Part shown: positions 1 to 64,000 of the stretch, piece by piece
Numbering within the stretch: the stretch's first letter is position 1
How the letters are laid out: the number at the start of each line of letters is the position of its first letter
Assembly (NCBI GenBank): GCA_038065395.1
Contig: JBBTRB010000004.1
Coordinates: forward strand, 135,178-199,177
Direction of reading: 5' to 3'
Length of the DNA: 64,000 nt
Source of the DNA: Patescibacteria group bacterium
GTDB taxonomy: Bacteria > Patescibacteriota > Minisyncoccia > Phycocordibacterales > PALSA-1337
Translations under genes and position numbers: made by a program
The notes under the pieces: model-generated
What the model was told of the DNA's origin: nothing
What the model saw: only the letters and a program-made list of their open reading frames with translations
Databases searched by the model: none

Positions 1-1029
1 ATCACGAGTACCACGACCTGCGCATTCTATGACAGTGACGGAGACGGTTCGAGTGCCACAGCGATCGATACCGGAGACTATTTGAGCTCACTTGCAGTCG
101 GTGTCACAGTACAGCCAGAAGGTATGACCTGGGACAGTACCGGCGATACACTCTATGTGTTAGGAGAAGCAGACTTCTTGGCGAAATACCGTACGAACGC
201 GTACACGACTCGACATACATTCACCTCGGTTGCCAACGGCAGCTATGTCGTCAAAGCAACATCTCTCGATGCTAACAGTGTTACTGCCAACGCTTCCTCC
301 ACCGCCTTTACACTCAGTATCGACAGCTCTGGTCCCTCGGTATCAATGACTGCACCGACCAGTGGCTCCACGGTTTCCGGTTCTTCTGTGACCGTGTCCG
401 CAACGGCATCAGATGATGTTAGTGTTTCGGGTGTTACTTTCAAATACAATACCAATACGGTTATTGGTTCAGAAGATACTTCTAGTCCTTACTCGCTCAG
501 TTGGGACAGTACAGGAGTCAGTGATGGTTCATACTCGATCATTGCAGTTGCTCGTGATGGTGTAGGGAACTATGCCACCTCGTCGAGTGTTACGGTGACA
601 GTTGATAATGATCCAGAAGAGGAGGAAGAAGAGGAAGCCCCTCAACCGACTCGTAGTGGAAGTTCTACTGCGGCGATGAGGGCGGCATTCTTGGCACAGC
701 AGATGATCGCCCAGAATTCGAATACGACACCATCACAGAATACAGCATCCCAAACTATGAACAAGCCTCTCTTCTACGGACTTCGTGATGAGCAGGTCAG
801 GGTTGCTCAGAGGATCCTGAACATGGATCCGGATACTCGAGTTGCCGTCACTGGTCCTGGTTCGCCTGGCAATGAAACAGGTCTCTTCCTCGACAAGACT
901 CGTGCCGCACTCCAAAAGTTCCAGCTCAAGTACGGCATCGTCAGCTCTCCGAATACTCCCGGCTACGGCACTATCGGTCCTGCCACTCGTAAAAAGATGA
1001 ACGAGATCATCGTGATGCTCGGTCTCTAG
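1..1029 (+). CDS. Surface protein, 5'-partial (reading frame open from window start). It has Ser/Thr-rich Ig-like repeats, an acidic E-run and a C-terminal peptidoglycan-binding (PG_binding_1-like) domain
   Basis: ORF is continuous from nt 1 in frame with the M at 82. The C-terminus LRDEQVRVAQRILN...GLFLDKTRAALQKFQLKYGI resembles the PG-binding domain 1 helix pair. Confidence 0.6.
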   Translation: MTSTTTCAFYDSDGDGSSATAIDTGDYLSSLAVGVTVQPEGMTWDSTGDTLYVLGEADFLAKYRTNAYTTRHTFTSVANGSYVVKATSLDANSVTANASSTAFTLSIDSSGPSVSMTAPTSGSTVSGSSVTVSATASDDVSVSGVTFKYNTNTVIGSEDTSSPYSLSWDSTGVSDGSYSIIAVARDGVGNYATSSSVTVTVDNDPEEEEEEEAPQPTRSGSSTAAMRAAFLAQQMIAQNSNTTPSQNTASQTMNKPLFYGLRDEQVRVAQRILNMDPDTRVAVTGPGSPGNETGLFLDKTRAALQKFQLKYGIVSSPNTPGYGTIGPATRKKMNEIIVMLGL

Positions 1030-1100
1030 TCTCTAGAGCCAGCCCACAATCTCTTAGATCGATCAAGAATCCCCGGTATATCCTGGGATTTTTTACATAT

Positions 1101-1267
1101 ATAAATTCCCGGTAGCATATTTCTCCTTCATTGCCTGCGGAACTTGCTTCGTGCAATGGTAACGGAAATGTCTCGAGCCAGGCTGAGCGAGACATTTCCT
1201 AACCATTGCTACTCGCTTCGGACAGGTCCTCGGCCGCTTCAGGAGAAATATGCTACCGGGAATTTAT
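1101..1267. repeat. MITE-like element / long imperfect palindrome. 26-bp perfect terminal inverted repeats (1101..1126, 1242..1267) enclose an inner near-perfect hairpin (1153..1175 / 1188..1209)
   Basis: ataaattcccggtagcatatttctcc and its exact reverse complement ggagaaatatgctaccgggaatttat. Inner arms gcaatggtaacggaaatgtctcg / cgagacatttcctaaccattgc. Confidence 0.6.
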
Positions 1268-1382
1268 CACTTATCCACATACTTTTTGCTATTAAAAAAC
1301 CATAAAGTGGGGTAAAATATCCATCAAGTGGGAAGAAGTGGTATATAGAAAAAAGTAAGATATTACTTCATCTCACGAACAT

Positions 1383-1823
1383 ATGCTCATCGGAGAATAC
1401 AGACACACTATCGATGACAAGAACCGCCTTTCACTTCCTGCCAAGTTCAGACAGGAAATGGGCAAAAAGGTGGTAATCACTCCCGGACTTGATTCATGCC
1501 TCTTCGTTTTTACCACGAAAGAATGGAACAAGATCTCCGAGCACTTGTCAGTGACTGGATCTTCTCTCTTGCAGGCAGATAATCGAAGTCTCAACCGATA
1601 TCTCTTGGGAAGAGCGGTCGAGGTAGAGATAGATGCTTCGGGTCGTATGCTCATTCCAGAACACCTTCGTACGCGTGCACATCTCGAGACGAAAGTCGTC
1701 TTCATCGGTGTCAAAGACCGCGTCGAAATATGGGATGAGACTCGATGGGGTGCCTATGTTGTCGAAGTAGAGGCAAAGGCAGATGCGCTGGCAGAGAAGC
1801 TTGGGCAAGCAGGAATGATTTAA
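1383..1823 (+). CDS. mraZ: Transcriptional regulator MraZ
   Basis: Duplicated MraZ-type motif: DDKNRLSLPAKFR... and a second half, ~145 aa, first gene of the dcw cluster upstream of rsmH. Confidence 0.85.
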   Translation: MLIGEYRHTIDDKNRLSLPAKFRQEMGKKVVITPGLDSCLFVFTTKEWNKISEHLSVTGSSLLQADNRSLNRYLLGRAVEVEIDASGRMLIPEHLRTRAHLETKVVFIGVKDRVEIWDETRWGAYVVEVEAKADALAEKLGQAGMI

Positions 1824-1830
1824 GTAAGTT

Positions 1831-2754
1831 ATGTCACAACCTTCAAACTCAAGCGTCCACGTACCGGTTCTTTTACATGAAGTGATCGAAGGGTTGTCAC
1901 GAGCACATGTTGCTGGTCGCCCGTATGTCTATGTTGACGGGACACTCGGTGGGGCAGGGCATGCACGAGAGTTCGCTGCTTCACGAAAAGGCAATCTCGT
2001 CATCATCGGTTGCGATCGAGATCCTCAGGCTGTTGTACGGGCTCAGAGCACACTTGCAGGGCAGGCCACACAGCTTATCCTCGAACAGGCCAACAGTCGT
2101 GATATCGACAAAGTACTCGATACTCACGGGATACAGCAGGTAGACGGCATACTGCTCGATCTGGGGATCTCCTCTGATGAACTCGACATCTCTGGCAAGG
2201 GATTTTCTTTCCAGAGAGATGAGCCCCTCCTTATGACCATGGGTGATCCTGCAACGTACGCCTTCACCGCAAAGGACATCGTCAATACCTGGGAAGAAGA
2301 GACGATCGCCGATGTGATCTTTGGATATGGAGAAGAACGCTACGCACGTCGTATCGCACGCACGATCGTCAACTATAGGCAGAAGAAACCGATCGAGACT
2401 ACGGCCGAACTGAGCGAGATCATCCGCATGTCAGTCCCTCCTGTCTATCGACGAGGCAAGATCCATCCCGCTACCAGAACCTTTCAGGCATTGCGCATTG
2501 CGGTCAACGATGAGCTCGGTGCATTGAAAGACGTGTTGAAGAGAGGCTTCGAACGACTTGCTCCAGGAGGAATACTCGCGATCATTTCATTCCATAGTCT
2601 CGAAGACCGCATCGTCAAAGATTTTAATAAAGAAAAGTTCGCTGCAGGACAGGCCGCGATACTGACCAAGAAGCCAACAACCGCCACGCCAGAAGAAATA
2701 CAAAAGAACCCACGATCACGAAGCGCAAAATTACGAATATTACAAAAAATATAA
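1831..2754 (+). CDS. rsmH: 16S rRNA (cytosine1402-N4)-methyltransferase RsmH/MraW
   Basis: HVPVLLHEV...YVDGTLGGAGHA and ISFHSLEDRIVK motifs. Position after mraZ. Confidence 0.9.
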   Translation: MSQPSNSSVHVPVLLHEVIEGLSRAHVAGRPYVYVDGTLGGAGHAREFAASRKGNLVIIGCDRDPQAVVRAQSTLAGQATQLILEQANSRDIDKVLDTHGIQQVDGILLDLGISSDELDISGKGFSFQRDEPLLMTMGDPATYAFTAKDIVNTWEEETIADVIFGYGEERYARRIARTIVNYRQKKPIETTAELSEIIRMSVPPVYRRGKIHPATRTFQALRIAVNDELGALKDVLKRGFERLAPGGILAIISFHSLEDRIVKDFNKEKFAAGQAAILTKKPTTATPEEIQKNPRSRSAKLRILQKI

Positions 2755-2763
2755 CTACATAGC

Positions 2764-3087
2764 ATGACTCAGACCATTGCACGCACATATGAACAAAGTG
2801 AAGGATACAGAGTGTATATCACCTACGCCCTTGCCTCACTCTGCGCGTTCGCTATCGTCATGTATATGTTCAACATGTATCGAGTCATTTCATACTCGGT
2901 TGCACTCCAGGGAACAGAAGCAGACACCGTGACTGTCCAGAAATCCGTACAAGAACTCGATATGAAATATATTAGTCTCTCCAACCGTATCACTCCAGAC
3001 CTCGTACATGCTCGAGGTATGAGCGAAGGTACAGTTACGAGTTATATCTCTCGTACACCAACGCTTGGCATGGTATCTTTGAGATGA
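2764..3087 (+). CDS. Small bitopic membrane protein, FtsL-like cell-division protein (positional assignment)
   Basis: 107 aa with a single TM helix then a coiled region. Located between rsmH and ftsI as ftsL usually is. Confidence 0.5.
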   Translation: MTQTIARTYEQSEGYRVYITYALASLCAFAIVMYMFNMYRVISYSVALQGTEADTVTVQKSVQELDMKYISLSNRITPDLVHARGMSEGTVTSYISRTPTLGMVSLR

Positions 3088-3088
3088 T

Positions 3089-4804
3089 ATGGATCCTCAT
3101 CAACGACTCCGAGCGCGTGGCATACTCATAGGCATTATTCTGACCGCATGCATACTCGGTTTTTCGTTGTATTGGATACAGATCGTTCAGGGCGACACCT
3201 ATAGAGCCAAGGCCAACCTTCAATACGAGAAACCGTCAGCCTATGCACTCGATCGAGGCTCTATCTTCTTCAACTCCAAAGACGGCACTCGCGTCTCAGC
3301 AGCTACGGTCACTCAGGGTTTCGTAGTGCATATGGATCCGACCAAAGTGACTGATATCGAAAGTGAATATCAGGCACTCTCGCATTATATCTACGTTGAT
3401 AAGGATGATTTTGTGCGCAAAGCACAAAAGCCAGGAGATCGATATGAAGAGATCGTAGAACGAGCAGATGCTGACAAGGCGATCGCTATAGCAGAACTCG
3501 GACTTCCGGGAATCGGTATATCCAAGAAGAGTTGGCGGTCATATCCGGGCGGTCAGCTGTCCTCGCATGTGTTGGGATTGATCGGTGAGAACGGCGATGG
3601 TTCTATCGAAGGTCGCTACGGTCTCGAGCGTACCTACGAAGAGATACTCAAACGTACCTCACAGAGTGCCAGTACCAATGTGTTCACACAGATATTCACG
3701 GGTCTGCGTGATACGGTGTTCGGCAGTAGTGGTACCAAACAGGGTGACATCGTCACCACTATCGAGCCAACCGTCGAAGGGTATGTCGAAGGAATACTCA
3801 AAAACATCCAAGCAGAATGGAACTCCGACAGGGTAGGAGCTATCGTGATGGAACCTCGTACGGGTAAGATCGTTGCTATGTCTGCATTGCCGACATTCGA
3901 TGCGGGTAACCTCTCGGGTATCAGTGACGTATCGATACTCTCCAACCCACTGGTCGAGCATGTCTATGAGATGGGTTCGATCATGAAGCCATTGACCATG
4001 GCGATCGGTCTCGATACTGGAGCGATCAAGCCAACCTCTACCTACGAAGACACGGGTACGATGACGATCGGTGACAAGAAGATCTCCAACTATGACGGCA
4101 AGGCGCGCGGCACAACCGTGATGCAAGAAGTTTTGAGTCAGTCGCTCAACCTGGGTGCGGCGACGATCGCTCTCAAAGTGGGGAGTGAAGATTTCAAAAA
4201 ATATTTTGATATGTTCGGCTTTGGGACCAAAACCGGTATCGATCAACCTAACGAAGGTACTGGACTCCTTGATAACCTTGACTCGGCGCTCGATATCGAG
4301 ATCGCAACCGCGGCGTACGGCCAAGGCGTAGCAGTCTCTCCTATTGCGATGACACGTGCCTTGGCGGTTCTAGCCAATGGTGGCTACGCAGTCCGACCAC
4401 ATCTCGTCGAACGTATCGAGTATGCCGACGGCAGTACCACAGAAGTCCCTGTAGAAAAAAGTGATCGTATCCTCGGTCAAAAGGCTGTGGAGGATACGAC
4501 CAAGATGTTGGTCAGAGTCGTCGACACTGCTCTCAAGGGTGGAGATATCAAGATGGAACGTTATACGGTTGCCGCAAAGACGGGTACTGCCCAGATCGCT
4601 GATCCTGAAAATGGCGGATACTACACTGACCGATACTTACACTCATTCTTCGGATATTTCCCTGCATACGATCCACAGTTCATCATTTTCCTTTATCATG
4701 TGAACCCAAAGAACGCTCGTTTCGCTTCTGAGACCCTCACCAAACCTTTCCAAGAGATCAGTCGTTTCCTCATCACGTATTACGACATCCCGCCGGATCG
4801 ATGA
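3089..4804 (+). CDS. ftsI: Penicillin-binding protein transpeptidase (FtsI/PBP3-like)
   Basis: N-terminal TM and the transpeptidase triad SIMK (SxxK), SNY (SxN), KTGTA (KTG). dcw context. Confidence 0.85.
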   Translation: MDPHQRLRARGILIGIILTACILGFSLYWIQIVQGDTYRAKANLQYEKPSAYALDRGSIFFNSKDGTRVSAATVTQGFVVHMDPTKVTDIESEYQALSHYIYVDKDDFVRKAQKPGDRYEEIVERADADKAIAIAELGLPGIGISKKSWRSYPGGQLSSHVLGLIGENGDGSIEGRYGLERTYEEILKRTSQSASTNVFTQIFTGLRDTVFGSSGTKQGDIVTTIEPTVEGYVEGILKNIQAEWNSDRVGAIVMEPRTGKIVAMSALPTFDAGNLSGISDVSILSNPLVEHVYEMGSIMKPLTMAIGLDTGAIKPTSTYEDTGTMTIGDKKISNYDGKARGTTVMQEVLSQSLNLGAATIALKVGSEDFKKYFDMFGFGTKTGIDQPNEGTGLLDNLDSALDIEIATAAYGQGVAVSPIAMTRALAVLANGGYAVRPHLVERIEYADGSTTEVPVEKSDRILGQKAVEDTTKMLVRVVDTALKGGDIKMERYTVAAKTGTAQIADPENGGYYTDRYLHSFFGYFPAYDPQFIIFLYHVNPKNARFASETLTKPFQEISRFLITYYDIPPDR

Positions 4805-4828
4805 TTGTGTCATTCTGTTTCTTTTTTG

Positions 4829-4858
4829 TGTCATCCCCGCGAAGGCGGGGATCCAGGA
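4829..4858 (+). repeat. 30-bp GC hairpin repeat, copy 1 (tgtcatccccgcgaaggcggggatccagga), REP-like
   Basis: Exact copy also at 19848..19877. Exact inverted copy at 4988..5017. Variant at 62599..62625. Confidence 0.8.
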
Positions 4859-4987
4859 TCACTCCCAGTATATAGTCGACTTAGGTTATACGAACAATGA
4901 ACATGATAGGTTCGGCATTTACTTACAGGAGTAGTATCTAATGTTTTGTGGTTGTATAGACATTAAATAAGCAGCCACGCCCTTGCT

Positions 4988-5017
4988 CCTGGATCCCCGC
5001 CTTCGCGGGGATGACAA
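4988..5017 (-). repeat. 30-bp GC hairpin repeat, copy 2 (inverted orientation). Together with copy 1 it forms a perfect 30-bp inverted repeat around a 129-bp spacer
   Basis: tcctggatccccgccttcgcggggatgaca is the exact reverse complement of copy 1. Confidence 0.8.
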
Positions 5018-5048
5018 CCTGTGCTATCTTTATAGGTACTTCATTCCC

Positions 5049-6383
5049 ATGTCCCTGCTCAAGTCCATCATCGTCGCAATCCTCCTTCTGGAAGCCCGTC
5101 TTATTCTGAGGAAATACAAGCCTTTTGTCGTAGCGGTGACCGGTAGTGTCGGCAAGACGTCAACTAAGGACGCTATATTTACCGTACTAACCTCTTCGAA
5201 GATCTGTACTGACCAGAAGATGTGTTATGTCCGTAAGAGTGAGAAAAGCATGAACAGCGAGATCGGTCTGCCACTCTCTATCATCGGTGCGCCCAATGCG
5301 TGGCATAGTCTCTCTGGCTGGCTTGCAAATATCTTCAAGGGCCTGTCTCTCATCGTGACCCGTAAAGAGTATCCGGATTGTCTCGTCCTCGAAGTCGGTG
5401 CGGACCACCCTGGAGATATCAAGAAAGTCGCCCCCTGGTTGCGTCCCGATGTAGCCGTCATCACCAAAGTCAGTAGCACGCCTGTACACGTAGAGTTCTT
5501 CACGTCACCCGAGCAGGTCTTCGAAGAAAAGGCATCTCTCGCTCGTGAGGTCAAGGAGGGTGGGGTGGTGGTCTTGTATGGTGATGATGACAAGACGCTG
5601 TCGATACGAGACATGGTCGCAACTGGCAACCGTTCGGTGATCACTTTCGGCATGTCAGGATCCGCCGAGGTGCGAGGTATTGATGAGCAGGTTATCTATG
5701 AAGAAGTAGGCGGAATGAAAAGCCCAGTCGGTTCGCAGTTCACTCTCGATATAAAAGGTTCACAATCACCCATCACGATCGCAAGAGGTCTGGGCCAAGG
5801 ATATATACAGACGCTTCTCGCCGCCGCCGCAGTCGGTGTTGCTCGTGGTATGAGCAGTGCAGATATAGCAAAGGCTCTCAATGCGTATACCGTCACTCCA
5901 GGAAGGATGAATATCATCGCGGGTATTGCCGGTTCGACGATCATTGACGATACCTACAACTCTTCTCCTGATGCTGCACTCTCGGCACTACAGGCACTCG
6001 GACAGATCGAAACTTCCGGGACCAAGATCGCTATCTTAGGTGACATGATGGAACTGGGCAAATACGCTACTGACGAACATCGCAAGATCGGAGTCGCTGC
6101 TGCCGGTATTGTCGGACGACTCGTCACTGTCGGTCAACGCTCTCGCTGGACTACCGAAGAAGCTCTCAAGAACGGTCTCTCTGCTGACAAGGTGTCTTCG
6201 TTCGATACTGCCGAGCAAGCTCTAGAATATATCAAGCCTCTGATCCAGGCAGGAGATGTGATCCTCGTAAAAGGTTCTCAGTCTGTGCGTATGGAGAAAG
6301 TATCTCGGGCACTCTTGCGTGACGCTGACAAGGCAGGGGAACTTCTGGTGAGACAGGAGAAGGAGTGGCTGGAGAAGAGGTAG
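5049..6383 (+). CDS. murF: UDP-N-acetylmuramoyl-tripeptide--D-alanyl-D-alanine ligase MurF
   Basis: Mur ligase P-loop VTGSVGKTSTKD and C-terminal Mur ligase domain. The ORF-table start at 4983 merely translates the repeat (DPRLRGDD). The likely true start is the ATG at 5049 (MSLLKSI...). Confidence 0.85.
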   Translation: MSLLKSIIVAILLLEARLILRKYKPFVVAVTGSVGKTSTKDAIFTVLTSSKICTDQKMCYVRKSEKSMNSEIGLPLSIIGAPNAWHSLSGWLANIFKGLSLIVTRKEYPDCLVLEVGADHPGDIKKVAPWLRPDVAVITKVSSTPVHVEFFTSPEQVFEEKASLAREVKEGGVVVLYGDDDKTLSIRDMVATGNRSVITFGMSGSAEVRGIDEQVIYEEVGGMKSPVGSQFTLDIKGSQSPITIARGLGQGYIQTLLAAAAVGVARGMSSADIAKALNAYTVTPGRMNIIAGIAGSTIIDDTYNSSPDAALSALQALGQIETSGTKIAILGDMMELGKYATDEHRKIGVAAAGIVGRLVTVGQRSRWTTEEALKNGLSADKVSSFDTAEQALEYIKPLIQAGDVILVKGSQSVRMEKVSRALLRDADKAGELLVRQEKEWLEKR

Positions 6384-6441
6384 GTGACATTTCACGACTT
6401 CGAAATAGTGTGTTATATTGCCGAAGTCAAATAGGTTATTT

Positions 6442-6513
6442 GGCCCTATCGTCTAATGGCTAGGACGGAGCCTTCTCAAGGCTTAAATCGGGGTTCGACT
6501 CCCCGTAGGGTCA
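6442..6513 (+). tRNA. tRNA-Glu (anticodon CUC)
   Basis: Manual cloverleaf fold: acceptor GGCCCTA/TAGGGTC, D-arm GTCT..GGAC, anticodon stem GAGCC/GGCTT with loop TTCTCAA, T-arm CGGGG-TTCGACT-CCCCG, discriminator A. No encoded CCA. Confidence 0.8.
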
Positions 6514-6884
6514 CAGGTTTTGAGCGAGCACAGCGAGTGAAAAAGCTGTGACCCTAAGCAAAGCGTCTGCACGCTTTGCGTCGGGGAGTCGAAAAGGTTC
6601 TCCCTTATTTTCGACACTCTGAAGCGTAGCGGAAGAGGGGAGAAAATGGGAAACCTGTACTGAAGCTGTAAGCTTCGACTCCCCGTAGGGTCACAAACAG
6701 ATATGAAACGGTTTTCCAGTGCCTGGAATCCTCGTTTACACTTATATTCCAACGTATCTTCTATGATGGTGAGTTCGGAAAAGATTAACTTGATGATTGC
6801 TTCCTTTTCTGTTGGTTTGGCGAAATCATAATATAAACAAACGTTTTTCAAGAGTTCGGAAAGTTTTACTATATCCTTCGTCAT
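6483..6884 (-). CDS. Hypothetical small protein. Only the N-terminal ~60 codons (6700..6884) lie in unique sequence; the rest of the ORF reads through the att-like repeats and the tRNA
   Basis: ORF only. No recognisable motif. Its 3' part overlaps the tRNA and repeats, so the true extent is doubtful. Confidence 0.2.
   Translation of the reverse strand: MTKDIVKLSELLKNVCLYYDFAKPTEKEAIIKLIFSELTIIEDTLEYKCKRGFQALENRFISVCDPTGSRSLQLQYRFPIFSPLPLRFRVSKIRENLFDSPTQSVQTLCLGSQLFHSLCSLKTCDPTGSRTPI
6494..6700. repeat. Cluster of reiterated tRNA-Glu 3'-end fragments (att-like scars)
   Basis: A direct 22-bp exact copy of the tRNA T-arm/acceptor is at 6674..6695. Inverted partial copies are at 6540..6552 and 6579..6597. 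A further partial direct copy lies at 12954..12965. Confidence 0.65.
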
Positions 6885-7247
6885 GAGGTTTCTCCCCCTT
6901 CTACAATTTAAGTGGCATCCAGCAGATGGCTTGTAGATGCGCCCACCATTTCTGCTAGCAACAAAAAGTCCGCTATTGGACGGACAGGTGTACCACGAGA
7001 AATGGAGACCTATCAGTCCAGCAACGGACTTAAATTTCTTGTGGCACTTTCTCCGTTCAATGAAAGAAGCATGCTACGAGTTTTGGAATCAGAAATTTTA
7101 TAAAACAAAATTGAAAAAATGTACTTGACCCTTTGACAGAGTTACAGATGAGTAAAATACCCCTTAAAATAAGGATATTCTAAAAACTAGAGAAAGGGTC
7201 AAAAAACACAGAATTGGCTGAATCGTAAAAAAACTATTTGACAGTAT

Positions 7248-7628
7248 TTATTTTTGGTACAAACCGCGCACTTTATATGCCATATCTATAGCCGTAGCAC
7301 GCGTCGAGAAATCTGGCTCGGTAAAGGTAACTTTCACCCTGTTTTCACCCCTTTCAACCGTCAGTATTTGCCTTCCTCCTGATACAAAAATGGACTGAAG
7401 GTCTTCATCAGTAAGGAGGACTGGAAAATCCATTGTGGAGAGCTTCTGCGCCTCTAGAAGCTTCGTATGCACAGAAACTATCTTCTCATCAGAGATGAAC
7501 TCTTGGAGGTACTCCCGCCAGAATTTCGTATGCTTTATCTTCTGGGGGTTGCGGGCGTAGCTTTCGCTATATCCCGCCTCGCGCATTGCTTCAGCTAGAG
7601 AGCGCGGTTTGCCACCTTTTGCAACCAT
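7248..7628 (-). CDS. Small HTH protein resembling a phage terminase small subunit (Terminase_2-like). Probable mobile-element remnant
   Basis: N-terminal SLAEAMREAGYSESYARNPQKI resembles the AGYS...A HTH signature of terminase small subunits. ~126 aa. GC noticeably higher than neighbouring island genes. Confidence 0.35.
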   Translation of the reverse strand: MVAKGGKPRSLAEAMREAGYSESYARNPQKIKHTKFWREYLQEFISDEKIVSVHTKLLEAQKLSTMDFPVLLTDEDLQSIFVSGGRQILTVERGENRVKVTFTEPDFSTRATAIDMAYKVRGLYQK

Positions 7629-7745
7629 TTTTTCGATGGTTGCTTTTGCGCGTAGGTTTTCATGGCTTTTTTCATTCTTTCAATTATATCAATAAACCCT
7701 CAACAAAAAGGTATTTTTTTGGTATAATTTGAAAATCACATTTTT

Positions 7746-10700
7746 ATGAATTTTTCACTGAATTCCTATATAAAATACTGTTTAGGCTATCTTAGTCTCA
7801 CAAGACCTACAGGATTCAATAGAGGCACTTCAATAGACATAAAAATCCCTCAAGAATATTTCTCCTTAAGTAAACTTACGAACGGTGATACGGACGGGAG
7901 TTTGAGTGAGATTATCAACTTAGACTATTACTACAATACAGACCCGAAGGATGTTACTGAAGAAAACGAAGAAAAGTATAAAAAGGAAAAGGCACTTGCG
8001 CTACAGCTAGATGAAATATACAGCAAAGCGAAAAATGACACTTTCACAAAAGAAACCATATTGCGTTTCGGACGTTTTGATTTTGAAGTACTCGAAGAGC
8101 CTATAGTTGATACAGACGAAGAAGTTTTAGAAACCAAAAAAGACACACCAGTAGAAGAAGCAAAATTGGTATCAAAACAATTTTACCTTTTTTCATTGCC
8201 AGTAAGAATTGATAAGGAAAAAGACAAAAATAATATCGATAAATACACGATTATTCCAGTTGACTTTGAAGTTCGCCTAAACCTTCCTCCACTGTACGAA
8301 ATTTTTAGAACTTACAAAAAAGAAGATTTGGTGTACGAATTTTTAAACGAATATACCAAACTAGAAAGCGAAGGTGGTTTTTCTATTCCAATCCCTTCTG
8401 AAAAAATATTCTTAGACTTATGGCACATTCTTAAGGCAAAATTACGCCTGACTGAAGCAGTTTTTAATGAAAGTTCATTTACTCTTGATGACCTTCGATT
8501 AACTCTTGCCCCAAGAGCAAACTTCTTCTTGGTTGAAGATTTAACAAAGCTAGCGAAAGAAAAAGAGGAGCTTTTGGAAGGTACTTCGCTCTCGGGTTGG
8601 TTTTCTGAAGAAGGTCTAAACGTAAATTCGGATAGTTGTGAAGAAAAATCTCTATATTTTCCATTCCCATATGATAAGTTTCAAAGCGCAACCACTTCTC
8701 TTCTAGGTAATAAGGCTTCAATAATCCAAGGGCCACCAGGAACGGGAAAATCAGAGACTATTTCAAACATAATTTCTCATCTTGCTGTAAATAAAAACAA
8801 GGTTTTGTTCGTAAGTCAGAAACCCCAAGCTCTACGTGTTGTGAAGGATAAACTGAAAACCCTAGGCGTACCTCTTTTATTTGGATATATCCCGAGCGTT
8901 AAATTTGAGCAATCCCAGGATGAAGAGAGCGACACCATATCGTCGCAACTTGCAGCACTCGATACATATGGAGCTTATAAAGGTGTTGTAAAATCATCTT
9001 CTAATCTGAATAGCTTTACTCAAAATTCAGATGTTGTTTTCGATAAAAGAGATAAAATCATCTCCCTTGAAAGAGAGATATTTAGGCTTGAAGAACAGAA
9101 GCGTAACTACGATTTTCTTGACCAATTACCCTCAATAGATGAAGAGAGAATTATAACCGACCTCACGGAAGATTTATTTAGTGCTTATAAAAATATACTT
9201 CACAAAATATCGGCAAATAAAAATCTTATTGAGAATACCCACGACATATCAAAAAAATATAGTTTTGATAAAGAGCTATTTTGCGATAGTACTTTTTCAG
9301 ATTTACTCAAGACTGTATTGGCAGATGTTAAAAAGACTGGTTTCGATAGGTCATTTAAACTTGGAAGGTATATAAATAATCTTAGTAGAAAAATAAGACT
9401 CAAATCTCATCTAGGACAACTACCAAAAGAAATTTATGAAGAAATAGACAGCATATTAAAAAAGGACTCATCGCGGCATAGCGCAACAAAAGAATTGGAG
9501 CAGCTACTCGGTTTCTGTATTTATTGGGAAGCAATACAAGAAAATGAGAAGTTAGAAATATCTTTACAAGAAATCGAAAGTAACTTAAATCTGTCCAGAG
9601 ATGATTTTTCTACAATTTCTTCTTTTTTGAAAGAAAACTCTTTATCAGTATCGGAGCTTGTTGTTAAGCTTTCCGACCGCGCTCTCTTGAATCACAACCA
9701 GCAAAATTTTAGAGAAGATATTTCAACCCTTAAGAAAGAAGTTACGGGTAAAAATCAAATTACAAGGAAAGATATAGTGGCGCAATACCTATCTTCAATA
9801 ATCGAAGACAATATAAAAAATAATGTCTCACAGGTTAAAATATACAGAAAGCTTCAAGAGTTACAGAAAGCTTTTAAAAAATCAAAGAAAGCTTTCAAAA
9901 CTTTCGATAAGTTGAAAAATGACCCGACCAACTTTGAGACAATATTGAACATTGTTCCTGTCTGGATTATGGATTTAGACGATGCAAGTCGTCTTATTCC
10001 TTTAGTCTCAAACATGTTCGATTATGTCGTATTTGATGAAGCATCACAGTGCAATATTGCGTACACAATACCCTCAATGTATAGAGCGAAAAAGGCTGTA
10101 TTTGTTGGCGACCCAGAACAAATGAGAGACAGTACTGTAATGTTTAAATCGAACCAAGCATTTGACCAGCTCGCGAGCCGTTACAAAGTACCAGAGAGTC
10201 TACAAATAAAACCGACGGGTACAGCAGTGCAGTCTGTTTTGGATATTGCTAAAACAAGATTTGGAATACCCAAGATACTTCAATATCACTACCGTTCTCC
10301 GATGGAGTTGATTGGTTTTAGTAATAAGTATTTTTATGAACCGAAAGGCAAACGGCTTATTGCTTTGAATAACAAATATCTTACTTATAAGGATACAAAT
10401 CGGATAATGGTGCTTCATAATATCGAGTACAGCGGTATTGGAGAGATTGGCGATAATACAAACAATGCAGAGGCAGTGAAAGCACTGGAGCTTTATCTAG
10501 ATATGATTAAAGACCCAAAGTATGAAAATAAGAGTTTTGCCATACTCACGTTTTTTAATGACCAAGCAGAGCTAATCCGAAAGGTTTTTGAAGATAACAG
10601 GATTAAAGAAAGTGATAAATTAAAAATTGCTGTAATAGAAGGTATTCAGGGGGATGAAAAAGATATTGTTATATATTCTTTCGTTATTAGGGATGCCGCA

Positions 10701-11261
10701 CAAAAAAGACAGTATCGCCCTCTGACAGGAGAAACTGGAGATATGCAGGCCGATATTAACGCAGGTAGAGTAAACGTTGCTTTCTCAAGAGCAAAGCTTC
10801 AAGTTCACTGTATTATAAGTATGCCTATAGAAAAAATACCTTCAGGTATATGGATAAAGAAATACCTGGAATATGTGAGAGACAACGGTGAGGTATCTGC
10901 TTCCAGATTAACACTTCAAAAATTCGATAGTTACTTCGAGGAAGAATTCTATCATCTTCTTAAAAAGAAGCTTGGTAAGGGCTACACAATTCAAAACCAA
11001 GTCGAAAGTTGTGGCTTTAAAATTGATTTTGTTGCAACTAACACAAGTACTGGAAGACAGTTAGCAATTGAATGTGATGGGCCGACACACTTTAAAGACC
11101 ACATCGACGAGGCATATGGTATTTATGTTGATAGTGATATTCAGAGACAGAGGGTTTTGGAAAGTGCTGGTTGGACATTCTGTAGAATTGGATATTCCGA
11201 ATGGATTGAGAGCGAGGATAATAAAGAAACTATCGTTAAAAACATCAAACTACTGCTTTAA
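7746..11261 (+). CDS. SF1 (Upf1/DNA2-like) helicase fused to a C-terminal DUF559/Vsr-like (PD-(D/E)xK) endonuclease domain, with a ~330-aa N-terminal region. Hhe-like single-protein defence architecture
   Basis: Walker A IIQGPPGTGKSETI, Walker B/motif II YVVFDEASQC, motif VI RVNVAFSRAKLQVH. C-terminus GFKIDFVA...LAIECDGPTHF...QRQRVLESAGWTFCRIGYSEW matches the DUF559/Vsr-like fold signature. Confidence 0.75.
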   Translation: MNFSLNSYIKYCLGYLSLTRPTGFNRGTSIDIKIPQEYFSLSKLTNGDTDGSLSEIINLDYYYNTDPKDVTEENEEKYKKEKALALQLDEIYSKAKNDTFTKETILRFGRFDFEVLEEPIVDTDEEVLETKKDTPVEEAKLVSKQFYLFSLPVRIDKEKDKNNIDKYTIIPVDFEVRLNLPPLYEIFRTYKKEDLVYEFLNEYTKLESEGGFSIPIPSEKIFLDLWHILKAKLRLTEAVFNESSFTLDDLRLTLAPRANFFLVEDLTKLAKEKEELLEGTSLSGWFSEEGLNVNSDSCEEKSLYFPFPYDKFQSATTSLLGNKASIIQGPPGTGKSETISNIISHLAVNKNKVLFVSQKPQALRVVKDKLKTLGVPLLFGYIPSVKFEQSQDEESDTISSQLAALDTYGAYKGVVKSSSNLNSFTQNSDVVFDKRDKIISLEREIFRLEEQKRNYDFLDQLPSIDEERIITDLTEDLFSAYKNILHKISANKNLIENTHDISKKYSFDKELFCDSTFSDLLKTVLADVKKTGFDRSFKLGRYINNLSRKIRLKSHLGQLPKEIYEEIDSILKKDSSRHSATKELEQLLGFCIYWEAIQENEKLEISLQEIESNLNLSRDDFSTISSFLKENSLSVSELVVKLSDRALLNHNQQNFREDISTLKKEVTGKNQITRKDIVAQYLSSIIEDNIKNNVSQVKIYRKLQELQKAFKKSKKAFKTFDKLKNDPTNFETILNIVPVWIMDLDDASRLIPLVSNMFDYVVFDEASQCNIAYTIPSMYRAKKAVFVGDPEQMRDSTVMFKSNQAFDQLASRYKVPESLQIKPTGTAVQSVLDIAKTRFGIPKILQYHYRSPMELIGFSNKYFYEPKGKRLIALNNKYLTYKDTNRIMVLHNIEYSGIGEIGDNTNNAEAVKALELYLDMIKDPKYENKSFAILTFFNDQAELIRKVFEDNRIKESDKLKIAVIEGIQGDEKDIVIYSFVIRDAAQKRQYRPLTGETGDMQADINAGRVNVAFSRAKLQVHCIISMPIEKIPSGIWIKKYLEYVRDNGEVSASRLTLQKFDSYFEEEFYHLLKKKLGKGYTIQNQVESCGFKIDFVATNTSTGRQLAIECDGPTHFKDHIDEAYGIYVDSDIQRQRVLESAGWTFCRIGYSEWIESEDNKETIVKNIKLLL

Positions 11262-11275
11262 ATAATATCTTATTA

Positions 11276-12871
11276 TTGTATATGCCTCTCTTAACAAAAA
11301 CAGACTTTATTTTGTATCGTGAATGTCCAAATAATGTCTGGTTGAAAAGAAACAAACCAGAGGAGTACTGTAAGTTTGAGATTTCTGAATTTGAAAAATC
11401 ACTTGCTGTAATAGGTAATGATGTAGAAGAGTTGGCTCGAGGGATGTTTCCTTCGGGTTATCTTGTGGAGCGGCGAAGTGCTGGCGCACAAGAATTAACT
11501 CAAAAGTTAATTGCTGAAAAAACTCCTGTGATTTTCCAAGCAGTTTTTGCTACTGATAAATGTCTTGCGGCTACTGATGTTTTGCAATGGAATGATTCAG
11601 CCCAGAAATATGATATTTATGAAATAAAGATGTCATCTACGGAAGAGGATGACGAAGAAGAAGTGGAAGAAGGGAAGCCTAAGAAAGTTAATAAAAAGAA
11701 AGAACTCCAGTATGAATATGACCTCGCCTTTCAGGTAAATATTGCCGAGGCATGTGGTGTTCCACTACATAAAAAATACCTTGTTTGTTTGAACCGAGCA
11801 TATGTAAGGAATGGTGAGCTTGATTTTAGACCGAACCAGCTTTTCATTGTTGAGGATAAAACCGACGCAATCGAACTTATGAAAGACGTCGTTGGAGCGG
11901 AGATGTCTCAATCACAAAACTTCCTAGCGGCCACTGCGATGCCTCCCAGCCCTTGTCCTTGCTATTACAAAGGGCGCAACTCGCATTGTACGGCATTTAC
12001 ATACTTAAACCCGACCGTACCCGCATACAGTGTCCATGACTTGAATAGAATCGGAAATAGTAAGAAGTATCTAAAAGAATTACTCGATGAGGGCATTTTG
12101 GAGATTAGCGCTGTTCCTGTTGATGATAGACTTAAGCCAAAGCCCAAGAAAAGTACAGAGAAACCAAGTAAGCCGAAAAAGTTAAACCAAGTCTTAGTTC
12201 ACAAATCTCAAGAGCCTTTAATTGATATTGATTCGATAAAAAATGAACTTGGCGCACTCGTATTTCCACTTTATTTTCTCGATTATGAGACTTATCCGAC
12301 AGCAATTCCTCCTTATAATGGTTATCGACCATATCAGCAAATTGTCTTTCAGTATTCATTACACATCCTGAAAGATAAAGATTCCGAACCGATTTCTTTG
12401 GAATGTTTAATATTAGACGGTGAACCTTCTGAACGTATAGTTAAAAGCCTGCGTGAACATATTGGTGATACTGGAACTGTAATTTCTTGGTTTAAGACTT
12501 TCGAAAACTCTAGAAATCGTGAGCTGGCAACCCTAATACCGAGCCGTAGAGATTTTCTTCTCGGTCTTATTACTCGAACGTATGATTTGATGGATATAGT
12601 AGATGGTCAGCATTACGTACATCCTGGTTTTGAAGGCAGAGCATCAATTAAAAAAGTTTTGCCTGTTATTGCTCCACATCTATCTTATAAAAAACTATGT
12701 GTCCAGAGTGGTACAGATGCAATTGAAGCGTATAGGCAAATAACTAAAGGAGAGTTAACAGGTGAATTAGCCAAAGAAAAGGAGCTTCAAATGCTTGAAT
12801 ACTGCAAGTTGGATACCTACGCCATGTACGTTTTATGGAACTTCTTCAATAAGTTAGTGGATGAAAGTTAA
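11276..12871 (+). CDS. DUF2779-like protein with an N-terminal Cas4/RecB-like nuclease region and a Cys cluster
   Basis: N-terminus KTDFILYRECPNNVWL, central CPCYYKGRNSHC, C-terminal block YFLDYETYPTAIPPYNGYRPYQQIVFQYSLHIL typical of DUF2779. It starts 15 nt after the helicase stop, so is probably co-transcribed. Confidence 0.55.
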   Translation: MYMPLLTKTDFILYRECPNNVWLKRNKPEEYCKFEISEFEKSLAVIGNDVEELARGMFPSGYLVERRSAGAQELTQKLIAEKTPVIFQAVFATDKCLAATDVLQWNDSAQKYDIYEIKMSSTEEDDEEEVEEGKPKKVNKKKELQYEYDLAFQVNIAEACGVPLHKKYLVCLNRAYVRNGELDFRPNQLFIVEDKTDAIELMKDVVGAEMSQSQNFLAATAMPPSPCPCYYKGRNSHCTAFTYLNPTVPAYSVHDLNRIGNSKKYLKELLDEGILEISAVPVDDRLKPKPKKSTEKPSKPKKLNQVLVHKSQEPLIDIDSIKNELGALVFPLYFLDYETYPTAIPPYNGYRPYQQIVFQYSLHILKDKDSEPISLECLILDGEPSERIVKSLREHIGDTGTVISWFKTFENSRNRELATLIPSRRDFLLGLITRTYDLMDIVDGQHYVHPGFEGRASIKKVLPVIAPHLSYKKLCVQSGTDAIEAYRQITKGELTGELAKEKELQMLEYCKLDTYAMYVLWNFFNKLVDES

Positions 12872-13013
12872 TTTATTACAAGTATGGATTCTAGGCTTTT
12901 AATCGAGAAAGCGATAGAATCTCTATATTTAACAAGTTCGGAAAGCCACCCTATAGGGTCACAAAATTTGAATGAACTTATTTTTTTATAACTAATAAAA
13001 ATTTAAAATACAT

Positions 13014-13535
13014 ATGCTCAAAATAAATTTTTATCCTGAAAGTGATCTGAAAGACTTTGCTGAAGCTGTTACTATTTTTGAAAAAATGTGGCAAGAAGAA
13101 GGGGAACGAATCACTGATACGTGGGAACGGGTTACAGGATTGAAGTTCATTGAAACAGAAATAAATGCAGTTGTTGCTGATCTCAAGAGTTGCTCTCACC
13201 CACTTACGTTGAGGTATAGCAATGAATATGATTTCAAGAAATCTACATTGGTACATGAACTCGGTCATCGCATACTATACAGACGGGAAAGTAGTGCTGG
13301 GAACAAAACGACATTTGAGAGACATAAGTTTTTGTTTCTGGTTTTGTACGATGTTTTCTGTGAACTATATGGTCAAGAGTTTACTTATAAAGTTATAGCT
13401 TGGGATAGTAGTCTAGGAAAAGACAAAGGTAGGTCAATGTATGAAGATGCCTGGCAATGGGCATTACAATATAAGACAAAAGAAGAACGACAAAAAATCT
13501 ACAAGGAAATCTTGTCAGGAGAATATGTTTTCTAA
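13014..13535 (+). CDS. HExxH metallopeptidase-like protein, ImmA/IrrE (COG2856)-like
   Basis: Motif STLVHELGHRILY (HELGH) in a ~173-aa protein. AT-rich. Confidence 0.5.
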   Translation: MLKINFYPESDLKDFAEAVTIFEKMWQEEGERITDTWERVTGLKFIETEINAVVADLKSCSHPLTLRYSNEYDFKKSTLVHELGHRILYRRESSAGNKTTFERHKFLFLVLYDVFCELYGQEFTYKVIAWDSSLGKDKGRSMYEDAWQWALQYKTKEERQKIYKEILSGEYVF

Positions 13536-13594
13536 TTTTCGATCTAGTAACTATAAAGTTCCCAACTCTAACTTTAAGTAGTATACTAGTTGGA

Positions 13595-14215
13595 ATGGAT
13601 TCAAAACCTACTGTACGATATGCATTTATAGATGTTCAGAACACTGAAGGGACAGTCAGTCACCTTCTCGGTTTTGTTATTGATTGGCATAAGCTCTACC
13701 ATTACCTCAAAGAACAATGGAATTGCGAAAAGGTATTTTTCTATTCTGGTATTGACCAAGGTAATGAAGATAAAATCGACGAACATCTTGCTCTAAAGAA
13801 TCTCGGTTATGAGATGTCCATCAAACCGTATAAGATATATAAAAATTCCGACAAAATCATTAAAATCATGTGTTCAAAATGCGCGAATGAAATCGACTAT
13901 AAAATTGAAGGTGGTGTCCGATGGAAATCAAATTGTGATGCGGAGCTTTCTGTTGATGCAACAAATCTGGCAAAATCTGGTGCTGAATTTCTGATCTTTT
14001 CAGGAGACGGAGATTTTGAGTGTGTAATAAGGAATGCCGTAGAAAAGGGGGTGAAGGTATACGTGGTCTCCAGCGCACGGAAAGTAAAGACTGGCTTACG
14101 TTACTCTTCATCGAGATTCTCAACCAAACTACGCGAGCTCATTGCTGAGAAACGTGATCTGGTTATTTTCAAAGATATCAATGACTGGAAGATGAGGATC
14201 AAAAAAGATATTTAG
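13595..14215 (+). CDS. NYN/LabA-like (PIN-fold) nuclease-domain protein with an inserted Cys4 zinc-ribbon
   Basis: N-terminal YAFIDVQNT and FSGDGDF acidic motifs typical of NYN domains. Insert CSKCANEIDYKIEGGVRWKSNCD. Confidence 0.55.
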   Translation: MDSKPTVRYAFIDVQNTEGTVSHLLGFVIDWHKLYHYLKEQWNCEKVFFYSGIDQGNEDKIDEHLALKNLGYEMSIKPYKIYKNSDKIIKIMCSKCANEIDYKIEGGVRWKSNCDAELSVDATNLAKSGAEFLIFSGDGDFECVIRNAVEKGVKVYVVSSARKVKTGLRYSSSRFSTKLRELIAEKRDLVIFKDINDWKMRIKKDI

Positions 14216-14222
14216 ACAAAAG

Positions 14223-14253
14223 GAAAACGCCGTACAGGCCGGCGTTTTCTAAT
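14223..14253 (+). terminator. Rho-independent terminator (perfect 10-bp stem gaaaacgccg/cggcgttttc, 7-nt loop, T-run)
   Basis: Hairpin read directly. Lies 8 nt after the stop of the NYN gene. Confidence 0.8.
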
Positions 14254-14447
14254 GACACCTTTAGTATAGACTACATAAGAGTAAAGTCAATAGATTGTAG
14301 TGCTGCATAGATTGACCAACCCCTTGCCTTTTTCATAAAAATATGTCATTATCATTTTAGACCGCCGAGGCTCGGAAGGATCCGATGGCCAGTACGGCAA
14401 TACAAAAAACAAACAAAACACGCAGTGTTAGCTAGTGTATTCGTTCT

Positions 14448-15638
14448 ATGAAAAATCTATTACAGTCAGTCCTTGTTGGATTGATGTCTTTCGTCCCTTT
14501 GGCACACAGTGGTGACATCATCATAGAGTCACCCAACGGCGGCGAAGTCATCCGACGCAACCAGAACCTCGAAATCTTCTGGTTGAACCCTGTTCCTCTC
14601 GTCAATGCGATCTTTGTTGATCGATATGAAGACGGGGTGGTCGTCGAAACCTCTGAAATACCCCACTACGTCCATCCGAGACCCGAAGAAGGGCGCATGG
14701 GTATCAGTGTTCAGGCGAGTTACTATCTCCATCATCCGGGTACTTACAAAGTCCGGATCATCGGGACGCACAACAGTTTCAACGTCAGTGACGAAAGCGA
14801 TATGACATTCACTGTCATCGACGATGGGGTAGTCATCTGCAATCCGACCGACACAGGCTGGGCTCGTGGCGAAAGTCAGGAGTTCACCGTCAGTTGGAGC
14901 ATGATGCCTACGGGACGTCAGTATCGAGTCTATCTCTTCAACGTCTCAGAATGGGTCGGCGAAGGGTATGGCTTCGTACTCTATGAAGGCACGACGACTA
15001 CCGAGAGCGGGTCATTGACCTTCACCTCGCCGTATCCGTCGACCAACATGTCAGCCTATCCAGCATGGGAACTCAGCACGCCAGTCTCTGGTATGTATCG
15101 AGCATTCGTTCTGGATCTGGCGGACTATGGTCGGACATGGTCGGAGGACGAGATATTCCTCTCGGCCGAAGATGTCTTCATATCAGCAACACCGCGTCCG
15201 GCATTCACGATCAAGGAGGGCACAGACGACTGGTATCTCAAACTCAACGTCGATGCCAGCTTTTCTTCGGCAGATGTTCGCTCGCTCTCGATACCACTCA
15301 ATGTATGGATCGAAGATCCGGACACGGTGCTCGTAGTCACGCTCGAAGATGATAGTGGTCGGAGAGTCTCTCTGCCCAAGATCGTCCGGTTCGCCAGCCT
15401 GTATTCGGAGTTTACTCTGGCAACACTGCCACGAAGGTTCACCTTGGCTCAGGGACAATCCGAAAAACTCTTCGTGGTTGTCAAAGTCTTCCGAGGTGAA
15501 GGGAAGTTCGATATCGGACTCAACACTCTGGGCGAGGGTAGTGCCATCGGCTTCAAACGTCGGCCGCTCTCCTCCCACTATGTACACCAATGGGGGTACG
15601 GCGCTACGATCGTCAGTCGTCGCCCTGTCAGGAAGTAA
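14448..15638 (+). CDS. Secreted hypothetical protein (N-terminal signal peptide)
   Basis: MKNLLQSVLVGLMSFVPLAHS signal-like N-terminus. No recognised domain. Confidence 0.6.
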   Translation: MKNLLQSVLVGLMSFVPLAHSGDIIIESPNGGEVIRRNQNLEIFWLNPVPLVNAIFVDRYEDGVVVETSEIPHYVHPRPEEGRMGISVQASYYLHHPGTYKVRIIGTHNSFNVSDESDMTFTVIDDGVVICNPTDTGWARGESQEFTVSWSMMPTGRQYRVYLFNVSEWVGEGYGFVLYEGTTTTESGSLTFTSPYPSTNMSAYPAWELSTPVSGMYRAFVLDLADYGRTWSEDEIFLSAEDVFISATPRPAFTIKEGTDDWYLKLNVDASFSSADVRSLSIPLNVWIEDPDTVLVVTLEDDSGRRVSLPKIVRFASLYSEFTLATLPRRFTLAQGQSEKLFVVVKVFRGEGKFDIGLNTLGEGSAIGFKRRPLSSHYVHQWGYGATIVSRRPVRK

Positions 15639-15789
15639 CGCTTCGTCTAACACGCACCACATTCTCTTCGGAGGGTGTGGTGCTTTTTCTATACTGTACG
15701 TACATAGAGCTGAGATTGACTCACTGTATACTTTACTATATAAATCTGAGTGGACAGAGAAAACAACCATATTCATAGAAAGGTTTTGC

Positions 15790-16395
15790 ATGACTGTATG
15801 TATACAGCCGATAGTGATCGTAGGTCTCACCGCACTTCATGGAGCAGGCAAAGGTACGATGTCAGAACTTCTGATCTCTCAAGGATTCAGACATTTCTCG
15901 GCTCGCCATGATGTGCTGTGGCCTGAAGTTGATCGGCGCCAGTTACCTCGTGATCGAGATAGTTTGCATCTCATTGCCAATTCGTTTCGGCAAGAACGTG
16001 GCGCGGAGTACGTCACTCGTACGCTCGTCGAAAAAGCTCTGGATTCTGGCACGAATGCGGTAGTCGAGTCGTTCTATACCGTAAGAGAAATCGCTCATGC
16101 AAAAGCAGCAGCGGCGAGACTCAAAGTTACATTCCTCCTGGTGGCTGTCGAGGCTGATCGTGAGATTCGATATGCGCGTATCCAGGCTCGTGCATCTGAA
16201 ACAGATCGAGTTTCGTTCGAAGAATTCTGCGCAAAAGAACAGCGAGAAGTTGCTTCATCTGATCCGGCACAGCACAATCTACATGCATGTCGTGAACTGG
16301 CTGATCTGGTGGTACTGAATAACGGAACAGTTGATCAGTTTCATCGGCACACGAAGGCACGTTTGGAACCGTTCAATATTCATCTGCAGGTGTAA
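15790..16395 (+). CDS. P-loop NTPase, nucleoside/nucleotide-kinase-like
   Basis: Walker A GLTALHGAGKGT near the N-terminus, ~200 aa. The longer ORF from 15349 overlaps the upstream gene out of frame and is probably an artefact. Confidence 0.55.
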   Translation: MTVCIQPIVIVGLTALHGAGKGTMSELLISQGFRHFSARHDVLWPEVDRRQLPRDRDSLHLIANSFRQERGAEYVTRTLVEKALDSGTNAVVESFYTVREIAHAKAAAARLKVTFLLVAVEADREIRYARIQARASETDRVSFEEFCAKEQREVASSDPAQHNLHACRELADLVVLNNGTVDQFHRHTKARLEPFNIHLQV

Positions 16396-16502
16396 GTCGT
16401 ACTACATACACCATTCCGCCCTGGAAACATCCAGGGTGGTTTTTTTATATAAAAAAACACCTCGACATTATCGAGGTGCTGCTACTGGATCGAAGCCACT
16501 TT

Positions 16503-17057
16503 CTACTCTCGCGGAGTACGAAGGATTTTCTCGACCGCTGCGGCAAGATCGTTGACTTTGGATATGTCCGGGATCAGTTCACCTTTTCCGTTATATGGGG
16601 AACGAATGATGACGGGACGACAGCCGACAGTCTTTGCGACTTTATAGTCTCTCCAGTCATCGCTGATGATGAATGATCCAGGGAGATGAATCTTGAATCG
16701 TTGTTGGGCAATGAGTATGAGCCCGGGCAGAGGCTTCTTGCAGGAGCATTCATTGCTGGCGTCGTCCGGACAACAGAAGACTTCTGATAGTCCAAAGTAT
16801 GTTACGAGCACTTCATTCATCCGATCGAGATGTTCTTGTAACAGAGTCTTTTTGCTGATACCGGGTTGGTGGGTGGTAGCAATGAGAAGGAACCCTGCCT
16901 CGATAAGTCGTTCGAGATGAGGTTTGGCCTCCTTGATAACATGGAACTCCTCCATCTTTTTAGGAAGAACCTTACCCAGTCTTGTAGATGCAGGTATAGT
17001 ATTAAGAATACCATCCCGCTCAATGAATACCGCCCTGATGATTGATTGTTTGGCCAC
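16503..17057 (-). CDS. gmhB: D-glycero-D-manno-heptose 1,7-bisphosphate phosphatase / HAD-IIIA hydrolase (GmhB-like)
   Basis: AVFIERDGILN HAD motif I. ~184 aa. Confidence 0.7.
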   Translation of the reverse strand: MAKQSIIRAVFIERDGILNTIPASTRLGKVLPKKMEEFHVIKEAKPHLERLIEAGFLLIATTHQPGISKKTLLQEHLDRMNEVLVTYFGLSEVFCCPDDASNECSCKKPLPGLILIAQQRFKIHLPGSFIISDDWRDYKVAKTVGCRPVIIRSPYNGKGELIPDISKVNDLAAAVEKILRTPRE

Positions 17058-17124
17058 AAAGATCCTTATAGTTGATTGTTACAAAGAGCAAAATTGTCAT
17101 AGCAGAGGATAGCACCTTTGAAAC

Positions 17125-17198
17125 CCCTAGGGTAGGCCTAGGGACGAAAGTGAGCCATGCTAGAAGTATTTCGTACCTTCCTAGGCCTACCCTAGGGA
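17125..17198. promoter_or_regulatory. Perfect 18-bp inverted repeat (ccctagggtaggcctagg ... cctaggcctaccctaggg) with a 38-nt spacer in the divergent gmhB/csp intergenic region. Candidate operator or 5'-UTR structure
   Basis: Read directly. Located ~90 nt upstream of the cold-shock gene start. Confidence 0.5.
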
Positions 17199-17288
17199 AA
17201 TATCGACTGGACTTTGTGGTGGTCTCATGCTATGCTTATTGCACAAAGAAAACACGTCGAGTTTCTTCAAGTATTTTAAAACAACATC

Positions 17289-17486
17289 ATGACAGGCAAA
17301 ATCAAGACTTTGACAGAGAAGGGATTTGGTTTCATTTCTCGCGAAGGCGAGACAAAGGACCTCTTCTTTCATGCCAATGATCTCTCAGGCATCACATTCA
17401 ATGAGCTCCAGGTTGGAGACACAGTGAATTTCGAAGTCGTTCAGGGAGACAAGGGTCCAAGTGCAAAGAGTGTCGTTCGCGCATAA
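17289..17486 (+). CDS. Cold-shock protein (CspA family)
   Basis: MTGKIKTLTEKGFGFISREGETKDLFFH RNP1 motif. 65 aa. Confidence 0.9.
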   Translation: MTGKIKTLTEKGFGFISREGETKDLFFHANDLSGITFNELQVGDTVNFEVVQGDKGPSAKSVVRA

Positions 17487-17502
17487 GCGCTGACTTCAAC
17501 AA

Positions 17503-17535
17503 AACCCCCGTCGCATTCGTGCGGCGGGGGTTTTG
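17503..17535 (+). terminator. Rho-independent terminator after csp (aacccccg...cgggggtttt)
   Basis: GC stem plus T-run read directly. Confidence 0.7.
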
Positions 17536-17611
17536 CGTATAAGAGTGTGTAGTGATGTGTAGCTTCATTACTACAGTTACAAAACCTTATTTTTCTGTTA
17601 GTATTTTCCAC

Positions 17612-19822
17612 ATGAACGAGATCCCTGAGATTTTCCTCAAGCCCTACAACCCGGGCACAACTGAAGATCGCATCTACACACTCTGGGAGAAGAGTGGGTA
17701 TTTCAATCCGGACCTCCTTCCTGCGCGATATGCTGATGCCGAACCTTTCTCTATCGTACTTCCTCCACCCAACGTTACGGGCACACTCCATGCTGGTCAT
17801 GCACTGACGGTGACGATCGAAGACATCATGGTTCGTTATGCTCGTATGCAAGGCAAGAAGACTCTGTGGCTCCCCGGTACCGACCATGCGGCGATCGCTA
17901 CACAGTCCAAGGTTGAAAAAGACATTGAGAAGAAAGAAGGCAAACGTCGCCGGGATTTTACTCGTGAAGAATTCCTCCGTAGAGTAGAAGATTATGCTTC
18001 CGAAAGTCACACCGTGATCACAAAACAGCTCCGGAGTTTCGGCGCATCGGTCGACTGGTCACGCGAAGCATTCACGCTCGATGCTCCACGTACACTCGCC
18101 GTGCGAACCGTGTTCAAGAAAATGTATGACGAGGGACTCATCTATCGCGGCTACCGCGTGATCAACTGGGATCCAAAAGGGCAGACGACTATCTCCGATG
18201 ACGAGATCGTCTACGAAACTCGCAAAACCAAGCTCTACACCTTTGCATATTCCGCAGATATTCCGATCCTGATCTCTACCACGCGTCCCGAAACCAAGCT
18301 CGGTGACACCGCGATCGCCGTGCATCCAGATGACGCTCGTTATGCCGCGTATATTGGCCAGGAATTCACTGCGGTGTTCGCTGGAGAAGCCATCTCCCTG
18401 AAAGTCATCGCCGACCAGTCTGTTGATCCAGCATTTGGCACCGGTGCACTCGGTGTTACTCCGGCACACAGTAGTATCGACTGGGATATGTCACAGCGAC
18501 ATGGCTTGCCACTCAAGCAAGTGATCAATGAGTTCGGCAAGATGACTGTCGGTATGGAAGGTGTCAAAGACAAAAAAGTCGCCGAGGCTCGCGAGGCAGT
18601 AGTGGCATGGCTCAAAGAGCAAGGTCTCATGCACAAGGAGGAAGACATCGAACATAACATCAGTCTAGCCGAACGCACCGGTGGCGTGATCGAACCTCTA
18701 CCCAAGCTCCAGTGGTTCGTGGCAGTGAACAAAGAGTTCACTCGAGATGGTACAACTCACACACTCAAAGAGCTGATGCAGATAGCAGTGTCGTCTGGCG
18801 CGATCTCGATGATCCCGCCGCAGTTCGAGAAGGTGTATTTCCACTGGATCGAGAATCTCCGTGACTGGTGTATCTCTCGACAGATCTGGTATGGGCATAG
18901 AGTGCCGGTGTGGTATAGGAAAAATTTAAATCTTAAAAATGAAATCTCAAAAAAAGAGAATGAGATAGAAACGTATGTGGGAACTGAGGCTCCGACAGGG
19001 GAAGGGTGGACGCAGGACGAGGACACACTCGATACCTGGTTCTCCTCGGGTCTATGGACGTTCTCTACCTTGGGTTGGCCAGATGAAGCCGAGTTCGCCA
19101 AGCATCGCATCTACCATCCGACTGCAATCCTCGAGACTGGTCGCGATATCTTGTTCTTCTGGATCGCTCGCATGATCCTGATGTCGACGTATATTCTCGG
19201 AGAGGTACCTTTCCGACAGGTGTATCTCCACGGACTCGTCCTCGACAACCAAGGTCGCAAGATGAGCAAGTCCCTCGGCAACTTCATCGACCCACTCGAA
19301 GTCATCGCCAAATACGGCGCCGATGCCTATCGTATGGCACTGGTTGTGGGTGTGGGCCCGGGTAGCGACAGCAAGCTCGGTGAAGACAAGATCAAGGCTT
19401 ACAAGCTATTCAGTAACAAACTCTGGAATATCACACGCTTCGTCCTGGAGAATACCTCTGGTCAGTCACATGACGCGTCCTTCACTGCATACTCCGAATC
19501 CGACAAGAAGCTCATCACCGAACGTGACGCCTTGGTCACCGAGATCACTCGTGAGATGAATGAATACAAGTTCTATCTGGTGGCCGAGAAACTCTACCAC
19601 TATGTCTGGAGCAGGTTCGCCGCCGATATCGTCGAAGAGAGCAAGACTATATTCCGAGAGGGTACCGATGCCGACAAAGCCTCTCGTACCCAGTTCCTCA
19701 GAGGCACGCTCAACATCATCCTCAAGGTGCTTCATCCCTTCATGCCGTATATCACCGAAGAGATCTGGCAGGTGACTCATGCTGACGGGTCTGTGCTGAT
19801 GGTGGAGAAGTGGCCTGCGTAG
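17612..19822 (+). CDS. valS: Valyl-tRNA synthetase (compact form)
   Basis: HIGH-region PPPNVTGTLHAGHAL, KMSKS motif, WFSSGLWTFSTLGWP block. Start taken at MNEIPEIF (17612). Confidence 0.85.
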   Translation: MNEIPEIFLKPYNPGTTEDRIYTLWEKSGYFNPDLLPARYADAEPFSIVLPPPNVTGTLHAGHALTVTIEDIMVRYARMQGKKTLWLPGTDHAAIATQSKVEKDIEKKEGKRRRDFTREEFLRRVEDYASESHTVITKQLRSFGASVDWSREAFTLDAPRTLAVRTVFKKMYDEGLIYRGYRVINWDPKGQTTISDDEIVYETRKTKLYTFAYSADIPILISTTRPETKLGDTAIAVHPDDARYAAYIGQEFTAVFAGEAISLKVIADQSVDPAFGTGALGVTPAHSSIDWDMSQRHGLPLKQVINEFGKMTVGMEGVKDKKVAEAREAVVAWLKEQGLMHKEEDIEHNISLAERTGGVIEPLPKLQWFVAVNKEFTRDGTTHTLKELMQIAVSSGAISMIPPQFEKVYFHWIENLRDWCISRQIWYGHRVPVWYRKNLNLKNEISKKENEIETYVGTEAPTGEGWTQDEDTLDTWFSSGLWTFSTLGWPDEAEFAKHRIYHPTAILETGRDILFFWIARMILMSTYILGEVPFRQVYLHGLVLDNQGRKMSKSLGNFIDPLEVIAKYGADAYRMALVVGVGPGSDSKLGEDKIKAYKLFSNKLWNITRFVLENTSGQSHDASFTAYSESDKKLITERDALVTEITREMNEYKFYLVAEKLYHYVWSRFAADIVEESKTIFREGTDADKASRTQFLRGTLNIILKVLHPFMPYITEEIWQVTHADGSVLMVEKWPA

Positions 19823-19847
19823 CTTGTGTCGTTTCTGTATATTCTTG

Positions 19848-19877
19848 TGTCATCCCCGCGAAGGCGGGGATCCAGGA
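19848..19877 (+). repeat. 30-bp GC hairpin repeat, copy 3 (solo), immediately downstream of the valS stop
   Basis: Identical to 4829..4858. Confidence 0.8.
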
Positions 19878-20042
19878 TTATGTCACTGAAGTAGTAAATT
19901 CCTCCAGGTGGCGATAGTAACTTTCTCAGTTTCTACTCATACAGGCTAAAGTGACAAGAAAAGTTGTCACTTTAAGGTATTTGGCTCAAAAATGAAAACT
20001 ATATGGGAATCGACTATTAAATTCCATGCTACTATGTAAGCC

Positions 20043-20906
20043 ATGTCCTGGTTTGCATTCAGCTTGTTTTCGGTGATTTCTCTTGCAATAGCTGAGCTCT
20101 CTCTGCAGAAAATCCTGAATACCTCAAAAGCGCTCACCCCGAGAACTATTGCTTTTCTGGGGTACTTTCTCCAATCTCTATGCATCCTTCCTTTTGTATT
20201 GATATTCTTCAAAGCAGAATTCCTAAGTATTTTCACTGCCGAAACTTTCCCGAGAATCGTAGCTGTTTGCATCTTTAGTTCAATTGCTACGATCTTCTAT
20301 GCAAAAGGGTTTCAGGTTAAAAACATAAGCATATCGAGCATCTTCGGATCTTTCTCGATTGTGGTTTCCACTTGTCTTGGTATCTATTTCTACAGCGAAG
20401 GAACTTCTCTTGTGAAGTTCGCAGGTATCATTGCTATCCTTCTTTCAATTGTTATCTTGAATATCAAAAATGTCTCTCTTGAGAAAAATCATTTCTATGG
20501 TCTTGCCGCTGGATTCTTCTACGGTATCTGTTTTGTCATAGATAAAGGCACCGTGGCAACCATAACTCCTGCCGTATACGTGTTTTGGCTCTTCCTCCTC
20601 AGTGCATTTCTTTGTTTCATGTCGAATCCAAAAGAGGTAGTCGTATCTATACGGAACGAATCATTTCCGACATTTAAGATTATTATTCTTACGAACATTT
20701 GTTTTCTCCTCTATAACCTCCTTACATATACCGCATATACTGCAGGTGGGGAAGTTGGTAAAGTCGACGCCATCAACAGCTCTCAGATCTTTCTGATCAT
20801 ACTTTTTGAGTATTTCATCTTGAAGCATAAGGGTTCGATAGGGAGAAAGTTGCTCGCTGCTACTATCGCTTTCGCAGGAGTGCTTATAATAGGGGTGTAT
20901 CAATAA
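20043..20906 (+). CDS. DMT/EamA-family-like 10-TM transporter
   Basis: 287 aa, two repeated 5-TM halves. AT-rich. Confidence 0.55.
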   Translation: MSWFAFSLFSVISLAIAELSLQKILNTSKALTPRTIAFLGYFLQSLCILPFVLIFFKAEFLSIFTAETFPRIVAVCIFSSIATIFYAKGFQVKNISISSIFGSFSIVVSTCLGIYFYSEGTSLVKFAGIIAILLSIVILNIKNVSLEKNHFYGLAAGFFYGICFVIDKGTVATITPAVYVFWLFLLSAFLCFMSNPKEVVVSIRNESFPTFKIIILTNICFLLYNLLTYTAYTAGGEVGKVDAINSSQIFLIILFEYFILKHKGSIGRKLLAATIAFAGVLIIGVYQ

Positions 20907-20972
20907 TTCGTCACCCCTGCTATCCCCAGTAACGAATGAGAGTCTAGGAAATAAATGAGGTAAAATGAACTC

Positions 20973-22247
20973 ATGAAAAAAATATCTATAGACGCACCTT
21001 TAGTAGCACTCGGTGGACTTATCATCTTGGCAGGAGGCATGCTCATCACGTCTTCGGTCACACAGATCGGTAGCATATATCGCACGATTGCCCAGGAGGC
21101 TCCGGCAGAGAGTCAGCTCGCACAAGTCGGTGGTGGTGGAGGCTTCGGCAATGAAGTCAAGGGTTGGGCATGGTCGTCGAACGTCGGCTGGATCAGTTTC
21201 AACTCTACTGACGCTGGTGCAGGTGGCGGTCCGTACAAAGTCTCGATCTCTACTACAACCGCAAATCCAACTCTCGGTAAGTTCGGTGGATATGCCTGGT
21301 CTCCGAACGTCGGCTGGATCAGTTTCAACTCCGCTGATGTCTCAGGTTGCCCAGAAGTCGGCACTCTCGATGGTTGCAACCCGGCAGTCAGTCTGACCAG
21401 TGGCGCAGTCACTGGCTATGCTCGTGTCCTGTCCATGAAGAATGAGTCTGGCGATGGTTGGGTACAACTTTCAGGTACCAACCACCCAAGTGCTTCGGGA
21501 GACTCGAGTGGTGTTACTTTCAACACAAGTACCAAAGACTTCACTGGCTATGCTTGGGAGCCTACTGCTTTGGGCTGGATACTCGTCGATGCGAAACTAG
21601 ATAGTGTGGCAAGTGTTCAGTCTGGTCTGCAGGTGACCTGTTCGAGTTCTGCTGCTCCTTCGAACACTGTCGCTGCAGGTGCATCCGTCACATTCACTGC
21701 TAATGTCACCGGAGGAACATCACCATATTCATATACCTGGGGTTCATGTGGTACGAATTCGAACACCTGTGCGGTGACATACGGTGCATCTGGTACTGGC
21801 CCATCACTCACGGTGACCGATAGTACTTCACCTACCGCACTTTCAAAATCTCCAAGTCCTTCTTGCCCAGTCATCACCGTCAACACGACCTCATCCGGCA
21901 CCAACCTCTTCATCGGCTCCAACATCTCAACTACCAAGACTTCTCATTCTCTGAGACAAGGCAACATCTTTGCTCTGAGTTGGACTGATGCCCCGACAGA
22001 CTATGATTCTTGTGAACTCACTATCAGTAACGGTGGAAATGGATATTGGACCAATGCGATAGATGCAGTATCTGGTAGTGGGGCACAAGCAGGGAACATT
22101 GCAGGGCTTCTGACGGCCGTGTCTTCAGGCGTGCAACGTGGTAACTACACATTCACTCGTACGTGTCATGATGCCGAAGCACTTCTTCCACCGCAGCCTT
22201 CCACAGCCACCCTCCGTATTGTGGGCGCCTCCGGCGAAGAATTCTAG
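20973..22247 (+). CDS. Secreted/membrane-anchored repeat protein with three GW...ISFNS units
   Basis: N-terminal hydrophobic segment. Repeated KGWAWSSNVGWISFNSTD / GGYAWSPNVGWISFNSAD. 28-bp identical DNA repeats at 21178..21205 and 21304..21331. Confidence 0.6.
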   Translation: MKKISIDAPLVALGGLIILAGGMLITSSVTQIGSIYRTIAQEAPAESQLAQVGGGGGFGNEVKGWAWSSNVGWISFNSTDAGAGGGPYKVSISTTTANPTLGKFGGYAWSPNVGWISFNSADVSGCPEVGTLDGCNPAVSLTSGAVTGYARVLSMKNESGDGWVQLSGTNHPSASGDSSGVTFNTSTKDFTGYAWEPTALGWILVDAKLDSVASVQSGLQVTCSSSAAPSNTVAAGASVTFTANVTGGTSPYSYTWGSCGTNSNTCAVTYGASGTGPSLTVTDSTSPTALSKSPSPSCPVITVNTTSSGTNLFIGSNISTTKTSHSLRQGNIFALSWTDAPTDYDSCELTISNGGNGYWTNAIDAVSGSGAQAGNIAGLLTAVSSGVQRGNYTFTRTCHDAEALLPPQPSTATLRIVGASGEEF

Positions 22248-22367
22248 GGGCTAGTCCAGGATCTTCACCTGCTTCGTTATTTTCTGCGCTCAAACTCTCA
22301 CCATATACGCGATATGGCTCGAGCTTTCGCTTGAAAATGCCTCGCATCTGAAAGATCCTGGATACGC
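22242..22367 (+). repeat. ~120-bp dispersed repeat, copy A
   Basis: Roughly 85% identical by manual alignment to the reverse complement of 53722..53838. Confidence 0.7.
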
Positions 22368-22440
22368 CCTTATGAGATGCTAGCCATTTTCACTAAAAAT
22401 GCTAGAATGAAGGCACGTTCGGATAGACAGAGTAGTTTCT

Positions 22441-23139
22441 ATGAGACTTTTCTATATCACGCCATTCATCTTGCAGGGATTGATCTGGTTGCCCACCCGT
22501 ATGGCTTTGTCTGTCTTCGGGAGACTTGAGATCCGTGGCCTCCACAATCTCAAAAAAGTTCACGAGAATGTCATCTTTGCATCCAACCACACCAGTGAGT
22601 TGGATGTCTTTGTAATCGCTTCGTCTGTGCCATTCTGGTCACATTTCTCTCCACTGTACTTCGCATCGCGTGAGAACAAGTTCTACGACTCTTCCGGCTG
22701 GCGTCGACATCTCTATGGGGGCACGATCTTCAAGCTCTGGGGCGCCCAACCTGTTCATGCTGGTATGCATAACTACGAGAAGTCTCTCTCCAACCATACC
22801 TATCTGCTCAAAGACGGCAAGAGTGTGCTCCTGTTTCCCGAAGGACACATCACGACCGATGGCTCTGTCCAAGACGCACGCGGCGGGGTCGCGTACCTGG
22901 CGACCCATGTTGGCTGTACGGTCATCCCAGTAGGGATCTCGGGTGCGTACAGCATATCTCTATCTGACTTCTTCCTGCGTCGTCGCAAGATCATCGTGCG
23001 GTTCGGTGACCCGATATACCCCGAAGAACTCGACATCGCAGTTCGCCAAGATCACGACACCGAAGGTGCCGAGAACGTCTACAAACGCGAAGCCACCTAC
23101 ATCATGGAGAAGGTCAAGGAGATGTTAGGAATGGGGTAG
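22441..23139 (+). CDS. plsC: 1-acyl-sn-glycerol-3-phosphate acyltransferase (PlsC-like)
   Basis: HxxxxD motif NHTSELD and PEGHIT block. Confidence 0.75.
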   Translation: MRLFYITPFILQGLIWLPTRMALSVFGRLEIRGLHNLKKVHENVIFASNHTSELDVFVIASSVPFWSHFSPLYFASRENKFYDSSGWRRHLYGGTIFKLWGAQPVHAGMHNYEKSLSNHTYLLKDGKSVLLFPEGHITTDGSVQDARGGVAYLATHVGCTVIPVGISGAYSISLSDFFLRRRKIIVRFGDPIYPEELDIAVRQDHDTEGAENVYKREATYIMEKVKEMLGMG

Positions 23140-23151
23140 GGAAAGACAGAT

Positions 23152-24138
23152 CTAATGCCCAACTATCTTTAGCGTAGAACCTTCAGGAGAAACAGTTAGC
23201 CGGACCTTTCCTCCGATAGGGAAGGTGATCATTGGTTCTGTGTGTCCAAAGTCTATATTTGCAAGTACAGGAATGCGATCGAGCTCTTTCTTCGACTTGA
23301 TAACTTTTATGAGATGCTCCATCTCAATTTCACTGGCATTTTCGAATCTTCCAATGACAATACCTCGCACTTTGTTGAAGTTGGGAAGGTGAATGATCGA
23401 CTGTAGATCGCGGTTGAAATTCACAAGCTTGGAATCGCGATCGTCCTCTATGAATAAAATAGAGCCCGAGATATCCGGAAGATATTCTGTTCCCTGGAGA
23501 AGGTTGAAGGTACAGATATTGCCACCGAGGAGAATTCCTTCTGCAGAACCTTCGTTAATAACCAGCCATCCTTCATTTTTGAGCAGTTTCCGTTTTTCCT
23601 GATCGGCAAGCCATCCATCGTTGCTCCATGATTCACTCGGTAGTACGTCGAATTCTCCCTCAGCACATACGCATTTTTTGAAATATTCTAGGGTGTAGTC
23701 AAAATAAAGTTTCTGACCAAAGGTTGAATACAATGGCCCAGAATAGGTAACAAGGCCAGTTTTCGTATAGATGGCATTTTGCAATGCGGTGATGTCGGAA
23801 TAACCTATAAATACCTTGGGATTATTCCGTATGATGTCCCAGTCTATATATCGTAGAAGCTCATTGGAATTAAAACCACCAAAAGCGGCGATGATCCCTT
23901 TTACACTTTTGTCTGAAAATGCCTGATGGAGATCGCTGACTCGAGATTGGATGCTTGAAGAGTCGAATTCGTTCAATTCTCTGGCATGTTGAGTATAGGA
24001 TACCTCAAGACCTATTTCCGTGAATCTTTCATGGGCGATGCGCTCTACTTCTGGTGAAATATTTCCTAGAGAGTCAGAAGGTGCTATCACCATGATCTTA
24101 TCACCTCGTTTTAGTTTTTCTGGAAAAATTGGTTTCAT
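23152..24138 (-). CDS. ldcA: LD-carboxypeptidase (peptidase S66, LdcA/MccF-like)
   Basis: KLKRGDKIMVIAPS N-terminus and overall S66 layout. Confidence 0.7.
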   Translation of the reverse strand: MKPIFPEKLKRGDKIMVIAPSDSLGNISPEVERIAHERFTEIGLEVSYTQHARELNEFDSSSIQSRVSDLHQAFSDKSVKGIIAAFGGFNSNELLRYIDWDIIRNNPKVFIGYSDITALQNAIYTKTGLVTYSGPLYSTFGQKLYFDYTLEYFKKCVCAEGEFDVLPSESWSNDGWLADQEKRKLLKNEGWLVINEGSAEGILLGGNICTFNLLQGTEYLPDISGSILFIEDDRDSKLVNFNRDLQSIIHLPNFNKVRGIVIGRFENASEIEMEHLIKVIKSKKELDRIPVLANIDFGHTEPMITFPIGGKVRLTVSPEGSTLKIVGH

Positions 24139-24162
24139 GTGCGTATAACTATAGCTTTTTTT

Positions 24163-24192
24163 AAATAAAATGCCACCAGGAAAAATCCAGGT
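24163..24192 (-). terminator. Hairpin terminator (tgccaccagg/ccaggtggca) downstream of the 24226..24804 gene
   Basis: 10-bp stem with one mismatch, A/T runs on both sides. Confidence 0.5.
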
Positions 24193-24225
24193 GGCATCAT
24201 GTTGTTTTGAAAGTCTCCTGTGAGG

Positions 24226-24804
24226 CTAGAGGAGAACATGGCATGCGTCGATCAATACCAGATCCTTCGTGAGCCTTTTGACGAGGAGCATGCCGTATTT
24301 GCCGGTGTTCGTCATCATAACAATGACGGATCCTGGCTCGATATTGACCTGTCCCTGACGCTTTGCACATGCGGTGGTGCACATCTCCACCATGTCTTGC
24401 AACCTATCGAGCGAGTGGAATACGTGAAACTCCGCGGCGTTGATCGGAGCAGGGGCGATCCAGGTTTCGCAGAACTGATCTTTTGTGACTGAACCTTCGA
24501 GCAATCCGAGGTTACGTGCTCTTGTCATCGAACAGACCTGCTTGTAATCCGCCGTACCGAGACGGAACAGCAGGTTTGCTTCCTGACCAAGGTCCGCGAT
24601 ATTCGCGACCGCCCGTGCTTTGTTCGATTTGCACTTGGCGAATACGAAGACTGGACGCTCAAGGGTAAACTTCGCGGAATACCCGTAGTACTCTCCGTGA
24701 ACTGCCGGGATGAGTTGTTCGCCAGGAGTTACTCGTGCTTCTTTCGTCCAACCACCACAGAGCGTATAGCCCTGCAGAGCAGTCGCTGCTTCTAATGTTT
24801 TCAT
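24226..24804 (-). CDS. Hypothetical protein
   Basis: ORF with plausible start MKTLEAATALQGY. No recognised motif. Confidence 0.5.
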   Translation of the reverse strand: MKTLEAATALQGYTLCGGWTKEARVTPGEQLIPAVHGEYYGYSAKFTLERPVFVFAKCKSNKARAVANIADLGQEANLLFRLGTADYKQVCSMTRARNLGLLEGSVTKDQFCETWIAPAPINAAEFHVFHSLDRLQDMVEMCTTACAKRQGQVNIEPGSVIVMMTNTGKYGMLLVKRLTKDLVLIDACHVLL

Positions 24805-24960
24805 GTAATGATTCTGTCTAATGTACTGATCAAATCGCCTTATTTTGGAAATAAGTAACAACGATATGATGCTATCTTTAGTATATATCGAATGGATTGC
24901 TTGTCAACCATGTTCCTAGCTATCAAAAGATACAAGTCTTTCATCTGCGACATATAATAA

Positions 24961-25644
24961 TTGGTGGTATCATACGATGACAGGGAATCTTTATATACCA
25001 ATCTACATATGAAAACAGAAAACAACATCTACATGGTCGGTACACCTCAGGAATATTCTGAGGCTCTTTTGAAGCGTGTGTCTGAGGGTCTGAAGGTGGC
25101 TTCGACGACTTTGAAGTATGAAAAGCCGATAGATGTTGCGATCATCGATGCTGAATCATGGGATATCCCTGCGAAGATGTCTATTTTAGCCCATGCTCGC
25201 ATCAACCACATAGAAGCCAAGATCTGTTTTTATCGAGAAGACATACAGATAGATACGGTGATCAATGTCGAACTGCCACTCACTATTCAACATGAATTTT
25301 CACACGTAGTCCGTGCTAATACAGTCGGATACCCCGAGACTCTACTGGACGCATGTATAGACGAAGGGATTGCCTGTTTCGTGGAGTATGGTGCCATGCC
25401 CGAACGATCCATTCCTTATATTCAAGAGATACCAGGGGAGATGGAACTTTTACAAAAAGCTCGTACGCAATTCTCTCAGAGACTCACTTCGAAACTCCAT
25501 AGTGACTGGTTTTATGGTACAGGTGAGATGCCAAACTGGACTGGCTATCGACTCGGTTTTCTAATCGTTCAAAAGTATATGTCTGCAAACAAAATATCCC
25601 TCGACCACCTCGTGAGACTAGACTCAAAGACCGTACTGGCCTAA
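24961..25644 (+). CDS. HExxH-motif protein, putative Zn-dependent peptidase (DUF2268-like)
   Basis: HEFSHVVR motif and C-terminal WTGYRLGFLIVQKYM. The start could instead be the M at 25009. Confidence 0.5.
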   Translation: MVVSYDDRESLYTNLHMKTENNIYMVGTPQEYSEALLKRVSEGLKVASTTLKYEKPIDVAIIDAESWDIPAKMSILAHARINHIEAKICFYREDIQIDTVINVELPLTIQHEFSHVVRANTVGYPETLLDACIDEGIACFVEYGAMPERSIPYIQEIPGEMELLQKARTQFSQRLTSKLHSDWFYGTGEMPNWTGYRLGFLIVQKYMSANKISLDHLVRLDSKTVLA

Positions 25645-26856
25645 CTACACCCCTCTCTCGGTGATCTTGATAAAGTTCTCGATGATGTCTCCCAAGTTCT
25701 TGGCGGATTCGTCAGCGCTGTCGAGGATGGATTTGAGTTCGGGGCCAACAGGGCCGGCAGTGCCTTTGCGGATGGATTCGAGCTCCCATTTGAGTGAAGT
25801 CAGGGGAGTACGGAGGTTGTGTTGAGTCGAGGTGATGAATTCATCCTTGGTCTTGTTGAGCTGTTCAAGCTCGGCTCGAGCACGCTTCTCGACTTCATAC
25901 GCCCTGCGCACATCACGCGTCTGATCGGCGATCCGCTCTTCGAGATGCTCGTTGATCTCTCGTACCCGTCCATAGGCGGTCTTGATCTCCCGTGCCAACT
26001 TCTCGATCTGCTCTCGCTGTCGTATCTCGCTCAACACACTCCGGATCAATACAATGCCGAGTACCACACTGACGACGAAGAGGCTCCCCTGGATCACGAT
26101 ATCCTCTCGTGTCTCTGACAATACCGTGCGGATCAGGATCACGATCCATAACGTGAAGGTGACCAACTCTACCGCGATGACCTTGATGTTAAAGAGATGG
26201 TGGCGGAGGATGGCGAGGGAGATGGCGGATATGAATATGATTGATCCGATAGAGTCTAGGGGTATTAAAGATGTAATTCCTAGTATCGGTAATATAAAAT
26301 TGACAATTCCAACAATAAAACCAAAACCATATAATCCGGAGGCGACATAGCCATATTGCCTTTTTTCAATTCCGCTAGCATCGATAAACGCCTTCGTGAT
26401 TAGGTAGAGTATATAGATACTTATTAATATGAATTGTAACCCAAAAATCGGAAATAAGATTCCGAACGTGCCATCAAATCCTCCTGTAAAACTTCGCTCA
26501 ACGTTGGCAATGATTAAATTTGTAGAGATTGATAAAAAATAAAGTAAAATTGTACTCGACCAGAGGATAGATTTTAATAAACCCCTCATTCCTTTCTTGT
26601 GAATAAAATAATAAACCCAAGTTAGGATGGTAGGAGTTAATATGATCCCTGTGGCATATGCATGTTTGACCCAGAAATTGACAGGTTCAAGCGTGATCAA
26701 CGTATTTGTAATAATCCAGTATGCTGTGACAGCTGAGACTACTGCAAACAACTGATTAATCTTATTTTTCTTGTCATTAAGTAACACGACAACGCCGAGT
26801 GATACCACCAGAATAGACAAGATGTAAATTATCAACGATGTGAAATCCAAATTCAT
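25645..26856 (-). CDS. Membrane sensor with an HisKA (DHp) domain but no HATPase domain. Truncated paralogue of the 28225..29838 histidine kinase
   Basis: Multi-TM N-terminus. H-box FITSTQHNLRTPLTSLK. Ends ~65 aa after the H-box. Junction motif LIRSVLSEIRQREQIEKLA matches LIRSVIKEIAQREKIQKLA of the paralogue. Confidence 0.7.
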   Translation of the reverse strand: MNLDFTSLIIYILSILVVSLGVVVLLNDKKNKINQLFAVVSAVTAYWIITNTLITLEPVNFWVKHAYATGIILTPTILTWVYYFIHKKGMRGLLKSILWSSTILLYFLSISTNLIIANVERSFTGGFDGTFGILFPIFGLQFILISIYILYLITKAFIDASGIEKRQYGYVASGLYGFGFIVGIVNFILPILGITSLIPLDSIGSIIFISAISLAILRHHLFNIKVIAVELVTFTLWIVILIRTVLSETREDIVIQGSLFVVSVVLGIVLIRSVLSEIRQREQIEKLAREIKTAYGRVREINEHLEERIADQTRDVRRAYEVEKRARAELEQLNKTKDEFITSTQHNLRTPLTSLKWELESIRKGTAGPVGPELKSILDSADESAKNLGDIIENFIKITERGV

Positions 26857-26916
26857 CCCAGTACTATACTATTTTTGGTTATACTTGGTAAGTCTTATTT
26901 GTGTTAATATAGTGGG

Positions 26917-27291
26917 ATGACTTTCGGGGAACATTTAATGTTGGATGGATACGAGGGTGACTCGGCATTACTAAATGATAAAGATCTTGTGCTCAAGTGC
27001 CTTAATGAGTTACCTGAGCTTTTAGGTATGAAGAAGCTTTCGAATCCTGAAATCTACTGGGCTGCAGGTAATGGTCAAAAAGACCCTGGGGGATGGAGCG
27101 GCTTTGTTGTAATTGAGGAGAGTCATATAAGTATTCATACTTTCCCTGGAAAAAGGTTTGTCAGTGCTGATGTCTATACTTGTCAGAATGGTTTAAATAC
27201 CACATACATCACGGATTATTTTAAGAAAAACTTCTTATTGAGCGACATTGAATCCAATTTTGTTAAGAGGGGAACTAGATATCCTGACTGA
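26917..27291 (+). CDS. speH: S-adenosylmethionine decarboxylase proenzyme (class 1b, SpeH/SpeD-like)
   Basis: Self-cleavage site context EESHISIHTFPG (ES|HISIHTWPE-type). Confidence 0.8.
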   Translation: MTFGEHLMLDGYEGDSALLNDKDLVLKCLNELPELLGMKKLSNPEIYWAAGNGQKDPGGWSGFVVIEESHISIHTFPGKRFVSADVYTCQNGLNTTYITDYFKKNFLLSDIESNFVKRGTRYPD

Positions 27292-27302
27292 ATCTAAGTT
27301 AT

Positions 27303-28235
27303 ATGGAAAATGTACTTATAAAACTCACTGAATTTAGTAATCAGATCGCTGGAAATTATAATCTCGATTTAGAGGTATTTTTTGTAATATATTTAACCTC
27401 ATTTATTCCTTTCTACCTTGGTTATTTTCTGATGATTTTTGGTAGTACAAGGAAACTGAGATTAAAAGATATATTTTCTTTGAACATAAGAAATAAGTTA
27501 AGGTGGAATGATCAATCAAGTTTAGGCTTACTAATCCATCTCTTTGGCAGGATTATGCCTTATGCCTATATAGTATGGTTTGGAAGAAACTTACCTATAT
27601 TGATGCAAGTCCTGGTTTGGGGATCTATAGTATTAAGTATATTTTTTGCAGTCAGAAAATTTTTTGTTGGAAAGTCTAGACCTCCTCTGGATATCGAGAT
27701 TGTCAAAAAAGAGATTATTGATGATCCGAAAGATAAAGAAAAGTTGTGGGAAATATATAATTCAAATTTTGAACACGTAAATAAGATTAGTCCGTGTAAA
27801 CAGAGTTTTGATCACGAGCATTTTATTGAGACGCTCACAAATCACTCAGTTAAGAAGTATCTAATCCTAAAGAAAGGAGGGGGCTTTTTGGGTATAGGCT
27901 TTATAACTTCTGATTTTAAGAATACGCCCTGGATAAGTGAAGATTATTTCAAAACAAATTTTCAATTTGAATACCAGAATAATCTAATGTTTTATTTCAT
28001 GGGTTTGGCGATTAGTTCAGAATTCCAAGGAAGAAAGTATTCAATACCACTACTTGAGTACATAATAGATGATCTTCCACATGGGGCAGTAATGGGATTT
28101 GATCACTCACGAAATATTAATCCACTCCTACACCACTTTACTAGAGTTGTTCGGCAGGCGAAAATAATGAAACGTATGTATCTAGACAGACAACATTACC
28201 ACGTTGTTACAAGAAAAAACTCTCATGATCTTTAA
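27303..28235 (+). CDS. Membrane protein with a C-terminal GNAT-like acyltransferase domain (tentative)
   Basis: 3-4 N-terminal TM helices. C-terminal GLAISSEFQGRKYSIPLLEY resembles GNAT motif A. AT-rich. Confidence 0.45.
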   Translation: MENVLIKLTEFSNQIAGNYNLDLEVFFVIYLTSFIPFYLGYFLMIFGSTRKLRLKDIFSLNIRNKLRWNDQSSLGLLIHLFGRIMPYAYIVWFGRNLPILMQVLVWGSIVLSIFFAVRKFFVGKSRPPLDIEIVKKEIIDDPKDKEKLWEIYNSNFEHVNKISPCKQSFDHEHFIETLTNHSVKKYLILKKGGGFLGIGFITSDFKNTPWISEDYFKTNFQFEYQNNLMFYFMGLAISSEFQGRKYSIPLLEYIIDDLPHGAVMGFDHSRNINPLLHHFTRVVRQAKIMKRMYLDRQHYHVVTRKNSHDL

Positions 28236-29838
28236 TATATTATCAATAATAACTCTGACTCTAACCCTCCTATTAGGCTTGTATGTCTATTCGAATGACA
28301 GGAAAAATAAAATAAATATAGTATTTAGTTTACTTATATTAAGTGCAACCGCTTGGATATTTACGAATCTGATGACGGATCTTTCCAGAGATCTTTATTA
28401 TATTAAGTTGTGGAGTAAGTTGGTTTTAGTGGGACCAGTTTTTATCGGGTATTTCTTTTATCGACTTTCCCTTATCTTGCCGAAAGAAAAGAAACAGGGG
28501 AAAAAAATAAAGTGGACAATACATTTAGCTGTTTTGGTTCTACTGGTCTTAATACCGACTGATCTGAATGTTAGTAGTGTATATTTTTTGGCAAATGATA
28601 TACCTGCAATTACACCAGGACCACTGTATGTATTTTATCTACTGTATCTCATTGGAATTATCGCTCTTGCGTTTAGGAATTTCTTCGAGAATTACCAAAA
28701 GCTAGATAGCCTTTCAAGATTACAAGTTCAGTATATTTCCCTAGGTTTAGGCATATCAGCATGTTTGGGTAGTGTTACAAATATAGTATTTCCAATACTG
28801 GGAAGTTCCGAATTTGTTAATTTTGGTCCATATTTTATATTGATTTTTATATTTTTCACAACATTCGCTATCATTAAATACAAACTCTTCAACGTCCGTG
28901 TCATCGCCACTGAACTCATCATATTCAGCTTGTGGATATTCATCTTCATTCGCGCACTATTGGAAACAGATCTCAAGGAAAAGGTCATCGAGTATGTATT
29001 ACTCCTTATCACCGTGGTGGTCGGCATATTCCTGATCCGCAGTGTGATCAAGGAGATCGCTCAGCGTGAGAAGATCCAGAAGCTTGCCAATGATCTCCAG
29101 GGTGCCAACGACAAGCTCAAAGAGATGGACCGTCAGAAGTCCGAGTTCGTGTCATTCGCCACACATCAGCTTCGTGCGCCACTGACTGCCATGAAAGGGT
29201 ATGCGTCATTGCTCCTGGAAGGCGAGATGGGTGTCATACCTCCCGAGGGCAAGACGGCGATCGGGCGTATCTTCGAGTCGACCAATACGTTGGCGGCGAT
29301 CGTTGATGACTATCTCAATGTCACGCGTATCGAGCTCGGTAGTATCCGCTATACCTTCGACACGATCGACCTCAAGGATCTCATAGAGAACGTGATCGCC
29401 GAACTCAAGCCGAACATCGACAAGGCCACGCAGGTCAAGTTCAGCGTAGCGATCGACAAGCCGACTTCGCACTATCGTGTCACTGCTGACAAAGACAAAC
29501 TCAAACAGGTGATCGCCAACCTGGTCGACAACTCGGTCAAGTACACTCCTCAGGGAACCGTCAAGGTGTCACTGAGCCAAGATCTGACCACCCGTAACTT
29601 TGTATTCAAGATCCAAGATACTGGTATCGGTATATCTGCCGAGATCCTTCCGAAACTCTTCCAGAAATGGTCTCGTGCCAATAACGCCAACAAGACCAAC
29701 ATCAAAGGTACGGGACTGGGCCTCTATGTCGCCAAAGAGATCATCACTGCTCATCATGGCACTATCCGTGTAGAGTCTCCAGGCGAAGGCAAGGGAAGTA
29801 CGTTCACGGTGGAACTTGTACCGGTTGAGAAGGTATAA
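28225..29838 (+). CDS. Sensor histidine kinase (multi-TM sensor, HisKA, HATPase_c)
   Basis: H-box FVSFATHQLRAPLTAMKGY. N/G-boxes DNSVKYT, GTGLGLYVAKEIITAHHGTIRV. The ORF table begins at 28204; 28225 (MIFNIL) is an alternative start. Confidence 0.85.
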   Translation: MIFNILSIITLTLTLLLGLYVYSNDRKNKINIVFSLLILSATAWIFTNLMTDLSRDLYYIKLWSKLVLVGPVFIGYFFYRLSLILPKEKKQGKKIKWTIHLAVLVLLVLIPTDLNVSSVYFLANDIPAITPGPLYVFYLLYLIGIIALAFRNFFENYQKLDSLSRLQVQYISLGLGISACLGSVTNIVFPILGSSEFVNFGPYFILIFIFFTTFAIIKYKLFNVRVIATELIIFSLWIFIFIRALLETDLKEKVIEYVLLLITVVVGIFLIRSVIKEIAQREKIQKLANDLQGANDKLKEMDRQKSEFVSFATHQLRAPLTAMKGYASLLLEGEMGVIPPEGKTAIGRIFESTNTLAAIVDDYLNVTRIELGSIRYTFDTIDLKDLIENVIAELKPNIDKATQVKFSVAIDKPTSHYRVTADKDKLKQVIANLVDNSVKYTPQGTVKVSLSQDLTTRNFVFKIQDTGIGISAEILPKLFQKWSRANNANKTNIKGTGLGLYVAKEIITAHHGTIRVESPGEGKGSTFTVELVPVEKV

Positions 29839-29842
29839 AAAC

Positions 29843-29871
29843 AACCCCATCACGTCAAGCGCGATGGGGTT
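29843..29871 (+). terminator. Hairpin terminator after the histidine kinase (aaccccatc...gatggggtt)
   Basis: Read directly. Confidence 0.6.
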
Positions 29872-29886
29872 GGGAGTTCATCTCCT

Positions 29887-30204
29887 TTAGGGGGAGTGAG
29901 ACTCAGAAGGGACTGCTTTCAGGGTAAAATCCGTATTTCCATCATCCATAACCCTGACAGGAATCTGACGTCCCGAGAGGAGGCCGGGGAACAGTACCGT
30001 AGTGCCCCCGAGAGACATCTCGAGTTGGGTGTCGGTAGTACATCGGCACCCAATGAGTCTCCCTTGGTCGAAGCTCTTCATGAGAAGGGCTATTCCATCT
30101 TGGATGGAGAGGTCTTCATCCACGACTTGGTGTGCAACTCGGGAGAACATGAGTGCGTGGAGTGATGTTTTGACCACTCGACCGTGCGAGGTATTCATTT
30201 TCAT
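29887..30204 (-). CDS. Hypothetical protein (~105 aa)
   Basis: ORF with start MKMNTSHGRVV. No recognised motif. It does not look like a receiver domain. Confidence 0.4.
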   Translation of the reverse strand: MKMNTSHGRVVKTSLHALMFSRVAHQVVDEDLSIQDGIALLMKSFDQGRLIGCRCTTDTQLEMSLGGTTVLFPGLLSGRQIPVRVMDDGNTDFTLKAVPSESHSP

Positions 30205-31142
30205 AATTCTAGGGCTATAAGGTTGGTTTTGGTTACCTGAAAGTGACAAAGATCATTCAGCTCACATTATATCACGTATAACAGTATAGTCAACCCCTCC
30301 GTAATACAGCGCCCACATAGCCCTATCCGTAGGGCCATTGACACAAAAGAACATACCTGTATACTACTCATAGTTAGCGCTAATCAAGATATGCGCTAGA
30401 CCACAGCCACGGTGATGTACATGGTGGGTATCTGTGGGAATTAGTTCATTATAACGTGAAAGGATAGGTATGAATAAGAGTATTAAAAGTGCAACGAGAT
30501 CCTATTGGTGGCTCTCAGCCCTTCTGGGTATGGATAGTGATGATAACGGTTCCCGCAGTTACGAGGATCAACAAAGGGACAAGGAAGACCAGGAGACGCA
30601 GAATGAGAAAGATGATCGTTCTTGGAACTGTAACGGAGATGATTGACTGCATAAGGATGACCTAACACGTCATCCTTTATTTTGTCATAATTCCTCACCC
30701 CATTTTTCCCAAGAAGCATAAAACTGATTGACAACAAAGAGGCAGGGAAGCAAGATTGCGCCTATAGTAGCCCATAGTATAAGACTGAGAATATGAAGTA
30801 TTTTCATATAAAAAGTATTTTGATAAACCCGAACATTTGTAAGATATAAAGATCTATGATTTGTATCGCCAATAACATCGGTATTGCCACAAGAAACTGT
30901 AACAAAGCATGATTCTGTTTTTCTTTAAGATCTTTATCCATATTATTGACCCTCTGCCTTCTTTGCGATACCCATCACAAAATCTCTTATAGCACCAATC
31001 ACCTTATCGACAAGGGTTGATCTTGACCTCTTTTGTTCTTGTGATTTTGTAGCTTCTTTGTTCATAAAAATTGTATATCTATAGTTACCATGATAACATA
31101 ATAAATAGGAAATCATAGTATGCATCAATATACTTAACAATT

Positions 31143-31669
31143 ATGAAAAATGGCAAATACATCCAAAGACTCAAAGTCCTCAATTTGCTCACAGGCAAGG
31201 GCCGTATGCTCGATCTGGGTTGTGGAGATGGCTACGACTCTCTTATTTTCAAAGAGATGGGCTATATCGTCGATGGGGTAGATCGACGCGACTATACGAT
31301 ACCTGAGATCAATTTCACCCGATCAGATATCCGTGATTTTGTGATTGCAAAAGACGCATATTCACTCATTTTCTGTATCATACTCTTCCATTTATACAAG
31401 AAAAAACAGAGGTCAAAGACATGCTCATAAGGATGGCTAACGGATTGGTCTCTGGTGGCGTCATGTACTACACACTCTTTGGTCACAAGGACGCATGGGC
31501 GAACGATCCTACCATGTCGTTTTATGACTTCGCTGAGGCAGACGAGATGGCGCAGGCTCTACCAGGTATCAAGATCATCGAGAATCTCAACGTAGAAGGA
31601 GATGGTCTAACTATGAAAGGTACACCCAAACACTTCGAGATACATCATTTCATAGGGATCAAGGAGTAA
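31143..31669 (+). pseudogene. Class I SAM-dependent methyltransferase interrupted by a -1 frameshift in an A6 run near 31401..31406
   Basis: Motif I LDLGCGDGYDS in frame 1 ends at ...ILFHLYKKK. The downstream frame continues ...TEVKDMLIRMANGLVSGGVMYYTLFG (LkpGG-like post-motif). Adding one A restores a single ~175-aa ORF. Confidence 0.65.
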
Positions 31670-31672
31670 CCA

Positions 31673-32146
31673 CTACCCCTTCAACACCTCATCCACCACC
31701 GCCTTTATATCAGCACCATCGGCTTTGCCGGCGAGTTCCTTGATCAGCATGCCGACGATCTTGCCTGAGCCTTTTGCGTCTACTGTGGTGCCTTGGGCCT
31801 TGAGAGTGTCGATACGGGTACGGACGATAGTGTGGATCTCGGCACGGGACATGAGGGTAGGGAGGAATGACTCGAGGATGCCGAGCTCGGCCTTCTCCTT
31901 TGAGGCAAGGTCGGGACGATTGCCTTTTTCGAATTGTTCGATCGAGTCTTTGCGTTGTTTGGCACTACGTTTGATCAGGGAGAGCACCACTGCGTCAGGG
32001 AGGTATTCGCCGACGGGGGTAGCCTTGCCACTCAAGATCTCATTGGAAAAGAGAGAGGTCAGTCCACGGAGCACTTCGAGTCTGAGGGTGTCTTTGGCAC
32101 GGAGAGACTCTTTGATCTGTTCTTTGATGGTTTGGTGAAGGTTCAT
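31673..32146 (-). CDS. GatB/YqeY-domain protein
   Basis: IKRSAKQRKDSIEQFEKGNRPDLASKEKAELGILESFLP matches the YqeY signature. Confidence 0.8.
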   Translation of the reverse strand: MNLHQTIKEQIKESLRAKDTLRLEVLRGLTSLFSNEILSGKATPVGEYLPDAVVLSLIKRSAKQRKDSIEQFEKGNRPDLASKEKAELGILESFLPTLMSRAEIHTIVRTRIDTLKAQGTTVDAKGSGKIVGMLIKELAGKADGADIKAVVDEVLKG

Positions 32147-32287
32147 AACACTAGTCTACAAGGAAAGAGGGCGATAGGGAAGTTCCCTAATCGCTAACTA
32201 TGGTATACACTGTGCGCTGAAACTTAGTACAACGATACTTCATTCCGAGGTGTCGTTTTTGACAACAACATACTGAAAGATAAGAAA

Positions 32288-35002
32288 ATGAAACATAAGT
32301 TCGTAATGAATGCGGTGTTGGCGGTTGTAATGGCTATGAGTGTTGGTTTGGTCGGTACATTCGGTCAGTTGGTCGAAGGTGGGGAATTAACGGCAGGAGA
32401 AACCCTTGAAAAGATCGTCTCGAATGCACATAAGATCCCTCTGGAATTGTTCCCACCGGGGTATTTGGAGATGTTGCACAACTCAGGTGGCAAATCTCCT
32501 TATCATGACACATCTTTGTCCAAACGAGGTTCGTCTGTCCGTGCTTCGCAGAGCATGCTGTCGAGTTCGCCTTCATTGGACGGTGTCAAATACGTACTCA
32601 CTGATCTGGGTACACTGGGAAGTACTATGGTCGATGTGAAAGCTATTAACAATAAGGGGCAGATTGTGGGCATATCGCAACTATCTGATGGTATAAGTCA
32701 TCGTGCCTTCTTATATGAAGATGGCTACATGAGAGACTTGGGCACATTGGGTGGGAGTTACAGTGCAGCATTCGGTATTAATAATCAGGGAAAGGTCGTG
32801 GGTCATACAGTTACGTCACTGAATCAAGGTGTACCATTCATCTATCACAATAACGTTATGTCTGCTCTCGAAGGATTTGCGAGTCCAGAGAGACATGATG
32901 CTACCGCAATGGATATAAACAATAATGGCGATATTGTCGGATATTATTTCGACCAGGTCGAAAACCACCACATGTTCATCTATAACGATGGACAGATTAC
33001 AGAAACATACGAGTTCATGCAACCTTATGCTATTAACAATAGCAGATACGTTGTAGGGACAAGTGATGGGTATCCTTGTATATACAGAGATGGGGAACTG
33101 GAGATTATCAGCTCTGAGAGCGGATACGCATACGATGTTAATGATGCTGGGATCACTGTAGGTTTCTTGAGGATCAATCCCATCTTACACGAGGCGTTTG
33201 TGTATGAAAATGGATCAATGCTCTATATACCAGCGATCGGCAGTTTTACCCGCACAAAAGCATATGCGATCAATAATCATTCCCATGTAGTAGGTTCGTC
33301 TGGATCCAAGGCGTTCATCTATGCACAAGGACAAACGATAGACCTCAATACTCGTATTATCGGTGCGGGTACCAACTGGATTCTTGCCGAGGCCTACAGC
33401 ATCAACGATCTAGGACAGATCGTAGGTGAAGGAGTAAATCCTTCAGGTGAGAGTCGTGCGTTTCTGTTGAACCCTATCGACCCTCAATTCATCCCCACGA
33501 TGACAAACATGCCCCCTAGTATCGACTATGGTGCACCGTTCGTTCGGGAAACAGGTAAGAGTAATCTTATCTTCGTCACTCATGGAGCGATTCCTGCATG
33601 GGAGGATCCGGAAGATACGGAAGCGTGGCTAGATACCATGACAAGTGCAGTTACTCAATATCTCACAACCAATCATCTAACAAATTGGCAGGTTGTTGGA
33701 TATAAGTGGGTGGAGAAGGCGACATTCCAAGTCATTCCTGGAAGGAGGTTTGGACCTGGATACTCATTGCAAAACGCATATGATGAAGGAGAAATTCTCG
33801 GTAGAATGGTCTCAACTCAAGGCTGGTCTCACATTCACCTGATCGCGTACAGCGCAGGTGCAGGAATAAGTCAGTCAATGACAGAGCAGATCAGGCTGAC
33901 CAGTTCTGTACCGATCCACTCCACATTTCTCGACCCATTTTTAGGGTCTGACTATGAGGGCAAGAAAAGATATGGTAAAGGTGCTGATTGGTCTGATCAC
34001 TACTTTACTTATGACAAGGGAACGGGAGGCAACTTCTATGAAGTGACACAGGGTATATTACCTCACGCATACAACATCGACGTAACACACCTCGACACCA
34101 ACAAAAAGCCTAGTGGCTGGGTCATCTCAACGCCAGATGGTTCGGTTGTTGAATGTATGAAAGTCAAATCATCACATCGCTGGCCAGTTAACTTCTACGT
34201 CAACTCACTATCACCGAGTACTCATACTAACTACAATGGTTTTGGGTTTTCGTTGAGTAAAGAGGGAGGGAATTGGAACTACGCTCTGGCCAACTACGTG
34301 ACTAACAACAACCCGGCACATCAATTGGGTGGAAATAACCCGATATGTCAGGCAGAGTTAACTGCTCTAGGTGAACCAACATATGTGAATCCCGCGATGA
34401 ATGTCTCAGGAACTATCGCATATGTCAGTCCAACAGGGACAATCCAGAAGAGTAATAACTGGTTTGTAGCAACACCCGGTTCACCGGCATGGTTTGCACC
34501 ACTTCTGAACCTTACGAATGAAGTCAATTTTGTATCCTTCGATGCCAGGTATTCTGGTGTCCAAGGGTCACGAAATATCCTCACGGTCTATTGGGATACG
34601 AACATCATCGGTCAGATCGACGAGAAAGTCGTTAGTTCAGAATCTCGTCAATATACATTCGTCTTTCCAAGAACAGAAGGAAGCATACTTCATATGCTAG
34701 GTTTTCGAGTTGATCCATACACCAATGTTCACTCGAGCATTACGGTGAGCAACATTGTCACCGGTCTCTACGGTCCCAGTCAGCCATTTACACTGAGTTC
34801 TACAACCAACACAAGTGGAGGACTCAAAGTATGGCAATTGACTGGACAAGCAGGTTTCGAGTATGAGGTAGAGGTATCTACCAATCTTCTGGATTGGGAA
34901 CATCTCTCCACTCTCATCAACACCAACGGCTCAGTTAGTTTCATCGATCGTGGTTCAACAAACCATGCTTATCGATTCTACAGAGCATTTGTTCCTTATT
35001 GA
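32288..35002 (+). CDS. Large secreted protein: signal peptide, HAF-family extracellular repeats, a lipase/esterase-like alpha/beta-hydrolase segment, and a beta-rich C-terminal domain shared with the next large gene
   Basis: Repeats DLGTLGGSYSAAFGINNQGKVVG-type. LIFVTHGAIPAW and IAYSAGAG (GxSxG-like). C-terminal NFVSFDARYSG...LTVYWDTNIIGQIDEKVV. Confidence 0.6.
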   Translation: MKHKFVMNAVLAVVMAMSVGLVGTFGQLVEGGELTAGETLEKIVSNAHKIPLELFPPGYLEMLHNSGGKSPYHDTSLSKRGSSVRASQSMLSSSPSLDGVKYVLTDLGTLGSTMVDVKAINNKGQIVGISQLSDGISHRAFLYEDGYMRDLGTLGGSYSAAFGINNQGKVVGHTVTSLNQGVPFIYHNNVMSALEGFASPERHDATAMDINNNGDIVGYYFDQVENHHMFIYNDGQITETYEFMQPYAINNSRYVVGTSDGYPCIYRDGELEIISSESGYAYDVNDAGITVGFLRINPILHEAFVYENGSMLYIPAIGSFTRTKAYAINNHSHVVGSSGSKAFIYAQGQTIDLNTRIIGAGTNWILAEAYSINDLGQIVGEGVNPSGESRAFLLNPIDPQFIPTMTNMPPSIDYGAPFVRETGKSNLIFVTHGAIPAWEDPEDTEAWLDTMTSAVTQYLTTNHLTNWQVVGYKWVEKATFQVIPGRRFGPGYSLQNAYDEGEILGRMVSTQGWSHIHLIAYSAGAGISQSMTEQIRLTSSVPIHSTFLDPFLGSDYEGKKRYGKGADWSDHYFTYDKGTGGNFYEVTQGILPHAYNIDVTHLDTNKKPSGWVISTPDGSVVECMKVKSSHRWPVNFYVNSLSPSTHTNYNGFGFSLSKEGGNWNYALANYVTNNNPAHQLGGNNPICQAELTALGEPTYVNPAMNVSGTIAYVSPTGTIQKSNNWFVATPGSPAWFAPLLNLTNEVNFVSFDARYSGVQGSRNILTVYWDTNIIGQIDEKVVSSESRQYTFVFPRTEGSILHMLGFRVDPYTNVHSSITVSNIVTGLYGPSQPFTLSSTTNTSGGLKVWQLTGQAGFEYEVEVSTNLLDWEHLSTLINTNGSVSFIDRGSTNHAYRFYRAFVPY

Positions 35003-35059
35003 GATAGTTCTTTAGGCACAGGGTCTCATCAGTTACATGGTGAGGCTCTTTTTAATACT

Positions 35060-35476
35060 TTAGTAATCTCCCAAAATCATAACCATATACAAAAACCAAG
35101 AATACCAACCTATTCCAGCGGTTCCGATTATCCCTAGAATAATTCCCGCGGGTAGATTTTCTCTAATACTTTTTTTGAGTGAAATAAATACGCCTAAAAT
35201 TAAAAGTACAAATAATACCAGAATTGTGATTATGGTAAAGATGATATGCAGATCGGGATAAGTTTTCAATAGACAAGATTCCGGAATCTTAAAAATGCAG
35301 TATGATTCGAGTTGTCCTATTAGGAATGACCAGAGTCCTGCTGCTGTGTATAGATAAATTGACCAAAGAGTATTTTTATATTTTTTCATCTTCGTATTAT
35401 AACGTGCGAAGATATTAAGCACCAAAACCACGTGTGGATAATCATAGTATCCAGTATCTGATATAATAATCAGCAT
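35060..35476 (-). CDS. Small polytopic membrane protein
   Basis: 138 aa, 3-4 hydrophobic helices. Confidence 0.45.
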   Translation of the reverse strand: MLIIISDTGYYDYPHVVLVLNIFARYNTKMKKYKNTLWSIYLYTAAGLWSFLIGQLESYCIFKIPESCLLKTYPDLHIIFTIITILVLFVLLILGVFISLKKSIRENLPAGIILGIIGTAGIGWYSWFLYMVMILGDY

Positions 35477-37112
35477 GAATGATCTATCTGGAGAGAATAT
35501 ACAGGCATATACGGAAGTAGAGAATGTTCAAAGTTCTCAACATACGATGAGGCGTCAATTCATCACATATACTGGATTGTTAGCGATACTTCTCGGGGCT
35601 TTTAAAATATATTTCGATTCAAACGTATTAATAACAGGTCTACTATATGTATATCGCGGTATCCCAAATCCTCCTCAGCCAGGGTTCGCAGTCACCATAA
35701 TTGTGTATGTTGTATGTTTGGTATATATCATATTAGGTAAACGAATCATCGATCAAAAAGATAAAAATGTTCGAACTTTTATTCGTATACTGACGTTTAT
35801 TTCGATCATTCTGACCATATATGAAACTCTTAGACCAAATTTATTCGCAGCATTTATTGCTGCACTTGTTCCGTTTCTGGTCTGTGCGGACATACTTATA
35901 GGAAAGATATTGAAATCCGAGGAATTCAAAAAGAGTCTATATACACCCAATTATTATTTTAATATACCTACTACACTCATATATACAGGCATCACCATCT
36001 TACTGGTTATAGGTGCTTCGTTCCTGGAAAGAAAGATCTATCCTCCGGTAATCTGGGTGACATATCAGGATATGGATCATGGATTTCAAATTTCGTATCC
36101 TTCATGGTTGCGGTCTGTCAATTCGGCTGAACATAGGAATGGAACAAGAGAATATCTTATGCCTGAGGCATTCAACAGAATTATTGAGATCGCTGATGTT
36201 ATATCAACCACTACGAAACCTTATTTTAGAGGGTATATGAATATTACATCATCACTTTGGAGTCCTGAGAGTTCAGAGGATATGGTTGAAAAGTTGAAAA
36301 TGTCTATTGCCCAAAGGAGTTCATCGCCCCAAGCATCTACAACACCTGCCGTATATGAAGAGATTACTTTGGGAAATCAGAAATTTTATTCATTATTATA
36401 TTTGCCAACTGCCAAAAGAGAAAATTATACACGACAGATATACGTTTTTGTTCCGGCATATGACCTTTTCGGGATACATCAACCATCTAGAGTGCTTCTC
36501 TTGGAGTATACTCCAGCCAATTATCCAATCTTCCAGGAAATCTCCTCAACATTAAAAATGATCCCGATAGTTCCTACTGATGAAGGGTTATGGAATAGTA
36601 TCAGTGAACATACAGATATCTCATGGTGTGATCATATGGACAATGAAGAAATGAGATATGCTTGTCGTGTGCAAATACGCGGATATCCTATTGTAGAAAA
36701 ATATCCTTTAAATTTGGACATGATTCTTGGTCAAGATGGAACGGTTGAAATTATAGGCACATCCACTCTCAAGATTTCAACTTCAAAGCTTGACTCTAAT
36801 GCAACACAATTGGGATCTTGGATAATGTTTGCAACCACCACTGGCGAAGGGTTGTGGGCAATTAATTTTGACGCTACATTTGAAAATAGTGAGAAAGCGG
36901 AGAGTTTACTTTCTATGTATTGGGGTGACGAGAAGATCGGAAGTATCGACGGAAGAATGGTGTCCATGTCAGGCGATCTAGGTCCTTGGTTCTTCGCCTC
37001 GACTACTAAAAATAATAGTCTATATCCATTCGGTTTTCGTCTGGATTCATTTGTATCTGCGGGTACCACCTCCGTAATCATAAAGAACATCAGAGCAGAA
37101 TCTTTCCGATAG
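35475..37112 (+). CDS. Membrane protein (multi-TM N-terminus) with an extracytoplasmic C-terminal domain paralogous to the C-terminus of the 32288..35002 protein
   Basis: WAINFDATFENSEKAESLLSMYWGDEKIGSIDGRMVSMS aligns with VNFVSFDARYSGVQGSRNILTVYWDTNIIGQIDEKVVSS. FGFRLDSF aligns with LGFRVDPY. Confidence 0.6.
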   Translation: MNDLSGENIQAYTEVENVQSSQHTMRRQFITYTGLLAILLGAFKIYFDSNVLITGLLYVYRGIPNPPQPGFAVTIIVYVVCLVYIILGKRIIDQKDKNVRTFIRILTFISIILTIYETLRPNLFAAFIAALVPFLVCADILIGKILKSEEFKKSLYTPNYYFNIPTTLIYTGITILLVIGASFLERKIYPPVIWVTYQDMDHGFQISYPSWLRSVNSAEHRNGTREYLMPEAFNRIIEIADVISTTTKPYFRGYMNITSSLWSPESSEDMVEKLKMSIAQRSSSPQASTTPAVYEEITLGNQKFYSLLYLPTAKRENYTRQIYVFVPAYDLFGIHQPSRVLLLEYTPANYPIFQEISSTLKMIPIVPTDEGLWNSISEHTDISWCDHMDNEEMRYACRVQIRGYPIVEKYPLNLDMILGQDGTVEIIGTSTLKISTSKLDSNATQLGSWIMFATTTGEGLWAINFDATFENSEKAESLLSMYWGDEKIGSIDGRMVSMSGDLGPWFFASTTKNNSLYPFGFRLDSFVSAGTTSVIIKNIRAESFR

Positions 37113-37134
37113 TAAGACGTCTTGTAGGAGTACA

Positions 37135-37326
37135 CTAAAATCTCCACCCTAGGCACTTAATTTCCAGTGCAACGGGTTAGTTACCATTAAGGTACGAATT
37201 GCCAGGACGATCCCACAGCTGGACCAGGTGACCATCTCAAACCATCTTGGCTTTATTGAATGATCCCTGCGACTTACGCTCTGAGACCCTTTAATATATC
37301 TCTGGATTTCTAAGGTGGAGATTTTA
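37135..37326. ncRNA. Candidate structured noncoding element (~190 nt) closed by a 13-14 bp inverted repeat (ctaaaatctccacc / ggtggagattttaa). Identity unknown
   Basis: Intergenic between convergently ending and starting + strand genes. No ORF. The long closing stem was read directly. Confidence 0.35.
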
Positions 37327-37396
37327 ATGAACTCCGTTTAATTATACAGGCGGTCACATGTTTTACAAGTCGAGTCTAAACAAGTAGACTTATCAT

Positions 37397-38515
37397 ATGC
37401 AAAACCCTCTGATCATAGGCCTCATCATCGCACTTCTGATAGTCGTCGTACTGGTCATACTTCTCCTACGACGCAAGGATGGCTCTACGGTTGCGGGAGA
37501 GGGCACAGACGCTATGAAGCTGGTTCTGGAACAGATGAATGCCAATATGCACGAATTGTCACGGACGCTCGATCGCAAGGTGGGGGATCTGACCAAGACC
37601 GTTGATGCCAAGATCGGAGATTCGTCACGTTCGATGCAGGAGTCCGTACGAGTACAGCTCTCCGAGTCCTCCAAGCTGATCAAAGAAGTCACAGCAGGAC
37701 TGACCAAGCTCGATGAGACCAACAAGCAAGTGGTGTCTTTCGCCGATCAGCTACAAAATCTCCAGGATATCCTCAAGAATCCCAAACAGCGTGGAGTGCT
37801 GGGAGAATACTATCTCGAAACACTTCTGAAAAACGTCTTACCTCCAGGGGGGTACCAGATGCAATATCAGCTCGGCAAAGACGAGAGTGGCAAAGACTTG
37901 ATCCCCGACGCAGTCGTCTTTGTGAAAGAAAAGATCATTCCAGTGGACTCCAAGTTCTCTCTGGAGAATTACAACAAATACATCGAGGCACGAGAACCTG
38001 CTGACAAAGAACGCTTCGAGAAACTCTTTGTCTCGGATCTCAAGAACCGCATCGTCGAAACATCCAAATACATCCAGCCATCCAAGAACACCATGGACTT
38101 TGCTTTCATGTTCATCCCGCATGAGGCTATCTACTACGACCTTCTGATCGGCAAAGTCGGTGGAGCAGGCGAAGACAGTGACAACCTCATCCAGCGTGCC
38201 GCTGGCAAGTACAAAGTGATCATCGTGTCACCGACATCATTCCTGGCATATCTACAGACAGTACTCCAAGGTCTCAAGGCTCTGCAGATCGAAGAAACTG
38301 CCAAAGACATCGTCAAACGTGTCGACGAGCTCGGTACGCATCTCAAGAAATACGAGGAGTATCACAGCAAGCTCGGTGTGTCACTCTCGACGGTGGTCAA
38401 CCATTACAATAGTTCTGGCAAAGAACTCAAGAAAGTAGACAAAGACGTCCTGCGTATCACCGGCTCTGCACCGGGTATCGAGATACCGATGATCGAACGA
38501 CCGGAAGGGGAGTAA
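37397..38515 (+). CDS. rmuC: DNA recombination protein RmuC
   Basis: N-terminal TM, coiled coil, then NPKQRGVLGEYYLETLLKNVLP and PDAVVFVKEKIIPVDSKF blocks typical of RmuC. Confidence 0.8.
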   Translation: MQNPLIIGLIIALLIVVVLVILLLRRKDGSTVAGEGTDAMKLVLEQMNANMHELSRTLDRKVGDLTKTVDAKIGDSSRSMQESVRVQLSESSKLIKEVTAGLTKLDETNKQVVSFADQLQNLQDILKNPKQRGVLGEYYLETLLKNVLPPGGYQMQYQLGKDESGKDLIPDAVVFVKEKIIPVDSKFSLENYNKYIEAREPADKERFEKLFVSDLKNRIVETSKYIQPSKNTMDFAFMFIPHEAIYYDLLIGKVGGAGEDSDNLIQRAAGKYKVIIVSPTSFLAYLQTVLQGLKALQIEETAKDIVKRVDELGTHLKKYEEYHSKLGVSLSTVVNHYNSSGKELKKVDKDVLRITGSAPGIEIPMIERPEGE

Positions 38516-38594
38516 ATAATGGACTAGCTCCAAGAAAAATCCCGTCCGGAGCATAGGCTCGGGACGGGGTGTTGGGAGTGGGGTCAGTTCAAGA

Positions 38595-38954
38595 TTAATT
38601 CCTCCGGAGCTCTTCGACATGAAGATCGGGAAGGAACGGGCACCAGCAATTGATGATATGCAAGGCGTCGTCGTGGCTCATCTCAAGAAGTTCTTCTTGG
38701 AGGATGAGAATGAATGTCACTGCTTCGCCCTCAAGAGTACCTCGGAAGGTGAATTGGAATGAATCCATCTCCCGGTAAATGACCGCAACTTTGTTGATAT
38801 GTCCACGAAGATCGATCCGAGGACTGAAGACTTCTCCTGTCAGGCGACCTTCCATTTCTCGATGGCAGGTGTAGAGGAGTCTCAAGATTTCACGACCGAC
38901 CGGAGTTTTCAATGCGTGTACAGAAACAGTTCGAAACAAGGCTTCAGTTTTCAT
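38595..38954 (-). CDS. Hypothetical protein (~120 aa)
   Basis: ORF from MKTEALFRTV. No recognised motif. The longer ORF start at 39155 overlaps rplU. Confidence 0.4.
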   Translation of the reverse strand: MKTEALFRTVSVHALKTPVGREILRLLYTCHREMEGRLTGEVFSPRIDLRGHINKVAVIYREMDSFQFTFRGTLEGEAVTFILILQEELLEMSHDDALHIINCWCPFLPDLHVEELRRN

Positions 38955-39119
38955 TGATCCTTTTGGTTGACTGTGAGAGGAACTTCTGGTCTTGTATAAT
39001 ACCACCTTATCATTATTTTGTAAAGCCCTTTGTTGAAAAAGGGGGATAATGAGCCAAAAACAGCTCGGAAGCCTGCAAAGTATTGCAAAATATAACAAAC
39101 CGTGTAGAATATGAGATCT

Positions 39120-39437
39120 ATGGAATTTGCAGTTATCCAAACAGGCGGCAAGCAATACAATGTCTCAAAAGGTGACGTTATCACCATTGAGAAGCTTATT
39201 GGCGAATACAAAGAGGGTGACAAGATCACCTTCGACCAGGTCCTCCTCGTAGATAACGGCACAGACACTACTATCGGCACTCCTCATATCGCAAAGGCAC
39301 AGGTTACGGGTACCATCACACAGATCGGCCGTTCTCCGAAGGTTGAGGTAGTCAAATACAAACAAAAGAGTCGCTATCACAAGCGCAACACTCATCGTCA
39401 GCCATTCTTCAAGGTCAAAATAGACGCGATCAAGTAG
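39120..39437 (+). CDS. rplU: 50S ribosomal protein L21
   Basis: MEFAVIQTGGKQYNVSKGDVITIEKL. Confidence 0.9.
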   Translation: MEFAVIQTGGKQYNVSKGDVITIEKLIGEYKEGDKITFDQVLLVDNGTDTTIGTPHIAKAQVTGTITQIGRSPKVEVVKYKQKSRYHKRNTHRQPFFKVKIDAIK

Positions 39438-39438
39438 C

Positions 39439-39467
39439 AAAATCCCTCAGATATCTGAGGGATTTTT
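39439..39467 (+). terminator. Rho-independent terminator (aaaatccctcaga tatc tgagggatttt)
   Basis: Perfect 13-bp stem plus T-run directly after rplU. Confidence 0.85.
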
Positions 39468-39478
39468 CGTGCTATTTT

Positions 39479-40090
39479 CTACTGTCGATTCCTCAAAGCG
39501 TTCTTGATCGTTTCTCGGTCGACGTATTCGAGTTCGGCACCAGTTGAGAGACCTCGGCCGAGGACGGTGATGCGTACCGAGCCACCTGCAACGATCTTGA
39601 GTAGGGCGTCTTTGACGATAGTGGCAGTATGCTCACCATCGGGGGTGGTGTTGAGCGAAAGGATGATCTCTTGGATACCCGGAGATGACGAGACTCTTTC
39701 GAGTAGAGATTTGAGGCGGATCCTCTTGTCAGGTTCCTTGTCCATGAGGGGCACTGCACCGCCAAGGATAAAATAGAGACCTTGATAGGCACCACTCTTC
39801 TCTATAGTCTCAAAGTCCGAATCTCGGGCCACGATCATCAAGATAGTGTGGTCACGGTTACGATCGGAACAGAGAGAACAGATGCCTCCTCCCGCCTTCT
39901 TCTCGAAGAACAGCCGATGACAGGAGGGGCACTCGGAGGTTGCTTTGCGGACTTCATCTACAAGCGTCGTGAACTCCTTGATGAAAGAAGGGGACTTGTT
40001 GAGCAGATAGTATACGAACCGTCGAGCTTGGCGGGGACCAATGCCGGGGAAGTGTGAGAATATCTCTTCGAGTCTATGCAGGGAGTCCAT
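39479..40090 (-). CDS. recR: Recombination protein RecR
   Basis: FPGIGPRQARRF HhH, CxxC...CxxC zinc finger, Toprim. Confidence 0.9.
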   Translation of the reverse strand: MDSLHRLEEIFSHFPGIGPRQARRFVYYLLNKSPSFIKEFTTLVDEVRKATSECPSCHRLFFEKKAGGGICSLCSDRNRDHTILMIVARDSDFETIEKSGAYQGLYFILGGAVPLMDKEPDKRIRLKSLLERVSSSPGIQEIILSLNTTPDGEHTATIVKDALLKIVAGGSVRITVLGRGLSTGAELEYVDRETIKNALRNRQ

Positions 40091-40092
40091 GG

Positions 40093-41475
40093 CTACATCT
40101 TATCAAAATCTCCAAAATCCGCCTTATCGATACTGAGGAAGGTGGTTTTCTTGGTGTCGAAGTGGAGTTTGGCGATACCGGTCGGGCCGTTGCGGTGCTT
40201 TTCGATAAGGATCTCGGCTTCTTCTTTGCGGCCACCTTGGTCGGCATCGGACTCACGATGGATGAACATCACCACGTCGGCGTCTTGCTCGATCGAACCT
40301 GAGTCGCGGAGGTCAGAGAGGCGAGGTTTGCCGCCACGTTGCTCGACGGCACGAGAGAGCTGTGACAGTGCAAGGACGGGCACGTCGAGCTCGCGAGCCA
40401 GGTTCTTGAGCGAGCGGGAGATCTCAGTGACTTGTTGGACGATGTTGTCGTTGTTACGGTTGGCGTTGGTCGGGAGCATGAGCTGGAGATAGTCGACTAC
40501 GATGAGGCCGAGACCCTTCTCGTTTTTGAGACGACGAGCGACTGCACGCATCTTGAGGATATTGTTACCTGGCTGGTCATCGATGAAGATCGGCGCTTCG
40601 GACAGGCGGCCGATGGCTTCACCGATTGCCTTGAAGTCATCTTGTGCCGAGAGGTTGTGACCAGTTCGGATCTTCCAGGCATCCACCTGAGACTCTGCAG
40701 AGAGCATACGGTCTACCAGCTGTTGTGAGCTCATTTCGAGTGAAAAGATAGCGACAGGGACTTTGTGGTTGATGGCGGATTTGCGGGCAATATCGAGGGC
40801 AAGAGAGGTCTTTCCCATCGAAGGTCGGGCGGCCAGGATGATCAGGTCGGACTTTTGGAAGCCGGCGAGCTTGTTATCGATCTCGGGGAAGCCACTCGGT
40901 ACACCACGGAGCTCGTCGCGCGTCTTGTGGAGATGATCGAGTCTCTCCCAGGCTTCGGACAGGGTGTCTTTGAGGGCGATGAACTTGTGGGAGCCAGACT
41001 TGTTGGTGACGCGATAGAGAGCTTTCTCGGCACGTTCGAGGATGTCGTGGAGCTCGAGCTCTTCCTCGTAGCCGAGGCTGTTGATCTGCTCTGCCGAGCG
41101 TAGGAGTTCGCGGAGGACATGCTTCTTCTCGACAATATCTGCGTAGTGTTCGGCGTTGGTCGAAGAAGGGACGATGTTGATGAGCTCGGAGAGATAGGCC
41201 ATGCCGCCAGCTTGGTCGAGGAGATTCTTCTCTTTGAGGCGAGACGAGAGGGAGAGTATGTCGATCGGGGAGCTCTTGCTATGGAGTTCGAACAACGCCG
41301 CCCAAATGATGCGGTGCTGGTTCGAATAGAACGACTGTTCGCCGATAATGTCGGTGATATCATGCATGACCTCGCTGCGGATCATAATAGAACCGAGAAG
41401 GGCCTTTTCGGCCTCGGCATTTTGTGGAGGGATTTTGAGATCCTTAGCTTTGATATAAGGGGATACCTGGCTCAT
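40093..41475 (-). CDS. dnaB: Replicative DNA helicase DnaB
   Basis: IPPQNAEAEKALLGSIM N-terminus. Walker A ILAARPSMGKTSLAL. RecA-fold motifs. Confidence 0.9.
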   Translation of the reverse strand: MSQVSPYIKAKDLKIPPQNAEAEKALLGSIMIRSEVMHDITDIIGEQSFYSNQHRIIWAALFELHSKSSPIDILSLSSRLKEKNLLDQAGGMAYLSELINIVPSSTNAEHYADIVEKKHVLRELLRSAEQINSLGYEEELELHDILERAEKALYRVTNKSGSHKFIALKDTLSEAWERLDHLHKTRDELRGVPSGFPEIDNKLAGFQKSDLIILAARPSMGKTSLALDIARKSAINHKVPVAIFSLEMSSQQLVDRMLSAESQVDAWKIRTGHNLSAQDDFKAIGEAIGRLSEAPIFIDDQPGNNILKMRAVARRLKNEKGLGLIVVDYLQLMLPTNANRNNDNIVQQVTEISRSLKNLARELDVPVLALSQLSRAVEQRGGKPRLSDLRDSGSIEQDADVVMFIHRESDADQGGRKEEAEILIEKHRNGPTGIAKLHFDTKKTTFLSIDKADFGDFDKM

Positions 41476-41642
41476 GGCGACATTGTATCACGCTGGGCTA
41501 TTCGAACCGCAAGCAGTTCAGGGGAATCCTTGGGGGACAAGATGGGGACATGAAATCCTGGAGGAACTTTTAAAATTCATACGGACTTTAACCTGTTTTC
41601 ATACCTTTTTGAGACTAAATTCATACAGATTTTATCTCTCCC

Positions 41643-41942
41643 TTGTACAGTAGGTTTATTATCCATAACACATACACATATATGTCACTTGAACACACAG
41701 ATATAGAGGTGATCGAAAAGCTTATTTACAAAAATGGCGACGATATCGCCGTGTCGATCTCGCGGAGCTTCGAACGGCTGGAGGAACGCATCGATGCTGC
41801 AGAGTCACGGATATATTCCAGGGTTTCTGATGTCGAAGACAAGATAGAGTCATTGCGACAGGATGTCTCTGACGAGTTGATCGAAGTCAAGAACGAGGTG
41901 CGAGATTTTGTTCGTTTGCGCGAGAGGGTGGAATATAATTGA
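41643..41942 (+). CDS. Hypothetical coiled-coil protein
   Basis: ORF only. Charged heptad-like sequence. Confidence 0.4.
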   Translation: MYSRFIIHNTYTYMSLEHTDIEVIEKLIYKNGDDIAVSISRSFERLEERIDAAESRIYSRVSDVEDKIESLRQDVSDELIEVKNEVRDFVRLRERVEYN

Positions 41943-41944
41943 TG

Positions 41945-43297
41945 TTACGCCACGATCTTGAACCCAGTTTCGGTATCGAGGAGTGTATAACCTCGAGCTT
42001 CAATCTCAGAGCGCAGAGCGTCGGCTTTGACCCAGTCTTTGTTGGCACGGGCTTCTTGGCGGGCATCAGCGAGAGCCTGGATCTCAGGGGGGATAGGGGA
42101 GGTGTCATCTTCGACGGTAGGGATGGTGGCGAGACTGAACCCGAACACGCGGTCAAAGTCGAGTAACGTCGCGCGTTTGTCTGCATCAGAGACCGAAGCG
42201 TCCTTGATCAGTTCCCACATCAATGCAACCGCCTGGGCAGTGTCGATGTCGTCGTTGATATATGCGAGGAATCGCTCACGATATGAGGTATTGATCGCTC
42301 CACCTTGAGGATAGTTGCCTGCAGTATGGAGAAGTCTCAAAAGGGCATTTTGTGCGCCACGGATGGCTTCAAAAGAGAAGTTGACCGGTGAGCGATAGTG
42401 CGCAGTCAGGAGCCAGTATCGATAGGTCAGAGGTGAGATCATCTCTCGTTGCAGATCTTCGAGCTTGGTGGTGTTGCCTTTGGACTTGGCCATCTTTTCG
42501 TCGTGGATCGTCATGAAGCCACCGTGTACCCAATATCGGACAAACTGCTTGCCCGTTGCCGACTCGGACTGAGCGATCTCGTTGGTATGGTGAGGGAATA
42601 CGAGGTCAGAACCGCCAGTATGGATGTCGATCGTTGCTCCGAGTGCCTCCATGGCCATGGCCGAACATTCGATATGCCAACCAGGGCGGCCTGCACCGAA
42701 CGGAGCATCCCAAGAAACATCTCCATCAGCTGGTGTGTGGAACTTCCAAAGGGCGAAGTCACGTGGACTGTCCTTGTCGTATTCATCGTTGGTGATGCGT
42801 TCCTTGGATATGGCAGAAGGGTCGATATGCGCGAGCGCGCCGTAGTCTTTGACCTTGGCAACACTCATATAGACACCGTCGTCGGCTTTGTATGCTACAC
42901 CTTTCTCCAGGAGCGTAGTGATGAGTGCGATCATCGAACCGATATGCTCGGTCGCTCGTACGACAGAGTGAGGAGTCAATATATTGAGAGACTCGAGTCC
43001 GTCGAGGAAGAGTTTCTCGTATTTCCGAGTAAGCTCAGTGAGTGGGAGGTGTTCTTCGCTGCTCTTGCGGATGGTTTTGTCGTCGACATCGGTGATATTC
43101 ATCACGTGGTTGACCTGGTAATCATTGTACTCGAAGACTCGACGGAGCAGGTCGTTGAGCACAAAAGAGCGATAGTTGCCGATATGAGGAGTGTCATAGA
43201 CTGTCGGACCGCAACTATACATGGTGACTGTGCCAGGGGTGAGCGGGGTGAATGTTTCCGTGGAGCGGGAAAGGGTATTGTGGAGCCGAATATCCAT
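41945..43297 (-). CDS. cysS: Cysteinyl-tRNA synthetase
   Basis: HIGH region CGPTVYDTPHIGNYRSFV. KMAKSKGN. Confidence 0.9.
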   Translation of the reverse strand: MDIRLHNTLSRSTETFTPLTPGTVTMYSCGPTVYDTPHIGNYRSFVLNDLLRRVFEYNDYQVNHVMNITDVDDKTIRKSSEEHLPLTELTRKYEKLFLDGLESLNILTPHSVVRATEHIGSMIALITTLLEKGVAYKADDGVYMSVAKVKDYGALAHIDPSAISKERITNDEYDKDSPRDFALWKFHTPADGDVSWDAPFGAGRPGWHIECSAMAMEALGATIDIHTGGSDLVFPHHTNEIAQSESATGKQFVRYWVHGGFMTIHDEKMAKSKGNTTKLEDLQREMISPLTYRYWLLTAHYRSPVNFSFEAIRGAQNALLRLLHTAGNYPQGGAINTSYRERFLAYINDDIDTAQAVALMWELIKDASVSDADKRATLLDFDRVFGFSLATIPTVEDDTSPIPPEIQALADARQEARANKDWVKADALRSEIEARGYTLLDTETGFKIVA

Positions 43298-43358
43298 ATG
43301 GAGACATTATATGGATATTTCTTGGATTTCACAATGATGTATGAGATAATATTATTCT

Positions 43359-44567
43359 ATGAAATTTTCGTCTCAGAAGTATGCCATCACCCATGTAAGT
43401 GTGATCGTGGTCATCTTCACTTTCTTCCTCGGAGCATATGTGGGCAAACATGCCACACCCCAAGGGTCCACCGACTCGAGTTTCACCAATACCGAAGTCG
43501 TAGATCGTGCACAGTTCGACCCATTCTGGAAAGCCTGGAACATTCTCGAGGAGAGATACGTCGAGGCGGCCAGTACCACTGCCGAAGCTCGAGTCTGGGG
43601 ATCGATCAAGGGTCTGGCTTCTTCATACAACGATCCGTATACCGTATTCTTCCCACCGGTTGAGTCCAAGTCCTTCCAAGAAGAAATCTCCGGCAATTTC
43701 GAAGGAGTCGGCATGGAGATCGGCATCAAAGATGGCCAGCTCCGTGTCGTTGCACCACTCAAGAACAGTCCCGCCGAGAAGGCTGGCGTGAGAACGGGTG
43801 ACATCATCGTCAAGATTGGCGAGACCTTCACCACAGACATGAGTGTCGATGCCGCCGTCAAACTCATCCGCGGTACCCAGGGCACACAGGTTACCATCAC
43901 CTTCCTCCCTCAGGGTGGTACCAAGACCGTCGACCGCACTATCACTCGATCGGTCATCAATATCCCCACCATCGAGACCAGCACCAAACCAGGCGGCATA
44001 TTCGTCATCAAGCTCTTTAGTTTCTCGGCTCAGTCAGCGTCTCTCTTCCGTGGAGCACTGCGCGAGTTCGCAGAGTCAGGTAACCACAAGCTCATTCTCG
44101 ATCTTCGTGGCAACCCCGGTGGATATCTCGACGCGGCCTGGGACATGGCGTCCTGGTTCCTCCCAGCAGGCAAGGTAGTGATCATCGAGGATTTTGGCAA
44201 GAATGCCGACCAAAAGCTCTATCGCAGTAAGGGCTACAATGTCTTTACAGACAAGCTAAAGATGGTTATCCTGGTTGACGGTGGTTCTGCATCAGCGTCA
44301 GAGATCCTGTCAGGGGCTCTCCAGGAACATGGAGTCGCCAAGCTCGTCGGTACAGAGACATTCGGCAAGGGTTCGGTACAGGAGCTCGTGAATATCACCT
44401 CCAACACGTCGCTCAAGGTCACGATCGCTCGCTGGATGACTCCGAACGGCCACAACCTCTCCAAAGAAGGCCTCAAGCCTGACTATGAGGTCAAAGTAAC
44501 CGAAAAAGACATCGCAGCTCTCAGGGATGCGCAGATGGAGAAGGCAATAGAGGTGTTGAATAATTAA
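43359..44567 (+). CDS. ctpA: Carboxyl-terminal processing protease (S41) with PDZ domain
   Basis: PDZ GDIIVKIGE. S41 core GNPGGYL...SASASEILSGAL. Confidence 0.8.
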   Translation: MKFSSQKYAITHVSVIVVIFTFFLGAYVGKHATPQGSTDSSFTNTEVVDRAQFDPFWKAWNILEERYVEAASTTAEARVWGSIKGLASSYNDPYTVFFPPVESKSFQEEISGNFEGVGMEIGIKDGQLRVVAPLKNSPAEKAGVRTGDIIVKIGETFTTDMSVDAAVKLIRGTQGTQVTITFLPQGGTKTVDRTITRSVINIPTIETSTKPGGIFVIKLFSFSAQSASLFRGALREFAESGNHKLILDLRGNPGGYLDAAWDMASWFLPAGKVVIIEDFGKNADQKLYRSKGYNVFTDKLKMVILVDGGSASASEILSGALQEHGVAKLVGTETFGKGSVQELVNITSNTSLKVTIARWMTPNGHNLSKEGLKPDYEVKVTEKDIAALRDAQMEKAIEVLNN

Positions 44568-44590
44568 TCCTTAATACTCAGAATACACAT

Positions 44591-45037
44591 ATGAAAGTCA
44601 TCCTTTTGAAAGACGTTCCGAAACTCGGCAGACGCTTCGATATCAAAGAAGTCAGTAGTGGTCATGCGCTCAACTTCCTCATCCCACGCGGGCTTGTGGC
44701 TGCGGGCACACCCGATGCTCTCAAGAAATACGAGATAGAAAAGCACAAGATGTCAGCAGAGAAGAAGATCCACGAAGACCTCCTCCTCAAGAACCTCAAG
44801 GAGATCGAACAGGTTACTCTACGAGTTTCTGGTAAGGCCAATGACAAAGGACACCTATTCGCTGGTCTCCATCGCGAAGAGATCGCCGCAGAGCTCGCCA
44901 GTCAGTCTCGTGTCCAAGTCGACCCTTCATTCATCATGCTCGATCATCCGATCAAAGAGGTTGGTGAACATAAGATCACTGTCAGTGGAGGAGGGAAGAC
45001 CGCTGTCTTTACTCTGATAGTTGAGGCGAAGAAATAA
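44591..45037 (+). CDS. rplI: 50S ribosomal protein L9
   Basis: MKVILLKDVPKLGRRFDIKEV. Confidence 0.9.
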   Translation: MKVILLKDVPKLGRRFDIKEVSSGHALNFLIPRGLVAAGTPDALKKYEIEKHKMSAEKKIHEDLLLKNLKEIEQVTLRVSGKANDKGHLFAGLHREEIAAELASQSRVQVDPSFIMLDHPIKEVGEHKITVSGGGKTAVFTLIVEAKK

Positions 45038-45077
45038 GAAGGCAGGGTAACTAGAGAAAAGTAACTGGTAACAAGAA

Positions 45078-45108
45078 AAAGCCCCTGGTTTTTGCCAAGG
45101 GTTTTTCT
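45078..45108. terminator. Bidirectional terminator between convergent rplI and rpmA (A-run, GC hairpin, T-run), nested in a larger 20-bp inverted repeat (45055..45130)
   Basis: aaaaagcccctggtttttgccaagggttttt read directly. Confidence 0.6.
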
Positions 45109-45152
45109 ACTTTCTAGTTACGAGTTACTTTTCTCCTATTACACTCCTTCAC

Positions 45153-45425
45153 TTACACAACATGCACGATGTTTTTTCTGAGGATGCGGTCGTTGAAACC
45201 AGTCTTGCGCTTTGTGGTGAAGCTGATAACGCCATCCTTGAGAGCAAAGAGGGTATAGTCCTTACCAACACCGACGTTCTTGCCTGGGAGGCAGGTTGTG
45301 CCACGCTGACGGAGGATGATCTGTCCGGTAAGGGCCTTTTGACCGTGGTTGAGCTTGACCCCAAGGTATTTGGGATTGGAATCTCTACCGTTTTTTGTTG
45401 TACCCGCGGCTTTCTTTGTTGCCAT
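45153..45425 (-). CDS. rpmA: 50S ribosomal protein L27
   Basis: [24 protein letters not shown]. Confidence 0.9.
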
Positions 45426-45672
45426 AGTAGTGGGGAATAGTATAGCACAGGCTTATAAATATGCAATTCTTTTGTTTAAGTCATATCTCTAGACCACTAA
45501 AAGTTGCATAAGTAAAAAATGGCTTAGAATAAGGGCATTTTACACTATAAATATGGCTCAACAGAGCCATTTTACGGCACATACCCCTTGACTTCCTGGA
45601 CGATAAATGCTAGACTTATGTGTACAAGTGAGCTCGAGTGACTTCATGGTCATAAGAGCTCGCTTTTAAATT

Positions 45673-46140
45673 ATGATTGAACTTACAACAGGTATCGCAT
45701 TCTTGATGTCGTCTTTGTATGGAGCAGGAAATATAAACGCTCAGGCATACATTGTTCCGGCAGATGTTACACCAGAAGATGAGATAGTCACGGAAGTAAC
45801 GGATGGTTCATTTATAGATCCTAAAGAAGTTGAAGCATATCTTCGTAAGGAGTATGCCGATAACCCGATCCTCGTTGACATTGCTCGATGTGAATCCACT
45901 CTCCGTCAGTTCCATAAAGATGGTACGGTTGTCCGTGGACGTGTCGATAATGCCGATGTCGGTGTTATGCAGATCAACCTCAGATATCATGGCGAGACTG
46001 CAGAGAAGATGAATATCGACCTTATGACCCTCCAGGGTAATACAGAGTTCGGTCAGTATCTCTTTGACAAGTTCGGTACCAAGCCTTGGTCAGCATCAGA
46101 GAAGTGTTGGTCAATGTCTTCAGAACTTGCTCGCAAGTAA
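45673..46140 (+). CDS. Secreted protein with a transglycosylase-like (Rpf/SLT-like) domain
   Basis: ARCESTLRQF...ADVGVMQIN resembles the CES...G(L/V)MQIN transglycosylase-like signature. Confidence 0.5.
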   Translation: MIELTTGIAFLMSSLYGAGNINAQAYIVPADVTPEDEIVTEVTDGSFIDPKEVEAYLRKEYADNPILVDIARCESTLRQFHKDGTVVRGRVDNADVGVMQINLRYHGETAEKMNIDLMTLQGNTEFGQYLFDKFGTKPWSASEKCWSMSSELARK

Positions 46141-46559
46141 CATCTCCTTTTCTCGAACCAAAAAGCCTCTCGTATATCGGGAGACTTTTTGCGTATATAA
46201 AAAAGACCCACCTCCCCGAAAAAACTCAAAAATCGGGGGAGGGGCTGAAATCTAAGATTTTGAAAATTTTCCAGTATGTAAGACCAGTAGGGCAAGAATA
46301 TATTTTCCAGATCTTATCTGTTCAGATCCGTGCCTGACAGGGAGGAGGTGGAAAAATCTAGATTAGTCGATGCGATGGCTGTATTCGTTGAAAACAGATG
46401 ATGTCGCACAATATATCTTTTCGGTAGGTAGTCTATAAGTATAAGCATTGAACAATTAAACCATTTAACTATTCCGTTACGTAGGCTTAATTTCTAGTCC
46501 AGAAAATACGATAGTTGAGATCTGATGGTTAAATAGTTCAATGGTTGAATCGAGGATCT

Positions 46560-46844
46560 CTAGTTCCCTCCATTCACCGTTTTGTTCTTGAGAGCCTCTA
46601 TGGCAGGATTCCAGATAAGGTCGAGGAAGATCTCCTTCCAGACATACATGAAAGGCTTCTCTAGGTAGTTGTTCCAGATATCACTGACGAGTTGGAGTGC
46701 ATAGTGGAAGTTGTCCTGAGTGGTCGGTTCATCTGCAAGATCACGCAAGTTGAGTCCGAAGTAGCTGATGATCAGTAATGCAATCACGATAAGAATAATC
46801 GTACGGATAAAACCTCCCTGGGTGTGTTTTTTGAGAATAGTCAT
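46560..46844 (-). CDS. Small membrane protein (hypothetical)
   Basis: Single TM helix. 94 aa. Confidence 0.4.
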   Translation of the reverse strand: MTILKKHTQGGFIRTIILIVIALLIISYFGLNLRDLADEPTTQDNFHYALQLVSDIWNNYLEKPFMYVWKEIFLDLIWNPAIEALKNKTVNGGN

Positions 46845-46918
46845 ACTCTTATTTTACTCTAGAGTGGACGATAAGGTATCCCCAGAATCCTGAAATGTGC
46901 AGCAGGGGGGTCTCTCCC

Positions 46919-48217
46919 CTATTTTGAAAGATATGACAGGGGATTGAGGTAGGCTTTGAAGTCTGCCAGTGGTATGGGAACTCCTTTGCAATTGATGCTG
47001 GAATCGAATGCTTTGATCTGAACTCCTTCGGTTGCATATACTCCAAAGTGAAGATGCGGACCTGTCGAATATCCGGTGTTGCCACTGTATCCGATGATCT
47101 GACCGGTAACGACCTCTTCCCCTTTTTGTACGCTGTGAAGGGAAAGGTGGGCATAGAGAGTCGAGAGGCCGTTGGGGTGTTTTATCATGATCCATTTGCC
47201 ATATGACTGACAGGTGGCAACTGCATCGGTATTCCCTACGCCGACCACGGTGCCGGACAAAGAGGCTCGGATAGGTGTACCGATGGATGCGCGTAGGTCG
47301 ATGCCGGTATGTCCGAAGCCTTTGTATATCTGGGCATTGGCAGTGGCAAAGTCGGTATTACCGAAGTACTGAGTGACGTATACGTTATCGACTGGCCAGA
47401 GCAATACACCAGAGCCTGTGCCGGGCAGCTTGGCGGCATCGACCGCAAGACGTAGTTGGGATTCATAATTGAGAATCTCTTTTTCGAACGCATCTTTCAA
47501 GGCCTTCCTCTGAGCAAGGAGTCGTTGATATTCGGTTTCGGACTGTTTGGTGGTCTTGAGAAGTGTGCTCTTCTCGGCAGAAGTCGCAAGGACAACTTTG
47601 CGTTGATCTTTGAGTTGGTCATTGAGTTCGATAAGCTCAGCCTTGGCCTTCTCGGTAGACTTTTTGCTCACCTCGAGATCGACTTTGACTTGTTCCAGTT
47701 CACGGATACGATCTACGAGGTTCTTCTGGAGCAAGGCGAGTTGCTCGGTCGTCTCCCACATCTTGGAGAGTGAGGCGGTTGCAAGCAGGAGCTCGGGCAG
47801 AGAATTATCACCGAACTTATTCATAGTTACCAGAGAGCTGCTGATAATGCGTCTGTCGTCCACGATCGTGTTCTCTTTGCTCCTGATTTCGGTCGAGAGA
47901 CCTTGTATCTCGGAGTTCTTGGCGGCGATCTTCTTTTCGGTAAGTGAGATGTCGGCGGCGAGTTTCTTTTGCGTTAGGTCGAGAGATTTGATCGTTGCAG
48001 ATAGCGTACTGGCCTGCCCGGCGAAGATATCGATCTGTTTTTGGAATTCAGCGATTTCCTTCTCCAGGTTTTTGATATCTTGGGTGCGCTGGTCAATTTT
48101 GCCCTGCAATTCATCGGCTGACTGAGCATTGACGACCATTGATACGGCAAAACATGACACTAGAGTCATGCAGAGTACGAGACCGATATGTGTACGTTGC
48201 CGTGATGAGAACATCAT
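46919..48217 (-). CDS. M23 family peptidoglycan DD-metalloendopeptidase with N-terminal coiled coil (EnvC-like)
   Basis: GIDLRASIGTPIRASLSGTVV and HLHFGVY (HxH) M23 motifs. Long coiled-coil N-terminal half. Confidence 0.8.
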   Translation of the reverse strand: MMFSSRQRTHIGLVLCMTLVSCFAVSMVVNAQSADELQGKIDQRTQDIKNLEKEIAEFQKQIDIFAGQASTLSATIKSLDLTQKKLAADISLTEKKIAAKNSEIQGLSTEIRSKENTIVDDRRIISSSLVTMNKFGDNSLPELLLATASLSKMWETTEQLALLQKNLVDRIRELEQVKVDLEVSKKSTEKAKAELIELNDQLKDQRKVVLATSAEKSTLLKTTKQSETEYQRLLAQRKALKDAFEKEILNYESQLRLAVDAAKLPGTGSGVLLWPVDNVYVTQYFGNTDFATANAQIYKGFGHTGIDLRASIGTPIRASLSGTVVGVGNTDAVATCQSYGKWIMIKHPNGLSTLYAHLSLHSVQKGEEVVTGQIIGYSGNTGYSTGPHLHFGVYATEGVQIKAFDSSINCKGVPIPLADFKAYLNPLSYLSK

Positions 48218-48225
48218 CGTAAGGG

Positions 48226-49608
48226 TTAGGAGAGCTTGGCGATGGCTTGTTCGATGCGGGAGAGAGTCTCTGTCTTGCCGATAGCGGAAGCTGATACGAA
48301 TGGGTCAGGGGACTTTTCTTTGCCGGTAACTGCTACGCGCAGTGGCCAGAGAACGTCCCCCTTCCCTTTTTCTTCGGCATACGACCAGAGTGCCGTCTTG
48401 ATACTATCTGGAGTGAACGTTTCGTCGGACAAAGCTGCAAGCAATCCTCGTACCTGGGCCAAGTGTGTCTGCGATGCGACCGGATCAGGATTTTTCTTCC
48501 AAAGCAGAAGGTCTCTCGGATAGTCAGGCAGAGATCGGACGAAGCTGAGCTCGTCTGCAATAGTACCGCCCGAATCCGCACCGAACAATAGTGGAATATC
48601 AGAAAAAGTAGTTATCTTGTCTCGAAGAAGAGGTATGAGTCTTTTGAATACCGTCGTTTCCGGTTTTATCCAATCTGGGAGGAACGACTTTGCATGCGTA
48701 GCAAAATCCTCATCAGAGAGTTTCTTGATGTATTCTTTGTTGAACCAGTTGAGCTTCTCAATATTGAACACGGCGCCGCTTTTGTTGATCTTGGAAATAT
48801 CGAATGCAGGGATGAGATCTTGTAGAGAAAATATCTCTTGCTCGGTGCCTGGATTCCAGCCCAGAAGCGCCAAGAAGTTGAGGACTGCTTCGGGAAGGTA
48901 TCCTTTGTCACGGTATTCGGTCACTGCCACGGCACCATGTCTGCCAGAGAGTTTGGACTTGTCAGGTGCGAGGATCAGTGGTACATGAGCATAGAGAGGA
49001 CGTGTAGCCCCTATCCCCTCTTGGATCAGGATCTGACGTGGCGTGTTGGATATACCATCTTCGCCACGGATGATATGGGTAACCTTCATCTCATGGTCAT
49101 CGACGACGACAGTGAGGTGATAGAGAGGTTCGTCGACAGATCGGGCGATGACGAAGTCTCCAAGGTCAGTAGTATCGAAAGTGATGTCTCCGCGGATAAG
49201 GTCAATGAAGGTGATCTTTTTGTTGGGATTTTTGAAGCGGATCACTTCGGCACGTCTCGATATTTCTTTTGAATCTTGCTTGTTGTTCCCGGTCTCCTCC
49301 CTCTCATCCTCCTTGGAAACGTATGCAAAACCCCCGTCGAGCAACTTCTGAATATACGTCTTGTAGAGTTCTGTTCTCTCTGACTGTCGGAACGGGCCAC
49401 TGTCATATGTTATGCCAAGCCACGCCAAAGACTCGATGATGTTGGCTTCGTACTCGGGTTTGGAGCGCTCTTTGTCGGTATCTTCTATGCGGAATACCAT
49501 AGTACCACCAGCCTTCTTGGCAAAGAGATAGTTGAAAAGGGCCGTACGTGCACGACCGACATGGAGATATCCAGTAGGACTTGGGGGAAATCGGGTAATT
49601 ACAGACAT
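48226..49608 (-). CDS. gltX: Glutamyl-tRNA synthetase
   Basis: VITRFPPSPTGYLHVGRARTALFNYLFAKK. Class I core. Confidence 0.85.
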   Translation of the reverse strand: MSVITRFPPSPTGYLHVGRARTALFNYLFAKKAGGTMVFRIEDTDKERSKPEYEANIIESLAWLGITYDSGPFRQSERTELYKTYIQKLLDGGFAYVSKEDEREETGNNKQDSKEISRRAEVIRFKNPNKKITFIDLIRGDITFDTTDLGDFVIARSVDEPLYHLTVVVDDHEMKVTHIIRGEDGISNTPRQILIQEGIGATRPLYAHVPLILAPDKSKLSGRHGAVAVTEYRDKGYLPEAVLNFLALLGWNPGTEQEIFSLQDLIPAFDISKINKSGAVFNIEKLNWFNKEYIKKLSDEDFATHAKSFLPDWIKPETTVFKRLIPLLRDKITTFSDIPLLFGADSGGTIADELSFVRSLPDYPRDLLLWKKNPDPVASQTHLAQVRGLLAALSDETFTPDSIKTALWSYAEEKGKGDVLWPLRVAVTGKEKSPDPFVSASAIGKTETLSRIEQAIAKLS

Positions 49609-49765
49609 GGAGGCTATTATAGCAGAAAATGCGAACAGCATTTATTTTATTGTAAGTCATTGACAATTACTCATAAGTATGCGATACTTAAATTAGTTAA
49701 AACTAACCTTTACAACGTCCATTACACCCTTCGGGTAGGTTGGGACATGCACAATTGAAACAGGT

Positions 49766-50134
49766 ATGAAGCTTAAACAAATACTGATTACAGTTGCCGT
49801 TATAATATTTTCAATGGCCATAACTGCTGGGGTAATGCTTGGGGTGAAGGTTTATTCCAGATCTCCACAAGAAAAGGCACTGGCGATGGTCGAAAGTATC
49901 GTAAAAGAACTTCAGGCCACCCAAAAGGGTGACTTGATTGAGCTCAAGAGTGGCAATGTTTATGCAATCATTAGCTGCGGGTCGACCATCGGGACTTTCC
50001 ATACAGGCAAAGAGTCTTATGTTTCCTTTGAACTCAGGGAATTCACTCGATGGGTTAAACGAGTTGTGCCAAGCACCTGTACGGCCGAGTACTCCGCACT
50101 ATCGAAAAAGTTTATTACCCAAGTCGTCAAGTAA
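49766..50134 (+). CDS. Hypothetical membrane-anchored protein
   Basis: N-terminal TM helix. No motif. Confidence 0.45.
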   Translation: MKLKQILITVAVIIFSMAITAGVMLGVKVYSRSPQEKALAMVESIVKELQATQKGDLIELKSGNVYAIISCGSTIGTFHTGKESYVSFELREFTRWVKRVVPSTCTAEYSALSKKFITQVVK

Positions 50135-50155
50135 CTTGAGGCACCAGCCTCTCAA

Positions 50156-50186
50156 GTCACAACCTAACCAGTTGTGACTTTTTTAT
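50156..50186 (+). terminator. Rho-independent terminator (gtcacaac...gttgtgac + T6)
   Basis: Read directly, 22 nt after the 49766..50134 stop. Confidence 0.75.
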
Positions 50187-50188
50187 AC

Positions 50189-50219
50189 AGAAAAACGCAC
50201 CGTAGCGATGCGTTTTTCT
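50189..50219 (-). terminator. Rho-independent terminator for the convergent minus-strand gene (aaaaacgca...tgcgttttt)
   Basis: Read directly. Confidence 0.7.
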
Positions 50220-50263
50220 AGTTACTTTTTACCAGTCACTATTTTCTCGTTCTCTTGCGATTC

Positions 50264-50764
50264 TTATCCCTTGATCTCGTTGCCTACAGAAGCGAGTGCG
50301 CGGAAGATCTTCATGATGATGTTGCCGTTGGCGTCCTTGAGAGGAACGTCCTTGGTGGCACTGAAGACTTTGTCGCCATCGTCTGAGTGGAGCATAGCGT
50401 AGTATGTTCCGCCTTCGACAGTGGCAGTTGTCAGAGTGACACGGCCTGGGTTGATACCCTTGTCAAAATAGGTCTGACCGATAATAGCTCCTGGTTGACC
50501 AGCATTGTCTGCATGTATAACAACCCATCCACCCTTCTCGAACTGAACAGAAGAGAGATATACGAGGTTGCCTGGATACTGATCTGACATAACAACACGA
50601 TTGACACCAGCAGTAGCTGTTGTGGTGGTAGGAGTTGTAGTCGTATCTGTGGTATCCGTACCTTTGTCTTTGCTAAAAACCATGATCCCGATGACGATAA
50701 GTACGATGATCACGATGACTGTGACCACCCATTGCCATGCTTTTACACCAGTTGAAGGTTCCAT
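50264..50764 (-). CDS. Hypothetical membrane-anchored protein with a Thr/Asp-rich linker
   Basis: N-terminal TM, TDTTDTTTTPTTTT linker, globular C-terminus. Confidence 0.5.
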   Translation of the reverse strand: MEPSTGVKAWQWVVTVIVIIVLIVIGIMVFSKDKGTDTTDTTTTPTTTTATAGVNRVVMSDQYPGNLVYLSSVQFEKGGWVVIHADNAGQPGAIIGQTYFDKGINPGRVTLTTATVEGGTYYAMLHSDDGDKVFSATKDVPLKDANGNIIMKIFRALASVGNEIKG

Positions 50765-50831
50765 ATAGGTAAATATGTTACTTAAATACTACTAAATTCG
50801 ACTTTTTATATTAGACCTCTATTATATCATA

Positions 50832-51968
50832 CTATTTCTCATGTTCCAGTGCTGTGTCCAGGAGTGCGTCCGCTATCAAGGCACTGCTGTCGATACGGGC
50901 AAAGGCCTTGGCTTGCTCGCGCATGGTCTTTTGGAGGACTTCATTGTCATGGATACGGTCGATCTCTCCTATGATGATATGAGCACTGAGGTTGTTTTCC
51001 TGGACAATACTGGCTGCACCGGTACGAGCATAGGAGAAGGCGTTGTCGGTCTGGTCATGACTGACTGAATGTGGCAAAGGAATGATGATGGACGGTACTC
51101 CCCAGGCGGCGATCTCGAATAGTGTCGAGCCTGCACGAGAGACGATCACGAGCGCTACACCGGCTGCCATGCGAAGGTTGAGGTCATTGAGATAATCCAT
51201 CGGATGATAGCGATATGAGTACGGATGATCTTTGAGGAGTACAGCGCTGGTCGCTTGGATCTCTTCGAGATTGGCTCGGCCAGTCTGGTGGATGACCTGG
51301 TAGCGGTTGAGAAGCTCAGGCAATGCCTGGAGGATCACATCGTTGATGGTCTGTGAGCCTTGTGATCCACCGAGGATGACTACAACAGGTGTATGTTGTT
51401 CGAGCTTGAGGATCTCGAGTGCCCCATTGGACAATGCGGGGATGATGTCAGATCTTACTGGGTTGCCTGTATGGGCGATCTTGTCAGGAGAGGTCTTGGT
51501 AAAGTATTTTGCCGCATCTGGGTACGAGATGGCGATCTTACGAGCAAACTTCGAGGCCCAGAGGTTGACTCTGCCAGGTCGGGAGTCTGACTCATGGATG
51601 ATCACTGGTATACGGAGGATGCGAGCAGCCAAGAGTGGAGGGAAACTAGCATAGCCACCTTTGCCAAAGACAATATCAGGATACAAAGAGTACATCTTGA
51701 TCACTGCCATGATACAGCCCACAAAAGTCTTGAAAAGGTCGGTGACATTGAGCAGTGAGAAATATCGACGGATCTTGCCTGCCGGGACCGCGATAAACTC
51801 GATGTCGTTCTCGAAAAGTGCTCGAGGGTTGTACTTGCTCGGCGCCATATAGTGGAGCGTAGGAGCGAGGATCCTGCGTTCTTTGGCGCGGGTATGGACA
51901 GCCTGAGCGACTGCGATGATCGGGTAAAAGTGTCCCCCCGAACCGCCACCCGTAAAGAGGATTTTCAT
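50832..51968 (-). CDS. murG: Undecaprenyldiphospho-muramoylpentapeptide beta-N-acetylglucosaminyltransferase MurG
   Basis: MKILFTGGGSGGHFYP N-terminus. GT28 layout. Confidence 0.9.
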   Translation of the reverse strand: MKILFTGGGSGGHFYPIIAVAQAVHTRAKERRILAPTLHYMAPSKYNPRALFENDIEFIAVPAGKIRRYFSLLNVTDLFKTFVGCIMAVIKMYSLYPDIVFGKGGYASFPPLLAARILRIPVIIHESDSRPGRVNLWASKFARKIAISYPDAAKYFTKTSPDKIAHTGNPVRSDIIPALSNGALEILKLEQHTPVVVILGGSQGSQTINDVILQALPELLNRYQVIHQTGRANLEEIQATSAVLLKDHPYSYRYHPMDYLNDLNLRMAAGVALVIVSRAGSTLFEIAAWGVPSIIIPLPHSVSHDQTDNAFSYARTGAASIVQENNLSAHIIIGEIDRIHDNEVLQKTMREQAKAFARIDSSALIADALLDTALEHEK

Positions 51969-52019
51969 AGTGAGTCCATTTTACACTGATAAAGACAAAT
52001 AAAAAAGCCCTGATACGGA

Positions 52020-53123
52020 TCAACTCTTCTTCCCATACTTCGAAATATTCGCAACGATACCGGTGGCCATAAGGGCGATGATGAGAGCGGTTCCCCCGTG
52101 ACTGACAAAAAGGAGTGGCACGCCAAAGAGCGGTACGAGACCGAGCATGGCAGCCATGTTGAGGAAGGATTCGGTGGTGATGAGTACGGCGATACCGATA
52201 GCCACCAATGATCCGAAAATATCTGGCGCATGGATACCGATACGGAAGATGCTGGCCGCAAGCAGTACATAGAGAGAGAGGAGCAATATACTGCCGATAA
52301 AACCGAATTCTTCGGCCGCGACCGCAAAGATAGAGTCACCGATCGGCTCGGGCAGATAGCCGAACTTCTGAACACTCTGACCGAAGCCCTTCCCTGCGAA
52401 GCCTCCCGAACCAATAGCGATCAGTGACTGGTTGATCTGGTATCCGGCACCTTGTACATCTGCTCCTCGGTTGAAGAATACTTGAACACGCTTGTAGGCG
52501 TAAGGTCTGACATAGATGACTCCGACGACGAGTACAGCCATGAGTCCTAGTGCGATCGCGATGTGTCGGAGTGGTAGCCCTGCAATGATCAGCATGACAA
52601 TACCCGTGAACCCGATGATCACGAGAGTGTCAGTGTCAGACTGGACCAAGAGGAGGGTGCTCAATACTGCCATGATCGCAAGGTATGGTACAAGTCCGTG
52701 TTTGAATGTCTTGATCTTGTCTTTGGCAAAGCGTACCCAAGCCGCAAGATAGATGATAAAAGCGATCTTGAGGAATTCTGATGGTTGGAAAGAGATGAAC
52801 CCAAGGTCGATCCATCGAGATGCACCACCGTGATGGAGCGCCAAACTCGGGATGAATATCAGTAAGTTTATGGCGATAGCACCGAGTAGGATAAAGAAGG
52901 CTGTGGTATGGAAATACTGGTACTTGATGCGTGAGAGGCAGAAAAATGCCACGATGCCGATACATAGACTCACCGATTGTTTGAGAGCGATCGCAGTGAA
53001 GTTGGATTCGGTATCGATCAGGAGTCCCAATGATGCAGAAAGGAATATTACAAATCCAGACAGTGTCAATGTGGCGAGCGTGATCAGGAAAAAGCGATCT
53101 ATGTGGAGACGGTGAGCATGCAT
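52020..53123 (-). CDS. ftsW: SEDS-family peptidoglycan glycosyltransferase (FtsW/RodA). FtsW by context with murG
   Basis: 10-TM SEDS protein immediately upstream of murG. Confidence 0.75.
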   Translation of the reverse strand: MHAHRLHIDRFFLITLATLTLSGFVIFLSASLGLLIDTESNFTAIALKQSVSLCIGIVAFFCLSRIKYQYFHTTAFFILLGAIAINLLIFIPSLALHHGGASRWIDLGFISFQPSEFLKIAFIIYLAAWVRFAKDKIKTFKHGLVPYLAIMAVLSTLLLVQSDTDTLVIIGFTGIVMLIIAGLPLRHIAIALGLMAVLVVGVIYVRPYAYKRVQVFFNRGADVQGAGYQINQSLIAIGSGGFAGKGFGQSVQKFGYLPEPIGDSIFAVAAEEFGFIGSILLLSLYVLLAASIFRIGIHAPDIFGSLVAIGIAVLITTESFLNMAAMLGLVPLFGVPLLFVSHGGTALIIALMATGIVANISKYGKKS

Positions 53124-53710
53124 CAGTCTATTGTAGCATCTGGAGACTGACTTGGAGGGAGGGGTGTTGCTGTGGATTGTTTGAAAGCTTCTATATCCTT
53201 CCTGACAGTGTCGTATTCGGGAAGTTCGGCAATAGAAGAAAGGCCGAGATGCGACAGAAGCTCGATGCTCGACCGGTACATGTAGCTACGTGCATCGGTA
53301 GGATTTTCGATACGTTCGACCAGTCCTCGAACAAGGAGGTTACGGATGATGAACTGCGAGTTGACCCCACGGATATAGTCGATATCAGCACGAGAGATCG
53401 GACCTTGGTATAGGATAATTGAGAGAGTTTCTAGTCCTGCTTTACCGAGGTCTCGGACGAGTTCCTCTTTTGTAAGTTGTTCGATCAGAGAACTGAATTC
53501 CTTTGCAGTACCAAGAGTTACTTCTGTGTCGGTTTGTACCAGTGTAATACCTCTATTTTGAAGGCTACTGACAAGAGTTTCTATACCCTTCCGGATCGAA
53601 GGTTCATCTGTAGAAAGGAGAGCCGAGAGCTTCTTGATCGTGACTGGTTCGGCTTTCCAAAAAAGGATGGCCTCGATCTGTTGAGGGAGATTCATGTCTA
53701 CAGTATACAC
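53123..53710 (-). CDS. scpB: Segregation and condensation protein B
   Basis: QQIEAILFWKAEPVTIKKLSALL and winged-helix pair. Adjacent to scpA. Confidence 0.8.
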   Translation of the reverse strand: MYTVDMNLPQQIEAILFWKAEPVTIKKLSALLSTDEPSIRKGIETLVSSLQNRGITLVQTDTEVTLGTAKEFSSLIEQLTKEELVRDLGKAGLETLSIILYQGPISRADIDYIRGVNSQFIIRNLLVRGLVERIENPTDARSYMYRSSIELLSHLGLSSIAELPEYDTVRKDIEAFKQSTATPLPPSQSPDATID

Positions 53711-53721
53711 AATCCTTTAGA

Positions 53722-53838
53722 GCGTATCCACGATCTCCATATGGCAGGCTTATTCAAGCGAAAACTCGAGGCATATCGAGTATATGGTGAGAGTTTGAGC
53801 GCAGAGAATAACGAAGCGGATGGAGATTGTGGACTAGC
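53722..53838 (-). repeat. ~120-bp dispersed repeat, copy B (inverted relative to copy A at 22242..22367)
   Basis: Manual alignment, ~85% identity. Both copies contain a conserved 33-codon ORF (MAGLFKRKLEAYRVYGESLSAENNEADGDCGLA versus MRGIFKRKLEPYRVYGESLSAENNEAGEDPGLA). Confidence 0.7.
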
Positions 53839-53840
53839 TT

Positions 53841-54059
53841 TTATGCAATCTGAAGCTGATTTTCGGTGCGTGATATCCTATGTTCGTGGTCTGGGAGTTC
53901 GACGTCATGGTGCTTGAGGAGCAAGTCGATTTTCTTGAATTCTAGACGAGTTTCTGCTCTGAATTCAGCAAGGTCTCGTGCGGATTCTTTGAAGCCCTTG
54001 TTAACCATAAGTGCAAGGTCATCTAATGTAATAGGATTTTGATTGGATGAAGTATTCAT
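53841..54059 (-). CDS. Hypothetical small protein (72 aa)
   Basis: ORF only. Confidence 0.35.
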   Translation of the reverse strand: MNTSSNQNPITLDDLALMVNKGFKESARDLAEFRAETRLEFKKIDLLLKHHDVELPDHEHRISRTENQLQIA

Positions 54060-54162
54060 GAGTATATATTGTTAGAGAATAAAATGGCAGGTGTTAGATA
54101 ATTATAATTGACACATATTCCTCGTCCAGATCACAGTTAATCAAAAGTATAGTGTAATAATG

Positions 54163-54885
54163 CTAGTAGCGAGGCACTCCCACCTCTTTGGTCTCCATAT
54201 GGATATCGTCGAAATGTTTTTCCTGGCTGACGTGGACGATCCCCTCTTTGACGAGTTCGAGCATAGCGAGAAAGGAGACGATGATGTTGACTCTCTCGTG
54301 GCGATGTTCCTTGGTGAATTCTTTGAAGCTCATACGCAAGTGACTGGTGATGCGGCTGGTCAGGGTGTCGACCATCTCTTCGAGACTGATCACTTTGCTC
54401 ACCAAGACCTTGGGTAGCATCTCTTTTTTTGGGAGTTTGTTGATCAGGTCTTTGATCAGGAAAAGTGCTTTTTCGAGAGTAAAGTCCGGTTCTGGGGCAA
54501 ATACGGGTGTTACCGGACGAGTGTTTGACTGTGGGAAAATCACTTGAGAGCCGAACAGTGTTGATACATGGACACTCGCCTCTTTGATCCTTTTGTACAT
54601 CTTGAGGCGAGTTTCGAGATTGACGATGTCACCCTTTTCTTCTTCGGTGAGACTCAGTGTCGGCAGGAGAGACTTGGACTTGATCAGGAGGAGAGTGGAT
54701 GCGATCAGGATAAAATGTGCCGACTCCCCCATCGGCATATGTTCGAACTGTCGAATATGCTCGATGAAATCATCGGTGACTTTGGCCAATGAAACGTCAT
54801 TGATAAAAAGTTTGCGCTTCTCAATGAGATCGAGTAGAAGGTCGAGCGGCCCTTCGAATGAAGTGGTTTTTATGGTGAAGGTCAT
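54163..54885 (-). CDS. scpA: Segregation and condensation protein A
   Basis: TSFEGPLDLLLDLIEKRKL N-terminus. Confidence 0.85.
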   Translation of the reverse strand: MTFTIKTTSFEGPLDLLLDLIEKRKLFINDVSLAKVTDDFIEHIRQFEHMPMGESAHFILIASTLLLIKSKSLLPTLSLTEEEKGDIVNLETRLKMYKRIKEASVHVSTLFGSQVIFPQSNTRPVTPVFAPEPDFTLEKALFLIKDLINKLPKKEMLPKVLVSKVISLEEMVDTLTSRITSHLRMSFKEFTKEHRHERVNIIVSFLAMLELVKEGIVHVSQEKHFDDIHMETKEVGVPRY

Positions 54886-55835
54886 AGTACCCCGATCGCC
54901 TTCTTAACTTGTATGAGTTTGGCTTGAGCGCGTTCGTTGGCTTTGACAGCACCTTGTGCGAGGACACGTTCGACCAGACCACTCTCTTTGGCAAGCTCGG
55001 CACGTTTTTCCCGGAGAGGCGCGACAAATGCATCGATGTCTTCGATCAAAGTTTCTTTGAGGATTTTGTACTTGCCCTTGTTGGTCTCGTAGAGAGGTTT
55101 GAGATCGGCTTCAGACTTGAAGAGTTTGTGGATCGAATAGACATTGGTCGGGATATCAGAACCTGAGTCGGTGACAATGCCCATCACGGCTTTCTCGATC
55201 TCTTCTCGCGAAGCAAAAAGCGGAATGGTGTTATTGTAACTCTTGGACATCTTGCGGCCGTCTGTGCCAGGGACAGTGGCAAGTGTTTCTAAAATGACTG
55301 GTTCAGGTAACTTGAAGACTTCTCCAAAAGTGTTGTTGAATTTCTGTGCGATATCACGAGCGTATTCGATGTGCTGCTTCTGGTCTTGTCCAACAGGAAC
55401 AGTGTCAGTGTTGTACAGGAGAATATCTGCAGCCATCAAAACAGGATAATTGAACGTGCCAACATTGATCTCTTTGCTCTTTGCCTCGGCGTCTTTGAAA
55501 GCGTGGGCGCGCTCGAGATACGGAACGGTTACAAGTGTGTCGAAAATCCAAGTCAGCTCCGTGTGTGCAGAGATGTCGGATTGTTTGAAAATGGTGACTT
55601 TCTGAGGATCGAGACCAAGTGCCAAATAATCAAGTGCGAGTTCGTAGGTTACTTCTCTCATCGTTTTTGCATCTTGAATGAGGTTGAGAGCATGATAGTC
55701 AGCAATCATAATAAAACATTCGAAAGAATCGACGAGTGCTGAATGATCTACGAACTGTTTCATCGCCCCAAAATAGTTGCCGATATGTGCGCGGCCAGTA
55801 GGTTTGACCCCTGAGAGAAGTATCTTTTTGGACAT
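54882..55835 (-). CDS. trpS: Tryptophanyl-tRNA synthetase
   Basis: LSGVKPTGRAHIGNYFGA (HIGH-like) and KMSKS. Confidence 0.9.
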   Translation of the reverse strand: MSKKILLSGVKPTGRAHIGNYFGAMKQFVDHSALVDSFECFIMIADYHALNLIQDAKTMREVTYELALDYLALGLDPQKVTIFKQSDISAHTELTWIFDTLVTVPYLERAHAFKDAEAKSKEINVGTFNYPVLMAADILLYNTDTVPVGQDQKQHIEYARDIAQKFNNTFGEVFKLPEPVILETLATVPGTDGRKMSKSYNNTIPLFASREEIEKAVMGIVTDSGSDIPTNVYSIHKLFKSEADLKPLYETNKGKYKILKETLIEDIDAFVAPLREKRAELAKESGLVERVLAQGAVKANERAQAKLIQVKKAIGVL

Positions 55836-55921
55836 AATGGATCAATAGTATCAAAAAAAGAGATAAAAAACACCCCGACCAGGAATGGCGGGGTGAGTAG
55901 GAGGAGTCAAAATGTGCCAAC

Positions 55922-56428
55922 TCAAGATTCCTTGAAAAGGAAGACCGCAAGTTCTTGAGACGAGAATTCTCTCCCATTCCATCTTATACCGATAGGATCC
56001 CGTCGTCCTTTGCGATCAAGTTCCACGATCCCATGTTGGGCAAGTTTGAGCACGTGATGTGCCCAAGGCAGCATGACGTGTAAATTCGGTCTTTTGAATG
56101 GACATTGCCGGACTGATGTTCCATCCACGCACGTACGACTAGGGTGACCGTTTGCATCGTCGTGTGTGATCCAATGAAAATCAAGGTAATGAAGCGGAGA
56201 GATGAAATGAGATAGGTCAAACGTCTCGTATCGCGGAATAAAATTGAGAGGAATTCCTGAGAGTCCATTTTCCGCGAGAAGCCTGCCGACTGCCTGATCG
56301 AGCTCTTTCATTGAAACCCAGTCAAGCCTTCTGAGTTTCTGCCGGTTTACTTTTCCGGGTATGGGGAATCTCTTGCATGCGGGCATTGTCAGAGCAGGAG
56401 TCAGACCGTCATATACTATAGTTCTCAT
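55922..56428 (-). CDS. Hypothetical protein with Cys/His-rich segments
   Basis: ORF from MRTIVYDGL. No secure motif. Confidence 0.4.
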   Translation of the reverse strand: MRTIVYDGLTPALTMPACKRFPIPGKVNRQKLRRLDWVSMKELDQAVGRLLAENGLSGIPLNFIPRYETFDLSHFISPLHYLDFHWITHDDANGHPSRTCVDGTSVRQCPFKRPNLHVMLPWAHHVLKLAQHGIVELDRKGRRDPIGIRWNGREFSSQELAVFLFKES

Positions 56429-56551
56429 ATCGACCTTTTGATTGTTGAGGATTACGATAGATGCACACAGCACGCGCTGCTACCAAGCATCTATTTCCAA
56501 CAAAAAGACTACTCCTGTATCTGGCTGAATGCAAGTGGCCCCTGTGTCAGT

Positions 56552-57451
56552 CTATACCCCCTCTTTCTTGAGCTCCTCGATAACCTCTCTGGCCTTCTTG
56601 GAAAGTTTCTTGGGCATAGTTACATGGGTCACGATCAGGATATCACCGCGTTTGCCACCAGTGCCGAATATACTCCCTGTCTGTTCGTAGGGTACGCCTT
56701 TGCCTTTGACACGAAGGATCTCGCCATGGGTTGTACCTGCTGGGATCTTGAGTTCGATGGTGCCGTCGAGCGTCTCGAGCGAGATGGTGTCACCGGTGAG
56801 TGCCGAGGTGAGCTTGACGGGAAGCTCCATCACCAGGTTGATGCCTTCTTTGCGGAATACTGCATGCTCCTTGACCCAGACACGGACGACGAGGTCGCCT
56901 TTGCCGCCTTCGCCGGCCTCACCACGCCCAGGTACACGTAGACCCTGACCACTCTCTATGCCCGCAGGGATTTTTATGGAAAGCTTATCTTTTTCTATGG
57001 AAATGTCCTTCTCTACACCGAAGATGGACTCCTTGAATGAGATCTCGACGTCGACAGTGATGTTCCTGCCTTTGCGCGGGCGACGTCCCCCACCGAAGAA
57101 TTCCCCGAAGATGTCACCGAGGTCGAACTCGACCCCACCTTGGTTGAACTGAAATCCACCATTCTGGAATTGTGAAAAGTCAAAACCGCCGAAGCCCTGG
57201 CCACCGTTGAAGCCGCCTTGACCTGGGTTGAATCCAGTGCCAGATGAGCCGAATGTATCATATTGTTTGCGTTTGTTGTCGTCTGACAATGTCGAATACG
57301 CTTCACTGGCTTCTTTGAACTTCTTCTCGGCCTCGACATTGCCTTTGTTCTTGTCGGGATGATGTTCGTGCGCGAGCTTACGGAACGCTTTCTTGATGTC
57401 ATCTTTGGAAGCGGTCTTGTCTACGCCGAGGATTTTGTAGTAATCTTTCAT
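56552..57451 (-). CDS. DnaJ-family co-chaperone lacking the CxxCxGxG zinc-finger region (type II, CbpA-like)
   Basis: J-domain [37 protein letters not shown]-rich linker, C-terminal substrate-binding domains. No Cys repeats. Confidence 0.8.
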
Positions 57452-57526
57452 TTGACGATTTGTATTTAGTATGCTACTTTATATATAGTATTTTTGCAAC
57501 AATTCAATAACAAGAAAGGTACGATT

Positions 57527-58000
57527 ATGGAACGAGTAAAGTTTATCGAGATGGTGAGAAATAAAGTGGTCGGGCTGACGAATGAATTGATGCCTCTTGC
57601 TGAAGGAGCGCTACATTCGAACGAACAGCTCGTTGTTACCGTCTCGGTAGTCATGGTTCCTAATTTGGTCGTGGTTGCTCAAGATTCAATTGGATCAGAA
57701 CATGACAGGATCTTGAACATGACGTTTCGAGCATTTGTTAATCAGAAACTGAAAGGCGATAGACGAATCGGGGGCATCCCATTCTTTCACGGTCATTTGA
57801 ATGGTAATCCGAGTGACCCACATTACGGAGGAGCTCCTGCTGATTTCAAAAACTATTCAACTTTTGGAGACATTCCCATGAGAGTCCTGATTAATCGTGA
57901 TGAGTTCGACTTACTTCGTATTCGAGGTGTCTCTACAAAAGCTTTAAAAGCGTTGAAAGAGATTCTTGGGGGGTACGGTCTTTCAATTAAGAAACAGTGA
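57527..58000 (+). CDS. Small protein with an RNA-polymerase alpha-CTD-like helix-hairpin-helix C-terminus
   Basis: DEFDLLRIRGVSTKALKALKEILGGYGLSI resembles the alpha-CTD [27 protein letters not shown]. Confidence 0.45.
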   Translation: MERVKFIEMVRNKVVGLTNELMPLAEGALHSNEQLVVTVSVVMVPNLVVVAQDSIGSEHDRILNMTFRAFVNQKLKGDRRIGGIPFFHGHLNGNPSDPHYGGAPADFKNYSTFGDIPMRVLINRDEFDLLRIRGVSTKALKALKEILGGYGLSIKKQ

Positions 58001-58104
58001 CTCCCTCAGACCCCCGCTTGTTCCCCCGATCCGCTATTGCGATCAGAGGAACTACGGAGGTCTTTTTCTTTGCCTCACTGAAGCTTTTGGCGAAGGCGGG
58101 TTAA

Positions 58105-60027
58105 CTACTTCTTCTCCTTAAACTCTGCATCCTTCACATCTCCCTCTGCCTCCTTACTTTCACCACCTGGCTGTGCGCCTGGAGGAGGAGTTTGCTGAGC
58201 ATTTTTTGCTAGATGCTCGCCGATCTTCGAAATCTCCGATGAGAGAGCTTCGGTGGCAGCTTTGATAGCCGCGATATCTGAACCATCTTTGGTGGTTTTC
58301 AACGTTGCAATCTTCCCTTCGATCGAAGTGGCAAGCTCTGCAGGGATCTTTTCTTTGTTTTCCTTGAGAGCCTTTTCGGACATATAGAGCACTTGCTCGG
58401 CGGTGTTCTTGACCTCGATTGCGTCGCGCTTGGCCTTGTCTTCTGTTTCGTGAGCAGCGGCTTCTTGCTTCATCTTCTCAACTTCATCTTTGGAAAGTCC
58501 AGAAGAAGCAGTGATCTTGATCGAGTTGGCCTTGCCGGTTGCTTTGTCTTTTGCAGTTACATTGAGGATACCGTTGGCATCGACGTCGAACGAGACTTCG
58601 ATCTGTGGCATGCCACGAGGAGAAGGTGGGATACCATCGAGGATGAATCTTCCGAGGGACTTGTTGTCACCTGCCATGGCACGCTCACCTTGAGTGATAT
58701 GGATCTCTACCGACGGCTGGTTGTCAGCGGCAGTTGAGAATACTTGAGACTTCTGAGTAGGGACGGTTGTGTTCTTCTCGATGAGCTTGGTAGCTACTCC
58801 GCCCATGGTTTCGATACCGAGTGACAGTGGGATCACGTCGAGCAAGAGAACGTCTTTGACTTCCCCGCCCAAGATACCTCCCTGGATCGCCGCGCCCACC
58901 GCAACCACCTCGTCGGGATTCACACCCATGTGAGGATCTTTTCCGAAGAATGTCTTGACTGCATTTTGGAGTGCCGGCATGCGTGTCTGACCACCGACCA
59001 AGATGACTTCGTTAATCTCTCCTACTTTGAATGGTGACGCTTCGACTGCACGCTTGGTAATAGCCATCGCACGGTCGACGAACTCCTGGGTCATAACTTC
59101 CAGTTGTGCGCGTGTGAGGGTGACGAGGAGGTGCTTCGGCCCATCGGTACCTGAGGTGATGAATGGGATGTTGATCTCTGTCTGAGCGGCGGTTGAGAGT
59201 TCGATCTTGGCTTTTTCTGCAGCTTCATCCAGACGTTGGAGAGCGAGCGCGTCTCTCTTGAGGTCGATGCCATTTTCTTTTGCGAAGGTATCTGCAAGCC
59301 AGTTGACGATCTTGGCATCGATATCACGGCCACCAAGATGTGAGTCACCGTCGGTAGACTTTACTTCGATAACATCATCACCGACTTCGAGGACTGAGAT
59401 ATCGAATGTTCCTCCACCGAAGTCGAAGACTGCGATTTTCTCGTCCTTCTTTTTGTTAAATCCGTATGCAAGTGCCGCAGCTGTTGGTTCGTTGATGATG
59501 CGCTTTACATCGAGACCAGCGATCTGACCTGCGTCTTTGGTTGCTTGGCGTTGTGAGTCGTTGAAGTAAGCAGGAACAGTGATCACTGCTTCGGTGACCT
59601 TTTCCCCGAGGCGAGCTTCGGCGTCGGCTTTGATCTTCTGAAGGATCATGGCTGAGATTTCTTCTGGACGGAGCCACTTGTCACCTTGCCCTGAGCCTGT
59701 CGAAGGGGCTGCCATCTTTACTTCGATGCCACCGTTGGCGGCTTTGCGAACTTCGAATGGAACGTTCTTGATATCTTTCTGAACATCAGCTTCGTCGAAT
59801 GTGTGACCGATGAAGCGTTTGATCTGAGAGATGGTGTTCTTTGGGTTGGTAACAGCCTGACGTTTTGCCAGGAGTCCGACGAGTCGTTCGCCTGTCTTGG
59901 ACTGTGCGACGATCGAAGGAGTGGTGCGTTGACCTTCTGCGTTTTCGAGAACTCTCGGAGAGCCGGCTTCCATAACGGCGACGGCTGAGAAGGTTGTTCC
60001 GAGGTCTATTCCGATGATTTTGGACAT
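58105..60027 (-). CDS. dnaK: Chaperone DnaK (Hsp70)
   Basis: [29 protein letters not shown], full length 640 aa. Confidence 0.95.
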
Positions 60028-60179
60028 AGTGTTTAGGTGTAATTAGTAAGTGGTAACTAGCAATGAATATTTGACAGTAGCTACTATAAGTGATATACTG
60101 CTATTTAGTTTCGAACCTTACAACATGCTCATTTGACCAAGCAAACGCTTGGAGGTTAGAGCAAGGAGAAAATTTACAA

Positions 60180-60556
60180 TGAAGGACGGAGAGAAAGCAA
60201 ATATCGCAGTTAATGGTGAAGAATTGACCGTCTGGTTTGATTCCTATTTGGGTCAGCCAGTTCGTCCAGGAGCTAAATGCTTCCATTGCGGAAAACCAGC
60301 CACTCAATTGGATATTATCGAGGTCGAACGAATTGATTGGAATGGCGTCGACCTTCCATTGAAGAAACCTTTTGCCAAAACGGTCATCAGGAAATTGAAT
60401 CCACTCCTCATGCATCGAGTTGCGTATTGCGATTCCTCGCATTGCGAAGAGACGTTAGCAAAACGTTCGTACGAGCTGCAACGAGTAGAGAAAATATTCA
60501 CTACTCGATCATTCAAAAGCCCTTACGATCCGGAACAAGAAGAACTGAGGAGTTAA
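60180..60556 (+). CDS. Hypothetical protein with a CxxC...C..C zinc-ribbon-like pattern
   Basis: RBS aggaga 9 nt upstream of the ATG at 60180. KCFHCGK ... YCDSSHCEE. Confidence 0.45.
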
Positions 60557-60731
60557 ATCCTCCCACGAGTGACCGTCCAGAAATGGCCGGTCACTTTCTT
60601 TTTACTCAATTTTTTAATGAACAAAGTGTAATGGTTCACGATTTTCTCAATATTCCCCAAAGTGACAACTTCTTCGTCACTTTACTCTATTTGGTAATAT
60701 CCTGGATTCCCATTTTCATGGGAATGACATG

Positions 60732-61085
60732 CTAAAAAGACGGAGCGCGGGTAGGTTGACTATGTATAATAAATTCTATAGTTGAAAATGGAGAGACTAT
60801 CGGAGTGACGGAAGAGATGTATTCGGTGACGGTGTCATTTTTTGGACATGAGAAAGGCAGGAGGAACTGGTCGGATACGTGTCCTGAACTTGTTGAATGA
60901 TTGCGTGTAGCGAGTGGTTGTGCAGAAACAAGCTGACCTTTGAGTTTTCCTTCAACGAGAGACACCAAGAACACCAGACGGAACTGTCGGCCGGTCTGGT
61001 CGGTGAAGATTTGCTCTATGAATTGTGGTTTATAAGGAGTAAGCATTGAGAGTTTTATATTAAGGCAAAAAAGGCCGGGGGTCAA
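60732..61085 (-). CDS. Hypothetical protein
   Basis: ORF only. Confidence 0.35.
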   Translation of the reverse strand: MTPGLFCLNIKLSMLTPYKPQFIEQIFTDQTGRQFRLVFLVSLVEGKLKGQLVSAQPLATRNHSTSSGHVSDQFLLPFSCPKNDTVTEYISSVTPIVSPFSTIEFIIHSQPTRAPSF

Positions 61086-61180
61086 GAGGCGTAGATTTTA
61101 TCGTTTCTTGAGACTAAATTCATCAGGAATTTATCTCGGGTTGCTAAAGTTTCTGGGCGGAAGATCATATCTTCCGCCGT

Positions 61181-61251
61181 GGACCAGTTCGCTGGTGCGA
61201 AAATCTTGGCTCGTCACCTAAGATTCGGGGGTTCGATTCCCCTCTGGTCCA
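61181..61251 (+). tRNA. tRNA-like element with a non-canonical fold (possible tRNA pseudogene or degenerate tRNA)
   Basis: 7-9 bp acceptor (g)tGGACCAG/CTGGTCCa(c). T-arm GGGGG-TTCGATT-CCCCT. 4-bp D-stem with a 4-nt loop. Anticodon stem is over-long and bulged with loop CTCGTCA, so anticodon assignment is unsafe. Preceded by the palindromic minihelix ggcggaagatcatatcttccgcc (61157..61179). Confidence 0.35.
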
Positions 61252-61465
61252 CAAACTTGACTTTTTATAATTAAGTAAACTATAATTATCAAGTCGATAT
61301 ATTCGACTGGTGGAACCGGTATGGGAAATCACCCTGACTGGCCCGTAAATTCTTACCTCGTGTAAGGATTTACATGACGACACAAAGTCCCTTCGGGGGC
61401 TTTTGTGTTTGTGTGTTGACAGGCTCGGTTAATGGGGGTAGTTTTGGGATAGACAACCAACAACG

Positions 61466-61921
61466 GTGGGTTATATACCTGCCACAACCAAAGGAATCGG
61501 CATGTTCACGGTCATTCATACTACGTACGGTCCGTCATTTCAAGAGAATCTGATCCTCGATAGCGTCAGATCTAACATCAACTGCATTTTCAGAGAGATC
61601 AACAATATCACCTTCGAACTGAGTCGAGCGTCTCTGGGTATAGCTGTTCGCCCGACAGAAGGTTCAGGTCGTTCCGCGTCTCTCGATGAATTGACGAGTT
61701 ATGGCGAATTGGCACAAGGGTTGGTCTCCGTATGCAAAAATGCCACGGAGCTGAATATTGAAATTCATTACAGTCAAGACGATCGACAGGTGACTCTTCA
61801 TGCATGCACCTTTCGTGACAGGGATATTCTCTTTGAACTGAACTGCTTTGGCAAAAAGGACGACCCTCGTATTCCTTACCAGTTCTACTACCTAGATCAC
61901 AAGTATCATTCTTCGCGATAA
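61466..61921 (+). CDS. Hypothetical protein
   Basis: ORF only. Confidence 0.4.
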   Translation: MGYIPATTKGIGMFTVIHTTYGPSFQENLILDSVRSNINCIFREINNITFELSRASLGIAVRPTEGSGRSASLDELTSYGELAQGLVSVCKNATELNIEIHYSQDDRQVTLHACTFRDRDILFELNCFGKKDDPRIPYQFYYLDHKYHSSR

Positions 61922-61927
61922 ACCCGT

Positions 61928-61962
61928 CCCCTCCACGCACATCTTGCCTGGAGGGGATTTTT
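61928..61962. terminator. Rho-independent terminator between the convergent 61466..61921 gene and grpE (cccctcca...tggagggg + T5)
   Basis: Read directly. Confidence 0.75.
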
Positions 61963-61969
61963 ATATAAA

Positions 61970-62545
61970 CTATTTCTTCCACTCCCCTACCTTCACCTTC
62001 GGCACCTTAATCTCTTTGCCATTGAGTGAATAGCCTTTTTGTAGGACTGCAACGACGGTGTGATCTTGCTTCTCATCCGTCACGGGTTCGTATGAGACAG
62101 CTTCATGTTTTGCATGGTCGAATGGTTGGCCGATCGGGTTGAGTTCTTGGAGACCATTCTCAGTCAATGCTTTTTGCAGTTGAGAATAGATATACTCTAC
62201 TCCTGTGCGCCAGTTCTTGTCTACTTTCTCCCAAGCATCCTTGTTCCCCATCGCCATATCGAAACTCTCCAAAACCGGCAACAGATCTTCGATCAGACGT
62301 TCGTTGGCGAACTTCATAAAGTTCCTGTTCTCCTCCTCGTCACGCTTGCGAGCGTTGACCATGTCGGCCTTGGCGCGTTGCCAGCCTGTCAGGTACTCGG
62401 TCTTCTCTGCTTCGGCTTTCTTGAGCTTTTCGCGGAGTTTCTTGATGGTTTCGGTCATGTTCTCTTCGGCCACGACCGAGTCATCCAATGTGTCGTCGGA
62501 TTCGATAGTAATGTCGTCTTGAGTTTTGAGTTCGTCTTCTTGCAT
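61970..62545 (-). CDS. grpE: Nucleotide exchange factor GrpE
   Basis: Coiled-coil N-terminus. C-terminal GrpE fold block EAVSYEPV...VVAVLQKGYSLNGKEIKVPKVKV. Confidence 0.85.
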   Translation of the reverse strand: MQEDELKTQDDITIESDDTLDDSVVAEENMTETIKKLREKLKKAEAEKTEYLTGWQRAKADMVNARKRDEEENRNFMKFANERLIEDLLPVLESFDMAMGNKDAWEKVDKNWRTGVEYIYSQLQKALTENGLQELNPIGQPFDHAKHEAVSYEPVTDEKQDHTVVAVLQKGYSLNGKEIKVPKVKVGEWKK

Positions 62546-62598
62546 GTGGTTTATTCTAATCTAAAAAGTAAAGATAGCAAATCATACATCTACAACGC

Positions 62599-62625
62599 AG
62601 ATCCCCGCCTGCGCGGGGATGACGT
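62599..62625 (-). repeat. GC hairpin repeat, copy 4 (variant: atccccgcctgcgcggggatgac)
   Basis: One-mismatch relative to the reverse-complement consensus. Intergenic between grpE and rpsI. Confidence 0.7.
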
Positions 62626-62666
62626 GAAATGTGATTTTCCAATTACTAATCTCCAATCTCCTGCGA

Positions 62667-63074
62667 TTAACGCTTACTCCACTGTGGACTCTTGCGAGCT
62701 TTCTTGAAACCGAACTTGCGGCGTTCTTTGGCACGAGGGTCGCGTTTGAGGAAGCCGAGCTTCTTGAGACCGCCACGGAGCTGTACATCGTAGACGAGGA
62801 GGGCGCGGGCGATGCCGAGACGCATGGCTTCGGCCTGACCAGAGACACCACCACCACTGACCTTGACGGTAACATGGAACTTCTCAGCGGCTTTGCCTTG
62901 AGTCATCGAAGCGATCGCGGTAGCCTGCATTTCTGGAACTGGGAAATAGGTTTCGAGCTTCTTGCCATTGACCTCATAGCCTGCCTTGGCATTCGGGAAA
63001 AGACGAACACGAGCGATCGCGGTCTTGCGGCGTCCGACAGCTTCAAAGTATTTGGTTGGGGATTTCGTAGTCAT
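62667..63074 (-). CDS. rpsI: 30S ribosomal protein S9
   Basis: C-terminus RKFGFKKARKSPQWSKR. Confidence 0.9.
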   Translation of the reverse strand: MTTKSPTKYFEAVGRRKTAIARVRLFPNAKAGYEVNGKKLETYFPVPEMQATAIASMTQGKAAEKFHVTVKVSGGGVSGQAEAMRLGIARALLVYDVQLRGGLKKLGFLKRDPRAKERRKFGFKKARKSPQWSKR

Positions 63075-63080
63075 GTGTTT

Positions 63081-63437
63081 TTATTCCTTGATAACGAGGT
63101 TCTGGATACGAATATCACGCAGCTTGTTCTTGGGGAGCATGCGATAGACGGCGCGGCGGAAGACCTCGGTCATACCACGGCGTTCCATGAGCTCGCCGAG
63201 TGTCTCACTCTTGAGACCACCGCGAAAACCGGTGTAGGTAACATAGACATCACCTGTCTTCTTGCGAGCAGTGATGTCTGCACGAGAAGCGTTGGTGATC
63301 TCGACGATACCCGGGAGAACCTTGTTCTTGGCGAATGCGACAGAGTTCTTGCCCATCAGAGCCGCTGCTGCCTGACTTGCAATGCGACCGATCTTTTTGC
63401 CTTGTGCGTCAATGGTGTGTTTCATATATTTATACAA
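63081..63437 (-). CDS. rplM: 50S ribosomal protein L13 (short form)
   Basis: Overall L13 pattern ...KIGRIASQAAAALMGK...TGDVYVTYTGFRGGLK...AVYRMLPKNKL. Immediately upstream of rpsI. Confidence 0.8.
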   Translation of the reverse strand: MYKYMKHTIDAQGKKIGRIASQAAAALMGKNSVAFAKNKVLPGIVEITNASRADITARKKTGDVYVTYTGFRGGLKSETLGELMERRGMTEVFRRAVYRMLPKNKLRDIRIQNLVIKE

Positions 63438-63780
63438 ATTCGATCAAAGCCATCGGACTGCCGTCGAGGTCGCGGTTGCCGAGACGGATAATACGGATAT
63501 AACCTCCCTTGCGTTCGGTGTATTTCGGAGCAACGACATCGAAGAGCTTCTTGGTTTCGGTGACACCCTGGAGACGAGAGTTGATAGTGCGTCGTGAAGC
63601 GACGGTGTTAATCTTGGCCTTGGTGACAAGCTTCTCTACGTATGGACGGAGCTCTTTGGCCTTGGCGACAGTCGTGCGGATGCGTGAATCACGGATGAGG
63701 TTGCGTGCCAAAGAACGCATCAGAGCATGTCTCTGTGTCTTTTCTCTTCCGAATTTGCGTGTGGAGTTGCCGTGTCTCAT
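63430..63780 (-). CDS. rplQ: 50S ribosomal protein L17
   Basis: MRHGNSTRKFGREKTQRHALMRSLARNLI...AKAKELRPYVEKLVTKAK. Confidence 0.9.
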   Translation of the reverse strand: MRHGNSTRKFGREKTQRHALMRSLARNLIRDSRIRTTVAKAKELRPYVEKLVTKAKINTVASRRTINSRLQGVTETKKLFDVVAPKYTERKGGYIRIIRLGNRDLDGSPMALIEFV

Positions 63781-63784
63781 GGGA

Positions 63785-64000
63785 TTATTGTTTCAAGGTG
63801 ATACCGTGCTGAGCAAGGAGCTTCTTGATCTCTTGTACGCCCTTGGCGCCAAGACCGTCGATGTCCATGATGTCAGACTCTTTCTTACGAGCGAGACCTC
63901 CCATGGTTCGGACGTTGGCATTGGCGAGAGCCTTTGCAGTACGTGACGAGATGCCGAGAGTATCGATACGAGTCTTGAGGAGCTCGGTGTCGATGTCCTT
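63785..64000 (-). CDS. rpoA: DNA-directed RNA polymerase alpha subunit, C-terminal domain (3' end of gene; gene continues beyond the window)
   Basis: The minus strand reads ...DIDTELLKTRIDTLGISSRTAKALANANVRTMGGLARKKESDIMDIDGLGAKGVQEIKKLLAQHGITLKQ*. Typical rpoA-rplQ order. Confidence 0.8.
   Translation of the reverse strand, partial: KDIDTELLKTRIDTLGISSRTAKALANANVRTMGGLARKKESDIMDIDGLGAKGVQEIKKLLAQHGITLKQ

What the first reader, a model, noticed from the sequence alone, without database searches (positions are those of the whole stretch)
25645..29838. Paralogous membrane sensor kinases, one lacking the ATPase domain, bracketing speH and a membrane GNAT-like gene. Compositional break inside both kinase genes
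The + strand kinase (28225..29838) is complete (H-box, N and G boxes). The minus-strand paralogue (25645..26856) shares the multi-TM sensor and the junction motif (LIRSVLSEIRQREQIEKLA versus LIRSVIKEIAQREKIQKLA) and has an H-box. It stops ~65 residues after the H-box, so it has a DHp domain without a catalytic domain. It could act as a phosphatase, a decoy or a dimerisation partner.

No response regulator is visible nearby.

In both genes the membrane-sensor half is strongly AT-rich while the cytoplasmic half is GC-rich. This is partly explained by hydrophobic-residue codons, but is abrupt enough to suggest domain shuffling.

Between the two kinases lie a class 1b AdoMetDC (speH; ESHISIHTFPG cleavage site) and a membrane protein with a GNAT-like C-terminus. 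Together these would make a polyamine synthesis/acetylation module.
Basis: partly seen in the sequence, partly recalled or inferred. Interest (0 to 1): 0.5.

Follow-up and report, generated by a model that had tools for sequence, protein, structure and literature searches.

The report
Swappable sensor-and-enzyme cassette between two kinases
In this groundwater Patescibacteria genome, a complete membrane histidine kinase and a conserved partner that lacks the ATP-binding domain flank a 2.6-kb AT-rich block, made of both proteins' sensor regions plus two small-molecule enzymes, and related genomes carry different sensors and enzymes in that same slot, much like the variable signal-and-receptor loci used in bacterial cell-to-cell signalling.

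Summary
HKfull (28225..29838, +) has HisKA_7TM, HisKA and HATPase_c. HKshort (25645..26856, -) is a paralogue that ends right after the second DHp helix.

HKshort is not a pseudogene. About 400-aa forms that stop at the same place occur in many Patescibacteria, the histidine is invariant, and dN/dS is about 0.07.

GC3 jumps from 0.29-0.37 to 0.66-0.72 at homologous codons (about 209 and 218), after TM7 and before TM8-TM9. Amino-acid composition does not explain this. Identity to relatives jumps at the same codons.

The 2,649-bp block 26230..28878 holds both 7TM sensor modules, an AdoMetDC-family gene and a membrane-anchored GNAT-fold gene. Syntenic genomes keep the same kinase 3' halves. They carry other sensor types and other enzymes: BioF/SPT/CqsA-like oxoamine synthase, LuxI/FeeM-like synthase with a methyltransferase, acyl-ACP-reductase-like enzyme, or a GNAT-like protein with a PS-decarboxylase.

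The enzyme and the sensor of the full kinase vary together. The short partner draws on the same pool of sensor types.

Best reading, inferred: a polymorphic synthase-receptor (autoinducer-like) locus whose cassette is exchanged by recombination inside the kinase genes. The "polyamine module" reading is weak. Synthase-kinase synteny in CPR bacteria was already reported in 2020.

The parts
25645..26229 (-). HKshort conserved module (codons 210-403 plus stop). It holds the cytoplasmic 'RHHLFNIK' motif, TM8, TM9, a long coiled-coil with a 32-residue insert relative to HKfull, and a complete DHp hairpin with His346 (H-box STQHNLRTPLT). There is no catalytic domain. GC 0.545, GC3 0.72.
   Evidence: Pfam HisKA at 337-396. 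Alignment A1: His346 is invariant and all members stop after 'IENFIxITExxV'. AF2 helices 224-246, 250-363 and 372-401. dN/dS 0.07 versus L093. GC.
26230..26856 (-). HKshort variable sensor module (codons 1-209, seven TM helices). GC3 is 0.37. It belongs to a sensor type that in L004, L008 and L010 sits on the full kinase next to an oxoamine synthase.
   Evidence: GC3 changepoint. The identity break versus L093 falls at codons 209-211. Sensor cluster 9. N-half is 47-61% identical to full-length P0006, P0008, P0010 and P0011.
26857..26916 (.). 60-bp divergent intergenic region. It carries mirror-image -10-like boxes (ACTATA ... TATAGT) and promoter-like matches on both strands.
   Evidence: Consensus scan and sequence. 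These are pattern matches only.
26917..27291 (+). Class 1b AdoMetDC-family pyruvoyl decarboxylase ('speH', 124 aa). It has the Glu-Ser self-cleavage site, with His at +5 and Cys at +20 from the Ser. Its substrate is not determined.
   Evidence: Pfam AdoMet_dc, E 6e-23. PDB AdoMetDC proenzymes, 2e-7. NCBIfam SAM_DCase_Bsu scores 72.2, below the 75.65 cut-off. The catalytic residues are those given in PMC10407285. The gene is optional in related cassettes.
27303..28235 (+). Membrane-anchored GNAT-fold protein (310 aa): N-terminal hydrophobic helices and a C-terminal alpha/beta domain (~131-304). It overlaps the start of HKfull by 11 nt. It is the core cargo of this cassette type.
   Evidence: AF2 pLDDT 81.6. 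Foldseek finds 57 GNAT structures at E<=1e-3, including FeeM. There is a conserved ~306-308-aa family. In L089-L092 the gene always lies directly upstream of a full 7TM kinase with the same sensor type.
28225..28878 (+). HKfull variable sensor module (codons 1-218, seven TM helices, Pfam HisKA_7TM). GC3 is 0.29. This sensor type co-occurs with the GNAT cargo.
   Evidence: Pfam HisKA_7TM at 15-231. GC3 changepoint. 47-55% identical in all four other loci with the GNAT cargo. Sensor cluster 3. Identity break versus L008 at codons ~206-216.
28879..29838 (+). HKfull conserved module: TM8, TM9, linker, DHp (H-box FATHQLRAPLT, Ala at His+4) and the HATPase_c catalytic domain. GC 0.507, GC3 0.66.
   Evidence: Pfam HisKA and HATPase_c. 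1510 homologues at E<=1e-40. The H-box is the same in 15 of the 16 pair-clade loci; L018 has Ile at His+2.
26230..28878 (.). The AT-rich exchangeable cassette as a whole (2,649 bp, GC 0.338, against 0.51-0.55 in the adjoining kinase 3' halves and 0.46 for the window).
   Evidence: The same low-to-high GC3 step occurs in kinases of other genomes.
29842..29872 (.). 13-bp-stem GC-rich hairpin, 4 nt after the HKfull stop. It is a likely terminator at the end of the speH-GNAT-HKfull operon; the scan called it on the minus strand.
   Evidence: pattern match only.

Best explanation
**Architecture (shown).** The locus has a conserved frame and a swappable core.
- The frame is the 3' parts of two outward-facing paralogous genes. 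One is a full 9-TM HisKA kinase (F). The other is a 9-TM protein that stops after the DHp hairpin (S).
- The core (26230..28878) holds the seven-TM sensor module of S, a short divergent promoter region, one or two small-molecule enzymes, and the seven-TM sensor module of F.
- Across Patescibacteria the frame stays in the same neighbourhood (IleRS - PlsC-type acyltransferase ... YqeY). The core is replaced by unrelated sensor types and unrelated enzymes.
- The switch from unrelated to conserved sequence falls at the same codon as the GC3 step, after TM7, in both genes.

**Evolution (inferred).** Cassettes are exchanged by homologous recombination, with crossovers in the conserved TM8-DHp coding sequence of both genes. 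The S sensor and the enzyme-plus-F-sensor unit can also move independently. The core stays AT-rich for one of two reasons. Either it comes from a low-GC shared pool, or it cannot undergo the homologous exchange and GC-biased conversion that the frame does.

**Function (inferred, less certain).** The enzyme(s) make a membrane-active acyl/amine-type small molecule. Here that would be a decarboxylase product N-acylated by the membrane GNAT. The product is sensed within the membrane by the co-inherited F sensor, giving an autoinducer-like synthase-receptor pair. S is a kinase-dead receptor of a different specificity feeding into the same pathway. It most plausibly acts as a DHp-only phosphatase or phospho-acceptor, or as a heterodimer partner of F. 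It keeps the invariant His and the Thr at His+4, whereas F has Ala there.
For: **Conserved frame, variable core.**
- Syntenic loci L004, L007, L008, L010, L012, L013, L015, L016, L018, L020 and L021 all have divergent S/F pairs with different cargo.
- The cargo was identified as follows: BioF/KBL/SPT-like oxoamine synthase (PDB 1e-88; CqsA 1e-28); Autoind_synth/FeeM-type synthase plus methyltransferase; PigE-N/acyl-ACP-reductase-like enzyme; a weak GNAT plus a PS-decarboxylase.

**Mosaicism.**
- P0007/L093 has a C-half 89% identical to HKshort but an N-half only 21% identical, and carries an oxoamine synthase as cargo.
- Against L093, nucleotide identity jumps from ~0.45 to 0.88-0.93 at codons 209-211.
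- Among 97 F proteins, the C-halves are 58-97% identical while the N-halves fall into ~10 discrete clusters. Of 132 pairs with C-halves >=80% identical, 78 have N-halves <30% identical.
- 31 of 39 S sensors cluster with F sensors.

**Cargo and F-sensor vary together**.
- GNAT cargo with sensor cluster 3: 5 of 5 loci.
- LuxI-like cargo with cluster 11: 2 of 2 loci.
- An unnamed 514-aa cargo ORF (no family assigned) with cluster 12: 3 of 3 loci.
- Oxoamine synthase with cluster 9 or cluster 4 in 9 of its 11 loci; two have singleton sensors.

**GC3 step.**
- It is not due to amino-acid content, it is unique within the window, and it recurs in other genomes.
- The other AT-rich island in the window carries accessory helicase-nuclease, DUF2779 and NYN genes.

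**S is functional.**
- It has the same stop position and an invariant His in 16 aligned members.
- 25 separate 50%-identity clusters of ~400-aa forms appear among the best 150 representatives.
- dN/dS is 0.07.

**H-box split.** All 23 S proteins have Thr at His+4, and all 16 paired F proteins have Ala. Thr/Asn at His+4 is required for HisKA phosphatase activity (PMC3510030).

**Prior independent hint.** CqsA and LuxI homologues adjacent to sensor kinases in CPR genomes were reported earlier (PMC7567580).
Against: - No signal molecule, regulon or response regulator is known. No receiver gene lies in the window or in any divergent-pair locus.
- The oxoamine synthase cargo passes NCBI's BioF cut-off and fails the CqsA-type one. 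These enzymes could be metabolic or lipid-modifying instead.
- The S sensor type is not tied to the cargo. S types 9, 2 and 4 all occur with the GNAT cargo.
- In L089-L092, L020 and L033 the partner is cut further, to 298-345 aa with no H-box. A DHp-based role cannot be universal.
- F has Gln rather than an acidic residue at His+1, which is atypical for an active HisKA kinase.
- Even the closest relative has dS ~1.1 in the frame. The swap is therefore not demonstrably recent, and no donor above 56% identity exists in the databases.
Confidence: 0.6

Rival explanations
1. Membrane-lipid remodelling locus. The cargo enzymes (SPT/BioF-like oxoamine synthase, PS-decarboxylase, acyl-ACP-reductase-like enzyme, membrane GNAT) and the neighbouring PlsC acyltransferase modify the cell's own or scavenged lipids. 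The multi-TM kinases monitor bilayer composition rather than a diffusible signal. Cassette diversity would then reflect different host or lipid environments.
For: - A PlsC-type acyltransferase is a constant neighbour.
- The oxoamine synthase is nearly as close to bacterial serine palmitoyltransferase (1.5e-86) as to BioF/KBL.
- A PS-decarboxylase is the cargo in L007.
- The GNAT is membrane-anchored.
- From general knowledge: Patescibacteria lack de novo lipid synthesis.
Against: - One cassette type is a LuxI/FeeM-type synthase plus a methyltransferase. Soluble AdoMetDC-family decarboxylases are not lipid enzymes.
- A tight one-to-one link between enzyme type and sensor type fits ligand-specific sensing better than a generic bilayer sensor.
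Confidence: 0.25
2. One reading: a polyamine module. speH makes decarboxylated AdoMet for spermidine, the GNAT acetylates polyamines like SpeG, and the kinases regulate polyamine homeostasis.
For: - Pfam AdoMet_dc is present with an intact Ser/His/Cys catalytic set.
- The neighbour has a GNAT fold.
Against: - There is no aminopropyltransferase in the locus.
- speH scores below the AdoMetDC equivalog cut-off. CPR homologues of this family include ornithine and arginine decarboxylases (PMC10407285).
- speH is missing from L089 and L092, which keep the GNAT and the kinase.
- The GNAT matches no SpeG or Pfam GNAT model and is membrane-anchored.
- The slot holds non-polyamine enzymes in sister genomes.
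Confidence: 0.1
3. HKshort is a decaying duplicate with no function of its own. The compositional step is a by-product of codon usage in membrane segments, or an assembly artefact.
For: - Partners in some genomes are cut even further, to 298-345 aa with no H-box. This looks like progressive loss.
- Changepoints in some F genes of other loci fall at codons 265-279, near the end of the membrane region.
Against: - dN/dS is 0.07, the stop position is identical, and the His is invariant across 16+ members and 25 representative clusters.
- TM8-TM9 are GC3-rich (0.66-0.78), while the soluble speH and the GNAT domain are GC3-poor (0.29-0.36).
- The identity break coincides with the GC3 break.
- The locus is identical in independent assemblies.
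Confidence: 0.04
4. Phase-variable shufflon. Inversion between the inverted conserved kinase segments swaps which sensor is joined to the catalytic domain within one cell line.
For: - The conserved segments are in inverted orientation around the core.
- The same sensor types occur on the S and F frames.
Against: - There is no long or exact inverted repeat at the junctions; the two are only ~70% identical there.
- No recombinase gene is nearby.
- Independent assemblies show one orientation.
- In every divergent-pair locus the cargo is co-directional with F, never with S.
Confidence: 0.03

Closest known systems
Staphylococcal agr locus (agrB-agrD-agrC hypervariable region; specificity groups)
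   Same: A variable block spans the signal-producing genes and the N-terminal membrane sensor part of a histidine kinase. The cytoplasmic kinase part is conserved, so signal and receptor are inherited together (PMC10482373). Here the block boundary also lies inside the kinase gene, between the sensor helices and the conserved part.
   Different: - There is no peptide precursor, no AgrB-type protease and no adjacent AgrA-type regulator.
- The kinase is HisKA with 9 TM helices, not HPK10.
- The cargo differs in kind between alleles (non-homologous enzymes) rather than being allelic variants of one gene.
- A second, DHp-only receptor bounds the other side.
- The block is compositionally distinct from its surroundings.
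Cqs/Lqs alpha-hydroxyketone quorum sensing (CqsA-CqsS, LqsA-LqsS/LqsT), and the CPR CqsA/LuxI-homologue plus sensor-kinase synteny reported by Bernard et al. 2020
   Same: An oxoamine-synthase-family enzyme sits next to a multi-TM kinase that senses a hydrophobic product in the membrane (PMC3376566). In CPR genomes, 51 CqsA homologues and 18 LuxI homologues lie adjacent to sensor kinases (PMC7567580). The sister loci L004, L008, L012 and L018 look like those cases.
   Different: - The window itself has no oxoamine synthase. Its slot holds an AdoMetDC-family decarboxylase and a membrane GNAT.
- The sister-locus synthases score as BioF rather than CqsA.
- I did not see cassette exchange, the DHp-only partner or the compositional break mentioned in the passages of that paper that I read.
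Serotype-switching loci bounded by conserved genes (e.g. pneumococcal cps between dexB and aliA; O-antigen between galF and gnd). Recalled from general knowledge, not tested here.
   Same: Conserved flanks serve as homology arms for wholesale replacement of a non-homologous, often AT-rich, central gene set.
   Different: Here the arms are the 3' halves of two signalling genes. Each swap therefore creates in-frame chimeric proteins and changes receptor specificity together with the enzymes.
Kinase-domain-less partners in two-component signalling (CheA3/CheA4 split kinase of Rhodobacter; RetS-GacS DHp interaction; the isolated EnvZ DHp domain acting as phosphatase). Recalled from general knowledge, not tested here.
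   Same: In these systems a protein with a phospho-accepting or DHp module but no working catalytic domain is phosphorylated by, or modulates, a complete kinase. Alternatively it acts as a phosphatase.
   Different: S is a full transmembrane receptor with its own exchangeable sensor. It is encoded divergently next to its presumed partner. No interaction has been shown.

Membership tests
HisKA-type sensor histidine kinase (HKfull) | DHp domain with a phospho-acceptor His in an H-box | tested here: met
   Pfam HisKA at 311-378, E 7.5e-13. The H-box is FATHQLRAPLT. His+1 is Gln rather than Glu/Asp, which is atypical.
HisKA-type sensor histidine kinase (HKfull) | HATPase_c catalytic domain | tested here: met
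   Pfam HATPase_c at 429-538, 101 bits.
HisKA-type sensor histidine kinase (HKfull) | Cognate response regulator | tested here: not met
   There is no receiver domain in the 64-kb window or in any divergent-pair locus. The rest of the genome could not be searched. More distant family members do have single-domain regulators immediately downstream.
HisKA-type sensor histidine kinase (HKshort) | Catalytic ATP-binding domain | tested here: not met
   There is no HATPase_c hit and no remnant downstream. The model ends after DHp alpha2. The same stop position is found in 16 aligned homologues. HKshort is therefore not a kinase by itself.
HisKA-type sensor histidine kinase (HKshort) | Complete DHp hairpin with a conserved His | tested here: met
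   Pfam HisKA scores 36.7 bits (cut-off 26.9). His346, Arg349 and Pro351 are invariant. Helices span 250-363 and 372-401.
Pfam HisKA_7TM (PF16927) sensor | Match to the 7TM profile above the cut-off | tested here: met
   HKfull scores 49.0 bits against a cut-off of 28.6. HKshort gave no hit in my scan, but it is paralogous over the whole region, and many short homologues carry a precomputed PF16927 hit. For HKshort alone the result is inconclusive.
Class 1b S-adenosylmethionine decarboxylase (SpeH/SpeD) | AdoMet_dc fold family with a self-processing Ser plus catalytic His and Cys | tested here: met
   Pfam AdoMet_dc scores 81.6 bits. The sequence ...EESHISIHTFPG...C has His at +5 and Cys at +20, as with T. 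maritima S63/H68/C83.
Class 1b S-adenosylmethionine decarboxylase (SpeH/SpeD) | AdoMet as substrate (equivalog-level match; pairing with an aminopropyltransferase) | tested here: inconclusive
   NCBIfam TIGR03330 scores 72.2 against a cut-off of 75.65. There is no speE in the locus. Family members in CPR bacteria can be ODC or ADC. An enzyme assay is needed.
GNAT acyltransferase (310-aa protein) | GNAT fold | tested here: met
   AF2 pLDDT 81.6. Foldseek against PDB gives 57 hits at E<=1e-3, all GNAT (Naa60, NatD, GCN5, PaiA, FeeM), with target-normalised TM-scores (TMt) of 0.5-0.63.
GNAT acyltransferase (310-aa protein) | Membership of a described GNAT sequence family (e.g. SpeG-like, Acetyltransf_1) and the canonical Q/RxxGxG/A CoA motif | tested here: not met
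   There is no Pfam, NCBIfam or PDB sequence hit. The conserved stretch is 'RGNxYS', not the canonical motif. Profile comparison shows no relation to the GNAT-like cargo of L007 or L018.
agr-like polymorphic quorum-sensing locus | A variable block that joins signal-production genes to the sensor part of a kinase whose cytoplasmic part is conserved | tested here: met
agr-like polymorphic quorum-sensing locus | Peptide precursor, AgrB-type processing enzyme, HPK10 kinase, LytTR regulator | tested here: not met
   None of these is present in the locus. The resemblance is one of organisation, not homology.
Cqs/Lqs alpha-hydroxyketone system | CqsA/LqsA-type autoinducer synthase next to the kinase | tested here: not met
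   The window has no oxoamine synthase. The sister-locus enzyme scores 194.7 against a 428 cut-off for the AHK synthase model, and passes the bioF cut-off (444 against 426).
Cqs/Lqs alpha-hydroxyketone system | Product is a diffusible signal sensed by the adjacent kinase | not testable with these tools
   This needs chemistry and a kinase assay.
Site-specific invertible shufflon | Near-identical inverted repeats at the junctions and a dedicated recombinase | tested here: not met
   There is no such repeat and no recombinase in the neighbourhood.

The most novel reading that the evidence does not exclude
Patescibacteria carry a pherotype-like communication locus. Each strain makes one lipid/amine-type signal, using whichever enzyme cassette it holds, and senses it with the co-inherited sensor on the full kinase. 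The conserved kinase-dead partner carries the sensor for a signal made by other strains. It acts as a phosphatase or inhibitory heterodimer partner, so self and non-self signals have opposite effects on one pathway. Cassettes are swapped between lineages by recombination inside the kinase genes. This would be a small-molecule analogue of agr cross-inhibition, hard-wired as two receptors.
Probability: 0.2. Interest if true: 0.85.

Novelty: new variant of a known kind. Interest (0 to 1): 0.62.

Why it matters
Patescibacteria (CPR) are abundant, mostly uncultured, host-dependent bacteria. Their signalling is almost unknown. This locus offers several things:
- A concrete, widespread case (more than 1500 full-kinase homologues at E<=1e-40) in which enzyme and receptor specificity are inherited as one exchangeable unit, with breakpoints mapped to within a few codons.
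- Natural chimeras that show where a 7TM sensor can be grafted onto a HisKA transmitter (after TM7). This is useful for engineering receptors.
- A sizeable family of transmembrane DHp-only proteins paired with full kinases. They are a test bed for split kinase/phosphatase or heterodimer signalling.
- A set of enzyme-sensor pairs that predict ligands for orphan receptors.

The locus also shows that a within-gene GC3 step can pinpoint a recombination junction.

Tried and rejected
1. Frameshift or lost catalytic domain. tblastn of HKfull against the window found nothing downstream of HKshort.
2. Assembly chimera. The identical locus is present in independent assemblies, and the same pattern occurs in other genomes.
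3. Amino-acid composition or membrane-codon effect. Expected GC3 is flat, and TM8-TM9 are GC-rich while the soluble cargo is AT-rich.
4. Invertible shufflon. There are no junction repeats and no recombinase, and the cargo is always co-directional with F in divergent-pair loci.
5. Response regulator nearby. tblastn with CheY, PhoB, NarL and Spo0F found nothing in the window. Receiver genes were found only next to more distant family members.
6. Sequence-level family for the 310-aa protein. Pfam, NCBIfam and PDB phmmer were all negative. Profile comparison with the GNAT-like cargo of L007 and L018 was negative. Only the fold search worked.
7. A recent donor for the cassette. The best non-self homologue of the GNAT gene is 56% identical, so no donor was identified.
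8. Linkage of the S sensor to cargo type. None was found; S types 9, 2 and 4 all occur with the GNAT cargo.
9. One look-up (P0004) returned gene order but no DNA. It showed two ~401-aa short forms in tandem.
10. A literature search for DHp-only heterodimer partners found nothing in the held library.
11. Whether the Pro in 'HTFPG' is the AdoMetDC-diagnostic Pro of PMC10407285 could not be settled without the figure.

Full report
**Source and reality of the sequence.** The window comes from a Patescibacteria metagenome-assembled genome from Hainich groundwater (ENA ERZ1292619, contig Hain_H41_01um..., 249.6 kb). The exact HKshort protein is encoded on seven contigs. One is an independent Logan assembly that covers the whole locus (L002). 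Another covers the HKshort/DUF2268 junction (L003). Both compositional junctions are therefore reproduced by different assemblers and are not chimeras.

**Checking the observation.** ORFs and Pfam confirm all four genes.
- HKfull (28225..29838) has HisKA_7TM, HisKA and HATPase_c.
- HKshort (25645..26856, minus strand) has HisKA only.
- The 124-aa gene is an AdoMet_dc family member.
- The 310-aa gene has no sequence-family hit.

The kinases are paralogues (27% identity, E 2e-38). HKshort has a 32-residue insert in the coiled-coil linker and ends where the DHp of HKfull ends. An AF2 model of HKshort (pLDDT 75) shows seven helices, a short cytoplasmic turn, and two more membrane helices. The last of these runs on as a ~110-residue helix through His346. 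Then come a loop and a final helix (372-401), then the stop. tblastn finds no catalytic-domain remnant downstream and no receiver domain in the 64 kb.

The 310-aa protein models well (pLDDT 81.6) as N-terminal membrane helices plus a C-terminal domain. That domain hits 57 GNAT structures at E<=1e-3, including the N-acyl amino acid synthase FeeM.

**The compositional break.** GC falls from ~0.55 to ~0.33 between ~26.1 and ~28.9 kb.
- Along the genes, GC3 changes at codon 209 of HKshort (0.37 to 0.72) and codon 218 of HKfull (0.29 to 0.66). These are homologous alignment positions.
- Shuffling codons never reproduces this: 0/2000, with observed LLR 24.4 and 36.5 against a maximum of 10.1. No other gene of 200 or more codons in the window exceeds 7.8.
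- Background codon usage applied to the actual amino acids predicts GC3 of 0.53 in the N parts and 0.48-0.55 in the C parts, so composition explains none of it. For example, ATC makes up 5/28 Ile codons before the break in HKfull and 26/33 after it.
- Hydropathy places seven TM segments before the break and two after. TM8-TM9 are GC3-rich (0.66-0.78), while the soluble speH (0.36) and the GNAT domain (0.29) are GC3-poor.

The AT-rich unit is therefore one block, 26230..28878. It is 2,649 bp at GC 0.338, set between kinase 3' halves at 0.545 and 0.507.

**HKshort is a conserved protein, not a wreck.** A database search found ~400-aa, HisKA-only homologues down to 33% identity.
- In an alignment of 16, His346, Arg349 and Pro351 are invariant.
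- 15 of the 16 end right after 'IENFIxITExxV'.
- The alignment switches from variable to conserved at residues ~210-216 ('HHLFNIKVIAVEL'), which is at the GC3 break.
- An exhaustive search of 1.8 billion cluster representatives with the C-half found 25 distinct clusters of 395-435-aa proteins among the best 150. Their match ends within 25 residues of the C-terminus. They are interleaved with 48 full-length kinases.
- Against the closest relative (L093), the C-half has dN/dS ~0.07 at dS ~1.1.

**The locus is a conserved frame around a variable core.** Contigs encoding short homologues show the same neighbourhood: YqeY ... full kinase <- cargo | short kinase -> PlsC-type acyltransferase, a large ORF, Ile/Val-tRNA synthetase. 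A scan of GTDB species genomes gave 79 more loci, nearly all labelled Patescibacteria. Divergent short/full pairs occur in at least 12 species-level genomes.

The genes between the pair differ:
- A BioF/KBL/SPT-like alpha-oxoamine synthase in L004, L008, L010, L012, L015, L020 and L093. PDB matches are 1e-88 to BioF/KBL, 1.5e-86 to bacterial SPT and 1e-28 to CqsA. It passes NCBI's bioF cut-off and fails the AHK-synthase cut-off.
- A PigE-N-terminal / acyl-ACP-reductase-like enzyme in L016 and L021.
- A SAM methyltransferase plus an Autoind_synth/FeeM/Acetyltransf_5 protein in L018.
- A weak-GNAT protein plus a PS-decarboxylase in L007.
- A 544-aa unknown protein in L013.

The window's GNAT gene has a ~306-308-aa family. 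In four further genomes it sits at the same syntenic site, directly upstream of a full 7TM kinase. speH accompanies it in two of these (L090, L091) and is absent from the other two (L089, L092).

**Mosaic proteins.**
- P0006, P0008, P0010 and P0011 are full-length kinases. Their N-halves are 47-61% identical to the N-half of HKshort. Their C-halves are 64-74% identical to the C-half of HKfull.
- P0007 and P0009 are short forms. Their C-halves are 87-89% identical to HKshort, but their N-halves are only ~20% identical.
- For P0007 (locus L093, cargo an oxoamine synthase), nucleotide identity to the window rises from ~0.45 (noise) to 0.88-0.93 at codons 209-211. GC3 rises at the same point in both sequences.
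- On the other side, identity between HKfull and the L008 kinase rises at codons ~206-216.

At scale, the C-half of HKfull has 1510 homologues at E<=1e-40. Among 97 full-length ones the C-halves are 58-97% identical (median 68%). The N-halves fall into about ten discrete clusters. Of 132 pairs with C-halves >=80% identical, 78 have N-halves <30% identical. 31 of 39 short-form sensors cluster with full-kinase sensors, so both frames draw on one pool.

**Which parts travel together.** The sensor on the full kinase tracks the enzyme immediately upstream:
- GNAT cargo with sensor cluster 3: 5 of 5 loci, 47-55% identical to the window.
- LuxI-like cargo with cluster 11: 2 of 2 loci.
- A 514-aa ORF with cluster 12: 3 of 3 loci.
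- Oxoamine synthase with cluster 9 or cluster 4 in 9 of its 11 loci.

The short-form sensor varies independently. With the GNAT cargo it is type 9 (window), type 2 (L090) or type 4 (L091). The window's short-form sensor (type 9) is the type that sits on the full kinase next to the oxoamine synthase in L004, L008 and L010. The reverse also holds: the GNAT-associated type 3 is on the short form in the oxoamine-synthase loci L012 and L015.

**The composition step is general.** The same low-to-high GC3 step occurs in the kinases of L008, L010, L012, L013, L015, L016, L018, L020, L021 and L091. It is invisible in uniformly AT-rich genomes such as L007, L089 and L092. In short forms it falls at codons ~195-212. 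In full kinases it falls at ~214-218 or ~265-279.

The other large AT-rich island in the window (7.7-14.2 kb) carries an SF1 helicase-nuclease fusion, a DUF2779 gene and a NYN-domain gene. AT-rich DNA in this genome therefore coincides with accessory content. Two explanations cannot be separated here:
- Cassettes circulate from a lower-GC pool and ameliorate only partly.
- The non-homologous core is excluded from homologous exchange and GC-biased conversion, which the frame does undergo.

Even the nearest frame is at dS ~1.1, and no cassette relative exceeds 56% identity. A recent transfer is therefore not demonstrated.

**How it probably works.**

*Shown:* the architecture, the junctions, the conservation of the DHp-only partner, and the enzyme/full-kinase-sensor linkage.

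*Inferred:*
- Exchange happens by homologous recombination in the conserved TM8-DHp coding sequence.
- The cargo enzymes have a common denominator: acyl or amine chemistry. The types are decarboxylase plus GNAT, decarboxylative oxoamine synthase, LuxI/FeeM-type N-acyl synthase, and thioester reductase.
- Together with a membrane-embedded sensor that is co-inherited one-to-one, this fits a synthase-receptor (autoinducer-like) pair.
- CqsA-CqsS and LqsA-LqsS are precedents for membrane sensing of a hydrophobic oxoamine-synthase product (PMC3376566).
- Bernard et al. 2020 already noted 51 CqsA homologues and 18 LuxI homologues adjacent to sensor kinases in CPR genomes (PMC7567580).
- The staphylococcal agr hypervariable region, which spans agrB, agrD and agrC, is the closest organisational analogue (PMC10482373).

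*For the short partner:* all 23 examined have Thr at His+4, and all 16 paired full kinases have Ala there. In HisKA kinases, Thr/Asn at His+4 is required for phosphatase but not kinase activity (PMC3510030). This suggests, but does not show, a split between a kinase-only and a phosphatase-only receptor.

*Caveats:*
- The full kinase has Gln, not an acidic residue, at His+1.
- The short-form H-box is simply that of a sister subfamily of full-length kinases ('TTQHHLRTPLT'), many of which have a single-domain regulator directly downstream.
- In several genomes the partner is cut further, to 298-345 aa without any H-box.
- No regulator is linked to any divergent pair.

**The polyamine reading.** speH has the processing Ser, the His at +5 and the Cys at +20.
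- It scores just below NCBI's AdoMetDC cut-off, lacks a neighbouring aminopropyltransferase, and is dispensable in sister cassettes.
- This family has repeatedly become ornithine or arginine decarboxylase, including in CPR bacteria (PMC10407285).
- The GNAT is membrane-anchored and unrelated in sequence to SpeG or any described GNAT family.

A housekeeping polyamine module is therefore unlikely. A membrane-lipid-remodelling role remains a serious rival: PlsC is a constant neighbour, and SPT-like and PSD cargo both occur.

**Novelty and score.** Synthase-kinase adjacency in CPR bacteria is prior art. I did not find the following described in the literature I could search:
- the exchangeable cassette with in-gene junctions;
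- the compositional signature;
- the decarboxylase/GNAT cassette type;
- the conserved transmembrane DHp-only partner that uses the same sensor pool.

I rate this a new variant of a known kind (polymorphic synthase-receptor loci), with interest 0.62. The functional model is untested.

Noticed in passing
window 22441-25644: Between HKshort and the PlsC-type acyltransferase the window carries three extra genes: DUF2268 at 24961..25644, a 211-aa ORF at 24226..24861, and an S66 LD-carboxypeptidase at 23152..24138. They are absent in L004, L007 and L008, where the short kinase directly abuts the acyltransferase. This is a second variable spot. The DUF2268 stop abuts the HKshort stop with zero intergenic bases. 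A DUF2268 gene also sits beside the locus in L090, L010 and L021.
   Followed up: partly
window 7746-14215: A large AT-rich island (GC 0.32-0.39) encodes a 1171-aa SF1 helicase (AAA_11/AAA_12) fused to an MTES_1575/DUF559 nuclease domain, a DUF2779 protein and a NYN-domain protein. It looks like accessory or defence-type content.
   Followed up: partly
L089 5039-5956, L090 4563-5510, L091 4277-5242, L092 5064-5960; also L020, L033, L064, L079: In several genomes the divergent partner is truncated further, to 298-345 aa. It keeps the membrane helices and the start of the linker but has no H-box. Whether these are functional sensor-only proteins or decay products is unknown.
   Followed up: partly
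L019, L023, L036, L053, L056, L071, L085 (immediately downstream of the full kinases): More distant members of the same 7TM kinase family ('TTQHHLRTPLT' H-box) have a ~125-150-aa single-domain receiver protein right after the kinase. The divergent-pair clade has none. This may hint at the type of regulator to look for elsewhere in the source genome.
   Followed up: partly
window 20973-22247; L013 5376-6728; L090 3217-4455: A ~410-450-aa secreted or anchored protein with repeated 'GYAWSxNIGWIxFN' motifs is a recurrent neighbour of the locus. In L013 it lies inside the inter-kinase space. No Pfam hit is on record for it.
   Followed up: no
window 31143-31669: Two short overlapping ORFs (95 aa, with a weak TehB/Methyltransf_25 match, and 82 aa) look like a split or frameshifted small methyltransferase. 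They lie between the kinase locus and YqeY.
   Followed up: no
L090 8792-10999: In one sister locus a 735-aa nitroreductase-YcaO fusion follows the full kinase directly. This suggests that further biosynthetic genes can join the operon.
   Followed up: no
L048, L057, L035, L033; contig of P0004: Other arrangements exist. Short forms occur in tandem (two or three in a row), and short forms occur co-directional with oxoamine synthase and full kinase (S, AOS, F in that order). Some genomes hold five to seven family members on separate contigs (JAZDFH01, H51-bin058_1).
   Followed up: no
window 26863-26913: The 60-bp divergent intergenic region is bounded by mirror-image ACTATA / TATAGT boxes, 4-7 nt from each start codon. 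This implies nearly leaderless divergent transcripts or a shared operator.
   Followed up: no
window 35475-37112 and 35060-35476: Another AT-rich patch (GC ~0.35) holds a 545-aa ORF and a 138-aa ORF with no Pfam hit.
   Followed up: no

Follow-up and report, generated by a model that had tools for sequence, protein, structure and literature searches.

A 284-nt gap between a 545-aa open reading frame (ORF) and rmuC, in a Patescibacteria genome (Parcubacteria/Paceibacteria, Taylorbacteria-like) assembled from Hainich groundwater well H41, holds an element whose two ends pair with each other in a long closing helix, P1. We propose, with a probability of about one half, that the element specifies a lineage-specific, independently transcribed non-coding RNA of about 200–210 nt, read from the minus strand, and that P1 doubles as a bidirectional terminator/insulator. 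From the sequence features described below, we infer that such an RNA is made, where it would end, and what it may do. Almost nothing is known of non-coding RNAs and transcription signals in CPR/Patescibacteria, and the literature on CPR 6S RNA, small RNAs, hairpins, and leaderless mRNAs yielded nothing pertinent. Throughout, the window is the whole stretch of DNA analyzed (64,000 nt); the main features at and near the element are the following:

35456–37396, no strand assigned: lineage-specific 1.9-kb block comprising the 545-aa ORFan, the element, and promoter DNA by rmuC; absent from the closest relative found
35475–37112, plus strand: 545-aa ORF
37127–37335, minus strand: candidate RNA over its full length of about 209 nt, numbered from RNA position 1 at 37335 to position 209 at 37127
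37368–37341, minus strand: sigma-70-type promoter TTGTAA-16-TATAAT, 10 of 12 positions matching the consensus
37362–37390, plus strand: rmuC promoter-like site TTTACA-17-TAGACT, with TAGACT at 37385–37390
37397–38515, plus strand: rmuC (Pfam RmuC, E 2e-53)
39439–39466, both strands: canonical bidirectional terminator between rplU and recR, AAAA-TCCCTCAG-ATAT-CTGAGGGA-TTTT

The inverted repeat closing the element is present and exceeds the 13–14 bp reported in a preliminary description of this DNA: the full arms (37127–37152 and 37310–37335) reach 26 nt, are 88% complementary with 23 Watson–Crick pairs, and enclose 157 nt. The left arm ctaaaatctccacc sits at 37135–37148, where it had been placed, and the right arm ggtggagattttaa at 37314–37327, one position away from the 37313–37326 claimed; Watson–Crick pairs form at 13 of the 14 reported positions in one contiguous run, taaaatctccacc (37136–37148) with ggtggagatttta (37314–37326). 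The inner "bulge" turns out to be a single C–A mismatch on the plus strand (37149/37313), which is a G–U pair on the minus strand. Since by our own calculation about 0.4 perfect 13-nt inverted repeats within 400 nt are expected per 64 kb, the 13-nt core alone would not be significant. For arms matching at 23 of 26 positions, the same kind of calculation predicts about 4e-4 chance occurrences per window.

Folding distinguishes the two strands. The minus strand reaches a minimum free energy (MFE) of −86.1 kcal/mol (z −8.2) and the plus strand −60.4 kcal/mol (z −3.3), with 0 of 200 dinucleotide shuffles as good in either case. Both the MFE and the centroid predictions for the minus strand give a three-way junction closed by P1, which comes to 25 bp (RNA 1–26 with RNA 184–209); the junction strands measure 4 nt on the 5' side and 49 nt on the 3' side, the latter holding two hairpins, P6 and P7. 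In RNA order, the parts of the predicted fold are as follows:

37310–37335, minus strand, RNA 1–26: 5' arm of P1, GGAGUUCAUUAAAAUCUCCACCUUAG; mean pair probability 0.99
37202–37305, minus strand, RNA 31–134: long irregular hairpin arm P2–P5, 104 nt; pair probabilities 0.80–1.00
37182–37194, minus strand, RNA 142–154: small hairpin P6, UACC-UUAAU-GGUA; pair probability 0.78
37153–37170, minus strand, RNA 166–183: hairpin P7, GCACU-GGAAAUUA-AGUGC; pair probability 0.99
37127–37152, minus strand, RNA 184–209: 3' arm of P1, CUAGGGUGGAGAUUUUAGUGUACUCC, including GGUGGAGA and then UUUU; terminator-like core

The ccagg and cagctgg motifs previously listed as internal repeats do exist, as 5–7-mers within the 3' strands of helices P2–P4; scanning for repeats with a seed of 7 nt gave no internal direct repeat in the element.

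The minus-strand fold contains 70 pairs, 8 of them G–U, and when it is mirrored on the plus strand, 62 of the 70 stay canonical. All 8 wobble positions are G–U on the minus strand; the minus-strand fold has no helix mismatch of the A–C type that would favor the plus strand, and the plus-strand helix has two C–A mismatches. The closing helix supplies most of the total z-score and the signal of the interior is modest, the 157 nt without P1 scoring z −2.4 when read as minus-strand RNA and +0.5 as plus-strand RNA; the strand difference of about 25 kcal/mol corresponds to only about 2.5 standard deviations of the sliding-window spread across the genome. Taken at this strength, the fold indicates that an RNA would most likely be made from the minus strand, divergent from rmuC, and it would therefore not be an upstream leader of rmuC. 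The preliminary description of a candidate structured non-coding RNA upstream of rmuC thus stands as regards strong structure, non-coding character, intergenic position, and the long helix between 5' and 3' ends, but its orientation is likely the opposite one, divergent from the gene.

The position of the minus-strand promoter is consistent with this orientation. The predicted start is G37335/37334, at which pairing in P1 begins, and the −10 box ends 6–7 nt ahead of it. Sites as good as this one occur about 10 times per 16 kb, counting both strands, and from that density we estimate a chance of about 0.003 that a promoter would be so placed at either end of the element. Exact TATAAT is rarer in the window than expected (32 sites versus 49), and 6 of the 32 are followed, 5–8 nt downstream, by the start codon of an ORF no shorter than 60 aa, as for the 545-aa gene, cysS, and a small membrane gene. 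Boxes of this kind stand 6–8 nt ahead of start codons that lack a Shine–Dalgarno sequence, at these positions:

35462 and 49801, plus strand: TATAAT ahead of a start codon
35401, 43311, and 49621, minus strand: TATAAT ahead of a start codon

TATAAT boxes situated just ahead of start codons imply leaderless mRNAs, and many genes, including the 545-aa ORF, cysS, and rmuC, look leaderless; the promoter-like site of rmuC, for its part, ends 6 nt ahead of the rmuC ATG, in a leaderless layout. Because exact TATAAT boxes precede leaderless start codons in this genome, the TATAAT at 37341 is probably functional as well, and no start codon lies at the predicted 5' end of the minus-strand RNA. The minus-strand promoter and the rmuC promoter-like site stand back to back with overlapping −35 boxes, and for that reason the firing of one could compete with that of the other.

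The core of P1 reads AAAA-UCUCCACC...GGUGGAGA-UUUU identically on both strands, with only four U and no U-rich tail beyond them. Bidirectional intrinsic terminators of this genome are built in the same A4–stem–U4 way, and P1 is therefore the probable 3' terminator of the small RNA; acting on the opposite strand as well, it would stop transcription of the convergent 545-aa gene and insulate rmuC. The same layout also fits a possible, if unlikely, alternative, in which the element is a large intergenic hairpin that serves as terminator/insulator only, has no RNA product that matters, and lies beside an incidental promoter. It would then be one of many fast-evolving long-stem repeats located just 3' of genes in these Parcubacteria, which could originate by local inverted duplication or template switching, and its start 15 nt past the stop codon of the 545-aa gene speaks for this role. 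However, a "loop" of 157 nt is far from that of a canonical intrinsic terminator, a compact hairpin with a short loop, and our terminator scan makes no call at the element. On the plus strand, that of the gene to be terminated, the two C–A mismatches and the unstructured interior also speak against a hairpin with this sole role, which moreover leaves the well-placed TATAAT promoter unexplained.

How much weight the hairpin-only explanation deserves depends in part on how common such structures are, and here the surrounding DNA speaks in its favor. The window contains at least five other unique structured elements bounded by inverted repeats, with arms of 18–44 nt and z from −5 to −11.5:

1101–1267: intergenic inverted-repeat element
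4829–5016: intergenic inverted-repeat element (I2)
17125–17197: intergenic inverted-repeat element
22245–22372: intergenic inverted-repeat element
45044–45145: intergenic inverted-repeat element

Four of these five (I1, I2, I3, and I7) start no more than about 70 nt past the stop codon of a plus-strand ORF. We found no sequence similarity among the five or between any of them and the present element, and among all six, the present one alone has an exact TATAAT next to it. Relatives tell a similar story on the other side of rmuC, where at least seven loci carry unrelated elements of 100–190 nt with near-perfect arms of 15–37 bp immediately downstream of the gene; runs of A and of T are frequent in these arms, and none of the elements matches an Rfam family:

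L010, 4085–4208: inverted-repeat element directly after rmuC
L011, 4054–4212: inverted-repeat element directly after rmuC
L032, 3985–4086: inverted-repeat element directly after rmuC
L035, 4058–4155: inverted-repeat element directly after rmuC
L036, 2400–2532: inverted-repeat element directly after rmuC
L041, 2423–2555: inverted-repeat element directly after rmuC
L074, 4062–4189: inverted-repeat element directly after rmuC

Given how widespread long-stem hairpins are, both here and in the relatives, the closing helix by itself implies no RNA gene. What sets the present element apart is the combination of an adjoining exact TATAAT, a strand bias, and a structured interior.

A scan of the DNA upstream of rmuC in 81 relatives for similarly strong folds returned four matches, which we read as a small minus-strand ORF with its ATG at about 2872 (L062), tRNA genes (L072), and unrelated palindromic repeats (L029 and L075). 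As a separate observation, the arms of I2 (4829–4861 and 4984–5016), TGTCATCCCCGCGAAGGCGGGGATCCAGGA, closely resemble a palindromic unit at about 757–850 of L029, TGTCATTCTCGCGAATGCGGGAATCCAGG, which sits upstream of rmuC in that distant relative; judging from the two sequences, these look like members of a dispersed palindromic repeat family common to these genomes.

To place the element among its relatives, we used 80 rmuC loci from GTDB together with the six closest RmuC loci from a protein database (L083–L088), each covering a few kb on either side of rmuC (3 kb requested), for a total of 86 loci and about 600 kb. Both nhmmer and a covariance model of 213 positions built from the predicted fold (R1) found only self matches in the window and these 86 loci. 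With blastn, the element has no second copy in the 64-kb window (self only) and no match in phage and plasmid collections. Pattern searches gave no hit for the exact junction 19-mer or for a degenerate single arm in IMG/VR, nor for the paired arms with a gap of 140–170 in IMG/VR and JGI metagenomes; the loop/junction pattern with free stems had a single match in JGI and IMG/VR together, inside a carbamoyltransferase-like ORF, which we attribute to chance. Within the DNA searched, the element thus appears restricted to one groundwater Patescibacteria species, for which seven contigs encode the same RmuC protein (the longest being 0.76 Mb).

None of the six closest loci has the element at the position upstream of rmuC. 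In L083, the closest relative found (RmuC 89% identical), rmuC is directly preceded by a minus-strand gene for a 90-aa membrane protein, and in the relatives with 76–79% identical RmuC, an Lnb_N-domain gene lies 55–61 nt from rmuC. Alignment of the region upstream of rmuC in L083 with the window gives only noise. The promoter and start of the small membrane gene of the window (about 35389–35455, minus strand), by comparison, align clearly with about 1122–1185 of L083, which is within about 60 nt of rmuC in that genome, and window 35456–37396 is therefore an inserted or replaced block. More generally, what lies between the small membrane gene and rmuC differs from one relative to another: nothing, an Lnb_N gene, or the ORFan with the candidate RNA. 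The 545-aa protein of the block is a membrane protein with no Pfam domain found and an ORFan, matching only itself in a search of 5.8 billion proteins. Over its C-terminal ~60 residues it is similar to the C-terminal part of the neighboring 904-aa DUF3466-type surface protein. Elsewhere in the window, the G+C content is low at 8001–14000 and 26001–28000 (0.34–0.38, compared with about 0.47 in the remainder), and these stretches may be further acquired or variable islands.

The location at the edge of a 1.9-kb block missing from L083 invites another explanation, namely a mobile element of the miniature inverted-repeat (foldback) kind, intact or as a remnant, whose arms would be terminal repeats that a transposase formerly recognized. 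Correia-type elements have terminal inverted repeats comparable in size to 26 nt, so that the 26-nt arms with 88% complementarity and the overall size would suit such an origin, as would the fact that L082, a low-coverage contig of the same species, breaks off inside the element. Nonetheless, we consider a mobile element improbable: neither the window nor the ~600 kb of related loci contains a second copy, the flanks (...cttgta and gtttaa...) show no direct repeat and hence no target-site duplication, the arm patterns find nothing in IMG/VR or JGI metagenomes, and the restriction of wobble pairs to one strand points to selection on RNA and not on DNA ends. Positions 1–90 of L082 (3x coverage) correspond to window 37251–37340. 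At window 37288 this contig has T in place of G, a change that would break a G–C pair in P3; because of the 3x coverage, the difference is uninformative, and either a sequencing error or variation between strains could account for it.

The absence of the element next to rmuC in close relatives bears also on the suggestion, made when the stretch was first described, of a 6S-like or other housekeeping RNA. 6S RNA is about 200 nt long with a long closing helix, and CPR housekeeping RNAs can escape standard models; the size and the closing helix of the element, together with this known blind spot, are what a divergent 6S-like RNA has to recommend it. An Infernal/Rfam scan agrees with the preliminary description, which had matched no known consensus: we obtained no relevant match either for the whole window at the gathering score or for 37000–37500 at E ≤ 10 with lax filters, the families covered by the latter including 6S, SRP, RNase P, and tmRNA. 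The predicted three-way junction, with strands of 4 and 49 nt, stands in place of the central bubble of 6S; relatives with RmuC 89% and 76–79% identical do not have the element at this locus; and it lies in a lineage-specific block with an ORFan. This absence at the rmuC locus of relatives and the association with an ORFan block make a housekeeping RNA very unlikely, and the comparison with 6S is not supported. SRP, RNase P, tmRNA, and tRNA are rejected in the same way, by the lack of an Rfam family match and by ARAGORN, which reports nothing in 36900–37600.

Several other known classes were considered and set aside. Like a retron non-coding RNA, the element has a1/a2-type flanking inverted repeats around a candidate RNA in the 150–250 nt range, but the neighboring genes include no reverse transcriptase domain, and the minus strand past the element is only the antisense of the 545-aa gene, with no coding gene. 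A bridge or omega RNA would call for a recombinase or TnpB neighbor, neither of which is present; a template of a diversity-generating retroelement is rejected, with no template/variable repeat pair and no reverse transcriptase; and a riboswitch is rejected, with no gene downstream on the RNA strand.

The absence of an ORF that had been noted inside the element holds for the plus strand, but the minus strand contains one, inside the candidate RNA:

37149–37235, minus strand: 28-codon ORF, MVTWSSCGIVLAIRTLMVTNPLHWKLSA; AUG at RNA 101–103 paired in P4, stop codon in P1

This ORF raises the prospect that the transcript is a type I toxin-like peptide mRNA, silenced by the closing helix and internal pairing as in hok and aapA1. 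A long-distance interaction between 5' and 3' ends is typical of hok/aapA1-like mRNAs, and the pairing of the ends, the location of the ORF on the same strand, and the burial of its AUG and stop codon in helices all accord with such silencing. The ORF itself is less convincing. It lacks a Shine–Dalgarno sequence and lies away from the 5' end, although the promoters of this genome look leaderless; the peptide is weakly hydrophobic with an arginine in mid-segment, and chance alone would readily give an ORF of this length (about 0.26 per ATG, our own calculation). In addition, no plus-strand antitoxin promoter is found in or beside the element except that of rmuC. We regard a toxin-like peptide as unlikely, and the reading of the whole element as a toxin mRNA as highly improbable.

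Two further RNA candidates came to light at the far end of the window. Positions 61179–61252 (plus strand) form a tRNA-like cloverleaf (MFE −36.6, z −4.9) whose acceptor stem has 9 bp, whose anticodon-like stem has 8 bp, and whose T-loop is GUUCGAUU; it is missed by ARAGORN and the Rfam tRNA model and has only a weak tmRNA match (21 bits). Directly after it, at 61255–61410 (plus strand), a strong promoter, TTGACT-18-TATAAT, precedes about 118 nt of structured RNA with a canonical terminator, ACACAAAGUCCCUUCGGGGGCUUUUGUGUUU, at its end and a weak permuted-tmRNA match (E 0.15). The latter is a candidate for an unannotated small RNA.

Returning to the minus-strand RNA that we favor, its features combine into the following course of events. 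The promoter at 37368–37341 would fire, with transcription starting at G37335/37334, where the 5' arm of P1 begins; the transcript would then fold so that P1 encloses the three-way junction formed with the P2–P5 arm and hairpins P6 and P7. Pairing of the 5' and 3' ends could render the RNA nuclease resistant or, alternatively, a substrate of RNase III. Should the RNA have a function in trans, our best guess is protein binding, which is suggested by the closed multi-arm fold and by the fact that no complementary target of the candidate RNA was found in the window.

A more far-reaching idea, which we offer as a long shot, is that the element is the first recognized example of a class of "self-closed" Parcubacteria small RNAs, in which a promoter fires into the 5' arm of a bidirectional-terminator helix and the RNA is its oversized, structured loop. 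If this were so, the unique long-stem hairpins of 100–200 nt could constitute a fast-evolving reservoir that gives rise to small RNAs, and such RNAs might serve purposes particular to one species and linked with variable islands of surface-protein genes. Regardless of that idea, long-stem intergenic hairpins are frequent in these genomes and turn over fast, and in this lineage the mere presence of a long closing stem says little in favor of a housekeeping RNA. A single orphan locus opens no major question, and the main gain lies in the correction of the 6S-like reading; at the same time, the locus provides a compact testable case, with a predicted promoter, a closed RNA of 209 nt, and a terminator-like helix within about 240 bp.

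Comparison with known systems shows which properties the element shares and which are its own. It resembles 6S RNA (RF00013) in its length of about 200 nt and in the pairing of its 5' and 3' ends in a long closing helix, but 6S RNA is a rod with a large two-sided central bubble and a terminal stem, whereas the element is predicted to form a three-way junction, has no match to the covariance model, and is not conserved at the locus in close relatives. Type I toxin mRNAs such as hok and aapA1 are likewise structured transcripts of about 200 nt, closed over a long distance from 5' to 3' end and containing a short ORF; the element differs from them in having neither a ribosome-binding site nor a promoter for an antisense RNA, and in the weak hydrophobicity of its peptide. 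With miniature elements of the Correia/ERIC type it shares a size of about 100–200 bp, an intergenic location, terminal inverted repeats of about 26 nt, and the formation of long hairpins when transcribed, but it is single copy in the DNA searched, lacks a target-site duplication, and has strand-biased wobble pairs. The genome's own bidirectional intrinsic terminators, exemplified by 39439–39466, have the same succession of A4, an 8-bp G+C-rich stem, and T4, and both they and the element lie between converging transcription units; their loop is 4 nt, however, compared with a structured 157 nt in the element, whose pairing also runs 9 nt past the A and T tracts. A stand-alone gene for a trans-encoded sRNA, finally, is similar in being intergenic, non-coding, about 200 nt long, and species specific, with a well-spaced sigma-70-type promoter and, at the predicted 3' end of the transcript, a G+C-rich helix and then U residues. 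Compared with such a gene, the element is distinguished by a terminator helix with only four U that uses the very 5' end of the transcript and so encloses the entire RNA.

What the first reader, a model, noticed from the sequence alone, without database searches (positions are those of the whole stretch)
61157..61251. Palindromic minihelix followed by a non-canonical tRNA-like element between dnaK and grpE
ggcggaagat-catat-cttccgcc is a 9-bp hairpin. Directly after it, a 71-nt sequence folds with:
- a perfect 7-9 bp acceptor stem;
- a good T-arm (GGGGG-TTCGATT-CCCCT);
- a 4-bp D-stem with a 4-nt loop;
- an over-long bulged anticodon stem with loop CTCGTCA.
Standard numbering does not fit it.

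It could be a decayed tRNA, an unusual tRNA (some small-genome lineages have odd tRNAs), or a tRNA-like integration target. No intact integration signature is seen.
Basis: seen in the sequence. Interest (0 to 1): 0.5.

Follow-up and report, generated by a model that had tools for sequence, protein, structure and literature searches.

The report
tRNA mimic with its own partner RNA
The odd tRNA-like sequence is a conserved gene for a small, non-decoding tRNA mimic; the small RNA encoded right after it is complementary to the mimic's CCA end and main loop, and the two co-vary across related bacteria, a two-RNA pairing I could not find described anywhere.

Summary
A 23-nt hairpin (61156-61178) is followed by a 71-nt cloverleaf (61181-61251, + strand). 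ARAGORN misses it, and in Rfam it reaches only a sub-threshold tmRNA match.

It is not a decayed tRNA. Thirteen homologues in related Patescibacteria keep all four helices, and 17 of 23 pairs show changes on both sides. It is not a decoder either, because the "anticodon" arm varies in length and its loop sequence is not conserved.

Ten of the 13 carry G3·U70 and 12 carry A73, the alanine/tmRNA-type acceptor. The window copy has A3-U70.

About 5-25 nt downstream, every copy has a strong promoter and a roughly 75-120-nt terminated small RNA (window 61293-61410).

- This RNA starts with a hairpin.
- Next comes UGGN plus 3-12 nt complementary to the mimic's 3' strand, discriminator and CCA. The gene does not encode the CCA.
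- Just before the terminator sits a 5-8-nt complement of the mimic's loop.
- 13 of 19 intermolecular pairs co-vary, including the discriminator.

Best reading: a dedicated partner RNA captures the mature, CCA-tailed mimic using T-box-like end recognition, acceptor-strand invasion and a loop kiss. The biological role is unknown. I found no Rfam family and no paper describing this.

The parts
61142..61150 (+). Predicted extended -10 promoter (TGcTAAAGT) of the tRNA-like RNA; predicted start about 61156/61157
   Evidence: A TGnTAnnnT box lies 30-36 nt upstream of the first base of the tRNA-like RNA in most homologous loci examined (L040 has TATAAT instead). The alaS promoters of these genomes are of the same type. 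This is inferred from sequence; no transcript data.
61156..61178 (+).
   Evidence: A hairpin abuts the tRNA-like RNA in most homologues, L007 included (none obvious in L168). Both arms change together: CGGAAGA/UCUUCCG, CGUGAAG/CUUCACG, UGGAGG/CCUCCA, GGGAGG/CUUCCC (with a G·U), CGAAGA/UCUUCG, GGAAGG/CCUUCC, ACAAGGG/CCCUUGU. U at -1 and G at -2 in 8 of the 10 homologues checked.
61181..61251 (+). tRNA-like RNA (TL), 71 nt: acceptor 61181-87/61244-50, D arm 61188-61201, long arm 61202-61225 (loop partner UCGUCA at 61211-16), T arm 61227-43, discriminator A at 61251
   Evidence: Covariation: 96.9% of cells paired, 17 of 23 pairs with changes on both sides, 0 of 500 shuffles as good. Covariance model R1 scores 63.5 bits here and finds homologues. 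Best Rfam match is tmRNA at 21.2 bits, below gathering.
61257..61286 (+). Sigma-70-type promoter of the partner RNA (TTGACT-18-TATAAT)
   Evidence: 11 of 12 consensus matches. An equivalent near-consensus promoter sits in the same place in all homologous loci. The hairpin's first G is the 7th nt after the -10 box in window, L010, L066 and L057 (same in L168 and, on one reading of its -10, L030; ambiguous in L038).
61293..61307 (+). Partner RNA 5'-terminal hairpin (GUCGA-UAUAU-UCGAC)
   Evidence: The GUCGA/UCGAC stem is invariant in 9 type-A partners; L007 has a different hairpin in the same place. Three of the nine were retrieved with this motif as the search pattern.
61308..61319 (+). Partner segment complementary to the TL 3' end: UGGU GGA(A)CCGG against CUGGUCC-A-CCA, 11 bp with a 1-nt bulge
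   Evidence: In 9 pairs, positions 66-73 of TL co-vary with this segment. In L007 the discriminator U73 is matched by UGGA; in L039 A72 is matched by UGGUUGA. Contiguous complementarity is 16 nt in L030, 13 in L039, 12 in L183 and 11 in L007.
61336..61343 (+). Partner segment GACUGGCC, complementary to the TL 5' strand (GG-A-CCAGUU); weak or optional third contact
   Evidence: Permutation test p = 0.013. Clear in L066, L154 and L168; absent in L039.
61345..61373 (+). Partner RNA internal 12-bp hairpin (variable region)
   Evidence: Fold. A hairpin is present in most type-A partners, with different sequence.
61375..61380 (+). Anti-loop UGACGA, complementary to the TL long-arm loop UCGUCA (61211-61216)
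   Evidence: It always lies immediately 5' of the terminator. It co-varies with the cognate loop: UUGAUGA/UCAUCAA, CUGGUGA/UCACCAG, UGGUAA/UUACCA, GCUGA/UCAGC, GCUAA/UUAGC, UGACAA/UUGUCA. Permutation p = 0.0016; pair counts.
61379..61410 (+). Intrinsic terminator of the partner RNA; probably also ends read-through transcripts from the TL promoter
   Evidence: Terminator scan places it at 61384-61403 plus a U tract. The fold extends the stem to about 61379-61409. An equivalent terminator is present in all homologues.

Best explanation
The locus encodes two small RNAs that work as a pair.

(1) TL. This is a roughly 71-nt tRNA mimic. It is transcribed with a 5'-terminal leader hairpin and is presumably matured like a tRNA: RNase P cleavage after U-1, 3' trimming and CCA addition.
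- It keeps a 7-bp acceptor stem, a T arm and a miniature D arm with a GG loop.
- It has a long, variable hairpin instead of an anticodon arm, so it does not decode.
- In most relatives the acceptor end is of the alanine/tmRNA type (G3·U70 and A73). The window copy (A3-U70) and its closest relative L007 have lost this.

(2) The partner RNA. It is made from a strong promoter directly downstream and appears built to capture TL. Its parts, in order:
- a 5'-terminal hairpin;
- immediately after it, UGGN, which pairs with the discriminator and the post-transcriptionally added CCA. The TL 3'-OH would stack on the hairpin, the same logic as a T-box discriminator;
- continued complementarity into the acceptor 3' strand, and in some species into the T stem, which implies strand invasion;
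- a second site next to its terminator that pairs with the TL long-arm loop.

The net effect I infer is that free, uncharged, CCA-tailed TL is clamped, and probably unfolded or sequestered, by its partner. This sets how much free mimic the cell has.

Shown here: both genes, the cloverleaf, and co-variation at both contacts. Inferred: the processing steps, CCA addition, charging by AlaRS, the stacking geometry, and which RNA regulates which.
For: Structure.
- TL fold z = -3.75.
- Nine-sequence alignment: 96.9% of cells paired, 17 of 23 pairs with changes on both sides, 0 of 500 shuffles as good, slid controls 38-60% paired.
- The covariance model recovers homologues at the same locus in other species.

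Acceptor identity.
- G3·U70 in 10 of 13 and A73 in 12 of 13.
- Best Rfam match is always the tRNA-like domain of tmRNA: 21.2, 29.6, 16.5 and 14.6 bits.

Partner gene.
- A near-consensus promoter and an intrinsic terminator are present in every locus.

Pairing.
- Intermolecular alignment of 9 pairs: 90.6% paired, 13 of 19 pairs with changes on both sides, 0 of 500 shuffles, slid controls 23-52%.
- The discriminator co-varies: U73 with UGGA in L007.
- Position 72 co-varies: A72 with UGGUUGA in L039.
- Cognate versus permuted partners: 3'-end pairing 88 against 63.4 +/- 5.3 (p = 1e-4); loop pairing 57 against 47.8 +/- 3.0 (p = 0.0016).
- Cofold ΔΔG is best for the cognate partner in L010, L030, L154, L168, L015 and L040.

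RNA level rather than DNA level.
- The partner is complementary to CCA, yet 12 of 13 TL genes encode CAA, UGA, CAU, CAG or UAU instead.

T-box parallel.
- In T-boxes the NCCA end pairs with UGGN, A76 stacks on helix A1, and a steric sieve rejects charged tRNA (PMC7583486).
Against: - There are no expression, processing or binding data, and all promoters are predicted.
- The CCA:UGG pairs cannot co-vary, so CCA pairing rests on contiguity with the co-varying helix.
- The alignments were hand-built to the proposed pairings and the sequences are related. Three type-A pairs were retrieved with the partner's own motif.
- Pairing to the acceptor 3' strand needs a stable 7-bp stem to open. In the window itself the predicted gain is small (ΔΔG -5.8 kcal/mol, no better than non-cognate partners).
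- Three partners (L015, L040, L047, 'type B') lack the UGGN module and are instead antisense to the D loop and long arm. CCA-end sensing is therefore not universal.
- The alanine-type identity is missing in the window, L007 and L015.
- No conserved protein neighbour and no consistent downstream gene points to an output.
Confidence: 0.55

Rival explanations
1. RNA toxin/antitoxin-like or sponge pair. TL is a harmful or regulatory tRNA decoy that titrates AlaRS, EF-Tu, the CCA-adding enzyme, RNase P or the ribosome. The more strongly expressed partner is simply an antisense RNA that neutralises it, for example by creating a long duplex for RNase III. The aminoacylation state is not read. This overlaps with the best explanation and differs only in dropping the T-box-like sensing step.
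For: - Type-B partners (L015 with 16 nt, L040 with about 16 nt, L047 with 14+7 nt) are plain antisense RNAs to the 5' half of TL and lack UGGN.
- Cognate duplexes are strongly favoured: ΔΔG -27.6 and -23.5 kcal/mol.
- The partner promoter is near consensus, while the TL promoter is only an extended -10.
- The module is patchily distributed and sits at several unrelated sites, as addiction-like modules often do.
- The partner has no other conserved single-stranded region that could target mRNAs.
Against: - It does not explain why type-A partners place UGGN exactly against a 5' hairpin at the transcript start, or why the discriminator base is tracked.
- There is one copy per locus and no sign of mobility, and no toxicity data exist.
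Confidence: 0.22
2. A reduced or split tmRNA. TL would be the alanine-accepting tRNA-like domain and the partner would supply the message-like part in trans.
For: - The tmRNA model is the best Rfam match.
- G3·U70 and A73 occur in most copies.
- Two-piece tmRNAs with an intermolecular acceptor stem exist (established knowledge).
Against: - Scores are far below gathering, and only the acceptor and T arm align.
- Partners have no conserved reading frame, resume codon or pseudoknots, and the shortest are about 73-78 nt.
- The partner pairs with the CCA end itself, which would block charging.
- The window copy lacks G3·U70.
Confidence: 0.04
3. An unusual but genuine decoding tRNA, for example tRNA-Thr(CGU) here. 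ARAGORN calls the L015 copy tRNA-Met(CAU).
For: - Cloverleaf with a canonical T loop and GG in the D loop.
- ARAGORN accepts the L015 homologue.
- The TL covariance model cross-hits the window's real tRNA-Glu at 34.7 bits.
Against: - ARAGORN and the Rfam tRNA model reject the window copy.
- There are no nucleotides 8-9, and the D loop has only 4 nt.
- The 'anticodon' stem is roughly 6 bp or more with 5-13-nt loops.
- Orthologues at the same locus share no anticodon yet share one acceptor identity.
Confidence: 0.03
4. Primer-template or ligation pair. The TL 3' CCA end anneals to the partner like a retroviral tRNA primer on its primer-binding site, with an extra anticodon-loop contact. The 3'-OH is then extended or ligated to the partner's 5' triphosphate, which it abuts.
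For: - 11-16-nt complementarity to the tRNA-like 3' end, CCA included.
- The paired A76 lies directly next to the first base pair of the partner's 5'-terminal hairpin, a nick-like geometry, in all type-A pairs.
Against: - No reverse transcriptase or ligase gene appears among the ORFs next to the module (these ORFs were read by their first residues only, not scanned against protein families).
- Only a roughly 15-30-nt hairpin lies upstream as potential template.
- Type-B partners lack this site.
Confidence: 0.05
5. Decayed tRNA, tmRNA fragment or integration scar. On this view the complementarity downstream reflects DNA-level inverted repeats or gene conversion, not RNA function.
For: - Non-canonical anatomy.
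- Patchy presence among related genomes (found in 10 of 80 grpE loci).
- The window copy has A3-U70.
Against: - Compensatory changes maintain every helix.
- Promoters and the terminator are conserved.
- The partner matches CCA, which the TL gene does not encode, so DNA repeats cannot explain the match.
- No att-like repeat or integrase is present.
Confidence: 0.03

Closest known systems
tRNA-like domain of tmRNA (Rfam RF00023)
   Same: - A 7-bp acceptor stem with G3·U70 and A73 in most members.
- A T arm of the form GGGG-UUCGAUU-CCCC.
- A reduced D region with GG.
- No anticodon; a long helix leaves from the anticodon position.
- It is the best-scoring Rfam model for every copy tested.
   Different: - About 70 nt in total.
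- The long helix is closed by a loop.
- No message-like domain, tag frame or pseudoknots.
- Scores of 15-30 bits against a gathering score of 47.
- The window copy has A3-U70.
T-box riboswitch (tRNA-sensing leader RNA)
   Same: One RNA recognises a specific tRNA-shaped ligand at two distant points. A UGGN tetranucleotide pairs with the NCCA end, and N tracks the discriminator (UGGU with A73; UGGA with U73 in L007). A second site pairs with the (anti)codon-type loop. The paired 3' end would stack on an adjacent helix, which in T-boxes is the basis of charge sensing (PMC7583486).
   Different: - It is a separate, terminated small RNA, not a leader of an amino-acid gene.
- The order of the two sites is reversed.
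- Pairing runs on for 3-12 more nt into the acceptor strand.
- The loop contact is 5-8 bp rather than 3-4.
- No Stem I platform, K-turn or 14-nt T-box consensus.
- No Rfam T-box match.
- The ligand is a dedicated mimic, not a cellular tRNA.
tRNA primer with the primer-binding site of retroviruses and LTR retrotransposons
   Same: Complementarity of 8-18 nt to the 3' end of a tRNA, including CCA, which requires the acceptor stem to open. There is an accessory contact to the anticodon loop, as in the HIV-1 A-rich loop (own knowledge).
   Different: No reverse transcriptase gene among the neighbouring ORFs I looked at (not scanned against protein families). Almost no template lies upstream of the site. 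Both RNAs are chromosomal small RNAs.
Small-RNA sponges and RNA-RNA antitoxin pairs (e.g. the tRNA-precursor-derived 3'ETS-leuZ sponge; type I/VIII toxin-antitoxin logic)
   Same: Two non-coding RNAs whose main visible function is to base-pair with each other. One partner is tRNA-related. The two genes are adjacent (own knowledge).
   Different: Here the tRNA-shaped RNA is a stand-alone gene with conserved tRNA features. The contacts target its CCA end and loop in a fixed architecture. No target mRNA or toxic activity is known.
Other bacterial and eukaryotic tRNA mimics (YrlA/Y RNA tRNA-like module, mascRNA)
   Same: A small RNA with an acceptor/T-arm minihelix that is likely handled by tRNA-processing enzymes. 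mascRNA is the second-best Rfam match for the L183 copy at 25.6 bits (gathering 42.5).
   Different: - Different topology from YrlA.
- No Ro/Rsr or rtcB context.
- Not cleaved out of a long RNA.
- None of those mimics has a dedicated co-evolving partner RNA.

Membership tests
tRNA (RF00005 / ARAGORN) | Detected by tRNA gene finders or the family gathering score | tested here: not met
   ARAGORN finds only tRNA-Glu at 6442-6514. Rfam gathering gives no hit here. In E-value mode the tRNA-clan match kept is tmRNA at 21.2 bits.
tRNA (RF00005 / ARAGORN) | 7-bp acceptor stem coaxial with a 5-bp T stem and a 7-nt T loop | tested here: met
   GGACCAG/CUGGUCC and GGGGG-UUCGAUU-CCCCU. Co-variation.
tRNA (RF00005 / ARAGORN) | 5-bp anticodon stem, 7-nt loop, anticodon conserved among orthologues | tested here: not met
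   Stems are roughly 6 bp or more and loops 5-13 nt. Loop sequences differ among orthologues at the same locus.
tRNA (RF00005 / ARAGORN) | Nucleotides 8-9 and a 7-11-nt D loop | tested here: not met
   The D stem follows the acceptor stem directly and the D loop has 4 nt (UGGU, AGGU or GUAG).
tmRNA (RF00023) | tRNA-like domain with G3·U70 and A73 | tested here: inconclusive
   Met in 10 of 13 homologues. Not met in the window copy (A3-U70), L007 or L015.
tmRNA (RF00023) | Message-like domain with a tag reading frame, plus pseudoknots; family gathering score | tested here: not met
   The element is 71 nt in total. The score is 21.2 bits against 47, with model positions 18-345 skipped. No conserved frame in the partner RNAs.
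T-box riboswitch (partner RNA) | UGGN pairs with the tRNA NCCA end, N co-varying with the discriminator | tested here: met
   UGGU with A73 in 8 pairs and UGGA with U73 in L007.
T-box riboswitch (partner RNA) | Stem I with specifier loop, K-turn and distal platform; conserved 14-nt T-box sequence; antiterminator/terminator switch controlling a downstream aminoacyl-tRNA-related gene | tested here: not met
   No Rfam T-box match at E <= 10 or E <= 1. Partners are followed by convergent genes or by unrelated genes. alaS in L040 has its own promoter, as in about 28 loci.
tRNA primer / primer-binding site | At least 8 nt of complementarity to the tRNA 3' end including CCA | tested here: met
   7-16 nt contiguous, 11-16 in L007, L030, L039 and L183.
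tRNA primer / primer-binding site | Associated reverse transcriptase and a template to copy | not tested
   Neighbouring ORFs were listed and read by their first residues only. Only four window ORFs near the element were scanned against Pfam/NCBIfam. Whole genomes were not available.
RNA antitoxin / sponge pair | Adjacent genes for two RNAs with extended complementarity | tested here: met
RNA antitoxin / sponge pair | Toxic or regulatory activity of one RNA, relieved by the other | not testable with these tools
   Needs expression experiments.

The most novel reading that the evidence does not exclude
A free-standing, all-RNA sensor. A dedicated alanine-accepting tRNA mimic reports AlaRS or alanine status (AlaRS reads only the acceptor stem). 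A trans-acting partner RNA works as a stand-alone T-box-like discriminator that binds only the uncharged, CCA-tailed mimic. The arbitrary 'anticodon' loop and the partner's anti-loop co-evolve as a private address. This would be the first T-box-type aminoacylation sensor that is not a cis leader, and the first with its own surrogate ligand. It occurs in genome-reduced Patescibacteria.
Probability: 0.15. Interest if true: 0.92.

Novelty: categorically new. Interest (0 to 1): 0.8.

Why it matters
If the pairing is real, these ultra-small bacteria carry a two-gene RNA module with no described counterpart: a tRNA mimic and a private RNA partner that reads its CCA end, discriminator, acceptor strand and loop.

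- It would extend T-box-style tRNA recognition beyond cis-acting leaders.
- It would give a natural example of RNA-guided opening of a tRNA acceptor stem outside retroelements.
- It would add a testable regulatory or decoy layer to the poorly understood translation biology of Patescibacteria.

On the practical side, both RNAs escape standard annotation. ARAGORN even mislabels one homologue as tRNA-Met, so tRNA inventories for these genomes can be wrong. The co-varying private address suggests a design for orthogonal RNA-RNA pairs.

Tried and rejected
- **T-box leader of alaS.** In L040 the module sits upstream of AlaRS. I rejected the link because alaS has the same TGCTAnnnT promoter next to its ATG in about 28 loci without the module, and the partner RNA terminates before it.
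- **Palindrome as a DNA operator overlapping a -10 box.** I dropped this because the arms change by compensatory substitutions, including a G·U. The better promoter reading is TGnTAnnnT upstream, which puts the start at the first hairpin base.
- **Permuted tmRNA.** RF04321 scores 18.8 and 25.1 bits (E about 0.1). In the window, where I inspected the alignment, it runs past the partner's terminator into unrelated sequence, so I treat these matches as spurious.
- **Partner RNA as coding piece.** No conserved frame.
- **Heat-shock operator.** No CIRCE element in the window.
- **Protein partner.** ORF135 and ORF151 next to the element have no homologues in related loci and no Pfam or NCBIfam family. 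ORF117 is conserved in 65 of 80 loci whether or not the module is present.
- **Collection scans.** They yielded only 3 new pairs, all from metagenomes, and none among the viral rows inspected. A scan of viral contigs with the exact 26-nt T-arm/acceptor sequence found nothing.
- **Loose descriptor scans.** My own scans were too noisy to use beyond the hits confirmed otherwise.
- **Same-population contigs.** L001-L006 are identical to the window over the stretch compared and add no variation.
Full report
**1. What is in the window**

At 61156-61178 (+ strand) there is a hairpin, GGCGGAAGAU-CAU-AUCUUCCGCC. A GU linker follows, and then a 71-nt cloverleaf at 61181-61251. Its parts are:
- acceptor stem GGACCAG/CUGGUCC;
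- D arm UUCGC-UGGU-GCGAA, which follows the acceptor directly with no nucleotides 8-9;
- long arm AAUCUUGG-CUCGUCAC-CUAAGAUU;
- one linker C;
- T arm GGGGG-UUCGAUU-CCCCU;
- discriminator A;
- trailer CAA, so CCA is not encoded.

The fold is more stable than shuffles (-32.7 against -21.2 +/- 3.1 kcal/mol, z = -3.75). ARAGORN finds only tRNA-Glu at 6442-6514. No Rfam family reaches its gathering score here. With relaxed thresholds the best match is the tmRNA model, which aligns only the acceptor and T arm (21.2 bits, gathering 47).

The element lies on the strand opposite to rplQ-rplM-rpsI-grpE ... dnaK-dnaJ. The source is a groundwater Patescibacteria population. Identical contigs come from Hainich well H41, and the closest GrpE relatives are Paceibacteria/Taylorbacteria-type genomes.

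**2. It is a conserved RNA gene, not a wreck**

I fetched 80 grpE loci from related species. Using BLAST, descriptor scans, a covariance model and direct reading, I found homologues in:
- L007, L010, L015, L030, L039, L047, L057 and L066, at the same place and on the same strand;
- L040, at another place;
- three metagenome contigs, L154, L168 and L183.

I built a nine-sequence alignment by hand on the cloverleaf. It shows 96.9% of cells paired and 17 of 23 pairs with changes on both sides. No shuffle out of 500 did as well, and slid controls gave 38-60% paired. All four helices co-vary.

Three copies (L030, L039, L047) changed the D loop (GUAG) and the T loop (UGCAACU) together. That fits a tRNA-type elbow contact.

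**3. It is not a decoder**

The arm in the anticodon position has a stem of roughly 6 bp or more, sometimes with internal loops. In L168 the D-arm region is replaced by a larger, roughly 40-nt domain. Orthologous loops read CUCGUCAC, CUUCAUCAA, CCUCAUCAA, CUCACCA, CUUACCA, UUACC, UUUA, CUUCAGCAA and AUUGUCAG.

ARAGORN's call of the L015 copy as tRNA-Met is therefore a mis-annotation.

What is conserved is the acceptor end:
- G1/G2;
- G3·U70 in 10 of 13 copies;
- A73 in 12 of 13 copies.

G3·U70 with A73 is the identity set of AlaRS, shared by tRNA-Ala and tmRNA (established knowledge). The window copy has A3-U70. Its closest relative L007 has C3-G70 and U73, and L015 has C3-G70. Alanine identity is therefore frequent but dispensable.

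**4. The minihelix**

A hairpin abuts the 5' end in most copies, L007 included (none is obvious in L168). Its arms change by compensatory substitutions: CGGAAGA, CGUGAAG, UGGAGG, GGGAGG/CUUCCC (with a G·U), CGAAGA, GGAAGG and ACAAGGG.

An extended -10 box, TGnTAnnnT, lies 30-36 nt upstream of G1 in most copies. This is the same promoter type as the alaS promoters of these genomes. It places the predicted start at the first base of the hairpin.

The linker is usually GU. U at -1 is the preferred base for RNase P (own knowledge).

I read the minihelix as the 5'-terminal leader hairpin of the primary transcript. This is an inference.

**5. The partner RNA, the key finding**

Five to about 25 nt after the discriminator, every locus has a near-consensus promoter. 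In the window it is TTGACT-18-TATAAT at 61257-61286. A short transcript follows and ends in a strong intrinsic terminator, window 61293-61410.

Ten of these RNAs ('type A') share one plan:
- The transcript starts with a hairpin. It is GUCGA-loop-UCGAC in nine and a different hairpin in L007.
- Immediately after comes UGGN plus 3-12 nt complementary to the mimic's 3' strand.
- Variable hairpins follow.
- A 5-8-nt complement of the mimic's long-arm loop sits directly against the terminator.

Examples of 3'-end complementarity:

| Locus | Partner segment | Mimic 3' end | Contiguous nt |
|---|---|---|---|
| L030 | UGGUGGAUCUGAUGGG | CCCAUCGGAUCC-A-CCA | 16 |
| L039 | UGGUUGACGUGAC | GUCACGUCA-A-CCA | 13 |
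| L183 | UGGUGGAGUAGA | UCUGCUCC-A-CCA | 12 |
| L007 | UGGAGCCGGUA | UGCCGGC-U-CCA | 11 |
| window | UGGUGGA(A)CCGG | CUGGUCC-A-CCA | 11 with a 1-nt bulge |

Loop contacts are UGACGA/UCGUCA (window), UUGAUGA/UCAUCAA, CUGGUGA/UCACCAG, UGGUAA/UUACCA, GCUGA/UCAGC, GCUAA/UUAGC and UGACAA/UUGUCA.

On a concatenated alignment of nine pairs:
- 90.6% of intermolecular cells pair.
- 13 of 19 pairs change on both sides, including positions 70, 71 and 72 and the discriminator.
- No shuffle out of 500 reaches this.
- Slid controls give 23-52% paired.

Permuting partners among species lowers 3'-end pairing from 88 to 63.4 +/- 5.3 (p = 1e-4). It lowers loop pairing from 57 to 47.8 +/- 3.0 (p = 0.0016).

A third contact, to the 5' acceptor strand, is clear in some pairs but weak overall (p = 0.013).

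Predicted heterodimers are most stable for the cognate partner in most species. They are not in the window itself (ΔΔG -5.8 kcal/mol).

Only the CCA:UGG pairs never vary. However, 12 of 13 genes do not encode CCA; they encode CAA, UGA, CAU, CAG or UAU. The match must therefore be to the mature, CCA-tailed RNA and not to a DNA repeat.

Three partners ('type B': L015, L040, L047) lack the UGGN module. They are instead antisense, over 14-16 nt or more, to the D loop, the long-arm 5' strand and the loop. L038 has a partner gene without a mimic next to it.

**6. Mechanism**

What the data show:
- two adjacent RNA genes;
- a tRNA-shaped product;
- two co-varying intermolecular contacts.

What I infer: the mimic is processed and CCA-tailed like a tRNA. 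The partner then captures it.

The ACCA:UGGU helix would sit directly on the partner's 5'-terminal hairpin, placing the 3'-OH of A76 against that helix. This is the arrangement by which T-box discriminators accept only uncharged tRNA: NCCA pairs with UGGN, A76 stacks on helix A1, and a steric sieve excludes the amino acid (PMC7583486).

Unlike a T-box, pairing continues into the acceptor strand. That resembles a retroviral primer-binding site and implies that the acceptor stem is opened.

All conserved features of the partner serve binding to the mimic or its own stability. I therefore take the mimic as the effector and the partner as its clamp or neutraliser.

Whether charging is sensed, whether the duplex is degraded, and what the free mimic does are all open. 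It could act as a decoy for AlaRS, EF-Tu, the CCA enzyme or the ribosome, as an alanine donor, or as a tmRNA-like entry factor.

**7. Context gives no output**

The module lies between grpE and a conserved small ORF (ORF117, window 60735-61046). ORF117 is present in 65 of 80 loci whether or not the module is there. Most partners run into convergent genes.

The one alaS association, in L040, is coincidental. There is no CIRCE element. Neighbouring orphan ORFs have no family.

**8. Known families**

The mimic fails the membership tests for tRNA and tmRNA. The partner fails those for T-box. Neither RNA has an Rfam family. Full-text searches found no description of a tRNA-like RNA in Patescibacteria or of such a pair.

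The pair works like a T-box, a primer-binding site and an antisense sponge combined, but it belongs to none of these families.

**9. Caveats**

- There are no expression data.
- The alignments were hand-fitted, the sequences are related, and three pairs were retrieved with the partner's own motif.
- The module is patchy: I found it in 10 of 80 grpE loci. Diverged copies such as L007 escape my model, so the true prevalence is unknown.

**10. Verdict**

- The real feature is larger: about 61142-61410, two RNA genes.
- To my knowledge the pair is undescribed.

Noticed in passing
window 60735-61046 (-): A conserved small protein (about 104 aa, motif PQFIxxIFTDxxGRQFRL) sits between grpE and dnaK in 65 of 80 related loci. 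It has no Pfam or NCBIfam family. It may be an unrecognised member of the chaperone operon in this lineage, with its own promoter-like site at 61085-61057 (-).
   Followed up: partly
window 60149-60556 (+), promoter-like site 60071-60099: An orphan 135-aa ORF with a CxxC motif and a weak, sub-threshold match to the ProRS C-terminal zinc domain (E = 0.0027). It has no homologue in any related locus. The same is true of the 151-aa ORF at 61466-61921 (+).
   Followed up: partly
window 61100-61140 and the equivalent regions of L010, L015, L030, L040, L047, L183: Repeated TTTATC(A) boxes lie upstream of the tRNA-like gene, in the shared region between it and the divergent small ORF. Some resemble DnaA-box or transcription-factor sites (e.g. 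TTTTATCACACC in L183). Unexplained.
   Followed up: no
L038 about 3390-3500 (-): A full type-A partner RNA gene (UGGUGGAUC..., anti-loop CUGGUAA) has no tRNA-like gene upstream. The mimic may be elsewhere in that genome or lost.
   Followed up: no
L015 10662-10735 (-): ARAGORN annotates this homologue as tRNA-Met(CAU). It is the only copy with an encoded CCA. Copies like this could be wrongly counted as tRNAs in Patescibacteria genome annotations.
   Followed up: partly
L030, L039, L047 (tRNA-like genes): The D loop GUAG and the T loop UGCAACU replace UGGU and UUCGAUU together. This suggests a co-varying tertiary elbow contact.
   Followed up: no
L168 1011-1109 (-): A 96-nt version of the mimic in which the mini D arm is replaced by a roughly 40-nt extra domain. 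The acceptor, long arm, T arm and partner contacts are kept.
   Followed up: no
window 61357-61361 and 61210-61214: The loop of the partner's internal 12-bp hairpin (CUCGU) is identical to the first five bases of the mimic's long-arm loop (CUCGUCAC). This could be chance or a sign of common origin.
   Followed up: no
alaS upstream regions of about 28 related loci (e.g. L066 about 960-990): alaS genes start only about 5-15 nt after a TGCTAnnnT extended -10 box. This suggests very short or absent leaders in these genomes.
   Followed up: no
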